A DNA stretch of 64,000 nt from positions 1,344,001 through 1,408,000 of the forward strand of contig OZ245003.1 in NCBI GenBank assembly GCA_965223425.1, written 5' to 3'. The notes below the pieces were generated by a model that saw only the letters and a list, made by a program, of their open reading frames with translations, was not told the DNA's origin and made no database searches. Position numbers and translations under genes: made by a program. Origin of the DNA: Nitrosopumilus sp. (GTDB lineage: Archaea > Thermoproteota > Nitrososphaeria > Nitrososphaerales > Nitrosopumilaceae). Below, one piece after another: positions 1 through 64,000 of the stretch. Within the stretch, counting starts at the first letter, position 1. Each line of letters opens with the position of its first letter.

Positions 1-11
1 CAGGCAACAAC

Positions 12-2120
12 GTGCGTCTTGCGCTGCCTACCGGGGACAACGAATTATACAACGTCCTCCTCCTCCCGCAGGCAGAAAACCGGCCCCCGACAATCACCCT
101 AAACGGAGACAACCCTGCCACGGCAGAAAGGTACGCCACGTATACCGATGCCGGGGCAGCCTGCGCCGATGATGACGGCGATGGCACAACGCTTACCAAC
201 TCCTCCAATGTGGACACGGACACGATCCAGCCAGATCCGTACAGGTACACCTACTCGTGTACGGACGAACACGGGCTTGCCGCGACAAACGTGACCAGAG
301 CAGTCCATGTGGAGGATACCGTGACACCCGTGCTTTCCCTTAACGGCCTGTCATCCGTATCGCTGACAGTGGGCGACCCGTACACGGAAGAAGGGGCAAC
401 CTGCACCGACTCGGGCCGTCCCATTGATGTCGGAGTCGGCGGCGCTACGGTGGACACGGCTGTTGCCGGCCAGTACGGTGTGATATATACCTGCTCAGAC
501 GGGTACAACCGCGCAAATCCGGTAACCAGGACCGTAACTGTTACGGAACCTGCGATAACGCCACCACCACCACCACCACCACCACCGGACGGCAACGTTC
601 CCCCCACTGCGTCAATCAGCGCGCCTTCCCGGGCAGCAGAGGGAACGCAGGTAACCCTTGACGGGACCGGCTCTGCTGACACTGACGGCACCATACAATC
701 ATACAACTGGACTGCCGGCAACCCGGCAGTAACCATCACCGGCGGCAACCAGGAAACTGCATCATTTACGGCGCCCCAGGTCGCAGAAGACACTTCTCTG
801 CTCATCACGCTGAAGGTAACTGACGACTACGGCGCCACAGGCTCTGCACAGCACAACATGACCATAACTGACACAAACCAGCCACCGGACGGCACCACGC
901 CACCTCCACCCAACGAGCCTCCCGTCATCTCGTATACGGTAAACCCCGACTCAAGCGGGCCTGACAGCATCACGCTGGACCGCGATACCGGCTTTGATCT
1001 TGCCGATCTGGGCGTGACGTGCTCTGACCCGGAGGACGGCGACATTACGCCCGTGAGTGAGAATGAGAACCTGTATGATCCAACCACAGAAGACAGTCAG
1101 TCCATCCTATACTCGTGTACTGACTCAGACAACAACACCGTATACCTCCGGGTTGTCCTGAACCTTTCTGCGCCTGACACCACCAGCGATGACGACAACG
1201 AGCACAAGACCCGCCCAACCTTTGGAAACTCTTGGAGCACCAACCAGAAGCTGGTCTCCTGCGGCTACTCCATGGACGGGTCGTGCCACGACGTGCTGGC
1301 ATACCACGTCGACTATCAGCGCGCAGAGATACGGACCGGCTCCACGCACGACTTTGCGCTAAAGGCATACGCAGAAAAGGGCCTTGACAGGGTGGCAGTA
1401 GGCTTTGGCGTGCCCTCAGTGGGATCCCCGTTCTCTGACGCAGAGGCCTCCATAACCGTCCATCTGGGACGCAACTACACCACAGACTCCACCTACGAGG
1501 TGGCAGGAATATCGCATGATGTCCGCCGCGGAAGCACAAGCTCCGTAATAGACGCGTCAGGCATCACAGCCTCTGTTGATTCTGCGGCGTGCATGTCCGA
1601 TGTCAAGCCGGGAGCAGCAGCGACGACGGCCACAAAAGGAGAGGAGAACAACAACAACAGCAACAACGACTACGACTGCATCTCCGTCCTGATATCTGGC
1701 GTCCTGTTCCTGGAGCAGACATACGACGAGCCATTCATGATCCAGGCAGTCGACTCCAAGCGCCGCGTCACAAACCACTACATGAACGACGGGCTGGCAA
1801 TATCAGGGGAGTCGCTTAACCCGCTAATGGTCATCCTGCTACAGACAAAGTACTCCTCCCAGTCTGATATCATAACCCACGAGCTGGTGCGGACAGACAA
1901 GATAAATGACGTGTGGACTGACCAGTTCGGTTACACCTGGACGAAAAACTCGTACGGCACGTGGCACTACCTTGAGGGCCCCGCACACAGCACCGGCACT
2001 GCCTGCACTGACGTCAACAACAGGCTGTGCGACGCGTTTGCCGCAAAGATGGCAGGGCACACGGCGCTCATGGAGCAGCTGCGCGATGCGGAGTACGGCG
2101 ACATATACCAGACGCAATAG
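12..2120 (+). CDS. Large surface/secreted protein with Ig-like (DUF5011-like) repeats and a PKD-like domain; probably 5'-truncated by the window edge
   Basis: Repeated P-x-I-T-L-N-G...YTDAGAxCxDxxDG motifs, PKD-like VTLDGTGSxDxDGTIxSYNW segment, poly-Pro linkers; GC-richer than flanks. Confidence 0.75.
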   Translation: MRLALPTGDNELYNVLLLPQAENRPPTITLNGDNPATAERYATYTDAGAACADDDGDGTTLTNSSNVDTDTIQPDPYRYTYSCTDEHGLAATNVTRAVHVEDTVTPVLSLNGLSSVSLTVGDPYTEEGATCTDSGRPIDVGVGGATVDTAVAGQYGVIYTCSDGYNRANPVTRTVTVTEPAITPPPPPPPPPDGNVPPTASISAPSRAAEGTQVTLDGTGSADTDGTIQSYNWTAGNPAVTITGGNQETASFTAPQVAEDTSLLITLKVTDDYGATGSAQHNMTITDTNQPPDGTTPPPPNEPPVISYTVNPDSSGPDSITLDRDTGFDLADLGVTCSDPEDGDITPVSENENLYDPTTEDSQSILYSCTDSDNNTVYLRVVLNLSAPDTTSDDDNEHKTRPTFGNSWSTNQKLVSCGYSMDGSCHDVLAYHVDYQRAEIRTGSTHDFALKAYAEKGLDRVAVGFGVPSVGSPFSDAEASITVHLGRNYTTDSTYEVAGISHDVRRGSTSSVIDASGITASVDSAACMSDVKPGAAATTATKGEENNNNSNNDYDCISVLISGVLFLEQTYDEPFMIQAVDSKRRVTNHYMNDGLAISGESLNPLMVILLQTKYSSQSDIITHELVRTDKINDVWTDQFGYTWTKNSYGTWHYLEGPAHSTGTACTDVNNRLCDAFAAKMAGHTALMEQLRDAEYGDIYQTQ

Positions 2121-2417
2121 CCGTCCGGCAATGCTGGCGTGCACGGCGCAGACAACAGGCAGGAAAAACCTGCCCCGCCGCGAAGCTGATCATTTCTTTT
2201 GGCACATGCAGGCAGGAATTCATTCCATGCTACTAAAACCTATGTTGAAAAATTAGCATCCTCTTCTGCTGGCCGGAGATCACAAACTTGTTGATCTGCA
2301 CACCGGACACGCTGATCGACGTATCTTGCAAAATTCTGCACTTTGTTTGGGGTTTCTTACTTTCATGTTTACAGGCAAGTAATCAATTTTATTTATTAGA
2401 AAGACGCTGTAGAATTT

Positions 2418-2804
2418 GTGAAACAGTATACTGTAATTCTTGGTGTGGGAGTTGGAGCAATTGCAATAATGGCAGTAATTTTTGGCATGGATATTTTGAA
2501 GTTGTCTGTCTCTACACAAGACTATGACGTTTTTGTTGACCCCATTTTAGATAAACAAAATTTGTTTGTAATGGGAAGAGTCACAATTCAAAATACCGGT
2601 TCTCAACCACTAACTAATGTTCATGTCAACTTTGGTTCTGGAGACACTCTTGATCTTGGAACGCTCAAAACAGGGCAAAAAATCATAGTTTCCCCACCTC
2701 CTGAAAATCCTATGGAGTTTGTAATGATTAGTGCTGATAATGGTGTCTTTGCGAACAAAGCATATCGTGAGATGCCAAAAATGGTTGGCATGATGGGATC
2801 CTAA
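2418..2804 (+). CDS. Conserved hypothetical membrane-anchored protein
   Basis: N-terminal hydrophobic helix then beta-rich domain (VTIQNTG motif); GTG start. Confidence 0.7.
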   Translation: MKQYTVILGVGVGAIAIMAVIFGMDILKLSVSTQDYDVFVDPILDKQNLFVMGRVTIQNTGSQPLTNVHVNFGSGDTLDLGTLKTGQKIIVSPPPENPMEFVMISADNGVFANKAYREMPKMVGMMGS

Positions 2805-3038
2805 TCCTTGTCTTAATCGTCATAACGGTTATGGCTTTGATGATTATCATAACACTCAATGAAATCAAATCTGTCCAATTTTATGATACTGTTAGGCAAC
2901 AAATGAAGTTAGGTTTTGGATGTGTGTGTGTGAGTCACGTTTTTCACTCTTTTCTATATGGTTTGACAGTTACGGCTGGCCCGAAACTGTTCCTGAATTT
3001 CTTAGCAGTTAAATTATAACAAAAACAAGTATGATTGT

Positions 3039-3863
3039 TTGAAGTTTCTTACAAGTGGGAAGGTAAAGGACATTTACGACGTAGATGGTAACACACTTCT
3101 CTTCAAATTCTCAAACCGAGTATCTGCATATGATGTCAAGTTCAAGCAGGATATTCCGAAGAAAGGTGAGGTTTTGTGCAAGTTTGCAGAGTTTTGGTTC
3201 AACAAACTGCCTGTCCCAAATCATTTTGTTCGACGGGAATCTGATACTGAAATTGTTGTCAAAAAGATGCAGATGCTTCCAATAGAGTGTGTTGTTAGAG
3301 GCTATTTTTATGGAAGCTTGGTGAACAGATGGAAAAATGGTAAAGTTGCCGTACCTGAAGGAGCAGAAACAAAATTAGCTGCAAAGCTGCCAGAACCAAT
3401 GTTTGATCCTACAACAAAATCCGAACATGATATCCCTATCAACAAAACTAAAGCACTTGAAATGGAGCTAGTTACAGAAGAGCAATATCTGTGGTTGGAG
3501 AAAACTTCAGTTGATATCTACAAAAAGATGGCAGAAGTTGCTGATTCTGTTGGTTTCATTTTAGCTGATTTGAAATTAGAGTTTGGAATTTTGAATGGAG
3601 AAATCACTTTGGGTGATTCAATTGGCCCTGATGAATATCGCTTGTGGCCTAAAGATTCCTTTGAGGTTGGAAAAATTCAAGAAGCATATGACAAACAACT
3701 TTTACGTGACTGGCTGACTGCAAATGGTTATCAAAAACAGTTTGACGATGCACGCAATGCCGGAAATGAACCAGTTGCGCCAGAGATTCCATCAGAGATA
3801 ATTGGAAAAATGACAGAACGCTACGTTACTGCATATGAAAAACTAACAAAACAATCACTGTAA
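3039..3863 (+). CDS. purC: Phosphoribosylaminoimidazole-succinocarboxamide (SAICAR) synthase
   Basis: GKVKDIY, PIECVVRGY, LADLKLEFG, DKQLLRDWL motifs. Confidence 0.97.
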   Translation: MKFLTSGKVKDIYDVDGNTLLFKFSNRVSAYDVKFKQDIPKKGEVLCKFAEFWFNKLPVPNHFVRRESDTEIVVKKMQMLPIECVVRGYFYGSLVNRWKNGKVAVPEGAETKLAAKLPEPMFDPTTKSEHDIPINKTKALEMELVTEEQYLWLEKTSVDIYKKMAEVADSVGFILADLKLEFGILNGEITLGDSIGPDEYRLWPKDSFEVGKIQEAYDKQLLRDWLTANGYQKQFDDARNAGNEPVAPEIPSEIIGKMTERYVTAYEKLTKQSL

Positions 3864-4012
3864 TTGCATTGTTGGCCTGTTGTTGTTGACTAGAAGCTGA
3901 CTTTCAACTCGAATTTAATTTTTAAGTCATATCAAAATGATGTCCTGGTGCGTCATTTGCTGACATTGTTTGCCAGATAATCGTTTTTTGATATCTTCAA
4001 ACCACTACAATA

Positions 4013-4099
4013 ATTATTGTAATGATTTTAATATTATTGTAATGATTTTAATATTATTGTAATGATTTTAATATTATTGTAATGATTTTAATATTATTG
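4013..4099. repeat. Intergenic tandem repeat, 20-bp unit AATGATTTTAATATTATTGT, about 4.3 copies
   Basis: Read directly. Confidence 0.95.
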
Positions 4100-4241
4100 G
4101 ATATGCTATGATATTTTTTGTACCGGTTCTAATGATTCTCATAGCGGTATGAATCTTATTGAAACAAGAAAAAATTGATGCGATTAGACAAAAAAATATG
4201 ATACAGGGATCTTTTAGATCATACAGAAAACCAGTCTTAGC

Positions 4242-4745
4242 ATGTCTACGTTATTAGAAAAACCAATCAAAGTAAATCGTATCGTTACGACAAGCATGGG
4301 CCACGCACGTGCAATCGAAGACCCTGTACGAGCTAAAACTGTGGAAATTTTATACCGCCAAGCACTTTCTGCTGAGCAGATCTCCCGTGCTCTAAAAAAG
4401 GAAGGACACAAAAAGGCCCTTACGACAATCCGCCATCATCTGGAAATTCTAAAGGAATCTGGATTGATTGAGATTGTCAAAATCGAAGAGTCAAGAGGTG
4501 CGATAACAAAGTTCTACGGCACGTCAACTAAACTGCTGGATTTTCAAACACCAGAAGACTTTGACTCAAAATATTCAAAGGTGATTGACAACACATCAAC
4601 TAAAATTGAAAAGATCCTAAAAAATTTGACGCCAAAAACAGCCAAGTCCAGGAGCAAAAAGTCTGAAGGCTATTCACAATACCTTGTAATGGAGATTATG
4701 AACCGAGCAATGACTAACGTCCTTGAAAATTCTGGCAAAAAATAA
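4242..4745 (+). CDS. ArsR-like winged helix-turn-helix transcriptional regulator
   Basis: DPVRAKTVEIL...TIRHHLEILKESGLIE...RGAITKFY. Confidence 0.85.
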   Translation: MSTLLEKPIKVNRIVTTSMGHARAIEDPVRAKTVEILYRQALSAEQISRALKKEGHKKALTTIRHHLEILKESGLIEIVKIEESRGAITKFYGTSTKLLDFQTPEDFDSKYSKVIDNTSTKIEKILKNLTPKTAKSRSKKSEGYSQYLVMEIMNRAMTNVLENSGKK

Positions 4746-5149
4746 TGGAAGAAAAAGCCGCACGACTATTTTCTGATAGAAACCTTGTTTTTATTGCCAC
4801 AATAATGAAAGACGGATCCCCCCAAGTGTCTCCTGTTTGGGCAAGCTATGAGGACGGATATGTGATGGTAAACACAGCTGAGGGAAGAATAAAACACAAA
4901 AATGTTTTACGTGATCCCCGTGTTGCTGTATCTGCCGTGTCAAAAGACAACCCACTTGACATGGCAACGATTCGTGGAACTGTTGAAGAACTAATTCCTG
5001 ATTATGATTACAAACATGCAGACAAACTTGCACAACAATACACGAGTCGTGAACACTATCCGTTCAAACGTGATGATGAAAAAAGAATAATTCTAAAAAT
5101 CAAGCCAAACAAAGTGTTTGTTCTGCCTGAATTAAAGATGGACGAGTAA
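4745..5149 (+). CDS. PPOX-class F420-dependent oxidoreductase
   Basis: IATIMKDGSPQVSPVW, KHKNVLRDPRVAVS. Confidence 0.9.
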   Translation: MEEKAARLFSDRNLVFIATIMKDGSPQVSPVWASYEDGYVMVNTAEGRIKHKNVLRDPRVAVSAVSKDNPLDMATIRGTVEELIPDYDYKHADKLAQQYTSREHYPFKRDDEKRIILKIKPNKVFVLPELKMDE

Positions 5150-5157
5150 GATTCAGA

Positions 5158-5185
5158 ATGTTTCTAAATTCGAATTTAGAAATAT
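5158..5185. promoter_or_regulatory. 28-bp palindrome ATGTTTCTAAA-TTCGAA-TTTAGAAATAT (copy 1)
   Basis: Near-perfect inverted repeat between convergent genes; second copy at 11055-11082; function unknown. Confidence 0.6.
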
Positions 5186-5230
5186 GATTAATCAAGAACA
5201 GAAAAATAGAAAAAAGGAAGCGAAGGCAGT

Positions 5231-5497
5231 TTAACGTTTTCGACGTTTAACTGCCTTTCTCTTTGGTACTGCTTTGCGCTTTGGAACTTTACGCTTTGCC
5301 GCAGATTTTCTCTTTGGCGCTACTTTGCGTTTAGATGCCTTTCTCTTGCGAGTTGCTACTCCACGTTTAGCTGCTACCTTTCGTTTACGAGCTGCTGCTG
5401 CTTTTGTCGCTGCTGCTTTTTTAACTGCCGCGTTTCTCTTTCGAGTACGTGCTCCTTTTTTAGCTGCTGCTGCTCTTTTGGCTTTAGATATTGCCAT
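5231..5497 (-). CDS. Small Lys/Arg/Ala-rich histone H1/Hc-like basic protein
   Basis: MAISKAKRAAAAKKGARTRKR...PKRKAVPKRKAVKRRKR; ATG at 5497. Confidence 0.75.
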   Translation of the reverse strand: MAISKAKRAAAAKKGARTRKRNAAVKKAAATKAAAARKRKVAAKRGVATRKRKASKRKVAPKRKSAAKRKVPKRKAVPKRKAVKRRKR

Positions 5498-5598
5498 AAC
5501 TTTTTCCAAAAGTTCTGTGTGTTATATGGCAAAGGTCACACATAATTGCGCTATCCATAGTAAAATTTGACACGTTTTTTATTTTGCAAAATCTGCGA

Positions 5599-6084
5599 TC
5601 AGCAATTTGTTATGCAGACAACAGCTGTGTCCACTGTTGATTGCATTTTTTGCGGTCTTATGATTATCTTGTATTGTTTTTCTTCATCAAATGGAATATC
5701 AAATTGCGTTGTTCTTTCAACTGGCTTGTTTGGTTGTAACCAATCTGTTAACAAGTCTTTTGCAGAAAATTCACCGTAAACAGCCTCGTGCCTTTGCTGT
5801 TTTTCATCAATAAAGTAAAACTGCCCTCCTGAAAGCAGGGTTTCTTCATTGGATACGTTTTTTGCAGTAATTCCAATCTTTACAAAGACATTTTCTGGCA
5901 CAACTTCTTTGCTTCCCTCATGTGTCCCATCAAATGTAATCACATATTCCACAGATCCAACCGTAACTGTCTGTCCTGCAACTGATGGAATGTAATTTGT
6001 CTGGTATTGTGTATACATGAACAATGCAACTGCCATAGAAGCTATTATTGCGCCCACAAAAATCACCATTCCAAGTCGTACCAT
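5599..6084 (-). CDS. DUF4352-like membrane-anchored Ig-fold protein
   Basis: N-terminal TM helix; FVKIGITAKN...LQPNKPVERTTQFDIP pattern. Confidence 0.7.
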   Translation of the reverse strand: MVRLGMVIFVGAIIASMAVALFMYTQYQTNYIPSVAGQTVTVGSVEYVITFDGTHEGSKEVVPENVFVKIGITAKNVSNEETLLSGGQFYFIDEKQQRHEAVYGEFSAKDLLTDWLQPNKPVERTTQFDIPFDEEKQYKIIIRPQKMQSTVDTAVVCITNC

Positions 6085-6286
6085 GATTTTTTGCTTATTT
6101 TTTGGTATATAGTTGAAACGAAATAGGACGAAAGCTCAGACTAGTGCAAAAAAATGGCACAGGCGAGATGGCAGGTCTGAACTCTGATGGGGGGGGGGGT
6201 GGTTGTAGCCAAATTCGACCAAATGATCTAATTTTGTGATTTTTCACGCATATTGATCAGAGAGGTGTGGGTTCCCCTGTGTTTTG

Positions 6287-6679
6287 CTAGAGCTTTTTCT
6301 CCAGCGTATTGCTTATGCTCTTGAGGACACCCATCATCTCTGAATGGTTTTGTTTCTGAGACGATGCCATTTCCTTCTGAGACGATGCCATTTCCTTCTG
6401 AGACGATGCCATTTCCTTCTGAGACGATGCCATTTCCTTCTGAGACGATGCCATTTCCTTGAGGATGCTGTTTTGCTCGTTGAACCTCTCATGCAGCTTT
6501 TTGGCTACCTGTCTTGTTGCAAGCATCATGTATATGCCTACGGTACCGGCAATAATAAAGGCAGCTCCCAGCGCGATTAGCATCTCTGAGTGCGGGGGAA
6601 CATATCCAAAGCCGAGAATCACGATTCCCCCTGCAACTATCGCAAACAGAAACGCGTTGTCTCTAATTGCGTCTTGCAT
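6287..6679 (-). CDS. Two-TM membrane protein with expanded KEMASSQ heptad tail (5 units)
   Basis: 21-bp tandem repeat TTCTGAGACGATGCCATTTCC x5 at 6354-6458. Confidence 0.75.
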   Translation of the reverse strand: MQDAIRDNAFLFAIVAGGIVILGFGYVPPHSEMLIALGAAFIIAGTVGIYMMLATRQVAKKLHERFNEQNSILKEMASSQKEMASSQKEMASSQKEMASSQKEMASSQKQNHSEMMGVLKSISNTLEKKL

Positions 6680-6959
6680 GCTTTTTTCTGGAATGCCTGT
6701 ATTTTAGGATTGTCTTTGCATGCGCCTTTTTTGCAGATTACTCTAGTTCCATCAAGTGGTATTTGTTGTGAATACTTGCCACGATGATCCATGTCTCTTT
6801 TTCTCCGCGGTTATGGTACAAAACAGTGATCAGATCACCAAAACGTATCAGACCCGCATATTATCGGCCTCCTTTGATTGATTTTGTTTGTTGCAATCTG
6901 GGAAGTTTTTCCCAGCTGCCAGTTGCGCGCCAAATAGCGCTAACGCACATTGTGTTTTG

Positions 6960-7268
6960 CTAGAGCTTTTTCTCCAGCGTATTGCTTATGCTCTTGAGGA
7001 CACCCATCATCTCTGAATGGTTTTGTTTCTGAGACGATGCCATTTCCTTGAGGATGCTGTTTTGCTCGTTGAACCTCTCATGCAGCTTTTTGGCTACCTG
7101 TCTTGTTGCAAGCATCATGTATATGCCTACGGTACCGGCAATAATAAAGGCAGCTCCCAGCGCGATTAGCATCTCTGAGTGCGGGGGAACATATCCAAAG
7201 CCGAGAATCACGATTCCCCCTGCAACTATCGCAAACAGAAACGCGTTGTCTCTAATTGCGTCTTGCAT
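6960..7268 (-). CDS. Paralogous two-TM membrane protein with a single heptad unit
   Basis: Identical to 6287-6679 apart from repeat number. Confidence 0.75.
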   Translation of the reverse strand: MQDAIRDNAFLFAIVAGGIVILGFGYVPPHSEMLIALGAAFIIAGTVGIYMMLATRQVAKKLHERFNEQNSILKEMASSQKQNHSEMMGVLKSISNTLEKKL

Positions 7269-7440
7269 GCTTTTTTCTGGAATGCCTGTATTTTAGGATT
7301 GTCTTTGCATGCGCCTTTTTTGCAGATTACTCTAGTTCCATCAAGTGGTATTTGTTGTGAATACTTGCCACGATGATCCATGTCTCTTTTTCTCCGCGGT
7401 TATGGTACAAAACAGTGATCAGATCACCAAAACGTATCAG

Positions 7441-7539
7441 GCCGTGCCTTATTCAATTTATTCTGATGATCCTGACGGAAATAAATTAGAACTTGCTTGT
7501 CATGATCATGGTTTTGTTAAATTAAACATCAAATTTTGA
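7441..7539 (+). pseudogene. C-terminal remnant of a VOC/glyoxalase-family gene
   Basis: YSIYSDDPDGNKLEL motif begins right at the duplication endpoint. Confidence 0.55.
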
Positions 7540-7741
7540 GGGGTTTAGCTTTTACGCACGACCACAAAAGATCATACATGTCTAGCTGAGCTAGCCCGAT
7601 GGTTTGGCAGTTGCATGCAGCAGCTAGGCACGGGTGTTAAACCCCCCCTAAAATCAGGCATTTTTGAAAAAACGGCACTGTGCCTGAATTCCTCTCTGTG
7701 GGAGGGGGGTTTAGCCTTTACGCACAAAACCGGATCTCAGC

Positions 7742-8296
7742 CTATGTGGAGACATTGGAATCGATGAAATTCCTGGCAATCTTTGAAAACTTTTTCTCGC
7801 TCATCATTACTGCTTCCGGGTTGCCTGCCCTGAGGGACATCATGAAAGAGTTATGGCCTTTGCTGTTTACCACATCAAAGCTGATGTACTTGTCGCTGCT
7901 ATCATCATATTCGTCTTCAAGGTTTGTGTATCCAATGATCTTGCCATTGATGATGTTCCTCTTGCATTTGAGGGCGTGAGATAATCCGTATGCTACGATA
8001 AATTCAAACGGTTTGCCGTGTACGCTGACGTAGTATGTGTCAGGCATTATCATGTGGTATTCATAGCAGGAGTATGGACCAAAGTTGATAGTATAGTCTG
8101 TCGTTCTGACCTTGCTTTCTTTGCCGGTGCGGAAAGGAATGCTGTCTGGCCGCGTAATGTCGCCTGGAGACCTGGTATCAGGCATCGTCCCTTGTTTTTC
8201 AATATGTATGTCACATTTGTCAAAAAACTCTCGGTATTTTTTATCCATCGTGACTCGTGTGGAATTTTTTTTCTTTATAATGTTTTTTAAATACAT
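7742..8296 (-). CDS. Hypothetical protein (true start possibly MDKKY near 8248)
   Basis: 184-aa ORF, no motif recognised. Confidence 0.55.
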   Translation of the reverse strand: MYLKNIIKKKNSTRVTMDKKYREFFDKCDIHIEKQGTMPDTRSPGDITRPDSIPFRTGKESKVRTTDYTINFGPYSCYEYHMIMPDTYYVSVHGKPFEFIVAYGLSHALKCKRNIINGKIIGYTNLEDEYDDSSDKYISFDVVNSKGHNSFMMSLRAGNPEAVMMSEKKFSKIARNFIDSNVST

Positions 8297-8400
8297 CAGC
8301 TAAGCGAAAAATGCTCTAATTCAGGCCAAATCGGCTACAAAATGCAAACAGATCAATGAGCCACTCTTTCCTCTTTTTCCTAGCGTTTTTACCGAATTTA

Positions 8401-9405
8401 TCATGTCTGCTTCCCTCTAGTTTTTACGGCTCTGTTTGCCGCCATACTGTTACATTTTTTAGACGCATCCATGGCGTGCTTGACACACTCTAGTATGATA
8501 TCATGGTTTTCAGGAACAATCCGAATTCTCCTTTCGGATTTGAAGAACCATCTTTTTACCTCACGAATACTCTCATCGTCGATGTCAAAGTCTTCTGGCT
8601 CACATCTGAATGCCAGTGTTGCCGTTTTTTTATTCATTATGATGAACGCAAATGCAGTCTTGCTCATTCCTGTGCCTATGCTTAACTTATACCATCTATT
8701 CTGTGCATGTCCACTACATTCTGTATTTTTCGTTATTGTCTCAATAAGTTCCATTACGGTCTTTCTGTTACTGTCCTCTGCCGTATCCAATCTATCTTGC
8801 CAAGTGGATATCATGCCACCTACATCATCTACATCATCTTCATCATCTTCTATGTTGCCTACAACTACATTTGTATTTACCAACTGTTTACCGTTATTTT
8901 CATAAAACTTTATCTCGACGCATCTAACTTTGATTCCATTTGTGTCCAAATACTTGCACATATCTTTAGTTTTATCATCAAACTCTTTTGCGACAATGTA
9001 CAGTTCTTGGCTCTGGTTGAAACCATCCGGGGCATTTTTGAATTCTGATTCGAATCTCTTATACAGGTCTTGATGGGCGCCTAGGTGGTGTTTCTTTGCA
9101 ATGTTGTTCAATTCGTCGTAACTGCGATATTTTGTCCACACGGCATATTCAAGAATCTGTGATACCGTATCGCGTGGAGCAAGTCCCTTTTTTATTTCAA
9201 TTATGATAATGTCTCCTTTCCTATCAATACCCATAAGATCTATTATGCCTTTATCTTTTGTCTGGATCTGCCGTCCTATTATGATGATGTCTGTTTTCAG
9301 TACTTTTGGATGCTTTTCCAAAAAGTCCTCTATGTCCTTCTCCTTGTTTGCGGTAGTCTCTTTATACTCTGTCGTATCTCCGCCATCAATATTGTGTATT
9401 CCCAT
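8401..9405 (-). CDS. NucS/DUF91-like PD-(D/E)XK endonuclease domain protein
   Basis: EKDIEDFLEKHP...IIGRQ...IDLMGIDRKGDIIIIEIKK...SQILEY. Confidence 0.85.
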   Translation of the reverse strand: MGIHNIDGGDTTEYKETTANKEKDIEDFLEKHPKVLKTDIIIIGRQIQTKDKGIIDLMGIDRKGDIIIIEIKKGLAPRDTVSQILEYAVWTKYRSYDELNNIAKKHHLGAHQDLYKRFESEFKNAPDGFNQSQELYIVAKEFDDKTKDMCKYLDTNGIKVRCVEIKFYENNGKQLVNTNVVVGNIEDDEDDVDDVGGMISTWQDRLDTAEDSNRKTVMELIETITKNTECSGHAQNRWYKLSIGTGMSKTAFAFIIMNKKTATLAFRCEPEDFDIDDESIREVKRWFFKSERRIRIVPENHDIILECVKHAMDASKKCNSMAANRAVKTRGKQT

Positions 9406-9502
9406 GAGACAACTGACTATGGCAACATAATAAATTATTCTTTATTGTATAGATAATTGGAGCCAGTTTTTTGTGAAAAGAGAAACGTCAAGGAACCCAC
9501 AT

Positions 9503-9641
9503 CTAGAATGTCTTCATCAGATACTGGGTCATCTTCTCATTCATCTCTGAGACTTTCTGGATGGCTTGTGCAAAAGCTCCCTGGCTTAGCTGGCTGTATT
9601 TGTTATTGTAGTTATTTCCATAACTGTTGCTATAATTACTG
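9503..9641 (-). pseudogene. Chimeric remnant: 3' end of a paralog of 10554-11000 fused to an internal piece of a paralog of 11276-12022
   Basis: Reads QLSQGAFAQAIQKVSEMNEKMTQYLMKTF* vs QLNQGDFAQTIQKVSEMSEKMIRYLMKTF*; 9592-9641 matches about 11419-11469. Confidence 0.8.
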
Positions 9642-9649
9642 GGAAATCT

Positions 9650-10465
9650 TCACGTATTTTCTTGCACTTTGTCAAGCAAGTTGCGCTTTCTTGTCTCAAA
9701 TTCCGACTCTGAGATAATGCCCATTCCCATAAGGTCGTACCATCTCCTGATCTTCTTGATTATTTCATCATCGCTTGCTTTTGACTCGTACTTTATCTTG
9801 GATGCCATGACTCCTATGTTGTCGGCCCCTTTGTCACCTGCCTCCTTTATCTTGGATGCCATGACTCCTATGTTGTCGGCCCCTTTGTCACCTGCCTCCT
9901 TGATCTTTGATGCGACATTTGACATGCCATCAGCTGTTTTGTTGCCGTATTTTTTCAGTTTCTCCCTTATCTCGTAACTGTGTTTGTCTTTGTCGCGTCT
10001 TGCATTTTTCCATTCCTTTTTGGACTTGTATCCAAAATTCTCCAAGTTGTATGATGTAGTCCACTTGAACATGGAATAAATCACCAGTGCGATGGAGCCT
10101 ATGTATATGACTAGATCGTATACAACCAATATTGAATAGGACAAGACAAAAGCCAGATCTTCAGAGTAAACGGCATCAGGCAACAGGCCACCTATGAGCG
10201 GTACGATAACATCCATCTCAATTTCTGCAGAAAATAAAAAATCTGTAAGATCAGACGCGTTGCTGGGATTAAAACCATAATACAGCAAACCGTCTATGAT
10301 GAACCAGACAACAATGAATATGGAGAAAATCGGAATCCACCTGCGCGTTTTTTTCATTTTCTGGGTCCAGAGCAATGCGAGGATTGTAGGCGAGAACACA
10401 CATGCCCAAAACCTGCTGACTGGCACTTTGCTGTCTTTTAGATCTGTCTTTGGCGTGTCGTTCAC
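9650..10465 (-). CDS. Membrane protein with C-terminal SHOCT-like domain and an internal 54-bp tandem duplication (9791-9898)
   Basis: Several TM helices; LMGMGIISESEFETRKRNLL tail. Confidence 0.75.
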   Translation of the reverse strand: MNDTPKTDLKDSKVPVSRFWACVFSPTILALLWTQKMKKTRRWIPIFSIFIVVWFIIDGLLYYGFNPSNASDLTDFLFSAEIEMDVIVPLIGGLLPDAVYSEDLAFVLSYSILVVYDLVIYIGSIALVIYSMFKWTTSYNLENFGYKSKKEWKNARRDKDKHSYEIREKLKKYGNKTADGMSNVASKIKEAGDKGADNIGVMASKIKEAGDKGADNIGVMASKIKYESKASDDEIIKKIRRWYDLMGMGIISESEFETRKRNLLDKVQENT

Positions 10466-10553
10466 TGTTAACCGTCAAAATACAGACAATAAAACAATTT
10501 CTACTGAATTGTTTGCCTCTGACATGATCAGTCAGGCGATCTGGAGACTTTCG

Positions 10554-11000
10554 TCAGAACGTTTTCATCAGGTACCGGATCATCTTCTCACTCATCTCTG
10601 AGACTTTCTGGATGGTTTGTGCAAAATCCCCCTGGTTTAGCTGCTCTTTTTTGTCCAGAACAGCGTACACCCCCACCGTTTTTTTGCCGTTCTCATCTGA
10701 GAACCTGTGCACAGCGCCGATGGCCTTGCAGTATTCTGCGACCCTTCCCTCAAAACTGGCCTTTTGCTGATCTGAGAATTTCAGGAGTCTGGCATTCTGG
10801 TTGTTCTTTAGGGGGCATTTTGCCCCCAGAACAAGTACGTCTGGCTGGCTTTTTGGCTCAAATATCTCCACGGCATTCCCAAAACTGTTGACATGGCTTA
10901 CTGTGATCCTAAATGAATCGCCTTCTGCAGTAGTGTTCTTGAACTTGTAGCTTTCATGAGTCAGCCACCGCTCTACTGCGTCTCTGAGGTTCTGGGCCAT
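10554..11000 (-). CDS. Conserved hypothetical protein (DUF2299-like)
   Basis: LRDAVERWLTHESYKF N-terminus resembles thaumarchaeal DUF2299-type proteins. Confidence 0.6.
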   Translation of the reverse strand: MAQNLRDAVERWLTHESYKFKNTTAEGDSFRITVSHVNSFGNAVEIFEPKSQPDVLVLGAKCPLKNNQNARLLKFSDQQKASFEGRVAEYCKAIGAVHRFSDENGKKTVGVYAVLDKKEQLNQGDFAQTIQKVSEMSEKMIRYLMKTF

Positions 11001-11054
11001 GGTCTGGGTGCTGTCTTGCCCAATATTATGTTGTTTTGGGCTGATAGATTTATA

Positions 11055-11082
11055 ATGTTTCTAAATTCGAGTTTAGAAATAT
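11055..11082. promoter_or_regulatory. 28-bp palindrome ATGTTTCTAAA-TTCGAG-TTTAGAAATAT (copy 2)
   Basis: One mismatch to 5158-5185. Confidence 0.6.
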
Positions 11083-11275
11083 ATGTATCATAATGCGTCA
11101 GGGCCACTGGGATCAAAAACATTGCAACAAAAACACGATGATCTCTTCTGCAGCTTATGACAAGCGCTCTATCTCATCAGATCAAATGGATGATTCCTAC
11201 TCTGCCATGGGCAGTTCTGAAAATGAACATGATGGTAAACTTTACAGGATCTCAAGACGGGTTTACACTAGTCTC

Positions 11276-12022
11276 TCAAAATCTTTTTTGTGAAGCACAT
11301 CTTACATGAATCCAATTTGAGTATCTGTCTTGCGCAACTCTGTCTTTACCTGCTGTTATTTTGCGTTTACATATTTTACACACGCTGCTGAACTTTGCCA
11401 TTATTCCTCCATATTGCCGGCTGTATTTGTTATTGTAGTTATTTCTATAACCGTTGCTATAATTACTGTGGCTGTTATCATAACTCTTGCTATGGCTGTC
11501 ATTGTAATCATCTTCATCGTCTACGACATCTGTCAAAGTGTGTGCAAACGAACTTCCTGACATCATGTCCCAATCCATGTCAATATACTCTGGTTTGCTT
11601 AAGATATTCTCTATGTGAAAGACAGCAATCGGTAGGCGTATGTCTGATAGTGTCTTGTATTGATTGTCTGAAAATATTCCCAGCCCCGTCTTTACTTCTG
11701 CCCAGCAGAAATTCTTGGGATGCTGGATTTGTGAAATATCAGCTTGTTCTATCTTACATGCAAGATAATCAAACACAAAACTTGGATTGTGAGAGGAATG
11801 GTTGGATGGTTTGGATATTTGGATAATTTCCGGTCTTATGTGCTTTGGAATGTGGACACGAATCCTCTCAAAACCCATCTTAAAAACAACAGAACCGAGG
11901 TCTTTGCAACCGTATAGATTTTCAAGCGAGCAATATGCCCAACCCCTCTGTGAGCATAGCTCCTTGTAGTATGTCTCACCAAGAGCACCTTTAAGTGATT
12001 TGGTAATTTTTGGGTGTGTCAT
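11276..12022 (-). CDS. Putative PD-(D/E)XK nuclease with C-terminal CxxC...HxxC zinc-binding tail
   Basis: KGALGE, FVFDYL, WAEVKTG; CKIC...HVRC. Confidence 0.65.
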   Translation of the reverse strand: MTHPKITKSLKGALGETYYKELCSQRGWAYCSLENLYGCKDLGSVVFKMGFERIRVHIPKHIRPEIIQISKPSNHSSHNPSFVFDYLACKIEQADISQIQHPKNFCWAEVKTGLGIFSDNQYKTLSDIRLPIAVFHIENILSKPEYIDMDWDMMSGSSFAHTLTDVVDDEDDYNDSHSKSYDNSHSNYSNGYRNNYNNKYSRQYGGIMAKFSSVCKICKRKITAGKDRVAQDRYSNWIHVRCASQKRF

Positions 12023-12100
12023 GTACTATTGGTATCATTGTATCTAAAAATTGTTTCTTGGTGAACCTTTCTTCATACTGCACATTATGGTTATAATATT

Positions 12101-13289
12101 AGACCTGATCTGTAATTACTAACAAAACCTGACGTTTCACCAAACTGATTCCTTGTTACGTCATGGTATCACAACAAAATCTCGCGTCTTCAGCTTGTAG
12201 TTGATCAGGCCGCAGATTATGGCATTGATGCAGTCATACCTGCACAGTCTGTTCCTAAACTTGTCCCTCATTATGCCGAATTTCTTGATCCTTGAGATGA
12301 CATGCTCATCGGTACCCTTGCTCTGGACAGCTCCCGGTTGAATTCCTTCTGCGCATCATCAAGCTTGCCGCCCCTTGGCCTCCTGTGCGGGATCAACACG
12401 TCAAGCTCCGGATAGTCCTTCCGTATCCCCTGATATCCAAGATCCACAAGGATTTTCAGATCTCTTGAAAGTTTTGGGCACTTGCTTGAAGACAGAATAG
12501 TCATGCCTGCCTCCAGCGAGTGCGGCGTCCTGTGCATAATCATGCCGTCTGCGTTTACAACGCACTGTGTCTTGACCGTATGCATCTTCTTTTTGCCCGA
12601 ATAGTGTGTTTTTCTCCTGGACTTGTTCTTGAGCCTTGGAATCTGCTGCTCTGATGCGTCAATGACTGCGTGCAGCCCCGGAAAGGCGCATGCCAGCTCC
12701 CGAATGTCTGATATCTGTCTGGTCTCTGCAAGCTTTTTGTCAGGCAGTGACAGTGCAGACCTTATGGCAGGCTCCATGTATCGTATGCCGGTGCTGACAT
12801 TTGACTGGCTCAGGTCAAAAAGCAGGCTCAGGGGACCCTGTGTGACGTGTGTCCTGTAGTGGATCAGTGCCATCAGGATTCTGTCCCTGCGGCAGTGTTT
12901 GAACCTGCGCCCTGCGCCGATGTCTCGGATTCTGTTATTCCTGTAGAGGCGCTTTTCCTCCGTTATCAGCTAAGCGAAATGTAAACAGAATATTCCTTTT
13001 GTTTTGTTATTAAACATAATTTGAGTCACATTCCATTGTTCTATTCCTATTTTTTGTCCGATTTTTAGTACATTTCGCTTAGCTGATTATCTTATATTGT
13101 GACTTTATCTCCGGGCACAGATCATAAAACTGCTCGGGGGTAACTCCCGTCATGGACAGGAATAATTTTGGTTTTTTTGCCAGCTTTTTGTGGTTTAACA
13201 TGACATGCATGGCATTTTGCCTGTTTTGGATCTTGTTGAGAACAAATATCTGGAAAATGGTAAAATTATGTTAATAACAGATAGGGTCT
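12101..13289 (-). mobile_element. IS5-family (DDE_Tnp_4-type) element, copy 1, inactivated by frameshifts and a MITE insertion
   Basis: Ends AGACCTGATCTGTAATTA / TAATAACAGATAGGGTCT; near-identical to 27105-28172 and 43125-44193; flanks ATT/ACT do not match. Confidence 0.92.
12966..13086. mobile_element. 121-bp MITE with 18-bp TIR TCAGCTAAGCGAAATGTA and TTA target duplication
   Basis: Absent from the other two IS copies at the same position; TTA on both sides. Confidence 0.9.
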
Positions 13290-13298
13290 ACTGATTCC

Positions 13299-16200
13299 GT
13301 TTCAATCTTTGTTGTATTAGAATTTCTTTTAGACTCTATTTCGGCGGGGATTACACCTAACTCCTGTTGTTTCAATCTTTGTTGTATTAGAATTTCTTTT
13401 AGACAGACTAAAGACAATACCTATCAAGAAAAAAACAAAGTGTTTCAATCTTTGTTGTATTAGAATTTCTTTTAGACTGCCCACGTTGATGTGATGTGCC
13501 CTGTTACGGCTAGTTTCAATCTTTGTTGTATTAGAATTTCTTTTAGACCTAGGTATATGGAATTGTTACGAAAATATGATTCCTATGTTTCAATCTTTGT
13601 TGTATTAGAATTTCTTTTAGACTGAATAAGTAGAGTTTATATATTATCCTGAAAATAGTTTCAATCTTTGTTGTATTAGAATTTCTTTTAGACTCATTCA
13701 TACTCCATTGACTTCGTTCGCTTCCACTGTTTCAATCTTTGTTGTATTAGAATTTCTTTTAGACTGTGATAGTATCACAATCCTGACGATCTGTGATACG
13801 TTTCAATCTTTGTTGTATTAGAATTTCTTTTAGACTATGTTACGGTTCTTGCCTCGGTATCGCGCAGAAGTTTCAATCTTTGTTGTATTAGAATTTCTTT
13901 TAGACCGAAAAAATCCAAAATATGAGGGGACCCTATAATGTGTTTCAATCTTTGTTGTATTAGAATTTCTTTTAGACGGGAAGGTTACAGACAGACTAGA
14001 CAAATATTTGAAGTTTCAATCTTTGTTGTATTAGAATTTCTTTTAGACTTACCTTCAAGCTCAACACCTCAACACGCTTTTGTGAGTTTCAATCTTTGTT
14101 GTATTAGAATTTCTTTTAGACGGTGCTGTAGAGCTTATTCAGGAATGGAGTAACGAGTTTCAATCTTTGTTGTATTAGAATTTCTTTTAGACAGACTATT
14201 TTAGGTCAGTTTACAGCAAATGACATGTTTCAATCTTTGTTGTATTAGAATTTCTTTTAGACTTCTATCAAACACCGTTCCCTCTCTCTCAAGATTGTTT
14301 CAATCTTTGTTGTATTAGAATTTCTTTTAGACTATGCGAGGATTTATAACCTCGACCTTAATTATTAAGTTTCAATCTTTGTTGTATTAGAATTTCTTTT
14401 AGACTCAGTCATGGTTCAATATTGTAGACTTGATACTAGTTTCAATCTTTGTTGTATTAGAATTTCTTTTAGACCACACATTGCATATTAACCTTTCAAA
14501 CGATAACTGTTTCAATCTTTGTTGTATTAGAATTTCTTTTAGACAAAACCTATTTTGTAACTTTACATTTTAGGATATTTCGTTTCAATCTTTGTTGTAT
14601 TAGAATTTCTTTTAGACATAGTCGTAGACTATATTAAGTCAGCGGGGGGGGGGTGTTTCAATCTTTGTTGTATTAGAATTTCTTTTAGACAGTCAAGTAT
14701 CGTTGTCTCTGATGAATCAAGTGAAAGTTTCAATCTTTGTTGTATTAGAATTTCTTTTAGACTGCGTTGTTTGTTGGGTTTGGAGCAGCGCTTAGTTTGT
14801 TTCAATCTTTGTTGTATTAGAATTTCTTTTAGACATCATCTGAAATAAATTGAGTTCTATGACTGTGAATGTTTCAATCTTTGTTGTATTAGAATTTCTT
14901 TTAGACATAAAGGAACATCAGGAGATATACAACCAGAAAAAAGTTTCAATCTTTGTTGTATTAGAATTTCTTTTAGACGGAGGACAAGGAGGACGATCTT
15001 AACTCAGTCCTCCGGTTTCAATCTTTGTTGTATTAGAATTTCTTTTAGACTTTCTGAGAAGTATCTTAGCAGGGTCAGAAAGAAGTTTCAATCTTTGTTG
15101 TATTAGAATTTCTTTTAGACTATGATAGTGTGAACGAAAGAGTTACCAGAGTAAAGTTTCAATCTTTGTTGTATTAGAATTTCTTTTAGACCAAGTGTTC
15201 TGCCGGACTGTTCGTTGAACATGAGGTGTTTCAATCTTTGTTGTATTAGAATTTCTTTTAGACACATTATCAACGCCCCAACTGCCCAACACTACGTTCA
15301 GTTTCAATCTTTGTTGTATTAGAATTTCTTTTAGACCTGATATGCCGACAGAACATCCCTTGTGAATCCGTGTTTCAATCTTTGTTGTATTAGAATTTCT
15401 TTTAGACAAAATTCGGATCTGACAACAACAAACCGCTGTCATAGTTTCAATCTTTGTTGTATTAGAATTTCTTTTAGACTCTAAGGTTACCGTCTGTCTC
15501 ATCAAATCCCCAGTGTTTCAATCTTTGTTGTATTAGAATTTCTTTTAGACTGGCTCACGCCAGAGGCAATGACGTCATATCTGATGTTTCAATCTTTGTT
15601 GTATTAGAATTTCTTTTAGACTGATCAGTTTCCTTTTTAGTGTCTGGATGTCCCCATGTTTCAATCTTTGTTGTATTAGAATTTCTTTTAGACTAGAACC
15701 TATTTGCTAGACGTCATTGATGACGATATGTTTCAATCTTTGTTGTATTAGAATTTCTTTTAGACCCACCAGGAGGAGGTTTTGACGTAACGGGGCTATG
15801 TTTCAATCTTTGTTGTATTAGAATTTCTTTTAGACCAAAGGGGGGGGGATAGCCCGATTGTGGCGCTCTGTTTCAATCTTTGTTGTATTAGAATTTCTTT
15901 TAGACCGTCACCCGTGGCCGTCAGGATTGTATCTGTCTTGTTGGTTTCAATCTTTGTTGTATTAGAATTTCTTTTAGACAAAAAATCCAAGATGATCTAA
16001 TTTTGTCAAAGTTACGGTTTCAATCTTTGTTGTATTAGAATTTCTTTTAGACATCCAGTTCTAGTCTTAGCTGCTGTTTGTCATTGCGTTTCAATCTTTG
16101 TTGTATTAGAATTTCTTTTAGACTTACCTTTACAGTTACAATTTCATTGTCCAGTGAAAAGTTTCAATCTTTGTTGTATTAGAATTTCTTTTAGACATTC

Positions 16201-18540
16201 AGATGGGCAAGTCATGTCTGCAAATTATTCAAGGTTTCAATCTTTGTTGTATTAGAATTTCTTTTAGACTTTCCGCAATATGATCAATCAAACTGCCCGA
16301 TGTGGTTTCAATCTTTGTTGTATTAGAATTTCTTTTAGACTTACTGCGAGTGGTGTTGTACTTGCACCATTTAAGTTTCAATCTTTGTTGTATTAGAATT
16401 TCTTTTAGACCATGTCATACTATACCAAAACAGCCACTGCATATGTTTCAATCTTTGTTGTATTAGAATTTCTTTTAGACTACCGGATCTAAGTGAATGG
16501 TTCCATTGGTTGTTGTTTCAATCTTTGTTGTATTAGAATTTCTTTTAGACGGAATGACCATAAAATTAGACAATATTTCAGAGATGTTTCAATCTTTGTT
16601 GTATTAGAATTTCTTTTAGACATACAGAGTAGGCAGATTATAATGCCGATTGGAGGTTTCAATCTTTGTTGTATTAGAATTTCTTTTAGACGAAAAATTG
16701 ACCTGCTAATGGTTGACCCGCCGTAGTTTCAATCTTTGTTGTATTAGAATTTCTTTTAGACAAACTGGTTGTCAAAGACAAAACCGCTGCATATGAGTTT
16801 CAATCTTTGTTGTATTAGAATTTCTTTTAGACCTATAGAGTGCGTCTCTCTTAGCACTGATGCCCCGTTTCAATCTTTGTTGTATTAGAATTTCTTTTAG
16901 ACTGAAAGTAGTCAACTCCTGCGTTTGGTTCTGTACTCAGTTTCAATCTTTGTTGTATTAGAATTTCTTTTAGACTTCACACTTGGCGTCCCCTAACGTT
17001 TCATTTGTTTGTTTCAATCTTTGTTGTATTAGAATTTCTTTTAGACTTATTGCAACTATATAGAAACTGATCAGAGTTATTATGTTTCAATCTTTGTTGT
17101 ATTAGAATTTCTTTTAGACTCTCACTTCATAGATTTGTAAGTGCATGTATGACCTGTTTCAATCTTTGTTGTATTAGAATTTCTTTTAGACTCTCGATCG
17201 TCCTGATACACCCGTATACATGACAGTTTCAATCTTTGTTGTATTAGAATTTCTTTTAGACATAAAAGCCCAGAGAGCCAAAGCAATAACAGGCCTTGTT
17301 TCAATCTTTGTTGTATTAGAATTTCTTTTAGACTTCAGATCAGAGGACAGACAGGGATTCAGTTCTATGTTTCAATCTTTGTTGTATTAGAATTTCTTTT
17401 AGACGGATTATCATCAATTCTTGACCACTTGCTTGACTCGTGTTTCAATCTTTGTTGTATTAGAATTTCTTTTAGACTGAATAAATTGCCATTTTGATTC
17501 ACCCATTCTTCGTTTCAATCTTTGTTGTATTAGAATTTCTTTTAGACAGTACACCAGGTTGAAAACTGTTTACAGGTGAATAGTTTCAATCTTTGTTGTA
17601 TTAGAATTTCTTTTAGACTTGCTGATATGCTGTTAATATTTTGTGGGCAATCAGTTTCAATCTTTGTTGTATTAGAATTTCTTTTAGACTATCTCCAGCG
17701 AAATGATCAGGAGCGTGCAAAGTGTTTCAATCTTTGTTGTATTAGAATTTCTTTTAGACCATAGCAGGAGACAGCATCAGTTATCTATCCACAAGTTTCA
17801 ATCTTTGTTGTATTAGAATTTCTTTTAGACCAAAGAATTGACCTCTAGACATCCCAGCGATTACGTTTCAATCTTTGTTGTATTAGAATTTCTTTTAGAC
17901 ATGAAAAAGCCGGACGGATTGGACGGCTCGCCGGACGTTTCAATCTTTGTTGTATTAGAATTTCTTTTAGACTGACCTGATGTTAATTGATGTTAGACTG
18001 GTTAAGGTTTCAATCTTTGTTGTATTAGAATTTCTTTTAGACAGTCGACTGCATTGTAAAAAAAATAACGGAGTGTAAGTTTCAATCTTTGTTGTATTAG
18101 AATTTCTTTTAGACTCTTGCGGTGGGTCCAGCCGTTTTCGGACTCAAAAGTTTCAATCTTTGTTGTATTAGAATTTCTTTTAGACTGGTTCATGTTATCA
18201 GAATATCCACACACGTATAAGTTTCAATCTTTGTTGTATTAGAATTTCTTTTAGACCAAACGGATTTTTTCGCGTAGCGCCCAGTGATTTTAGTTTCAAT
18301 CTTTGTTGTATTAGAATTTCTTTTAGACCCAGCTATGATGGCTAAACTCACTCGCATCCAAAGTTTCAATCTTTGTTGTATTAGAATTTCTTTTAGACCA
18401 TAATATGTTCAGCCTCTCCGCGCATGCAACGTGAGTTTCAATCTTTGTTGTATTAGAATTTCTTTTAGACCATATCTTGTGGAGACTGACGTGCAAAGTG
18501 TGACGTTTCAATCTTTGTTGTATTAGAATTTCTTTTAGAC
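13299..18540 (-). CRISPR. CRISPR array, 74 repeats / 73 spacers (about 34-38 nt); repeat GTCTAAAAGAAATTCTAATACAACAAAGATTGAAAC in the transcribed (minus) orientation
   Basis: Counted by eye; ATTGAAAC 3' handle typical of type I-B; leader on the cas4 side. Confidence 0.99.
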
Positions 18541-18622
18541 AGTCCAATTTTTTGCCTCTTTTCCTTATTTGGAGTTAATTTTCTTCCGCATTTATTTGCT
18601 GAACCACCGTGTTTAAAAATTA
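18541..18622 (-). promoter_or_regulatory. CRISPR leader
   Basis: AT-rich noncoding segment between cas4 stop and first repeat, with a TTTAAA box. Confidence 0.7.
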
Positions 18623-19207
18623 TTATTGACTATTTAATGAACCTATATCGCAGATTTTTCTATAACAGCAGTTTACACATCTTCGATCGTAATATGATTC
18701 TGGTGAAATTCCTGTGTTGATGATGTTCTTTGTCTCATGTAACATCCTGATCGCATAATCTTTAATGTCCTTATCTATATTCACATGTATTTTTACACGT
18801 TTATTGTTTTTTGTAAAGTATACGTATGCGTAATATACTGGTTTGTGCAAATTCTCTTCTAAAAGTACAGATAGAAGACCAAGCTGCACACGTAGGCTGT
18901 CATGTATCTTGCTGTAATTTGTATACTTTCGTTCAATTAGGACAATTTGATCTACTGTCTCTACCGCATGATCTACTATACCAACAAAGCCATGCTTTTT
19001 AGAGTATAGTTTTTGCGATGTAATCTTTGTACCTATCAGCCCCTCTGGAACAAAACTCTTGTTTGTTTTCTCCGATGTCCAATGATGTCTTTTGCCGGAC
19101 TGAACAGTGCCTCTCTTTTCTTCATATTGTTCTAATCCCATTACATGCCCATAGTACGTAAACTTTGGACAGAACACATTTTCAACTACTGTTGTGACTG
19201 ACATCAT
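18623..19207 (-). CDS. cas4: CRISPR-associated exonuclease Cas4
   Basis: FCPK, GIVD, IERK, QL, CxxCxYxxxC Fe-S motif. Confidence 0.95.
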   Translation of the reverse strand: MMSVTTVVENVFCPKFTYYGHVMGLEQYEEKRGTVQSGKRHHWTSEKTNKSFVPEGLIGTKITSQKLYSKKHGFVGIVDHAVETVDQIVLIERKYTNYSKIHDSLRVQLGLLSVLLEENLHKPVYYAYVYFTKNNKRVKIHVNIDKDIKDYAIRMLHETKNIINTGISPESYYDRRCVNCCYRKICDIGSLNSQ

Positions 19208-19210
19208 GGT

Positions 19211-19504
19211 CTAAAACACCATGGATGGCCTCTTTCCCTGTGCATATTGCGCATCAAAATCCCTGCCTACCGTGATCATCTTTCCAAAACATAGATTGCA
19301 GCTCATTATGAGATAAAACGAATCTGTCTCCTGATTTATTGCCTGTCTTATCTTCTCTATCATATCCTTTTTTTGCTGGTTTGAGATGTTGCCACAAAAC
19401 ACGCTTTTTTGTATTCTTATCAACCCTGCATCCTTGAGAACCTGAATCGTGGATTCGCGTGTGTTGTTGTCTGTTATATCATATGTGGCATAATACATAG
19501 TCAT
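19211..19504 (-). CDS. cas2: CRISPR-associated endonuclease Cas2
   Basis: YDITDN...RIQKSVF. Confidence 0.97.
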   Translation of the reverse strand: MTMYYATYDITDNNTRESTIQVLKDAGLIRIQKSVFCGNISNQQKKDMIEKIRQAINQETDSFYLIMSCNLCFGKMITVGRDFDAQYAQGKRPSMVF

Positions 19505-20496
19505 TGCACTGTGACATTCTCCGCAATTTTATCAACATCCAAAAGCTGATTTATGATGCTTCTACAATACTTCCATGTATTTACTTCCAACTGTTTTTGG
19601 CATACATCTCGGTATATTCGTATAAGCTCAAACCTTCCTTGCTTTGTTATCTCAACTCCTGGGAAGATGTCTTTTTTTATGTTATTGGAAAACCACATGT
19701 CCTTAACCATTCTCCTGCTAAACAAGTATACTAAAGACTTGTCTATTATTGGCCTACATGGCTCTATTAGATCGTATACGAGGGTAGGTTTAGCATAGCT
19801 GTCTTTGTGGTAGAATCCAGCTGTTGGGTCAAGTCCAGACAGTATCACTACCTTTTCAATGCTGGAATATGCCATGCCGTAGAGATAGTTCAGAGATGCA
19901 TTAAACGGATCAACCCCTGGATTTTGTGTTCTGCGCTCAAAGCGCCATTTTTTTGGAAGTGTAGCTGATATTATTTTAAAATATCTTGTAGCACAACTTC
20001 CTTCAAATCCTAGAAAATGTAGTGCAAAACTCCTATCATATGCAGTATCTTTTACAACATGTATGGTTTTGTTGAAAAATGACACAGCTTCTGCAATGTC
20101 TTTTGTCATCTCACTGGGCTCCCTGTTTTGTTTCAGCTCCGAAAGGAATCGCTTCTGTTTTGATAACTTTTCCAGTAAAAGTTTCTTTGTAATATCAAAT
20201 GCAAATAAAGTATCCAAGTTAAGGTACTGTTGTCTTCTTATCTGTGTCTGGCGTCCTGGGGAGCTGGCCCACATCCGCGCAAGCGGTTTGCCCGACTGTG
20301 AGGCCACTACTAACTGTATGTGTCTTTCTATACAAAGACGAATTGCAGCAGTGCTGATCATCGCGTTTGCAGTTATCAGTATGGCATCTACCATCTCTGC
20401 TGCTATTTCTTCATCATTCTGATCTGGTATTTTTATTATAAATCGTTCTCTCTTCCTGCGCAAGCTTGCCCCATGGGTGGTAATATCAATTATCAT
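19501..20496 (-). CDS. cas1: CRISPR-associated integrase Cas1
   Basis: GFEG, DPFNASLNYLY, GLDPTAGFYH, LVYDLIEP. Confidence 0.97.
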   Translation of the reverse strand: MIIDITTHGASLRRKRERFIIKIPDQNDEEIAAEMVDAILITANAMISTAAIRLCIERHIQLVVASQSGKPLARMWASSPGRQTQIRRQQYLNLDTLFAFDITKKLLLEKLSKQKRFLSELKQNREPSEMTKDIAEAVSFFNKTIHVVKDTAYDRSFALHFLGFEGSCATRYFKIISATLPKKWRFERRTQNPGVDPFNASLNYLYGMAYSSIEKVVILSGLDPTAGFYHKDSYAKPTLVYDLIEPCRPIIDKSLVYLFSRRMVKDMWFSNNIKKDIFPGVEITKQGRFELIRIYRDVCQKQLEVNTWKYCRSIINQLLDVDKIAENVTVQ

Positions 20497-20830
20497 CTAC
20501 TTTCTGTATTATGCCAAACCCCTTTGATACACTTTTCCCTATGCCGATGTATTTTGGTAGCGACAGATTTGTCACAAACTTAGCATAAAACCCTGAAAAC
20601 CTATGTTTGTGTACAATAACTGGTGCCTTTTTGTACCATTTTATCTGAACATACAGATGGTAGTCTATTTTGATTCCTATGCCCTTTAACATACTTAGCA
20701 AGTTTCCGATAAGCATCTCCTCCAAAAACCTTCTCCTAAACTGTGGGTCAATATTCTTGAATTTTACATAATTTTCTGCATTTAGCGCAATCCATGGAGA
20801 TTTAAATGAATATTGTGTTATTTTTATAAA
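20486..20830 (-). pseudogene. cas6: Truncated cas6 (C-terminal half only), overlapping the cas1 start
   Basis: SPWIALNAENY...GNLLSMLKG...GIGKSVSKGFG closely matches 26364-27020; N-terminal half missing. Confidence 0.85.
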
Positions 20831-20862
20831 ACTAATATAATACTCAGATCCTATTTTTTCAC

Positions 20863-31083: not shown

Positions 31084-32172
31084 AGGCCTCTTGCGCAACT
31101 AACATAGTTTGATCACAACCTCAACGTTACTGCACAGCAAGATCCAAAGCTAACCTTTCATTACTCCATTTTATGCTAAATCATAAAAAACCAGCAAAAA
31201 AAAACACGAGAGCGTTCCAATCATTTGCGGGAATTGCTCTACAACAGCTTGACTTCTTATCCAAGGCAAACCAAAAAGAACTAGCAGCAACAGAAAGAAA
31301 AGATCATCAAAAGAAAAGACAGCGAAACATTGGAGATGAGTGAAAATTTAACCCGTCCATTAATGATAGATTGGCAGTGTTGCTATTCCGTTGCAGAATG
31401 CACACCACACGTGAATTTGCAGGATATCGCTTCAATTTAGATCAGGGTGATATGCATAGAAACATCAAATATTTGGAGCCTGCAGTAAGAAAATCAACTC
31501 CCATCCCCTCCAAACTGTATGCAGATTCAAAAAAGATCTACAGTATACAACAGTAGCAGCAGCAGCAAGGATTCTTCCCTGGCCTAACTGCAGTGACTGA
31601 CGGCACTGAGCAGCAAATCCCAACACCAAAAGACAAGCGCAAAAGAAAATCGCACTGCCCGGGCAAAAAGAAAAGCGTGCAATCAAACATCAGACCACAG
31701 TCAATGGCATCGGAGGCACAGTCCACAAACTGCCGCATTCTCCTGGATGAAGAAATGATTGTGCAACATGCAAAATAAAACACCCGGTATTATCCGAAGA
31801 GCTGATGCGCTTTTATGGTCCTGATATCTGGGCGTGGAAAAGGACTTTGAAGACCGGATCAGCATTTTACCATACAAGAAAAAAAGGAAGAGAGACAATC
31901 CCACACCAAAAGGAATGGAACAGGACTCAATCCAGAACCCGAACCAGGGTGGAGGCACGCAATCAGTAAAACAAAAAAATTCAGAATTAATTGCGACAAA
32001 TCTAGCAATAGGCTGTGTCGTTATGACGCAGTTAGCTGCATTGCTTGTGAGATTGCTTGTGAGATTGTCAATTTCAAAATGCGATGGAAACAAGAGTTTG
32101 TTGCGGCTCCATAAAATCCAAAGCTGTCGAGAGTGAAAGATGAGATTTTGTTTGTAATTGCGCAAGAGGTCT
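31084..32172 (+). mobile_element. Degenerate IS5-family element (diverged relative; transposase pseudogene)
   Basis: TIR AGGCCTCTTGCGCAA / TTGCGCAAGAGGTCT; fragments MLNHKK, IKYLEPAV, DGTEQQIP. Confidence 0.8.
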
Positions 32173-32282
32173 ATGTGAATCAAAAGTCTCTTACATTAAT
32201 TTGGGCGCAGCATTTTTTGATCACAAAATGCCGTTATTTGCATGGATGACAAAAGCAGAAAACTGCTGACCAAGGCCTACGA

Positions 32283-32320
32283 GAAATAAAGAAATAAAGA
32301 AATAAAGAAATAAAGAAAGA
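32283..32320. repeat. 8-bp microsatellite (GAAATAAA) about x4
   Basis: Read directly. Confidence 0.8.
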
Positions 32321-32571
32321 AAACCCAATTCTAAAAACCAGCGTTGTTCAAAAGTTTCTTTACACTCGTCGATCACAGGCAAATTTTGTTGCACCGTGTT
32401 TGGGGCGTGCAGTCACAAGTCATGCCGGTAAACCACCTCCCGTATGTCGCGGCGTGCAGATTGGAATGTCTTTGCTGCCCAGCTCCCGTTTCCAGCAGGC
32501 AAAAGGATGATGCCAACATCGTCCAACCAACCTCAGAACCCGGCTGCGCCCTGCGACAAAGTGTCGGCAAA

Positions 32572-34242
32572 CTAGAGGTGCCGGATCTCCTCTAGGAACG
32601 CGTGCTTTTTTGAGTTCCTGAACCTGATCTCACTTAGAAATTCCCGAAACCCGGTGCCGTGTCCTGGAACCGACCTCATCTTTTTGAGATGTGCTGCAAA
32701 GTTTTTGTAGCTTCTTCTGCCCTTGCCGATGCCCATCGAAGTCAGCAGGCTTTTGTATGCCCGGTGATACTGTTCAGGATATCTGCTGCATAACGTAAAG
32801 TGATACTGCTCTAGAGCCGCAAGATCCCTGCTTTCCATAATTCTGGAGATGGCCCGGTCAAACATTTTCTCTCTTACCAGCATGTCGACTATAACAGTAA
32901 ATGATCCCGTATAGTTTAGGTACTCTATCATGGACTCTACAATGTCGTCCCAGTCCTTTGAGATTCTCTTTAGCCTGTTATAGTGCCTCCACTCCCCAGT
33001 CTCAAGGAACAGATCCTTGAGGATCTCGCCATACATCGGGTCTGACTTTTTGTAGATCTGGCCGATCTTATTGTAAATCCCCGGAAATGCCCTGATGCCC
33101 TCCACTGCGATGCGCACTGCCGCACTTGGATCCGTTCTGCTCAGGCGCCGGACATATTCTGTGCAGATCTCAGGGTCGTCGCGGTAATGTGCCTTATATG
33201 ACTCGTTTAGGGCAGCATCGTCTCCCATTCTGCCAAGCAAACTGATCTTTGCGCGTATCAGGCTTGCCGTCTTGCCGTATTTGTTATATCTATTCTTGGA
33301 GACATGCACGCCAGACAGGGCAGTCTCAATCATGCCGCACAGGTACTCTAGATCCTGAATTCCGGTACACATCCCCTCCAGGGCTTGTTGCCATACGGTT
33401 CCGTCGTATCTGATCTCGTTTTCACTCCACATCTTGAAGATGTATGCTATGTGCCTGCGCTTTTTCTGGTGGTTTAGGTTCTGTCTGGTTGCGCAGGATG
33501 CGATGCCGCATATGGCCTTCTCTATATATTCCCGGCTGTCTTCTGGATAGTCAGTATCATACATGTTACGTGCCGCGTTTTTGGCTATCTCGTAGTATAT
33601 CCTGGTCGCGGCACTGTGGTCTCCTGCATTGCTGCATGCACTGGCGTCTGCAAAGAACTCATCAAGATCGACTGGTTCGCCCCAGTAGTCGTCCCCATTC
33701 TGCGCGTTGGCGTATGCTGCCTGTATCTCCCTGCCGTAGTCGCGTAAGAGCATGCCTTGCATGCCGCCAAACCGGACAAGAAACTGCTTTCGCACATGCT
33801 CGTCACGGTCAACTTCAGATAGTACAAAGTCCCTTATCTGCTTGGAGGAAATGCTGCTAAGGATGCTTCTGATGCCTGTACTGAAGAGCGCATCGTCTTT
33901 TAGCATCTCGTTGCCGTTGTCCATGACGTAGAGCAGTACGGCAACTATGTGCTTGCAGACGCCCTCATAATCGTACGGACACGTGCAGCTGTAGCTTCTT
34001 TTGCCGGGTCGGAGAGACACATTTACGGCATATTGGTGTGTTCCGGTGACCGTGGCAGTTACAGCGCTTCTGCTTATTCTAGGCGACATCACCCTGTCCT
34101 CCATGTAGTACTCCTCGCCGCGCTCAAAGGATGCCTCAGTAGATATCTCCTTTATTTGTGACGGGGCAAGAAACTTGATCTTTTTTGAAGCGGCATGATC
34201 TGTCCTGTCTGTGCCTGATGCCGCAACCGGGGATCGATTCAT
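32572..34242 (-). CDS. SWIM zinc-finger domain protein with helical C-terminus
   Basis: FERGEEYY, CTCPY...CKHIVAVL. Confidence 0.9.
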   Translation of the reverse strand: MNRSPVAASGTDRTDHAASKKIKFLAPSQIKEISTEASFERGEEYYMEDRVMSPRISRSAVTATVTGTHQYAVNVSLRPGKRSYSCTCPYDYEGVCKHIVAVLLYVMDNGNEMLKDDALFSTGIRSILSSISSKQIRDFVLSEVDRDEHVRKQFLVRFGGMQGMLLRDYGREIQAAYANAQNGDDYWGEPVDLDEFFADASACSNAGDHSAATRIYYEIAKNAARNMYDTDYPEDSREYIEKAICGIASCATRQNLNHQKKRRHIAYIFKMWSENEIRYDGTVWQQALEGMCTGIQDLEYLCGMIETALSGVHVSKNRYNKYGKTASLIRAKISLLGRMGDDAALNESYKAHYRDDPEICTEYVRRLSRTDPSAAVRIAVEGIRAFPGIYNKIGQIYKKSDPMYGEILKDLFLETGEWRHYNRLKRISKDWDDIVESMIEYLNYTGSFTVIVDMLVREKMFDRAISRIMESRDLAALEQYHFTLCSRYPEQYHRAYKSLLTSMGIGKGRRSYKNFAAHLKKMRSVPGHGTGFREFLSEIRFRNSKKHAFLEEIRHL

Positions 34243-34319
34243 GTCCTTGGTGGCACATGGAAAGTTTTATCCTTTGTGTGCATGCTATTTGATCTTTTTT
34301 ACAACCGGGATTACCATGT

Positions 34320-35685
34320 CAGTAGTTCCCAGATGTAGATTTACCGCAACCGCAACTGGCATCGGTTCTACTTGCCTCGATCATTGACAAACAACTCGTT
34401 TCTGCTTGTAATGTACACGATAAACAACGCCATGGTGAGTTTTTTTCCCGCAGAAGACACTCTTCCATGCCTCTTTCCCGCATCAAGGCAGAACCTGGCA
34501 ATCCTCCACAGGTTGTACAGCAGCAGCGGCAGGTAAAACATCAGCAGCCTCACAGACAGGGAGTTGCTGCATGTCCTGCCCATGATCTCCTTTATGACGC
34601 GAAACCCCGTCTCGATGCCCCATCTCTTGCGGTACTGCTCCGGTATGATGCCTGTCATGGCTCTGGCGCTCCTGATGGGAATGTTTGTTGCAAACGCAAT
34701 GTATTGCTCCTCCTCCTCTTCCCCCTCCTTTTTCTTCTTCTTCTTCCTGTCTCTTTTGACAATTACAAGGTTGTAGGTCACAGTTACGCCGTCTTTGTTA
34801 GTCATTGACTGCTGCGATACCTGGCTTGCCTTTCCGTCCTTGTACATCTTGACTATCCTCTTGATCTTGGAGTTCATGATGACAGGCATGATGTAGCGGC
34901 ACCCGCCCTTTCCTGCCTCTGTCATGCAGTCAACGTTGTAAAAGGCGCGGTCGTACAGGAACACAGTCTTTGAGTGTGCGCCCCCTCTGAGGATTTTCGT
35001 GCGTGTTTTGGCTATAAAATCGGCCAGTTTTTCCTTTGCCGGTAGTAGCTTCGATTCCAGGACAATCTGCGAGGAGTCCCTGCCGACTCCGTGCACTGCG
35101 ACATACGAGAGAAACGTGGATGTTCCTGCCCTTGGACGCGACTTTCTTGTATGCTCCTGCAGCTGCTCCCCATGGTATGGTATGTCCGTAACGTCTATTG
35201 CAATGGCGTCGATGTCCTGCAGCATTCCTGCACGGCGGGCGTGCCGCACCGTGCGTGCCAGCGTCCTTGCACACCAGGCCTGCACGTCTGCCGGTTTGAC
35301 GCCACGGACTGCAGACATGACCAGGTCTGCATCAGGCGTACGTGCACCCGTGTCTTGAAGCCTGTTGTGCCGTACGAGGGATTCTACAAACGTGTTTCTC
35401 TCAGACGCCTTGATTAGCACGTCCAGTATGTCATTGCATCCGTATACGGCGTTGTGCCTCTCAGACATTGGCATGCCAAGCTTTTGAAACGACGAGCGCA
35501 GGATTTTAAACCGGTTTGATGTTATATTGTACTGGCGTGCGATCAGTTCGTCATGTAATTCGACTTTCATGACATATTGCACGCCGTAGCCTAATCTGGA
35601 TCTTTGCATTGCAGTTATGCGGTAACGCACCGGCATCTGGGCATAAACCTACATCTGGGCACAAATCTACATCTGGGAACTACTG
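34320..35685 (-). mobile_element. ISH3-like (IS4 superfamily) element, transposase 34368-35636, 4-bp TSD ATGT
   Basis: TIR CAGTAGTTCCCAGATGTAGATTT; AIDVT, YDRAFY, YRKRWGIETGFR; about 19-bp subterminal repeats at the right end. Confidence 0.92.
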
Positions 35686-35689
35686 ATGT

Positions 35690-36183
35690 GTGATCTGAGC
35701 CATATGTTGTCACGGAGTGGTTTGCACTAGTTTGTTGCATGACTTGGATCCTAGGCAGGAAATTTACCCAACTCTTGACTGGCCTGTGCGTGCTATGCAA
35801 CAAACTGCCGTGACTGAGATGTATCACCCAGCTGGATCCGACCGTAAGTACCTGCACGAGCCTGAATACCGAAGATCTTCGCCATCCTTGGATATTGCCG
35901 AAGTGTTCAAACCTGTAATCGTGGACAAGGCGATATTTAAGATCGTAGGCAGCAGGATGTTTGACTCTGGTGGTTTTGATGACTCTTTGAATGGGTGTTA
36001 TCTTGGCGAATCAGATAGGAAGACGTTTGTCAAAGAGTATGATGAAAGGCTGGACAGCACCGTCCATGTCTCTTCGCTGAAAAAAAAAACGTAAGCTACA
36101 GGCGGCTGTTGCAGATGGAATGCCACAAGATAGTCAAGTACATTGTGGAGGATGCGCGCTACGTCGGATTCAGACAGAGGTAA
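35690..36183 (+). pseudogene. cas1: Relic cas1 (3' part, frameshifted)
   Basis: YLHEPEYRRSSPSLDIAEVFKPVIVD; frameshift in the A-tract near 36080-36090. Confidence 0.85.
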
Positions 36184-36447
36184 TGTATTGCATAACAACG
36201 TACGACATCAGAGTGGAGCACATTGATGCCGTACGCGTCATAGTAAAACAGCACCTCAACTGGATTCAAAATTCGGTCTTTGAGGGAGACATATCTGTGT
36301 CAAACTTGGCAGAGCTGAAATCCAAGATATCTGACCTGTTAGGTGATAGCGAAGATTCTGTTCTTGTATTTACAGTAAACAGTCCTGCGTGGATAAAAAA
36401 AAGGGTTGCTGGGAATTGATAAAAATACCCCAGATAACATAACCTAG
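36183..36447 (+). pseudogene. cas2: Relic cas2 (probable frameshift near the C-terminus)
   Basis: MYCITTYDI...LNWIQNSVFEGDIS. Confidence 0.85.
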
Positions 36448-36657
36448 TTATGGTATTCTGTTTGGCAAACGACTATGGTTGCCGTATCTTTAGAAATTAT
36501 GCGCAATTGGAAGTTTGACAAAAAACTTGTCTTATCATCGAACATTCCTCAATGTCCAAAAAGGATACACGGTAAGACCCATCCGGCCAACAAAGATTCT
36601 GGTGGTTCTGACCGATAATAACTGCACGCAGGTACCGCATTGCCTGGGCGGTTGAAG

Positions 36658-37329
36658 CTAACCCCTCTTTGGCAAAAATGGAATTATAAACCTTACAAAC
36701 TCCATGACGTTCTTTGTCTGCATGTATACTGTGCCAGGACCAGTAATCTCCATTACCAGTGCTTCTCCCCCAAACAAAGTGGTCTTGAAACTGCCGTGTT
36801 TTTTGACTTTGTAGCTTGCAGTAGAGCTCAGCGCAACTAGTTGATAGTTGTCAATTGTCATCTTCTCGCCCACTTGCAGTATGGTCTTTAAAATGCCGCC
36901 CCATGCATTAACAAAGATGTCCCCGCTACCTATTGTCTTTAGCATGAACATGTTGGTTCCAAAGATCCCCCTTGTGAATCCCTGCCATTTGGTATCCAGC
37001 GTCAGCTCGCCTGTGGAGCCAACAAACGCCCCGGATTGAATGATAAATTCCTCGTTTACGTTGATTACCTCGATGTCTCCAAGCATGTTGCCGGTTAACC
37101 CCAGTGTACAGCTGTCTTCTTGCGCAATGAACTCGTTTACAAAAAATGACTCTCCGCCCAGAGCCGCGGCTTTTAGTGATTTGAAGAAACCGCCCTTTCT
37201 CATTTTGGTTTCAGTTACGATGTTGCCTCTGATGTATACCATGGCAGCAGCTTCTGCAGTTACCTTTTCGCCTTTGTTTAGCGCAAACTCGATTAGCCCC
37301 ATCGGGTTTTTTAGAATGTTATATTGCAA
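36658..37329 (-). CDS. AIM24/TIGR00266 family protein
   Basis: AEAAAMV, LGGESFFVNEF, FGGEALVMEITGPGTVYMQT. Confidence 0.9.
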   Translation of the reverse strand: MQYNILKNPMGLIEFALNKGEKVTAEAAAMVYIRGNIVTETKMRKGGFFKSLKAAALGGESFFVNEFIAQEDSCTLGLTGNMLGDIEVINVNEEFIIQSGAFVGSTGELTLDTKWQGFTRGIFGTNMFMLKTIGSGDIFVNAWGGILKTILQVGEKMTIDNYQLVALSSTASYKVKKHGSFKTTLFGGEALVMEITGPGTVYMQTKNVMEFVRFIIPFLPKRG

Positions 37330-37404
37330 TGGCCAATCCCAGACTTGGCATAATTTAGATATTTCTGCTATGTTTATTAATCCCTATATCGCTGACAATT
37401 ATAT

Positions 37405-38766
37405 ATGCTGACATTCTACAAGATCATTAAACCATCAGATTTTAGCATCATACTCTTATCTACATTTGTTATTCTATTTAGTGTGTATTCTGTTGATTTG
37501 GCATATGCCGAAGACGCAATGGCCGAAGACGCAATGGCCGAAGACGCAATGGCCGAAGACGCAATGGCCGAAGACGCAATGGCCGAAGACGCAATGGCCG
37601 AAGACGCAATGGCCGAAGACGCAATGGCCGAAGACGCAATGGCCGAAGACGCAATGGCCGAAGACGCAATGGCCGAAGACGCAATGGCCGAAGACGCAAT
37701 GGCCGAAGACGCAATGGCCGAAGACGCAATGGCCGAAGACGCAATGGCCGAAGACGCAATGGCCGAAGACGCAATGGCCGAAGACGACAACAAATCAGAA
37801 GACATGATGATGACTGATTCTAATGAAATTGCAAGGCATTCTCCCCCACTACAGCAACACAGAGATGGAATCCCACTTGATGCTATTCAGTGCAACAGTC
37901 CAAATGAACTGTACATAAGAAATTCTCAGACTCCCATATGTGTCAGAACCACTACCTATGAACGCCTCTTAGAGTACGGCATAGATCTGGCTCCATACGA
38001 CGAATTTGCGGCCAACAAGGCAAAGACAGACATGGTTCAACCCAAGGACGCAGACATGCATGATTCAACCATGGAAGAAACCAGTCTGAATTTAACCGAG
38101 GAAGAAAAGACATACCTTGAAGCCACTCCCACCTTGAGGGTCGCATACGATCCTGACTATCCTCCGCTAGAATACGCTGACGAATCCGGCCAGCTTTCAG
38201 GCTTTACGGCACGGTTCATATTAGAATTTGAAAAAGTTCTCGGAGTCGACATAGAACCGATTCCAATATCCAACTGGACACACGCCCTCGAGTCAATAAA
38301 GAACAGGGATGCAGACGTCATGTTTCTTATAGCAGACGTCGAGGAGAGGCACGAGTATATGGGATTTACAACATCTTATGATACGCTGCCTACCAACATA
38401 ATAACAACGGGTGATCAACCAGTAAGCCCAGAGGAACTTGCCGACATGGCAGTGGTTACCGTAGTGAATTATGGCATAGAGTCTTGGCTTGATGAGAACC
38501 GTCCGGATGTCAACTACAAGTCAGTAGATGACATCAAAGCCGGACTAGACGCGATTCAGGCCGGAGATGCAGATGTGTTTTTGGAGTCGTGGATTGTCGT
38601 GTCCCACAAGGCAGAAGAACTCGGCATTGAGGGCCTGTATGACGCAGGATCCACAGGATACGGCTATGATTTTACCGTGGGATATAGAGGAGACCAGCCC
38701 CTTCTTGCATCCATCATGCAAAAGGCAGTAGATTCCGTACCGGATGTCCCATTTGACGCACAGTGA
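37405..38766 (+). CDS. Extracellular solute-binding (family 3-like) protein with N-terminal AEDAM pentapeptide tract
   Basis: Signal/TM segment; LTEEEKTYL...LRVAYDPDYPPLEY...G motif. Confidence 0.85.
   Translation: MLTFYKIIKPSDFSIILLSTFVILFSVYSVDLAYAEDAMAEDAMAEDAMAEDAMAEDAMAEDAMAEDAMAEDAMAEDAMAEDAMAEDAMAEDAMAEDAMAEDAMAEDAMAEDAMAEDAMAEDAMAEDDNKSEDMMMTDSNEIARHSPPLQQHRDGIPLDAIQCNSPNELYIRNSQTPICVRTTTYERLLEYGIDLAPYDEFAANKAKTDMVQPKDADMHDSTMEETSLNLTEEEKTYLEATPTLRVAYDPDYPPLEYADESGQLSGFTARFILEFEKVLGVDIEPIPISNWTHALESIKNRDADVMFLIADVEERHEYMGFTTSYDTLPTNIITTGDQPVSPEELADMAVVTVVNYGIESWLDENRPDVNYKSVDDIKAGLDAIQAGDADVFLESWIVVSHKAEELGIEGLYDAGSTGYGYDFTVGYRGDQPLLASIMQKAVDSVPDVPFDAQ
37507..37785 (+). repeat. Perfect 15-bp tandem repeat GCCGAAGACGCAATG x18.6
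   Basis: Read directly. Confidence 0.97.
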
Positions 38767-38824
38767 TACTAGGACATAATACTTTAGCAAATAACCTGAA
38801 TCATATTTTGCTCAAGTTATTAGT

Positions 38825-39985
38825 GTGATTAAAATCAACCAATCATTGACAGAGCACATGTTTTTACAGGCAGAATCAGTAATGGTCGTACTTGCGGCAA
38901 TAACTGTAGCAATAATAGTCTGTGCAGTATTTTACGGAATTCAACGCAAAAGCATCTCTGAGATAAAGAAGAGCGTGCAGCCTTTAAGCAATCTGGATCC
39001 GAAGATCCAGTATGACGTATCCAGAATAGACAATCAATTAAAGACAGCCTACGATGATCTGACAAATCTAAAGACTACACTGCCACACACAAACGAGGTT
39101 GCAACCGTACAAGAAAACATCCAAAGGCTCTGTACTGATTTTTCAGAACTACAAACAAGCATTATTGAACAAATGAACAAGTTTAAGCTTGGCACCACTG
39201 AAGACCTTAACAAAACAAAAGATGAGATGATAAAAAACGCAACACAACAAGTTACAGAACACGCAAATACCCACTTGGCTGAGAACAGCGTATCAAGAGA
39301 AGAGTTTGAAAATCTCAAAGAACGAATCGAGAAGATGGTGGGTGCAGACGAGGTAGCAGAACGAATGGAAGTGCTGTCATTACTGTTTGATTCGTCCCAA
39401 ATCAAGATATTAAACTGGCAATGCAAGTTAATCAAATTACTCAAAGGTGGATTGGCCCCAGACGCAGAAGAGGACACAATTGTCTCAGAGGGAATTCCAA
39501 AATCAAGATGCAACGAGTTCTTAAAGCAGTTAACCCAGGCAGGAATTGCCGAAACAAAAGAAGTTGAAGCATTTTATCTGGTGCCAGATTACGAATGGAT
39601 TTACAGTTATGTGGATAATCCAGACTGGTTGCAAAAACGGCTTGGCGATGCAATCAAAAAAGAGAGGGAATATCAGCACTATATCAAAAATAACTTGAAT
39701 TTAGTAGAAGAGGGGCTATTGCTTGAAGAGTCCGAATACAAATTGGCCACTGGCAACATTGACTTTATTTGCAGGGATTCATCAGGCAGAGCAGTCGGCT
39801 TGGAGCTAAAATATCCTGTAGCATATACCCGTGACAAGCGACAGATAGCAGGTTACAAAAGTGATTATCTGGAAAAAACGGGCAGCACAAACTCTAGGTT
39901 TATTGTAGTGGCCCCAAAGATTCCAGAAAAACTAAAGGCATTGTTGCAAAGCGATGGATTTGAGTATAGGGAAGTTGAATTCTAG
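38825..39985 (+). CDS. Membrane-anchored coiled-coil protein with C-terminal NucS/DUF91-like nuclease domain
   Basis: TM helix, heptad-rich middle, EREYQHYI...GNIDFICRD...VGLELK...QIAGY. Confidence 0.75.
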   Translation: MIKINQSLTEHMFLQAESVMVVLAAITVAIIVCAVFYGIQRKSISEIKKSVQPLSNLDPKIQYDVSRIDNQLKTAYDDLTNLKTTLPHTNEVATVQENIQRLCTDFSELQTSIIEQMNKFKLGTTEDLNKTKDEMIKNATQQVTEHANTHLAENSVSREEFENLKERIEKMVGADEVAERMEVLSLLFDSSQIKILNWQCKLIKLLKGGLAPDAEEDTIVSEGIPKSRCNEFLKQLTQAGIAETKEVEAFYLVPDYEWIYSYVDNPDWLQKRLGDAIKKEREYQHYIKNNLNLVEEGLLLEESEYKLATGNIDFICRDSSGRAVGLELKYPVAYTRDKRQIAGYKSDYLEKTGSTNSRFIVVAPKIPEKLKALLQSDGFEYREVEF

Positions 39986-40170
39986 TCTGCATGACACATC
40001 ATTGTCTGGGCTTGGCTGATAAAAGCTCCGTCCTGCTTCCGTGTCAGACATGCTCATGACGGCCGACTGGGCATACAGCAGGCAGGCAAAAGGATGACGC
40101 CAACGTTGCCCAATCAATCTTAAAACCAGGATGCGCCTTGTCATGAAGTGTCGGCAAGCTAGAGGTGCCG

Positions 40171-41315
40171 TAGTAAGTACATAAAAAAACTGAATCATTT
40201 TGACAATTATTTTTGGCCAAAAGATCCAAGACCGGCCATACCGCACACACTGCATGTACAAACAAAAAAAGAGACAGGCTGCAAGGGGGGCAAAATTTCT
40301 GCCAAACACCGGCGTTGCAGACCTCAAAAGGGCATACAAAAAGGAGACTGATCCCAGAAGGCGCGACAGGCTGCTTGCGTACATGCAGCGCAAGGACGGC
40401 GTGCCGCTAGACAGGATCGGAAGGATGCTGGGAAGGCCCAAGTCCACCATATCTGCATGGCTCAACCGCGCACAGGACGAGGGAATGCGCGCAAGGTTCG
40501 AGCGCAGCGGCAGGGGACGAAAGCGTTTGATAGACGGACTGCAGACAAGACAGCTTGCAGCAGACCTGGATGCGGGGCCAGAATCATGCGGCTTTGAGAG
40601 CAGCCTGTGGGATTCCAACCTCGCAAGGCTGCACATCAAGCGAAAGTTCGGCGTGCAGTACAGCAAGGCAGGCGCGCTACAGCTGATCAGGGAGACGGGC
40701 TTTTCGTGGAGCAGGGCGCGTCCAAAAAACCCAAGATCAGCCTCAAAAAGAAAGCAAAAAGAGTTTCAGGAGCGGGCAAAAAAACCCGTTGCAGAAAAGT
40801 CGGCGCAGGGATACACCGTACTGGCCGGCGATGCATCCTCGATTCAAAGGGCACCAGACAGGCCCGGCTACGGATGGAGAAGGCGCGGCAAGCGCGCCAC
40901 ATCCCCCCCTCTGTTTTGTCACGCGAAAGAAGATACATTTGGAGTCCTGTCAGCAAGCGCGTTTTACCTTATGTTTTATGAAAAGTCAAACAGCGACAGC
41001 TTTTGCAGCTTTTTGGAACGGGTTCACAAAAGATTCGGCAGGGTGCTGCTGCTGTCTGTGGACAATGCGTCATATCACAAATCCAAAAAGGCAAGGGAGT
41101 TTCTGGAAAGATACAACGGCGAGACAGTTCTGGAATGCCTGCTGCCGTACACGCCGGAGCTTAATCCCATTGAGATGCAGTGAAGGGTGATAAAACGGGT
41201 ACTGTCTGCAAAGGTGTTTGGCACGCCAGGTGGGATGGAGCAGTCAGTACGCAAGCTGTTTGCCAGAAAGGAGATCCTGCCTGTGAAAATATTCAATTAT
41301 TTAATATGCTAACTA
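40171..41315 (+). mobile_element. IS630-family element, family 1 copy A (frameshifts, premature stop)
   Basis: Ends TAGTAAGTACAT / ATATGCTAACTA; DNASYH, PYTPELNPIE. Confidence 0.9.
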
Positions 41316-41795
41316 CAGTAACGGACCAGTGCCGATGCATATCTGGGTTACTGCGCCAAAAAGAGTTATCGACAATTCAACATCCTCGGGTGCTCGGAAG
41401 TTAATTCGGACAAGCCGCTTGCAATCCAGGAAATCCCAAAAAACGCCAGGATTCCAGCAGAGATGGCCGGCATGTACTTTCTGGGGATCTCTCTCTCTTT
41501 TTTTTATCACTGCAAAAGGAACAACCAGGCATCATGCCGACAGATATGCACGTATTGGTTCTGTGACTCTAATTGGGTTCCACCATTCTCACAGCTCTGA
41601 GAATTGGGATTGTATTGGCGCATGATGGGACAATCTAACGTGCAGTAGAGTTCAGAATATGCAAAAACAATCAATGACAAAGGCAACGCAACTGAGAGTA
41701 ATATCGGAGATCTCTTCATCTCACTGCTGTTCAAAAACGTGACAGTGACATGTGTTGCTTTGAGGATAATCATCATCCGTTACCTAAATCTAAAA

Positions 41796-41981
41796 TTAAA
41801 CACCAAATGACTTGGTTGCTTTTTCACATTTGGGGCATGCTGTCCCGTTTATCTTGATCCCGCACTTTCTGCAGTGCATATCAACCCCCATAACATCGCG
41901 TGGAGATGTTTTAATTGCTTTGATAATCAAAATTATTGCGATTAGAACGCCTATTGCAATTACTATTAACACAAATACCAT
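41796..41981 (-). CDS. Small membrane-anchored zinc-ribbon protein
   Basis: TM helix plus CRKC...CPKC; ATG at MVFVLIV. Confidence 0.65.
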   Translation of the reverse strand: MVFVLIVIAIGVLIAIILIIKAIKTSPRDVMGVDMHCRKCGIKINGTACPKCEKATKSFGV

Positions 41982-42031
41982 ATATAAGAATACACTAACA
42001 GTGATAAAGAGCTTTAACTTTCCATTTAGCC

Positions 42032-42832
42032 TTGTCACGCACGCAAAATAAAATTATAGTTAACAAACAAAACATATATGACCACTTTTCAACTGTCGCC
42101 TCAAAATACCGAAACATAAGAACACTTGACACAGAACCTATATCACATATCAAAAATCAGATAAACGGAAAAACCAAGATCAACATGGCAGATATTGGCT
42201 GCGGTGATGGACGATATTCATTAGAGCTCTTGAACCAACTTGGAGACAAATGTTATTTGCACTGCGTAGATTACAACGAAAACATGCTAAAATCATTGGA
42301 GAGATATCTTGTAGAGCAAAACACAACAAACTTTTGTACAAGACAGGGAGATGCAAGCCGGCTGCCGCTAGACAACGATTCGATGGATTGTATTGTTACC
42401 TTTAATGCAATACACCATTTTGATGTTCCAAAGTTTATGTCCGAATCGCTAAGATCACTCAAAGATGATGGACGTTTGTTTATCTATACCAGGCTAAGAA
42501 ATCAAAATTCTAGGAGCATTTGGGGAGAACACTTTCCATTATTTGTAGAGATGGAGGATCGCCTGTATGAGCTAGATGAATTAAAATCACACATACAAAA
42601 TGCAGATATGAACATCCATTCCATTAGAGTGTTTGGGTATTCTAGAACCACTAGTTTGGATAGACTGGTCCATCAATCTCAAAACAATCACTATTCCACC
42701 TTTGCCCTCTACGATAAAGAAACCTTTGACAAGTCTCTGAAAGTATTCCGACAAAACATCAAGGATAACTTTGATAATTTAGAGCAAATCAAATGGCATG
42801 ACGAGAATATTCTGATAGAAATTAGGAAATAA
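42032..42832 (+). CDS. Class I SAM-dependent methyltransferase
   Basis: ADIGCGDG, GDASRLPL, AIHHF. Confidence 0.9.
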   Translation: MSRTQNKIIVNKQNIYDHFSTVASKYRNIRTLDTEPISHIKNQINGKTKINMADIGCGDGRYSLELLNQLGDKCYLHCVDYNENMLKSLERYLVEQNTTNFCTRQGDASRLPLDNDSMDCIVTFNAIHHFDVPKFMSESLRSLKDDGRLFIYTRLRNQNSRSIWGEHFPLFVEMEDRLYELDELKSHIQNADMNIHSIRVFGYSRTTSLDRLVHQSQNNHYSTFALYDKETFDKSLKVFRQNIKDNFDNLEQIKWHDENILIEIRK

Positions 42833-43124
42833 TTCCAGAAAATCTGTTTTTTGAAACACTTGCAATCAGTCAAACATTCCTGTCTTTCCAATGCACTGAT
42901 CACTGTTCTTGGTAGCACTTGTTGCAAGTAACCATACACCCGCAACTGGAAATCCGTTTTAAATTTCTTTAAATTTGTTTTATTTTTATGAATTTACGAC
43001 ATTAATCGTAAACCATTAATTTTTTCTCTTCAAGTAGGCGTTGGGATATTATCTATTGTAGTCTCCGCGCGCTGTCAGATTTGAAGAGTCGGCAGATCCG
43101 CCTGCCTACAGCGGCAGGTTATTT

Positions 43125-44193
43125 AGACCTGATCTGTAATTACTAACAAAACCTGACGTTTCACCAAACTGATTCCTTGTTACGTCATGGTATCACAACA
43201 AAATCGCGCGTCTTCAGCTTGTAGTTGATCAGGCCGCAGATTATGGCATTGATGCAGTCATACCTGCACAGTCTGTTCCTAAACTTGTCCCTCATTATGC
43301 CGAATTTCTTGATCCTTGAGATGACATGCTCCACCAGTACCCTTGCTCTGGACAGCTCCCGGTTGAATTCCTTCTGCGCATCATCAAGCTTGCCGCCCCT
43401 TGGCTTCTTGTACGGGATCAACACGTCAAGCTCCGGATAGTCCTTCCGTATCCCCTGATATCCAAGATCCACAAGGATTTTCAGATCTCTTGAAAGTTTT
43501 GGGCACTTTGACTTGAAGACAGAATAGTCATGCCTGCTTCCAGGCGAGTGCGGCGTCCTGTGCATAATCATGCCGTCTGCGTTTACAACGTACTGTGTCT
43601 TGACCGTATGCATCTTCTTTTTGCCCGAATAGTGTGTTTTTCTCATGGACTTGTTCTTGGGCCTTTGAATCTGCTGCTCTGATGCGTCAATGATTGCGTG
43701 CAGCCCAGGAAAGGCGCATGCCAGCTCCCGAATGTCTGATATCTGTCTGGTCTCTGCAAGCTTTTTGTCAGGCAGTGACAGTGCAGACCTTATGGCAGGC
43801 TCCATGTATCGTATGCCGGTACTGACATTTGACTGGCTCAGGTCAAAAAGCAGGCTCAGGAGACCCTGTGTAACGTATGTCCTGTAGTGGATCAGTGCCA
43901 TCAGGATTCTGTCCCTGCGGCAGTGTTTGAACCTGCGCCCTGCGCCGATGTCTCGGATTCTGTTATTCCTGGAGAGGCGTCTTTCCTCCGTTATCTTGTA
44001 CTGTGACTCTATCTCCGGGCACAGATCATAAAACTGCCCGGGGGTAACTCCCGTCATGGACAGGAATAATTTTGGTTTTTTTGCCAGCTTTTTGTGGTTT
44101 AACATGACATGCATGGCATTTTGCCTGTTTTGGATCTAGTTGCGAACAAATATCTGGAAAATGGTAAAATTATGTTAATAACGGATAGGGTCT
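43125..44193 (-). mobile_element. IS5-family element, copy 3, intact transposase 43185-44114, TTT target duplication
   Basis: Uninterrupted 309-aa ORF (DASEQQI, DLGYQG, VEHVI); TIRs; TSD. Confidence 0.95.
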
Positions 44194-44655
44194 TTTGTTT
44201 AGCCACTTTATCAGGGCCTTGTCTGGGTCTGCAAGCTCGGCTATGCTGGTGTAGTACCAGTCTTGCCAGCCGTTTTCTGGCAGGCCGGCAAACAGCATCA
44301 GGTTGAGCGGATACACGCTGCTGTCAGTGCACCTCCGAAAGTCGTCACGGAACAAAAAGACCTCCTTGCCCCATGCAACGGCCATGCCAAGCTCGATCAT
44401 TACGCCCTCGTCTGGCGGCGTCCCATTAACTACTGCAAAGATGCCGTCTGCGTCCCTGACATCCTGCATGTCGGCACGGCCGATTTTGTAGGGGCTGCCA
44501 ACTGCTGGCACGCCGTCCTGATTGTTTCGCTCAAACGGCTCCCACACTTCTGCTCCCAGATCGTTTAGCGTCCTTACAAGGTCTTGCAGCGGTCCTGCTT
44601 TTTGCTGCTCAGAGAATCCGTACGGGTTTGCAAGATAGAGTGCCTTCTTTGCCAT
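44170..44655 (-). CDS. Nucleoside 2-deoxyribosyltransferase family protein; native stop displaced by the IS5 insertion
   Basis: YLANPYGFS, PPDEGVMIELGMA, YPLNLM; removing the IS restores WLNK*. Confidence 0.88.
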   Translation of the reverse strand: MAKKALYLANPYGFSEQQKAGPLQDLVRTLNDLGAEVWEPFERNNQDGVPAVGSPYKIGRADMQDVRDADGIFAVVNGTPPDEGVMIELGMAVAWGKEVFLFRDDFRRCTDSSVYPLNLMLFAGLPENGWQDWYYTSIAELADPDKALIKWLNKRPYPLLT

Positions 44656-44703
44656 CTGGGGAATCCCTTTCTTGTCTTTTATTTGTGTTTGGAGACATGA
44701 GAT

Positions 44704-47318
44704 GTAAGAGGCTAGGTTAGTCACGAACTCAAACATTCTAGATCATACTGATCCAAATTCGATGATCCCTGATTCTGTCTAATGAGTGACTCGGAGATCA
44801 AGATATTACGGGATGCTCTGGCAAGGGCGTTTGCTGAAAACGACAACTTGCGAAAGATTGTCAGCCAGTTGGCAGGCGATGTAAAAAAATTACAGGCAAG
44901 GGAAGCCGAGAAGGATTTGACAATAGCGGAACTAAAGAGGCGCGTAGCGTTCTACGAGAATCCGCACTCACCGCCGTCGGCAAACTCCATTCCCACGCGC
45001 CGAAAAAAGGCAGACCGTGCAAAAGGCAGTTCCTCCTCCTCCTCCCCTCCAAACAAGGGCGGAGCAAAGGCAGGCCACGTCGGCGCATCCCACAAGAGAA
45101 GGCCTGATCACACAACGGTGCACAGGCCAAAGAAATGCGCAAAGTGCGGCAGCAAAGGCATTACAGTTACAAAAACCACGACAAAGATGACAGTCGACAT
45201 TCCGGAGATTCCAAGGACCGTATCCACAAACAACGTCATACATAGTTAGCACATTAAATAATTGAACATTTTCACAGGCAGGATCTCCTTTCTGGCAAAC
45301 AGCGTGCGTACTGACTGCTCCATCTCATCTAGCGTGCCAAACACCTTTGCAGACAGTACCCGCTTTATCACCCTCCACTGCATCTCAATGGGATTAAGCT
45401 CCGGCGTGTACGGCAGCAGGTACTCCAGAACTATCTCGCCGTTGTATCTTTCCAGAAACTCCTTTACCTTTTTGGATTTGTGATATGACGCATTGTCTAC
45501 AAACAGCAGCACCCTGCCGAATCTTTTGTGAACCCGTTCCAAAAAGCTGCAAAAGCCGTCGCTGTCTGGCTTTTCATAAGACATAAGGTAAAATGCGCTT
45601 GCTGACAGGACTCCAAAGATGTATCTTCTCTTGCGTGACAAAACAGAGGGGGATGTGGCGCGCTTGCCGCGCCTTCTCCATCCGTAGCCGGGCCTGTTTG
45701 ATGCCTTTTGAATCGAGGATGCATCGCCGGCCAGTACGGTGTATCCCTGCGCCGACTTTTCTGCAACGAGTTTTTTTGCCCGCTCCTGAAACTCTTTTTG
45801 CTTTCTTTTTGAGGCTGATCTTGGGTTTTTTGGACGCGCCTTGCTCCACGAAAAGCCCATCTCCTTGATCAGTTGCAGCACGCCTGCCTTGCTGTACTGC
45901 ACGCCGAACTTTCGCTTGATGTGCAGCCTTGCGAGGTTGGAATCCCACAGGCTGCTCTCAAAGCCGCATGATTCTGGCCCCGCATCCAGGTCTGCTGCAA
46001 GCTGTCTTGTCTGCAGTCCGTCTAGCAGGTGCTTTCGTCCCCTGCCGCTGCGCTCGAACCTTGCGCGTATTCCCTCGTCTTGTGCGCGGTTGAGCCATGC
46101 AGATATGGTGGACTTGGGCCTTCCCAGCATTCTTCCGATCCTGTCTAGCGGCACGCCGTCCTTGCGCTGCATGTACGCAAGCAGCCTGTCGCGCCTTCTG
46201 GGATCGGTCTCTTTTTTGTATGCCCTTTTGAGGTCTGCAACGCCGGTGTTTGGCAGAAATTTTGCCCCCCTTGCAACCTGTCTCTTTTTTTGTTTGTACA
46301 TGCAGTGTGTGCGGTATGGCCGGTCTTGGATCTTTTGGCCAAAAATAATTGTCAAAATGATTCAGTTTTTTTATGTGCATACTACAGCACTGCACCTGCA
46401 GGTGCGGACATGTCACAACACCCCAGGTCGGAATAGACGGAACATCGATTGGCAAGAACCTCATGACAATAATCATGTCGATGTATAAACAAGGCTGCAG
46501 CCTGAACTCAATCAGGGAGGCAGCAAGCCTGTATGACACGTCAATCTGCAAAAAAACAATACAAAACGCGCTGTTTGCATTAGGAGGAGCGTTGGAGTCA
46601 GAGGTAGAGTCATGGAAAGAAAATATTGGCAGATCAAAATACCTGAAACTTGATGAGACGTCATATACAATATACGACAAACTGGGATATGTCTGGGTAT
46701 GCATCGGTGATGATGCGGTACTGATTCATGTGGACAGAAGCAGGGCCGCTGCCGTACTGGATATTCACTTTCCTCACTGGGATATTCCCGTGACAGTCGA
46801 CGGTTATGCGGCATACAACAGTTTCAGAACAATTCAACGGTGCTGGTCACACATACTGTGTGATGCCGAATTTGAACAGGATGATGGTGATGATGATGAT
46901 GATGATGATGAACCAAAAACCATGCTGTATGAGAAACTGCGTTTGCTATACCACGATGCAAAGCAGGTTGCGCTGCGGCCTGACGCGCACACGCATTATG
47001 ACTCGTTTGTGATCTCCTGCACGGCAATTGCGGATTCGTACAAGGGCTGTCCGGACTGCAAGTTCGGAGACAAGCTGGAAAAGGCCACACCAAACCTGTT
47101 TACGTTTCTAAAGCATCCCGGAATGGATCCCACAAACAACGAATCAGAAAGGATGCTTCGCCGGGTCGTCATATCGCGCAAGATTAGACAGCGTCTTGTC
47201 ACCGAAGCAGGCATGAAGGTATTTGGCATACTTGTGAGCTGCTTGCTGACATGGCAGAAAAGGGGCACCAGCATTCAAGAAGAGATACTGAGACTGTACT
47301 AGAGACCTAGCCTCTTAC
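44704..47318 (+). mobile_element. IS66-family element (transposase split into 44782-45242 and 46387-47302 by an IS630), 8-bp TSD CATGAGAT
   Basis: TIR GTAAGAGGCTAGGT; DET, DGYAAY, QRCWSH, PTNNESERMLR. Confidence 0.95.
45243..46384 (-). mobile_element. IS630-family element, family 1 copy B, intact ORF 45246-46355
   Basis: Ends TAGTTAGCACAT / ATGTGCATACTA; flanked by CA on both sides. Confidence 0.95.
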
Positions 47319-47411
47319 CATGAGATTTAGGTGCAGTCGCGCGTTGAGATAATCTTGCATTGCGGTAATTTACAGACCTGCAGATGCCCTCTGAAATGAC
47401 ATGCGCTTTTT

Positions 47412-47636
47412 CTAGATGTTCACATCAAAGCCTGCGCCCAACTCGGGAAAGGATGCAGCAAGGATGACATTCAAGACTATGCCCACTACCATCAACACAA
47501 TTCCTAGGTACAGGCAGTTTTTTGCCTTTGCAGGATCATCTTGTCGCAAGACAAAGAACGCAATGATGCCGCCGACAATTCCCAAGAAGATTGGCAGCAA
47601 AAACCACGCGTTGCTTCTTTTTTTAGTGTCGCTCAT
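47412..47636 (-). CDS. Small conserved membrane protein
   Basis: WFLLPIFLGIVGGIIAFF...DDPAKAKNCL. Confidence 0.75.
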   Translation of the reverse strand: MSDTKKRSNAWFLLPIFLGIVGGIIAFFVLRQDDPAKAKNCLYLGIVLMVVGIVLNVILAASFPELGAGFDVNI

Positions 47637-47902
47637 CTCGCCCCCCGTCCTTCACTACTTGGCCGTCGCGTTTTTTTCTGCGTCTGCGTGATCTCAATTT
47701 CGACTGTCTCTAGTGGTGCTTCTACTTGGTTACGCCGGATTGAGAACATCTTTGGCTTTTCAAAGTCATCTGTGCAGTCAGGACACGCATAAACCAGTAT
47801 CCTGTGCTCGTTTGGCGCCTTGGGGTTTGAAAGCCTGGGATAATACACAAGTCTGGCGCCACAGTCGACACAATACCTGTTGGCACGTCTAGTTCTGACC
47901 AA
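47633..47902 (-). CDS. Small zinc-finger protein
   Basis: CVDC...CPDC; overlaps the next gene by 4 nt. Confidence 0.75.
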   Translation of the reverse strand: MVRTRRANRYCVDCGARLVYYPRLSNPKAPNEHRILVYACPDCTDDFEKPKMFSIRRNQVEAPLETVEIEITQTQKKTRRPSSEGRGAR

Positions 47903-48125
47903 CGTAAACCTCCTGCATTATTCTCAATATGCGATCAACTATTAGATCTATGTTGTCTAATAGAGTAAACCAAGTTGTGTTACCCGATCAATTTTTTTGA
48001 GGATTTGTGGATAGGTTCTGGTAAATTCTAGTGTAATAGTTCGAGTTTCTGAAGTGCCGTGCCTAAATTGAATGTAAAATCTGTGATTTTGATGTGTTTT
48101 ACGCATGCAACTTCATAAACTCGAT

Positions 48126-49645
48126 CAGTTACACATTCCCATCAGGAGTGCCACAGAGTCATGACAGACATCATACCGAAGCAGTACCGCAAGAGATGGG
48201 GCATCGAGACGGGGTTTCGCGTCATAAAGGAAATCATGGGCAGGACATACAGCAACTCCCTGGCTGTGAGGCTGCTGATGTTTTATCTGCCGCTGCTGCT
48301 TCTGTACAACATGTGGAGGATTGCCAGGTTCTGCCTTGGTGCAGGAAAGATGTATGGAGGAGTGTCTTCTGCGGGGAAAAAACTTACCATAGCGCTGTTT
48401 ATCGTGTACATTACAGGCAGGAACGAGCTGTTTGTCAATGATCGAGGCAAGTAGAACCGGTGCCATAGTCAACATACTAAATAATCGCTCAGCTTGACGG
48501 GAAATATCACGTTCTTCCTGATCATCTTGCGGATTGACTTTACCATCTCGCGCGTGTTGTCGTATACCCTGTTGCCGATCGCGTCCCTCATCACGTTCCA
48601 CTGCGGCTCCTCCGAGTTCAGTTCCGGCGTGTGCGGCAGATAGTACCTCAGCTTCACCTCCCCGTTGAACTCCATGAGCCCGTCCCGCACGGCAGCCGAC
48701 CTGTGCCACGACGCGTTGTCCACGAACACAAGCACCGGCCCGAACCTGCGGTGCAGGTGCCTCAGGAATGCGAGGAACGCTTCGCTGTTCTGCGCGTCAC
48801 AGAATCTGAAGCAGAGCTCGCCGTCGCCCAGCGCGCCGAACACGTGCTTCTTCTTTCTGGAGAGCGTGACTGGCGCCGTCCTCTTTGTGCCGCGGAGCTG
48901 CCACCCGTATCGGGGCCTCCTGTCCCCTATCGTCAGGGTGCATTCGTCGGCAGTCAGGACGGTATAGCCCAGCCTGCGGTACCTGAGGGCGATCCGCCGC
49001 GCTTTTTTTTTAAACTCGCTGATCTCGCGCTCCGAGGCCGCCTTCGGGTTCCTGGGGCGCAGCTTGCGCCACGACAGGCCGAGCCTTGAGAGCAGCTTGT
49101 GCACCCCGTTGAGCGAGTACGCCGCGCCGAACTTCCTCTCGATGTGCGCGCAGACGATCCTCGCCGTCCACAGCCGGGTCTCAAACCCGCAGTTCTCAGG
49201 TCCCGCTACAAGATCTGCGAGCAGCTCCGCCCTCTGGGACTCGTCGAGCCTGCACGGGCATCCCGGCCTGCCGCGGTCGCGGCGGCCGCGCAGGCCGCCG
49301 TCCCTTGCTCGCACCAGCCAGTCCCGTACTGTGGAGTAGCTGCGGTTTGTCCGCGCGGCGATGCCGCGTATGCTCATGCCCTCCTTCCGCATCATGTACA
49401 CGAGGAGCCTGTCCCGTGCCTTGGGGTCAGTCTCCCTCTTGTGGCACTCCCTCAAATAACCTGTGCCTGTGCCCTTCAGAAAGCCGGATCCCCTCTCCAA
49501 ATTCCTAGGTTTCTTCATAGAGTGGCTGGGAATCCGCATGATCTAGATCCTTCGGTCAAAAAACATTCCCAAAAGGATCAAGATCGATTATATATTATGG
49601 GCACTACAGTTGCGGTTGCGGTAAATCTACATCTGGGAACTACTG
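48126..49645 (+). mobile_element. Partial ISH3-like copy (3' transposase fragment plus right TIR) interrupted by an IS630
   Basis: YRKRWGIETGFR fragment at 48161-48454; TIR ends 49645. Confidence 0.85.
48466..49606 (-). mobile_element. IS630-family element, family 2, ORF 48469-49539
   Basis: ADE, DNASWH, PHTPELN; ends TAGTCAACATA / TATGGGCACTA; CA on both sides. Confidence 0.92.
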
Positions 49646-49882
49646 ATATAGTTAACAGTGTATAATTTGCTATTTTTTTTATGGCATCAGTATAACCCTC
49701 TGCCGAACTTGTTAAATCTTCACTCATGGGATGTGTTGGAACCTCTGTTACATTATTTTTGATGGCACAAGACATGATGTGACAAATACCAGTTGTCCTG
49801 ATCATCAAAATTCAACAGCATGTTTTTGACATCATCATCATCTGAGAATGACGTTTTTTGCAAATCCTTGGATTCCTCATAC

Positions 49883-50746
49883 TCAGATAACTGCCTGGCA
49901 TATCTCAATCCATCCGCTCTTGTATGTCTTAAAGTGCACGTTGTGTCCCGTCCTGCTCTTCTCCATGTCCTTCATGCGGTATCTCCGGATGACACATCCG
50001 CCAATCTTCTTAACGTGCATCCTAACGTCATCTGCATCATATCTTACAGTATGGTGTGTCTTCGGGTTGCCGCTCTTCTTTTGGATTGCCCCAAAAACCT
50101 GCTCTGATATCTGCTGCCTTTTTTTGGCAATTCCTTCTTGCGGTACCATGTATTCCAGTATCAACACGTTTCTCCTGTCTGCCGTCTTGAATGCAGCAAC
50201 AAGATCCCATAATTTTTTTCTGCTCAAATAGTACGATATTCCCTCAAGCACCAAAACCGACGGCCTGCTGCTGCCCCATCCGTTTTTTCTCATGCAGTCC
50301 AGAACTTTTTTTGAGTCATTCAGATCAGAGAGAACACACCTGATTGGGCTTGGGCCGTATGCCTTTCTGATGAGCCTTTCTTTGAGCCCCATGTGCGAAT
50401 AATCAACATCATAGGCATCAACGTTTCTGGCACGCGATACTGTCTCCAGGGACAGGGCATCCATGCCGCTGCCCAAGACTGCCAGCTGCGTGATCCTCTC
50501 TCCTATGACATGGTGAAGAACCAGATCCATGATGCATCTCTTCCTGTTCTTTATCACCTCGCCGTAGTGCGGCCATATCCTGTCGCACTCAGAGTAAAGC
50601 GCCCTGCCTGAATCAAGATTCAGCATGCCCAGATATTTTTTGGAATGTTTGCTTGTGTGGACTGCCCCGTCAGTTAGGAGCAGTACTAGAGCCGACGTAT
50701 CTGACAAGTTACGGGTTCTCAATCGTACTGACTCTGACTGCACCAT
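49883..50746 (-). CDS. SAM-dependent methyltransferase (leucine carboxyl methyltransferase-like)
   Basis: QLAVLGSGMD, DVD, VLEGISYYL. Confidence 0.85.
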   Translation of the reverse strand: MVQSESVRLRTRNLSDTSALVLLLTDGAVHTSKHSKKYLGMLNLDSGRALYSECDRIWPHYGEVIKNRKRCIMDLVLHHVIGERITQLAVLGSGMDALSLETVSRARNVDAYDVDYSHMGLKERLIRKAYGPSPIRCVLSDLNDSKKVLDCMRKNGWGSSRPSVLVLEGISYYLSRKKLWDLVAAFKTADRRNVLILEYMVPQEGIAKKRQQISEQVFGAIQKKSGNPKTHHTVRYDADDVRMHVKKIGGCVIRRYRMKDMEKSRTGHNVHFKTYKSGWIEICQAVI

Positions 50747-50748
50747 TC

Positions 50749-51067
50749 TTAAACCATCAGAAGACCGTTCTTTTTCTTATTTTGACAATCATCTTGGCTC
50801 TGTGTGATCCTCGAGACCCAAAACATGAATTTTCTCCGAATTGAAGTTTTGTGGTTATTGAGAATCCGTGCTTTTACTATTTCTATTTCTTTTATTCCAA
50901 ATTTGTGTTTATGTAAAACTCTAGATATCTCTTCAAGTAATTCATGCGATGTTATCAAAATAAATGTATTTGTTGTGCATTATCGCTGCTTCCAAAAGAG
51001 CTCGAGGTTTTCCACCGCCAATTATTGCACTGATGATGACATTAGTGTCTAACACTATTTGATACAT
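50749..51067 (-). pseudogene. Frameshifted PIN-domain (VapC-like) toxin
   Basis: MYQIVLDTNVIISAIIGGGKPRALL continues in another frame as ITSHELLEEISRVL. Confidence 0.8.
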
Positions 51068-51075
51068 ACGAGTTG

Positions 51076-51351
51076 TTATTGTATCGTGTGTTTTTCCTTT
51101 CTGTATTTTTGGATCTCATCTAAAACGTCTTCCTCGGAAATGTTTAGATTTTTATTAAAAGTTTTTCTAAAGATAGACTCTCTGTCTTGTTTACTGTCCG
51201 GTATCTGTAAGATCTTGATTATTCTGGTGTTTTTATTGTACACAATTTTGAATTTAATTGGAGCAGTCAACCCTATTTTTTTTCTGAATTGTTCAGGTAT
51301 TATGATCTGGCCTTCTTCTCCCATAGTTATTATTGTAAGATCCTGTGGCAT
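51076..51351 (-). CDS. AbrB/MazE-family antitoxin
   Basis: MGEEGQIIIPEQFRKKIGL. Confidence 0.85.
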   Translation of the reverse strand: MPQDLTIITMGEEGQIIIPEQFRKKIGLTAPIKFKIVYNKNTRIIKILQIPDSKQDRESIFRKTFNKNLNISEEDVLDEIQKYRKEKHTIQ

Positions 51352-51495
51352 CTTCTATTCAACAGTGTTTTATTTTCTTACTTAATAAAGACGAATCTAC
51401 CGTGAAGATTTTTTCTTAGGATTTGGACATCATATACAAGTCAGAGTCATAATGATGTGTTTTTGAAGAGCAACATATACACGCATTAAAGATGG

Positions 51496-51688
51496 GTCAA
51501 TCCCAGCAAGAATTGGTGCAATTGAAAAACAAGTTGATGATTCACTAACTAAACTTGAATCCCTTAAAAAAAGCGTACTCGAAAAAGCTTTTGAAGGTAA
51601 TCTAGCATCACAGGATCCAAATGATGAGCCAGCATCCATTCTTTTAGAAAGAATCAAACAAGAGAAATCGCTCATTCAGAAAAAATAA
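51496..51688 (+). pseudogene. hsdS: Orphan hsdS C-terminal fragment starting at a recombination-site-like palindrome
   Basis: ARIGAIEKQV...LKKSVLEKAFEGNLASQDPNDEPASILLERIKQEK. Confidence 0.85.
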
Positions 51689-51713
51689 ATTTATACTTTT
51701 TATTATGATTGTG

Positions 51714-51938
51714 TCACAATATCTTTAAAAATTCTTCTAGAGTTAATCCAGTTTGTTTTATTATGGAGCGTAACGTCCCCCTTGCTATTTCTTTGTGATT
51801 TGGCACAGTTATTCTTCTATGCGGATAATCTTTATTTCTCAATATTATGTGACTGCCTGTTTGATGATCAACATTATATCAAATTTTGTGTAATATCTTG
51901 AGTAATTCTCTTGCAGAAATAATAGGTAGTTTAGACAT
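51714..51938 (-). pseudogene. hicA: HicA toxin with in-frame TGA at codon 20
   Basis: MSKLPIISARELLKILHKI*YNVDHQTGSH...VPNHKEIARGTLRSII. Confidence 0.88.
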
Positions 51939-52143
51939 GTATCTCTACAGTTTCTTCATCAATAGAGAAAGGAATTGGTTCATTATGTTTTTTTAGACTT
52001 GTAATATATCCTGAAATGGCATCTTTGATATTGTCTATTGCCAACTCTCTTGTGTCGCCTTGAGATATACATCCAGGAAGTTCTGGAACCTCTGATACAA
52101 ACATCCCGTCCTCGTCCTGCTTTATGAATATTCTAAATTTCAT
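51931..52143 (-). CDS. hicB: HicB-family antitoxin (short form)
   Basis: VPELPGCISQGDTRELAIDNIKDAI. Confidence 0.9.
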   Translation of the reverse strand: MKFRIFIKQDEDGMFVSEVPELPGCISQGDTRELAIDNIKDAISGYITSLKKHNEPIPFSIDEETVEIHV

Positions 52144-52222
52144 ATGCTTTGTTAGATACGTTTAGTATAAAAAATTGAACCATACAAAATCATTACGAGT
52201 ATCATAAAATATGATTCATGCC

Positions 52223-53152
52223 TTAAATCTCTAGTTTAGACATGACTTTCTTAAATTCTACAAATAATTCACTTGGTGTAGGAGTAAAATAAACGCCATC
52301 AAGACCGTTTTTGTGGCCCATCAGCTTTTCTGCAATGTTATAGTTTACCGAATTGTCCAGCTTTAGTATCGTGTTGAATCTCTTTCTAAAGCCATGGTCT
52401 GCCTGGACTTCATAGCGGTTGCCACGCTTGCAACGGTCTATCTTGCTTTTGGATATGGCTCTGTATATTGCGGATCTTGCGCCACTCCATCCAAGCTGTT
52501 GTACAGATACCAGATTTTGCGTTGCAAAGACTGGCGTGTCATCATGGAATGCTTCTCCGTACTGTTGTTTGCGATAATCGTGATATGCATCAAGTGCCTT
52601 TGATGCCTGTGGTGTAAGAAATGTCCAGTATTCCTCAACATGTCCTGCATACAGTCTTACTGCCTTGCATCTGTGTGGCATCTTTTTTAGGTGTCTTATG
52701 GATAACGCATGATCAAAGATGCCGATTCGCGCGCCAGTTGATGCCAGAAAGTGAACCAATGCAGTATCCCTGAGGTTTTTTGTGTTCTTTAGCATCATGG
52801 TTATTTCATCTGTGGTGTATGACCTTAGGTTTCGGGTTTTTTGTTTTGGTGGGAACATCCTGCGTATTATGTCCCAGTTCAGATTTATCCGGTTCATTAT
52901 GCAAAAATGCCTTATTCCCTGAAATTTTGAGGGAATGGAGTTTGGGTTCGTGTTGTGCTTTAGCCTGATCAGGTAGTCCTCTACTAGTTGCTGCAGGCGT
53001 TCTTTGTCCATGTTAAGCAGCTCGGCGTTGTTCTCAAGCCCTGAAAATTTCTTGAATTCCCTGAGATGGGCTACATAGTTTCTTTTTGTATACTTTGATT
53101 TTATTCCTTCCTCAAAGAGCATTGTGCTTCTTGGCATAACGGAGCTGAGCAT
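52223..53152 (-). CDS. Tyrosine recombinase/integrase
   Basis: STGARIG, HGFRKRF, LMGH, catalytic Y in DGVYF. Confidence 0.92.
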   Translation of the reverse strand: MLSSVMPRSTMLFEEGIKSKYTKRNYVAHLREFKKFSGLENNAELLNMDKERLQQLVEDYLIRLKHNTNPNSIPSKFQGIRHFCIMNRINLNWDIIRRMFPPKQKTRNLRSYTTDEITMMLKNTKNLRDTALVHFLASTGARIGIFDHALSIRHLKKMPHRCKAVRLYAGHVEEYWTFLTPQASKALDAYHDYRKQQYGEAFHDDTPVFATQNLVSVQQLGWSGARSAIYRAISKSKIDRCKRGNRYEVQADHGFRKRFNTILKLDNSVNYNIAEKLMGHKNGLDGVYFTPTPSELFVEFKKVMSKLEI

Positions 53153-53395
53153 GTTGCATTCTTACATAGTTCTTATTTTTGCACAGGCGTTTTAGGATAT
53201 GATTTTAATTGTTTTATTTTTCTGATATTGATGTTTGATTTGTATGGGTTTTCCAGCGTTCTATCATGGTGACGTTAATTTATTGTGAATTTCACTTAAG
53301 ATCTTGTCATAATCATCTCCAAACACTTTGGATGCTTTGACTAGGCCGATTCTTGTATTATGACATGCAAAAAAACAAGATCCGCCCAATGGAGT

Positions 53396-53935
53396 TCATA
53401 TTCGTGATTCTACATCAAAAAATGCAGAATTAGTCTCCTCAATTGACTTTGCTCCTGCAATCACACCCTTGCCTGATGCAAACAACAATGCAACACAGCT
53501 ATCCTGAATTCTGTAAATCAGACCGGGGAATTGTTCTGGCTCATAGATGCTTTTGGGCAGTGTCCTAGCAAGAGTCTCTATTGGTAGTTTTTTGTTTACA
53601 TTAAACCCTGATACAATGTTTCTTACCTGTGATGTGATCTTGGCGGGTTTGGCTATCTTGTATTTTTGCAAGATTTTGCATGCTTTCTTTAACTCTTTTT
53701 TGGCCTGATCTGGGCTCTTTGTTCCCACTGAAATCAGTTTTCCGGTTCTAAAGACTGTTACCCTGCCTGTCATAGAATCATCTTTTACATAACCGCATCT
53801 ATACAGTTCTAAATTTGAGCTAAGATGCTTGTATTTGTTAAAGGAGGATATGTTTATTTCTTGTTCAAGGTCTGCAGTACATACTGTATTTTGAATCTTT
53901 ATTTCTGATCGTAGTTTGATGCTTGATGTTTTCAA
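53396..53935 (-). CDS. tbp: TATA-box-binding protein (divergent paralog)
   Basis: IQNTVCTADL, VFRTGKLISVG, YEPEQFPGLIYR, LLFASGK. Confidence 0.93.
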   Translation of the reverse strand: MKTSSIKLRSEIKIQNTVCTADLEQEINISSFNKYKHLSSNLELYRCGYVKDDSMTGRVTVFRTGKLISVGTKSPDQAKKELKKACKILQKYKIAKPAKITSQVRNIVSGFNVNKKLPIETLARTLPKSIYEPEQFPGLIYRIQDSCVALLFASGKGVIAGAKSIEETNSAFFDVESRI

Positions 53936-53976
53936 TTATGATTGTTTTTGTATTTGTGGGTTTTAAGAATGCTTAA

Positions 53977-54388
53977 ATGATCCTCAATGTTTGTAAAATC
54001 ACAAAATTGTCAGACAACCATGCTACACGAAATATGGGACTGGCATATGTTTTTTCGATGTTGTCACGTAAAGGATGGAAATATGAAGTTGTAAAACAAG
54101 GCAGAGCAGAATTGCATCGTATAAAGGGAAATAATATTGAACGCGTTATAAAAATACGGACATTGTCAAAAGAAGCGCCGGTTCCTTTTCCTCAAGGACT
54201 AGATGTTCTTGATCAAATTCACTACCTTGTTATTTGTCATAGCCTCAAATCACAGCCAAAGTTAGTAGTACTGGAACCTAAAACAGTAAAAAATTATTTA
54301 CAAGGACTCGATAAATGAAGATGTATACTGGTTGCAAAATCCCGATTACATCAAACACGATCTCTCTTTTGAGAAGGTTTTTGGATGA
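53977..54388 (+). pseudogene. Hypothetical protein, probably frameshifted in the A-tract near 54290
   Basis: Alternative frame continues IIYKDSINEDVYWLQ...FEKVFG* up to hsdS. Confidence 0.5.
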
Positions 54389-54394
54389 GTTATT

Positions 54395-55807
54395 TTGATA
54401 GAAGAAAATCTTCCAAAGGGATGGGCGGAGATAATCTTGGATGATTATGTGTTTATAGCCGGAAGAATAGGGTGGAAAGGACTGAAAAGCAGTGAATATA
54501 CAGATACAGGACCATTTCTTTTAGCTGTTAAAGATATTGATGATAATGGTCAGATAAACTATAATGGAGTAAGAAATCATATTTCTGAATTTAGATATGA
54601 TGAGTCACCCGAAATCAAATTATGTAAAGATGATATTTTGATCACAAAGGATGGAACTATAGGAAAAATAGGATATGTGAATGATTTGCCCAGTCCCACT
54701 ACAGTAAATTCCTCTATTTTGGTTGTTCGACCAGCAGAATTGATGTTTCCAAAATACTTGTTTCACTATTTCAGATCCCCCCTCTTTCAACATATTGTAA
54801 AAGAGAAAATTAAGGGCATTTCAATTCCTCACTTATTTCAATATGACATAAAAAAATTCCACTTGCGAATAGCTCCGTCCAATGAACAAAAACGTATCGT
54901 CTCCAAAATCGAATCAATCTTCGCACAGATTGATGCTGCTAAGGAAAGACTAGAGACTCTTGCATCACAGACAAAGTTGGCTTCGAACAGCCTTGAGATG
55001 TTAAGAAGTAGCGTGCTAAAACAGGCCTTTGAAGGAAAATTAGTGCCACAAGATCCGAATGACGAACCAGCCGAGCTTCTTTTGAAGAAAATTAACAAGG
55101 ATTCCAAAGAAGAATTGGTTTTTGAGAATGATAATCTTCCCAAAGGATGGATAGAGACTAAATTAGAAAACTGCATAGAAATTTTAGATAGTAAACGAAT
55201 TCCAATAAACTCCAGTGAACGCAAGCAAAGACAAGGAAAAATACCCTACTATGGTTCAACAGGACAAGTTGGATGGATTAATGATTATTTGTTTAATGAA
55301 GAATTAGTGCTATTGGGAGAAGATGCAGCACCCTTTTTAGACAATTTCAAGGACAAAGCATATTTGATTTCTGGAAACAGCTGGGTAAATAACCATGCTC
55401 ATGTGTTGAAAGGTATTGCAGATTTATTGTTGAATAGTTTTCTTTGTTACTTTCTTAATCAATTTAATTATCATGATTACGTTACTGGAACAACCAGATT
55501 AAAACTAAATCAGACGCGCATGAAAATGATTCCCATTTTAATCCCCCCCATCAACGAACAAAAATGCATCGTCTCCAAAATCGAATCAATCTTTGCCGAG
55601 ATTGATGCAACCAACAAATACGTTAGTGACGCATTACGAACACTTGATATGTTAAAGCAAAGTGTTCTCAAGCAAGCCTTTGAAGGAAAACTAGTTCCAC
55701 AGGATCCTGACGACGAACCGGCAGAAATTCTACTTCAAAAAATACACCAAAAAAAGCAATTAATACAAAAAACAAAACCCAAAAGAGGAACAAAAAATGT
55801 CAAATGA
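54395..55807 (+). CDS. hsdS: Type I R-M specificity subunit (complete, two TRDs)
   Basis: LPKGW x2, EQKRIVSKIESIF, KQAFEGKLVPQDP. Confidence 0.95.
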   Translation: MIEENLPKGWAEIILDDYVFIAGRIGWKGLKSSEYTDTGPFLLAVKDIDDNGQINYNGVRNHISEFRYDESPEIKLCKDDILITKDGTIGKIGYVNDLPSPTTVNSSILVVRPAELMFPKYLFHYFRSPLFQHIVKEKIKGISIPHLFQYDIKKFHLRIAPSNEQKRIVSKIESIFAQIDAAKERLETLASQTKLASNSLEMLRSSVLKQAFEGKLVPQDPNDEPAELLLKKINKDSKEELVFENDNLPKGWIETKLENCIEILDSKRIPINSSERKQRQGKIPYYGSTGQVGWINDYLFNEELVLLGEDAAPFLDNFKDKAYLISGNSWVNNHAHVLKGIADLLLNSFLCYFLNQFNYHDYVTGTTRLKLNQTRMKMIPILIPPINEQKCIVSKIESIFAEIDATNKYVSDALRTLDMLKQSVLKQAFEGKLVPQDPDDEPAEILLQKIHQKKQLIQKTKPKRGTKNVK

Positions 55808-57281
55808 AGCTCCAATCATAGTTCAAAAATTATGGAATTTTTGTAATGTTCTAAGAGATGATGGTGTATCCTACGGTGATTATGTTCAGCAGCTGACAAA
55901 TCTATTATTTTTAAAGATGGCAGATGAGCAGACAAAACCGCCATTCAAAAAAGAATCAATCATCCCCAAAAAATATGACTGGAGTACACTTGTATCAAAG
56001 ACTGGAGATGATTTAGAAAATCATTATAGGCATGCTTTAGAGAATCTAGCTAAAGAATCAGGGTTATTGGGTGTGATTTTTAGAAAATCCCAAAACAAAA
56101 TCCAAGACCCTGCAAAGCTAGAACGACTAATCAAGCTAATTGACGGGGATTCAAAAGACAGGGGTAGAATTCTCTGGATGGGAATGGATATTGATGTAAA
56201 AGGTGAAATCTACGAAGGCCTACTAGAAAAAAATGCAGAAGATGTTAAGAGCGGTGCAGGTCAGTACTTTACACCAAGAGCGCTAATCTCTGCGATAGTT
56301 GATGTAATTGCACCAGAACCAAAAGAGACAGTAGGAGATCCTGCATGTGGTACCGGAGGATTTTTCTTATCTACACACAAACATTTGACTGAGAATTTCA
56401 ATTTAGATCCTGATCAAAAGAAATTCCTCAAAGAGAAAACTTTCAAGGGATGGGACATTGTAACTGAAGTTGTAAGATTATGTGCAATGAGCATGTATCT
56501 TCACGGTATTGGATCCACTGAAAGTCAGATTGTTGTAGGGGATTCACTGATCTCAGATCCTGGCGACAGATTTGACATTGTGATGACAAATCCTCCATTT
56601 GGAAAAAAATCAAGCACTGTAATATTTTCAGAGACAGGAAAAGCAGAACGTGAAACATTATCCTATGAGAGAGATGACTTTTGGGCAACAACATCAAACA
56701 AGCAGTTGAATTTTCTGCAGCATGTAAAGACAATACTCAAAACAAATGGAAGATGTGCTATTGTAGTTCCTGACAATGTATTGTTTGAAGGAGGTGCAGG
56801 TGAGACAGTAAGAAAAAAGATGCTAGAACAGATGAACTGTCATACTCTATTGAGATTACCTACCGGAATATTCTATGCAGGCGGAGTTAAAGCAAATGTG
56901 TTATTCTTTGATAAAAAACCAGCAAGGACAGATGGAAAAGCTTGGACTGACAAACTCTGGATTTATGACTTTAGAACAAATCAGCATTTTACCCTAAAAG
57001 AAAACCAGCTTTCCAGAGATCATCTAGATGACTTTGTAAAATGTTATAATGCAAAAAATATTTTAAAAAGAAAGGAAACAGAGAAATTCCGTGCATATTC
57101 CCATGATGATTTGATCAAAAGAGACAAGACATCATTGGATATTTTTTGGTTAAAAGATGACTCATTAGAAGATATTGAAAGTTTGCCTCCGCCTGAAATT
57201 CTGTCTGATGAAATTAAAGAAAATTTAGAATCTGCATTGGATTCAGTAAATGAACTGATTGAGAACCTAAGAGAAAAGTAA
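55797..57281 (+). CDS. hsdM: Type I R-M N6-adenine methyltransferase
   Basis: GQYFTPR, DPACGTGGF, NPPF. Confidence 0.97.
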   Translation: MSNEAPIIVQKLWNFCNVLRDDGVSYGDYVQQLTNLLFLKMADEQTKPPFKKESIIPKKYDWSTLVSKTGDDLENHYRHALENLAKESGLLGVIFRKSQNKIQDPAKLERLIKLIDGDSKDRGRILWMGMDIDVKGEIYEGLLEKNAEDVKSGAGQYFTPRALISAIVDVIAPEPKETVGDPACGTGGFFLSTHKHLTENFNLDPDQKKFLKEKTFKGWDIVTEVVRLCAMSMYLHGIGSTESQIVVGDSLISDPGDRFDIVMTNPPFGKKSSTVIFSETGKAERETLSYERDDFWATTSNKQLNFLQHVKTILKTNGRCAIVVPDNVLFEGGAGETVRKKMLEQMNCHTLLRLPTGIFYAGGVKANVLFFDKKPARTDGKAWTDKLWIYDFRTNQHFTLKENQLSRDHLDDFVKCYNAKNILKRKETEKFRAYSHDDLIKRDKTSLDIFWLKDDSLEDIESLPPPEILSDEIKENLESALDSVNELIENLREK

Positions 57282-57328
57282 TCAGTGTATTTGTCGAAAG
57301 TTTTACAAACAAGATAAATACCATCAAC

Positions 57329-60091
57329 TTGAGACAAATCTTGAATCCCGAAAACAAAGCACGTCAGGATATCGATAAAATGTTGATTGATTCAGGATGG
57401 GTTATCCAAGACTATGATGATAGAAATCTTAGTGCAGGATTGGGAGTGGCAGTTAGAGAATATCCGCTGAGCAAAGATCATGCAGATTATGTACTGTTCA
57501 TTGATTCGCAACCTGTAGGTGTGGTAGAGGCAAAAAAATACGGTTATACTTTGGGCGGCGTAGTTGAGCAATCAGAAAAATATCTAGATGGATTGCATGA
57601 AAAGTTTACCCGCGCCCCCATAAAACCCCCGTTTTCTTATGAAACAACAGGTATAGAAACCAAGTTTGCAGACAGACGTGATCCATATTATCGTTCTCGT
57701 TATGTCTTTACATTCCATCGGCCAGAATTGCTACAAGAATGGCTACAAGAAGAAAAAACCTTACGTGCAAGGCTAAAAGGCATTCCAAAATTGGATTATG
57801 AGAATTTGTGGGATTGCCAGCTAGAGGCAATAACAAATCTAGAGGATTCCTTTGCTCAAAACAAACCTCGTGCGTTAATTCAGATGGCAACAGGGTCAGG
57901 CAAGACATTTACAGCTGTTACAGCAATTTATCGATTAATCAAACACACAAAAGCAAAAAAGATTCTATTTCTAGTTGACAGATCTAATTTAGGAAAACAA
58001 GCACTGCGTGAATTTCAACAATATGCTACGCCAGATGATGGAAGAAAATTTACTGATCTGTATAATGTGCAATTATTACAATCGCATACAATTGATCCTG
58101 TCTCAAAAGTTGTAATATCCACTATTCAAAGAATGTTCTCTGTTCTAAAAAACGACAAAGAATATCAAGAAGAAAATGACGAGTTTTCATCATTTGAAGA
58201 TCCTTCTATAGATGAAACGCCTATAAATGTAAAGTATAACGCAGACATTCCAATCGGAGAGTTTGATTTTATTGTAATCGATGAATGCCACCGTTCCATT
58301 TACAACAAATGGAAGCAGGTCTTAGATTATTTTGATTCATTTCTAATTGGGTTGACTGCGACTCCTTCAAATGATACTATAGGATTTTTTAACAATAATC
58401 AAGTAATGAGGTATAATCATGAAAGAGCAGTTGTAGATGAGGTAAATGTAGGGTATCATGTATACAGGATCAAAACCAAAATTGGTGATAGCGGGGGTAA
58501 AGTTGATGCAGGACAATACGTTGAAAAACGCGATAGGCTTACACGCAAACAAGAAGCAGAATTTTTGGATAATGATTTTTTGTTTACCAAAAATGATCTA
58601 GATAGATCTATTGTTGTGAAAGACCAAATCAGGCTCATCATTCGCACTTTCAAAGAAAGGCTGTATGAGATTTTCCCAAACAGAACCAATGTTCCTAAAA
58701 CACTAATCTTTGCAAAAGATGACTCTCATGCAGAAGACATTACAGAGATAGTTCAGGAGGAATTTGGTCTTGGAAATGATTTCTGTAAAAAAATTACATA
58801 TCGTACAAAAGAAAAGCCAGAAGATTTGATCTCTAGCTTTAGAAATTCACCCATGCCAAGGATTGTAGTGACAGTGGACATGATTGCAACAGGAACTGAC
58901 ATCAAACCTCTTGAATGTATTGTCTTTATGCGAGATGTCAAAACTAAAAATTACTTTGATCAGATGAAAGGTCGTGGAACCAGAACAATAAAAGACGATG
59001 ACTTGATTGCAGTGACACCGGATGCAAAATCCAAAACTCATTTTGTTATAGTTGATGCAGTGGGGGTTTGTGAGCATTCAATGAGCGACACTCATTCTTT
59101 GCAAAAAAAACCAAATGCTTCATTTAAAGAGCTTATGAACATAGCAACTGACAAAAATGCAGATACAGAAGATATTGAAAGTTTGATCTATCGTTTGTCT
59201 AGACTGAATAAAAAATTGAGCCAAGAAGACAAAGATGAGATCGCCAATGTAAACAATGGAAATTCGCTTACAGACATTGAAAGAACATTACTTGAAGGAA
59301 TTGATTCAGACAAAAGAATAGAAAATACAAAAAAACAGTTTCACACTGATGAACCAACAAAAGAACAAATCAAAACTGTCTCAAAACAAATGATTGATGA
59401 AGCATGCAAAGTGTTTGATTCTCCAAAATTACGTAGAACTATTTTAGATATAAAAAACAAAAACGAACAAGTCATCGATGACATATCAATTGATGAGTTG
59501 ATCGAAAGTGGTTTTGTTGACAAGGTACGAGAGATTGACAAAAATACAGTCAAGAATTGGACTGAATTTATTGAAAAGAACAGAGATCAGATTGTTGCCC
59601 TTGATATTATTTACTCCAAACCGTATAGGATGAGGGAAATCACATTTTCAGACATTAAGAATCTGGCCAACGCTATTAGGAAACCTCCATACAATTTGAC
59701 ACCTGAATTACTTTGGAGCACCTATCAAAGATTAGATAAATCAAAGGTAAAAAATAGTCCTCAAAAAATGCTGACCAACTTGATATCTCTTGTGCGCTAT
59801 TCCTCCTCTAAAAAAGGGGAATTGCTCTTGCCGTTCTCAGATATATTGGATGAGAAATTTGAAAAATGGCTTGAGCAACAGGAATCCTCCGGCCGCAAGT
59901 TCACACCAGAACAAAAAGAATGGCTTGTAATGATAAAAAATACTCTTGCAAGTTCTGTCTCAATTGACATTGATGCACTAGATGATGTTCCGTTTAATAA
60001 GAAAGGTGGTAGAGTAAAGTTTTATGAAATATTTGGAGACAAATATGATAAAATATTAGAGGAACTGCAAGAAGCACTAATTAATTCATGA
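57329..60091 (+). CDS. hsdR: Type I R-M restriction subunit
   Basis: ADY...VEAK, MATGSGKT, DECHRS, LTATP, QMKGRGTR. Confidence 0.97.
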   Translation: MRQILNPENKARQDIDKMLIDSGWVIQDYDDRNLSAGLGVAVREYPLSKDHADYVLFIDSQPVGVVEAKKYGYTLGGVVEQSEKYLDGLHEKFTRAPIKPPFSYETTGIETKFADRRDPYYRSRYVFTFHRPELLQEWLQEEKTLRARLKGIPKLDYENLWDCQLEAITNLEDSFAQNKPRALIQMATGSGKTFTAVTAIYRLIKHTKAKKILFLVDRSNLGKQALREFQQYATPDDGRKFTDLYNVQLLQSHTIDPVSKVVISTIQRMFSVLKNDKEYQEENDEFSSFEDPSIDETPINVKYNADIPIGEFDFIVIDECHRSIYNKWKQVLDYFDSFLIGLTATPSNDTIGFFNNNQVMRYNHERAVVDEVNVGYHVYRIKTKIGDSGGKVDAGQYVEKRDRLTRKQEAEFLDNDFLFTKNDLDRSIVVKDQIRLIIRTFKERLYEIFPNRTNVPKTLIFAKDDSHAEDITEIVQEEFGLGNDFCKKITYRTKEKPEDLISSFRNSPMPRIVVTVDMIATGTDIKPLECIVFMRDVKTKNYFDQMKGRGTRTIKDDDLIAVTPDAKSKTHFVIVDAVGVCEHSMSDTHSLQKKPNASFKELMNIATDKNADTEDIESLIYRLSRLNKKLSQEDKDEIANVNNGNSLTDIERTLLEGIDSDKRIENTKKQFHTDEPTKEQIKTVSKQMIDEACKVFDSPKLRRTILDIKNKNEQVIDDISIDELIESGFVDKVREIDKNTVKNWTEFIEKNRDQIVALDIIYSKPYRMREITFSDIKNLANAIRKPPYNLTPELLWSTYQRLDKSKVKNSPQKMLTNLISLVRYSSSKKGELLLPFSDILDEKFEKWLEQQESSGRKFTPEQKEWLVMIKNTLASSVSIDIDALDDVPFNKKGGRVKFYEIFGDKYDKILEELQEALINS

Positions 60092-60738
60092 ATGCATTTA
60101 ACATTGATACAGCATTACAATCTTTATCCCAAATCCGTCCGATTTTTCACAACGAAGCAGATTTTCAATTTTCATTTGCATGGGAAATTCAGAAACAAAA
60201 TCCAGATTATGGTATTCGATTAGAATACAAGGTTCCTCAATTTACTAGCCGCTATACAGACATATGGATAAAAGGAGAAAATCCCATTGCAATTGAATTA
60301 AAGTACAAGCCAGTGTCAATGCAGTTACAGCATAATAAAGAAATATTTGAACTGAAAAAACATGGGGCACAAGATATTGGCAGATATGATTTTCTAAAAG
60401 ATGTTCAAAGACTGGAAGAAATTATTATGAAATACCCTGAAACTAGTGCATATGCAATCATAATAACAAACGATGAATTATACTGGAAGAATCCACAAAA
60501 ATATAATTCTGTCGATAAAGACTTTAAGATACATCAAGATCGAAACATTCAGGGTACCTTATCATGGTCATCAGAGACTGGGAAAGGTACGATGAAGGCA
60601 AGAGAAGAGCCGATAAAAATTAATGGTAGTTACAACATAAATTGGAAAAATTATTCTAACTTTGATCAAAAATATGGACAATTTAAAATGTTATGTTTGG
60701 AGATTGATTTATCGTTTCATACGCAAGCGCAATCATAA
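60088..60738 (+). CDS. Hypothetical protein, likely PD-(D/E)XK fold
   Basis: FHNEADFQF...TDIW...AIELKY...YDFLKDVQRLE. Confidence 0.65.
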   Translation: MNAFNIDTALQSLSQIRPIFHNEADFQFSFAWEIQKQNPDYGIRLEYKVPQFTSRYTDIWIKGENPIAIELKYKPVSMQLQHNKEIFELKKHGAQDIGRYDFLKDVQRLEEIIMKYPETSAYAIIITNDELYWKNPQKYNSVDKDFKIHQDRNIQGTLSWSSETGKGTMKAREEPIKINGSYNINWKNYSNFDQKYGQFKMLCLEIDLSFHTQAQS

Positions 60739-61900
60739 TCAAAAATACATATACAAAAATCAAAAAATTACTTGCGTCAATCCCGGCAAAGATTGATTCG
60801 ATTTTTGCAGTTATTTTATTTTGTTTTTCTATAGATGTTGTACTTATCTCAATTTTTGATAATATTTTTCCGGAAATATACGGTTGTCCAGAACCAGCAC
60901 TTAATTTATTTAATTTAAGATTCTTTAATTGGTATAGAAAAAATCTTAAATTTATCTCTACTTTGGGTACTAATCCAATTGAATTGTCCGTTATCCACAC
61001 TTTTCCAGAATAAGAATGAACATTTCCGCATTGTGCTCCCACACGTCCAATTATGAGAACATCTCCCTCATGATTTTCTTTATTATGGAAATCTAGGAGT
61101 CCATTCCCACCAAAAACTGGAATTTTCCCTCCACAGATCTTATTTCTTGGAAGAAATTTTCCATGTTTCGTTTCAAAAATTTTTGAAAGAATGATTTTTT
61201 CTAGTGGTTTTAATGCTTCGTCATCTAGATCTTGAGGAACGAGTCTTTCTGCAAATGCCTGCCTGAGTACGCTGTCTTTGAGAGTAGACAGGGATACCTG
61301 CCCCGATTTTAACCGGCACTGTAGATCCATCAACCTTTTCATACATGCATCAATCTGTGCGAAGATTGATTCGATTTTGGATACGATGCGTTTTTGTTCA
61401 TTTAATGGTGGAAGATTAAACCACAATTGTCGAATGGTGGTTTTTGAAATTTCCTTAAATGTAGTTCCTGTTGCTTTTTTTGTTATGATGCCTCTATTTG
61501 CCCACAGCCAATACGCTAGAAAATAATTGTAAACAGCATTTGAGCATATGAAAGATGCAAATCCCTGGTTTGTGGTTACTGGCACACCAGCTATTGAAAC
61601 AAATCCTATGCTTGCTCTTGATGTCAAAAGCACTGATCCTTGAGGAACAATCTTTGCAGAGCTTTTTTGAAGGCCGAGTTCTGTAATTTTTTCTCTAGAA
61701 TCAACAACCTCAACGATTTTATCTTTTGGAATCTCAGTGGGGGTAAACCACGATATATTTCCACCAAAATATTCTTGAATTTTTCTTGATGGTGTTCCGC
61801 CTCCTGCCAAGTCGCAGATATTTTGGATTTTTGTCCTAACCCATCCCTTTGGAAGATTCTTTTTTCCAAACTCCTCCGCAGATTCTTTAATCAAAACCAA
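60683..61900 (-). CDS. hsdS: Second, inverted hsdS with two different TRDs, lacking the conserved C-terminus (silent-cassette-like)
   Basis: LPKGW, GGGTPSR, EQKRIVSKIESIF; homology ends at FAGIDA near 60772. Confidence 0.9.
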   Translation of the reverse strand: MVLIKESAEEFGKKNLPKGWVRTKIQNICDLAGGGTPSRKIQEYFGGNISWFTPTEIPKDKIVEVVDSREKITELGLQKSSAKIVPQGSVLLTSRASIGFVSIAGVPVTTNQGFASFICSNAVYNYFLAYWLWANRGIITKKATGTTFKEISKTTIRQLWFNLPPLNEQKRIVSKIESIFAQIDACMKRLMDLQCRLKSGQVSLSTLKDSVLRQAFAERLVPQDLDDEALKPLEKIILSKIFETKHGKFLPRNKICGGKIPVFGGNGLLDFHNKENHEGDVLIIGRVGAQCGNVHSYSGKVWITDNSIGLVPKVEINLRFFLYQLKNLKLNKLSAGSGQPYISGKILSKIEISTTSIEKQNKITAKIESIFAGIDASNFLIFVYVFLIMIALAYETINQSPNITF

Positions 61901-61921
61901 TCATCAAACCTGTCCAATGAA

Positions 61922-63802
61922 CTATCTTGTATGTTTTGACAGTTTACTAAATTTTTCATATGCGTTATTGGCAGCGTCTTTGATTTTGTCTAGTGACAAT
62001 ATTTTTCCATCCATGAATGTATTGTAGAAAACTTTGATTGATATTTCGGGAGTGATACGCTGTGTGCCTGATTTATTAAACAGTACTGCAATCTCACCAT
62101 ATGTAGACATTATCACTGATGTTGGACAATTCTCTATTTGTGACATTTTTGCCGCATCTTCGAATGCATTTTCAAGTTTGATTACACATGAATTGTAATC
62201 TGATTCAAAACGACCATATTTTTTTTCGCCCAATATGGCGTATTGAAAATCGCCGTCATAAAATTCATGTCTGGTACAGTGAATGTCAGAAATACTCCAT
62301 GTTCCATTTTTTGTCACAATGCAAGACAGGGACTCAACAAACCGAGACTTTTCAGACAGCGGTGCAATAGCTATGCCTCCTTTACCATATCCAAGAATAA
62401 ATGGTTTATTGTGTTTCATGGCTAGTTTTTTTGCGTCAGAGAATGCACCAGACAACTGTATCCTTCCTTCTGAGAGAAATCCAAGTCCTCCATATTCGAT
62501 TATGCCTTTTGTCAGACAATCATATGCCCTTGGAACCATCTCATCTATAGTATAACCACTAAATGCAACCTCGTCCCAAAACTCTTCTTTGAGCATTTTT
62601 TCTATTTCTTCTTGACTAAATCTATCTTTCCAATGATCAAGTTTTTTTCTTGGAGTTATCCCACACACTGGTATGTATGGATAGCACCCCCATAGATTTG
62701 GAATTAGAACTATACTACATTCTTCATCTTTGTGTATGAAAAATGACATGTTGTGCTTTTTTGCCATGTTTGAGGCGTCTTGTAGCATGTCTTTGATCTT
62801 ATTTTTGTCCCACGAAGAATCCAGTTTGCCATATGACTTTGTAATTTGACGGCTTTCATATCTGACGCAAAATAGAGCGAACGTCTTTTTTGCTACATTC
62901 TTAATTTCATCAACACATAATATGCTACTATCCAAAAACTCGTTTGGTCGTACTGTGACAAATGAATTATCAAGTCCATGTGTATTTTTACATACTTTTA
63001 TTGCATCATAGTATTTGTTCTCTTTTTCGCTGTAACTTCTAGTCAAACCTATCGAAAACTCCTCGTTAAAAAAAGAAGACATTTTTGCTGCATCCTCAAA
63101 TGCATTTTCCAGTTTTATGATGCAATTAGTCTGTTCTGCATCAAATGCACCATATTTTCTTTCCTTACTGATGATGGCATTGGATAATTGCTCATGTAGT
63201 GACTTATCTGTTGGATTGCTAGAAAGCACATAAGAGTGCATATCTGAAACATTCCAACACCGTTTGTTATTACCAATTATGCATGCAAGCGGATCTATGA
63301 ATCTGGATATCTTAGATATTGGAGCGATTACCAATTCGTCTTTACAGTATCCCAAAACAAAGGGTTTTTTGTGCAAGTTGATCATGTTATGAGCATCAGT
63401 AAATGCATGGAATAATTTCTTTGTTATTTTATCACTATCCATGGAACCTGTCAGCTGACCATATCTCTTTATGCCGTAAACTATGCAGTCATGTACTCTT
63501 GGAACCATCTCATCTAAAGTATAACAGTTACATGCATCATCCTCAAATTCCTTTTTTAGATGTTCAATTATTTTCTCTTGGTTGTACTTTTTGATCTCCT
63601 CAGTTACTATGGGTTTTGTTACCGTACATGCAAGTATGTAGAATGGGTACGATTCAGAACGCGTAGATAGAATTATTTCATTCCAATCTATTCCCACGTA
63701 AACTGGTTCATTGTGGATTTTACACATATTTGATGCATATTCAAGCAATGAACGGAATTTAGCTTTGTTCCATGAAGAGTTGACATTACCATATGATTTC
63801 AC
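61922..63802 (-). CDS. 626-aa protein built of about six ~100-aa repeats (duplicated triplet)
   Basis: KSYG...SSW, YT(L/I)DEMVPR and IKLENAFEDAAKMS each occur twice. Confidence 0.8.
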   Translation of the reverse strand: MKSYGNVNSSWNKAKFRSLLEYASNMCKIHNEPVYVGIDWNEIILSTRSESYPFYILACTVTKPIVTEEIKKYNQEKIIEHLKKEFEDDACNCYTLDEMVPRVHDCIVYGIKRYGQLTGSMDSDKITKKLFHAFTDAHNMINLHKKPFVLGYCKDELVIAPISKISRFIDPLACIIGNNKRCWNVSDMHSYVLSSNPTDKSLHEQLSNAIISKERKYGAFDAEQTNCIIKLENAFEDAAKMSSFFNEEFSIGLTRSYSEKENKYYDAIKVCKNTHGLDNSFVTVRPNEFLDSSILCVDEIKNVAKKTFALFCVRYESRQITKSYGKLDSSWDKNKIKDMLQDASNMAKKHNMSFFIHKDEECSIVLIPNLWGCYPYIPVCGITPRKKLDHWKDRFSQEEIEKMLKEEFWDEVAFSGYTIDEMVPRAYDCLTKGIIEYGGLGFLSEGRIQLSGAFSDAKKLAMKHNKPFILGYGKGGIAIAPLSEKSRFVESLSCIVTKNGTWSISDIHCTRHEFYDGDFQYAILGEKKYGRFESDYNSCVIKLENAFEDAAKMSQIENCPTSVIMSTYGEIAVLFNKSGTQRITPEISIKVFYNTFMDGKILSLDKIKDAANNAYEKFSKLSKHTR

Positions 63803-64000
63803 AGAAAGATATTCTCTTCATGTTATTTGTATGTGTTCACAACGGGGTTCTCCCATACGAAATCGTCTCTTATCCTACTGCGGGCCATTCTCAGTGTGCT
63901 TTGCTGAATCAGGATGTTTCGGATTTGTTTTGCATCTTCCTATACTTTCTTTGCGTCAACTCATGATTCTGTGTACGGTATTCTTCCATGTTTGTTAGCA

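Follow-up and report, generated by a model that had tools for sequence, protein, structure and literature searches.

The Type I restriction-modification (R-M) locus described here is probably a recombinase-driven four-way inversion switch, in which rearrangement of the hsdS genes would diversify the specificity of the system. It was found in a 64,000-nt stretch of a Nitrosopumilus genome (referred to as the window), where it is held in a low-GC island of 13 kb extending from ~51000 to 64000 in the GC profile. This reading is drawn from the anatomy of the locus in the window, the conservation of that anatomy, the fold and catalytic residues of the recombinase, and the association of its clade with hsdS. 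The shufflon proposed in the original prediction is thereby supported at the level of sequence, because each structural element recurs in other genomes as the model predicts. The host is archaeal, as had been assumed; the genome contains genes for TATA-binding protein (TBP) and an archaeal amoA.

Gene organization of the locus

All three components of a Type I R-M cluster are present: HsdR (PF04851, PF08463), HsdM (PF02384, PF12161), and HsdS (PF01420). The ORF list and the Pfam matches agree with the predicted arrangement, in which an inverted pair of hsdS genes, hsdS1 on the plus strand and hsdS2 on the minus strand, surrounds hsdM and hsdR. hsdS1 (54395..55807) is full length (470 aa) and matches PF01420 in two stretches. 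From its translation and alignment, its order is TRD1, site A, the central conserved region, TRD2, site B, and the C-terminal tail. Its 3′ end overlaps the start of hsdM (55797..57281, plus strand; PF02384 with an E value of 3e-69, and PF12161), which is followed by hsdR (57329..60091, plus strand; PF04851, PF08463, and PF04313). A further frame from the ORF list, orf216 (60088..60738, plus strand), overlaps the hsdR stop codon and lies inside the predicted invertible segment. hsdS2 (60683..61900, minus strand, 405 aa; PF01420, E 3e-41) is 28% identical to hsdS1 and consists of TRD1′, site A′, the central region, TRD2′, site B′, and then unrelated residues up to the stop codon. In the alignment, its likeness to hsdS1 ends directly after the second site, as had been noticed originally. 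The translation shows that hsdS2 lacks the C-terminal conserved helix and tail, and the other modules described below likewise have one tail-less hsdS. From these sequences, hsdS1 is the complete copy and hsdS2 is its predicted silent partner.

The proposed hsdS invertase, a tyrosine recombinase of 309 aa, is encoded at 52223..53152 on the minus strand. It is followed by a divergent, extra TBP paralogue (53396..53935, minus strand; PF00352, E 5e-35) and by orf113 (53977..54318, plus strand), which immediately precedes hsdS1 and shares its strand. The genome has four TBP genes, and this copy scores below the two main ones; a TBP gene also recurs in such modules elsewhere (L020, L056, L068, L079, and L104). 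On the other side of the locus, ORF626 (61922..63802, minus strand; ORF list) shares the strand of hsdS2, stops 22 nt upstream of it, and closes the low-GC island as its last gene; it contains an internal duplication, seen as the repeats D3 and D4. Searches of Pfam, NCBIfam, PADLOC, and PHROGs gave no family match for orf113, orf216, or ORF626.

Two further features lie at the opposite edge of the island. One is a gene for a HicB-like antitoxin (51931..52143, minus strand; PF15919, 42.1 bits against a cut-off of 27), which in our reading of the sequence adjoins a gene broken by a stop codon. The other is the 3′ end of an hsdS gene (51489..51680, plus strand; 60% identity to residues 398–459 of hsdS1 by tblastn; repeats D1 and D5), composed of a degenerate site and then a complete C-terminal conserved tail. 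The likeness of this remnant to hsdS starts at the site, and its tail type (AIEKQVDDSL) is that of the tails in the modules L018, L019, and L087.

Crossover sites and inverted repeats

The conserved regions of the two hsdS genes contain a 22-bp palindrome, ATCAATCT-N6-AGATTGAT. Four such sites had been predicted. Three of them are perfect, namely site A (core 54913-54934, within the repeat arm 54902-54936), site B (55585-55606), and site A′ (core 61349-61370, within the repeat arm 61347-61381), but the fourth, site B′ (60776-60797), has two mismatches to the palindrome in its second arm, GGATTGAC. The two proposed spacer classes are present in the sequence: A and A′ share TCGCAC (on the gene strand in A′), and B and B′ share TTGCCG. 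With up to two mismatches allowed, the palindrome has four matches in the window against 0.07 expected by chance, and none of 100 shuffles attained four. In the 2.64-Mb genome, the perfect palindrome occurs at these three places only, and a 17-nt core common to the sites is found only at these four.

The sites are embedded in inverted repeats. The 35-nt repeat of A and A′ (54902-54936 / 61347-61381) is perfect, as predicted, and is nested in a 68-nt repeat with 90% complementarity, while that of B and B′ is 34 nt long (94%, two mismatches). The predicted 19-nt perfect repeat at the 5′ ends of the genes is part of a 24-nt repeat (I6; 54402-54425 / 61840-61863, 92% complementary), the first arm of which encodes NLPKGW. 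Inverted repeats within the hsdS genes bracket the TRDs, as in invertible hsdS systems. These repeats could also be read as substrates of general homologous recombination, by which the locus would invert across 35-68 nt without involvement of the neighbouring recombinase. The A/A′ repeat is of a conceivable length, and "spontaneous" inversion in invertase-negative invertons was raised by Huang et al. 2020 (PMC7672463). However, the B/B′ repeat is merely 34 nt long with two mismatches, and in other loci the likeness of B and B′ is as short as the site alone. Homologous recombination would also reduce the conserved arm-spacer-arm palindrome and the clade-specific linkage of the recombinase to coincidences, and we regard this explanation as very improbable.

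The present arrangement was compared with the sequences of four runs, all of them assembled contigs. The contigs stop at sites A and A′, leaving the two flanks of the 35-nt repeat unconnected. Across B and B′, contigs X3 and X4, from a second study, are arranged as in the window; a single arrangement says little here, since minor variants are lost from contigs. The same arrangement in another study would fit a module whose family inverts but whose copy in the window is frozen, with an incompetent recombinase or site B′, only TRD1+TRD2 expressed, and hsdS2 as a relic. The two arm mismatches in B′ and the debris in the island, i.e. the hsdS tail remnant and the interrupted gene near hicB, point in the same direction. 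On the other hand, the recombinase frame is intact with all conserved catalytic residues, the A/A′ repeat is perfect over 35 nt, and the GGATTGAC arm is a normal variant in B-type sites elsewhere, where it occurs in both partners of L087 and of L078/L085. A frozen copy appears unlikely to us, and an operating switch is the preferred reading.

The recombinase and its relatives

The recombinase gene ends 1243 nt from the start of hsdS1, close to the predicted distance of about 1.2 kb. It is on the strand opposite to hsdS1, and the TBP gene and orf113 lie in between. The protein is a divergent family member: it scores 25.0 bits against PF00589, where the gathering score is 27.1 bits, and it matches NCBIfam XerA with an E value of 1.8e-12 and a PHROG integrase with 2.4e-10. 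R142, R256, H280, and Y288 do not vary across an alignment of 29 sequences, in which conservation of H253 is at least 90%. An AF2 model (pLDDT 91.1) was compared with solved structures by Foldseek; the matches were XerA (5hxy, E 1.2e-9), Cre, XerH, lambda Int, and IntI, all with a probability of 1.00. The model is of an Xer/Cre-like two-domain fold and places the protein in the tyrosine recombinase superfamily.

Relatives with at least 50% identity were found at 16 loci. An hsdS gene was present in the fetched 9–10 kb at nine of these and absent at five, and the contig ended at the remaining two; two of the five clade members that have no nearby hsdS are further copies in the same genome. In the phylogenetic tree, all 13 hsdS-adjacent recombinases fall into one clade (support 100/98), and all 12 distant, longer relatives fall outside it. 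None of the 19 distant loci checked (38–46% identity by tblastn) has hsdS in its 1.5-kb flanks. The wider integrase family is common, with members in 89 of 201 genomes at E values up to 1e-10. By these sequence comparisons, the clade is specifically linked to hsdS, and its members adjoin hsdS genes, or lie between two of them, in a wide range of contexts. Recombinases of this clade, and sites of this kind, are also found with a second Type I family, whose HsdM is 25–30% identical. In that family, the arms are ATCAATYC and GAGTTGAY around the 6-bp spacer TGTCAG, and inverted repeats of 41–50 nt (90–94%) flank the recombinase gene or hsdM.

Two-hsdS modules in other ammonia-oxidising archaea

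We found 12 modules with two hsdS genes in ammonia-oxidising archaea, mostly in records titled Nitrosopumilus (the window, L018, L019+L020, L068, L071, L076, L077, L078+L085, L079, L087, L090, and L104; L090 is the same place as L053 and was counted once). The exact 26-nt pattern gave 14 single matches outside Nitrosopumilus/Nitrososphaerales records, none of them with an hsdS match. The spacers vary among genomes, but those of partner sites are identical in all 12 modules, for the pairs after TRD1 and after TRD2 alike, with the reservation that the related genomes among them are not independent samples. In a script count, the spacers were identical in every A pair (11 of 11) and in every B pair (11 of 11); two pairs that its filter left out, the A pair in L018 and the B pair in the window, are identical as well. 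Between loci, spacers agree in only 48 of 220 (A) and 40 of 220 (B) comparisons, and within a locus A and B never share a spacer (0 of 50 comparisons), despite 91% likeness of their arms. Because the search pattern that yielded most modules fixes the arms, part of the arm conservation between loci is a product of the search; the identity of partner spacers is not.

Partner identity is highest at the site itself (1.00). In the B pairs, it falls to 0.25–0.41 from 8 nt behind the site, so that one gene carries the tail and the other stops there; one hsdS per module is truncated just after the second site. A recombinase of the clade lies within 1.5 kb in at least 10 of the 12 modules, and an eleventh, L104, begins inside sequence that matches the 3′ end of such a recombinase gene at 92% identity. 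L068 and L104 seem to be alternative islands occupying a single chromosomal position.

A relative of the same R-M family, L118, serves as a control. Its hsdR and hsdM are 82% and 88% identical to those of the window; its two hsdS genes form a direct, not an inverted, pair, each with a tail. The clade recombinase was not found in the L118 genome, and the palindromic site is absent from all four conserved-region positions of its hsdS genes. Since these genes lack both the peptide and the palindrome, contact with HsdM does not require them. Codon constraint had been named originally as a possible cause of the palindrome; a system without the recombinase or an inverted partner also lacks the palindrome, a result that favours the switch.

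These comparisons bear on the view that there is no programmed inversion. The recombinase would then be an integrase that inserts or excises a 13-kb defence island, while constraint on the conserved regions of the HsdS protein and occasional gene conversion between the two hsdS copies would account for the repeats. Type I R-M genes are a common cargo of integrated elements in Thaumarchaeota, which often carry XerC/D-like integrases, according to PMC6563490. The low-GC stretch with its toxin-antitoxin gene, the frequency of the wider integrase family, and the alternative islands L068 and L104 are in line with this view. However, neither a tRNA gene in 40000-64000 nor a flanking direct repeat of at least 16 nt was found; the low-GC island is accompanied by neither of the usual marks of an integrated mobile element, flanking att repeats and insertion into a tRNA gene. 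Moreover, the recombinase sits beside or between hsdS genes of two unrelated R-M families, the recombinase-free control lacks the palindrome, and protein constraint does not explain spacers that match between partners but never between A and B. We consider a defence island without inversion to be unlikely, and the inversion switch is retained as the better explanation.

Proposed mechanism of switching

Simple tyrosine recombinases act on two inverted arms around a 6–8-bp spacer, and spacer identity governs the choice of partner. The 309-aa recombinase would bind the inverted arms (about G[A/C]ATCAATCY) around the 6-bp spacer, and strand exchange would be confined to sites with the same spacer. 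Because A and A′ share TCGCAC and B and B′ share TTGCCG, only A × A′ and B × B′ should recombine, and both pairs are inverted. Each event would invert the DNA between the partners, which contains the sole C-terminal tail, hsdM, hsdR, and orf216, and rejoin this block to the 5′ part of the other hsdS. As the tail-hsdM-hsdR block would be joined to the other 5′ part, one full-length HsdS would always be made beside hsdM-hsdR. The options would be TRD1+TRD2 (the present state), TRD1′+TRD2, TRD1′+TRD2′, and TRD1+TRD2′, and the remaining hsdS copy would be tail-less and silent. The switch would give a clonal population a choice of four specificities for methylation and restriction. We infer the activity of the recombinase, the inversion, a rate of switching, and the effect of a mixed methylome from this arrangement. 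Against the switch, we weighed the contigs with a single arrangement across B and B′, the mismatches in B′, the distance and opposite strand of the recombinase, its Pfam score below the cut-off, the clade members without hsdS, and the setting in a low-GC island.

Comparison with known systems

To our knowledge, hsdS inversion switches are well known in bacteria and barely explored in archaea; the locus in the window is probably an archaeal case of this type. Pneumococcal SpnIII (cod/ivr), with its tyrosine recombinase PsrA/CreX, and related epigenetic invertons of bacteria likewise have one expressed hsdS and a silent, partial, inverted hsdS (PMC7672463, PMC4948785, PMC7394358). SpnIII also has several classes of inverted repeats in the hsdS conserved regions and a locus-linked tyrosine recombinase, and its outcome, alternative TRD pairings that give alternative methylation specificities, is the one predicted here. 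Unlike SpnIII, the window locus has an archaeal host, a recombinase of a separate clade, a TBP paralogue that travels with the module, and four predicted variants instead of six. In SpnIII, hsdM and hsdR stay fixed, whereas here hsdM, hsdR, and the only tail lie inside the segment predicted to flip.

In Mycoplasma pulmonis, two hsdS genes flank hsdM and hsdR too. In these hsd loci (Dybvig and co-workers, as cited in PMC7672463), inverted hsdS genes are recombined at short intragenic sites by the tyrosine recombinase HvsR, as is proposed here. The gene for HvsR lies apart from the loci that it targets, and the enzyme has surface-protein genes among its substrates as well (PMC7672463). The window recombinase, in contrast, adjoins its locus.

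XerA, XerCD-dif, and Cre-loxP share with the modeled window recombinase a two-domain fold that has no arm-binding domain. The best solved match is archaeal XerA, with 17% identity, but the protein is not a XerA orthologue (47 bits against the NCBIfam XerA cut-off of 220). Unlike the XerA/dif and loxP sites, those in the window are intragenic and paired in two spacer classes, and the predicted reaction is inversion rather than dimer resolution.

S1/S2.NmaSCMORF606P of Nitrosopumilus maritimus SCM1, also a thaumarchaeal Type I locus, has two hsdS genes and an inverted repeat; it appears in Atack 2020 (supplementary file 2) and Huang 2020 (Table S5). It was scored "Invertase in RM: N" in a BLAST-based survey, and in the searched text it is listed without discussion. 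By its listing, its repeat is 39 nt long at gene positions 6–45, whereas the window sites are in the conserved regions.

Implications

More broadly, and only tentatively, we suggest that ammonia-oxidising archaea possess a native, portable generator of diversity, made up of the recombinase and its arm-spacer-arm site. This generator may have been attached to two or more unrelated Type I families. A TBP paralogue dedicated to it may travel along and could direct the transcription of any hsdS 5′ end that becomes joined to tail-hsdM-hsdR. If this is true, it would be the first defined and experimentally tractable system of programmed DNA inversion (phase variation) in Archaea, and clonal populations of a globally important nitrifier would contain several methylomes and virus-resistance types.

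Locus and host

The genome (2.51 Mb + 0.12 Mb) encodes archaeal AmoA and four TBP genes; therefore, the host is an ammonia-oxidising archaeon. The locus occupies a 13-kb island (51000-64000) with a G+C content of ~35%, compared with 44-53% in the flanks and a genome average of 41%. The island contains, in order, a 3' remnant of an hsdS gene (51489-51680, + strand), a HicB-like gene, a gene for a 309-aa tyrosine-recombinase-like protein (52223-53152, − strand), a TBP paralogue (53396-53935, − strand), orf113, hsdS1 (54395-55807, + strand), hsdM, hsdR, orf216 (60088-60738), hsdS2 (60683-61900, − strand) and ORF626 (61922-63802). The products of orf113, orf216 and ORF626 had no match in Pfam, NCBIfam, PADLOC or PHROGs. 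The orf216 gene overlaps the stop codon of hsdR, and ORF626, whose sequence is internally duplicated (two copies ~940-970 nt apart), lies 22 nt upstream of hsdS2.

The island TBP copy scores below the two main copies among the four TBP genes of the genome. A divergent TBP paralogue recurs in or beside R-M modules of other genomes (L numbers designate loci from these): L020 (6012-6551), L056 (1488-2006), L068 (14905-15420), L079 (4755-5261) and L104 (6346-6861). It lies between a truncated hsdS and hsdR in L068 and L104, and between hsdR and hsdS in L020.

Proposed crossover sites and switch

Each of the two inverted hsdS genes carries two sites composed of palindromic arms around a 6-bp spacer. 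Sites A (54913-54934, hsdS1) and A' (61349-61370, hsdS2) follow the first target recognition domain (TRD1 and TRD1'), and sites B (55585-55606) and B' (60776-60797) follow the second (TRD2 and TRD2'). The site coordinates of the original prediction were right on re-examination. The palindrome ATCAATCT-N6-AGATTGAT, which had been assigned to all four sites, is perfect at 54913, 55585 and 61349 but imperfect at 60776, where the spacer TTGCCG is kept and the second arm reads GGATTGAC. With up to two mismatches allowed, the palindrome matches the window four times (chance expectation, 0.07), a count not attained in any of 100 shuffles. Neither the perfect palindrome nor the common 17-nt core occurs again anywhere in the genome.

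HsdS1 and HsdS2 are 28% identical overall. As in the original prediction, A and A' lie inside a 35-nt perfect repeat (54902-54936 and 61347-61381), which is part of a 68-nt repeat at 90% identity; the stretch common to B and B' is 34 nt at 94%. The loss of homology in hsdS2 was likewise confirmed: straight after B', unrelated residues run to its end, without the C-terminal conserved helix of HsdS (the tail). A repeat at the 5' ends encoding NLPKGW was considered as a third crossover class and rejected; the palindromic site is missing from it, and its codons are repeated ahead of TRD2. We treat it as a likeness of protein motifs.

In the hsdS 3' remnant (51489-51680), likeness to hsdS starts exactly at a degenerate site and covers a complete tail of the AIEKQVDDSL type, which is known from other genomes and absent from hsdS1. 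The remnant resembles a fossil left when recombination or replacement once took place at a B-type site. Just ahead of the second conserved region, hsdS1 contains a run of seven C (55536-55542); one low-depth contig (4.55) of sequencing run X3 has an extra C there, which would shift the frame and may reflect slippage or a mistake in assembly.

From this anatomy, inversion between A and A' or between B and B' would flip the block of tail, hsdM, hsdR and orf216 and join it to the 5' part of the other hsdS. The four resulting states would express TRD1+TRD2, TRD1'+TRD2, TRD1'+TRD2' or TRD1+TRD2', and in two of them transcription of the operon would come from the side of ORF626. We consider it probable that the locus is a recombinase-driven, four-way hsdS inversion switch, an archaeal counterpart of the bacterial systems. 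The main rival reading is that a Type I R-M locus was brought in as cargo of a thaumarchaeal integrated element, for which such genes are frequent cargo according to PMC6563490; but no att repeats and no tRNA target were found at the locus.

Sister modules and the spacer rule

Among 40 relatives searched at the DNA level, two genomes of the same genus have the R-M family of the window (HsdM 85-86% and HsdR 79% identical). Each carries a pair of inverted hsdS genes together with a recombinase of 305-309 aa that is 58-61% identical to that of the window. A scan of one genome per species with the pattern GAATCAATCY-N6-RGATTGAYGC returned 43 stretches. Sites on both strands at a distance of a few kb occurred only in records titled Nitrosopumilus sp. 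In other archaea and bacteria there were 14 single hits, none with an hsdS match; on a rough estimate, chance alone would give ~9 hits. Merging of overlapping loci left 12 modules with two hsdS genes: the window, L018, L019+L020, L068, L071, L076, L077, L078+L085, L079, L087, L090 (the same place as L053, entered once) and L104. L078 and L085 come from separate short contigs of a single MAG and were counted as one module irrespective of their mutual orientation. The site was also found at three places with a single hsdS: a ~100-aa hsdS fragment (L066), an hsdS locus cut by the contig start (L075) and a truncated hsdS without any hsdM within 9 kb (L096).

The modules are not uniform in gene order: the window and L079 have S-M-R-S'; L018, L076 and L077 have R-S-int-S'-M; and L087 has R-S then M-S'. 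Despite these differences, each module retains one tail and two site pairs. In L019, inverted repeats totalling ~640 nt (2509-3172 and 13342-14001; three adjacent pairs, 89-94% complementary) enclose ~10 kb with hsdM and one hsdS.

The spacers were the same in both genes for 11 of 11 script-scored A pairs and 11 of 11 B pairs; two pairs left out by the peptide filter of the script (A in L018, B in the window) are identical too. Of 220 between-module comparisons in each class, only 48 (A) and 40 (B) gave matching spacers. The A spacers were TCGCAC, TCACAC, TCTCAC and TCTCCC, and the B spacers TTGCCG, TTGGCA, TTGACA, TTGATA, TTGGTA and TTTCCG. Within one locus, A and B spacers were identical in none of 50 comparisons, and the A and B arms are 91% alike. 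Most modules were found by a pattern that fixes the arms and leaves the spacers free; hence, the likeness of arms between modules follows in part from the search itself. Partners are fully identical at the site (1.00), and their identity falls off to either side of it. From 8 nt behind the site, that of the B pairs drops to 0.25-0.41 because only one of the two genes runs on into the tail. The spacer pattern is as expected if recombining partners must keep identical overlap regions and A x B events, which would delete a TRD, must be avoided.

The same device is apparently used by a second R-M family (L055, L057, L061 and L062), whose HsdM is 25-30% identical to that of the window. There, the recombinase gene or hsdM lies between inverted repeats of 41-50 nt (90-94%), and the core of these repeats has ATCAATYC and GAGTTGAY arms with the 6-bp spacer TGTCAG. 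In L068, L071 and L090, the second hsdM/hsdR family is paired with hsdS of the site type of the window.

Recombinase

The substrate of simple two-domain recombinases consists of two inverted arms separated by a short spacer. The AF2 model of the recombinase (pLDDT 91.1) predicts this simple two-domain fold, and a fold search matched archaeal XerA (E 1.2e-9), Cre, XerH, lambda Int and IntI. It superseded a profile search of solved structures with three recombinases, whose sole match was a weak one to XerA (E 0.0067). R142, R256, H280 and Y288 are invariant across 29 sequences, and H253 is nearly so.

The wider family is common: within the taxonomic family, 89 of 201 genomes have a match at E up to 1e-10, a tally that takes in three genomes flagged unpublished. 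Relatives with at least 50% identity are ~300-310 aa long. Their 16 loci, of 9-10 kb each, contain hsdS in nine cases and none in five, two of which are further copies in the genome of the window; two loci reach a contig end, and at one of these TBP adjoins the recombinase as in the window. The two further copies (C1:774453-775373, 65% identical; C1:2395452-2396351, 54% identical) belong to the same clade as the recombinase of the window, have no hsdS within ~10 kb and could also act in trans on the hsdS sites.

A recombinase gene lies within 1.5 kb of hsdS in 10 of the 12 modules, and between the two hsdS genes in L076 and L077. The start of L104 lies in sequence that matches the 3' end of the L068 recombinase gene at 92% identity, and no recombinase was seen on the short contigs L078 and L085. 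In a tree of 31 rows, all 13 hsdS-adjacent proteins fall in one 19-row clade with support of 100/98, and 12 more distant, longer relatives (370-428 aa) fall outside it. One of these outgroup rows (L034), on which no conclusion rests, is from an unpublished genome. None of 19 distant loci checked (38-46% identical by tblastn) had hsdS in its 1.5-kb flanks.

Control locus

The original prediction had allowed that codon constraint might produce the palindrome in solitary hsdS genes. This bears on L118, a single control locus with the same R-M family (hsdR 82%, hsdM 88% identical), neither a recombinase nor an inverted hsdS partner, and no palindrome. Its genome has no recombinase match at E up to 1e-10. 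The gene order (5887-12784) is hsdR-hsdS-hsdM-hsdS, with both hsdS genes complete, tailed and in direct orientation. The peptides at the four equivalent positions are KIEELFSLVD, KIEELYLKTE, KIEEEFLLVH and IVDEEISLIE, and no site was found there at up to two mismatches. Because L118 has neither, this one locus indicates that the ESIF..ID peptide and the palindrome are not needed by this HsdM family. L118 is, as far as its sequence indicates, a two-specificity system without signs of inversion.

Search for inversion

Five runs were found, all stored as assembled contigs; read evidence was taken from four of them, and no inversion was observed. X1 contigs end at 54907-54931, 60778-60807, 61352-61376 and 61385-61414. 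X3 and X4 contigs end at A and A' and cross B and B' in the arrangement of the window; no contig of X1, X3 or X4 joins the flanks across the 35-nt repeat. Joints that change strand or skip sequence (55153>61801, 55547>61827, 56377>61362 and others) were rejected as inversions, since the pieces are 89-93% alike or differ in depth, and we read them as hsdS genes of other organisms. The loose ends at 54936 (X1) and 61362 (X3) match L075, another Nitrososphaerales record, exactly, and none of five loose-end strings tested is present in the genome of the window. The X1 break at 60778-60807 was dismissed as a B x B' recombinant, which by our reckoning should branch at 60784-60813 for a crossover in the spacer. 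The 35-nt repeat had no hits in a metagenome collection.

No clean inversion isomer was found among the genome pairs compared (L071/L090 and L068/L104). L071 and L090 are the same isomer, with a central block 99.3% identical and TRDs 81-91% identical. This block (L071 9682-14003, L090 9797-14118) holds both B sites, hsdM and hsdR, and the comparison suggests a recent block exchange or fast TRD turnover. L068 (chromosome) and L104 (a 10.6-kb contig) belong to one MAG and have common flanks (99.5% over 1743 nt, and 92%), but their hsdM/hsdR families differ, and the block of truncated hsdS and TBP is at opposite ends. They appear to be alternative defence-island alleles of one chromosomal place in one population.

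Discussion

Bacteria owe much of their epigenetic and anti-phage heterogeneity to programmed inversions by which hsdS is reshuffled. Such systems are established there (PMC7672463, PMC4948785). Archaea are thinly covered in the papers searched. The widest survey of gene-altering inversions covered bacteria only (PMC9881135). A read-based survey with six archaeal data sets found no inversion in these (PMC5903667), a long-read survey called archaeal invertons 'minimally investigated' (PMC10028968), and a 2025 review anticipates archaeal surveys (PMC11868660). For the few taxon words searched, the supplements of Atack 2020 and Huang 2020 list archaeal loci, including one of N. maritimus SCM1 that is scored invertase-negative in the supplementary listing. 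A full-text literature search, with many subscription journals outside its coverage, yielded no description of an archaeal hsdS shufflon with its recombinase.

Together with its 11 sister modules, the locus supplies a recombinase clade and a 22-26-bp site whose spacer rule can be tested, and a four-way output is predicted from it. On this basis, archaeal phase variation by site-specific inversion becomes directly testable. If the switch is active, it would have consequences for the interplay of ammonia oxidisers with their viruses, for the diversity of their methylomes at strain level and for the reading of long-read assemblies of such genomes.
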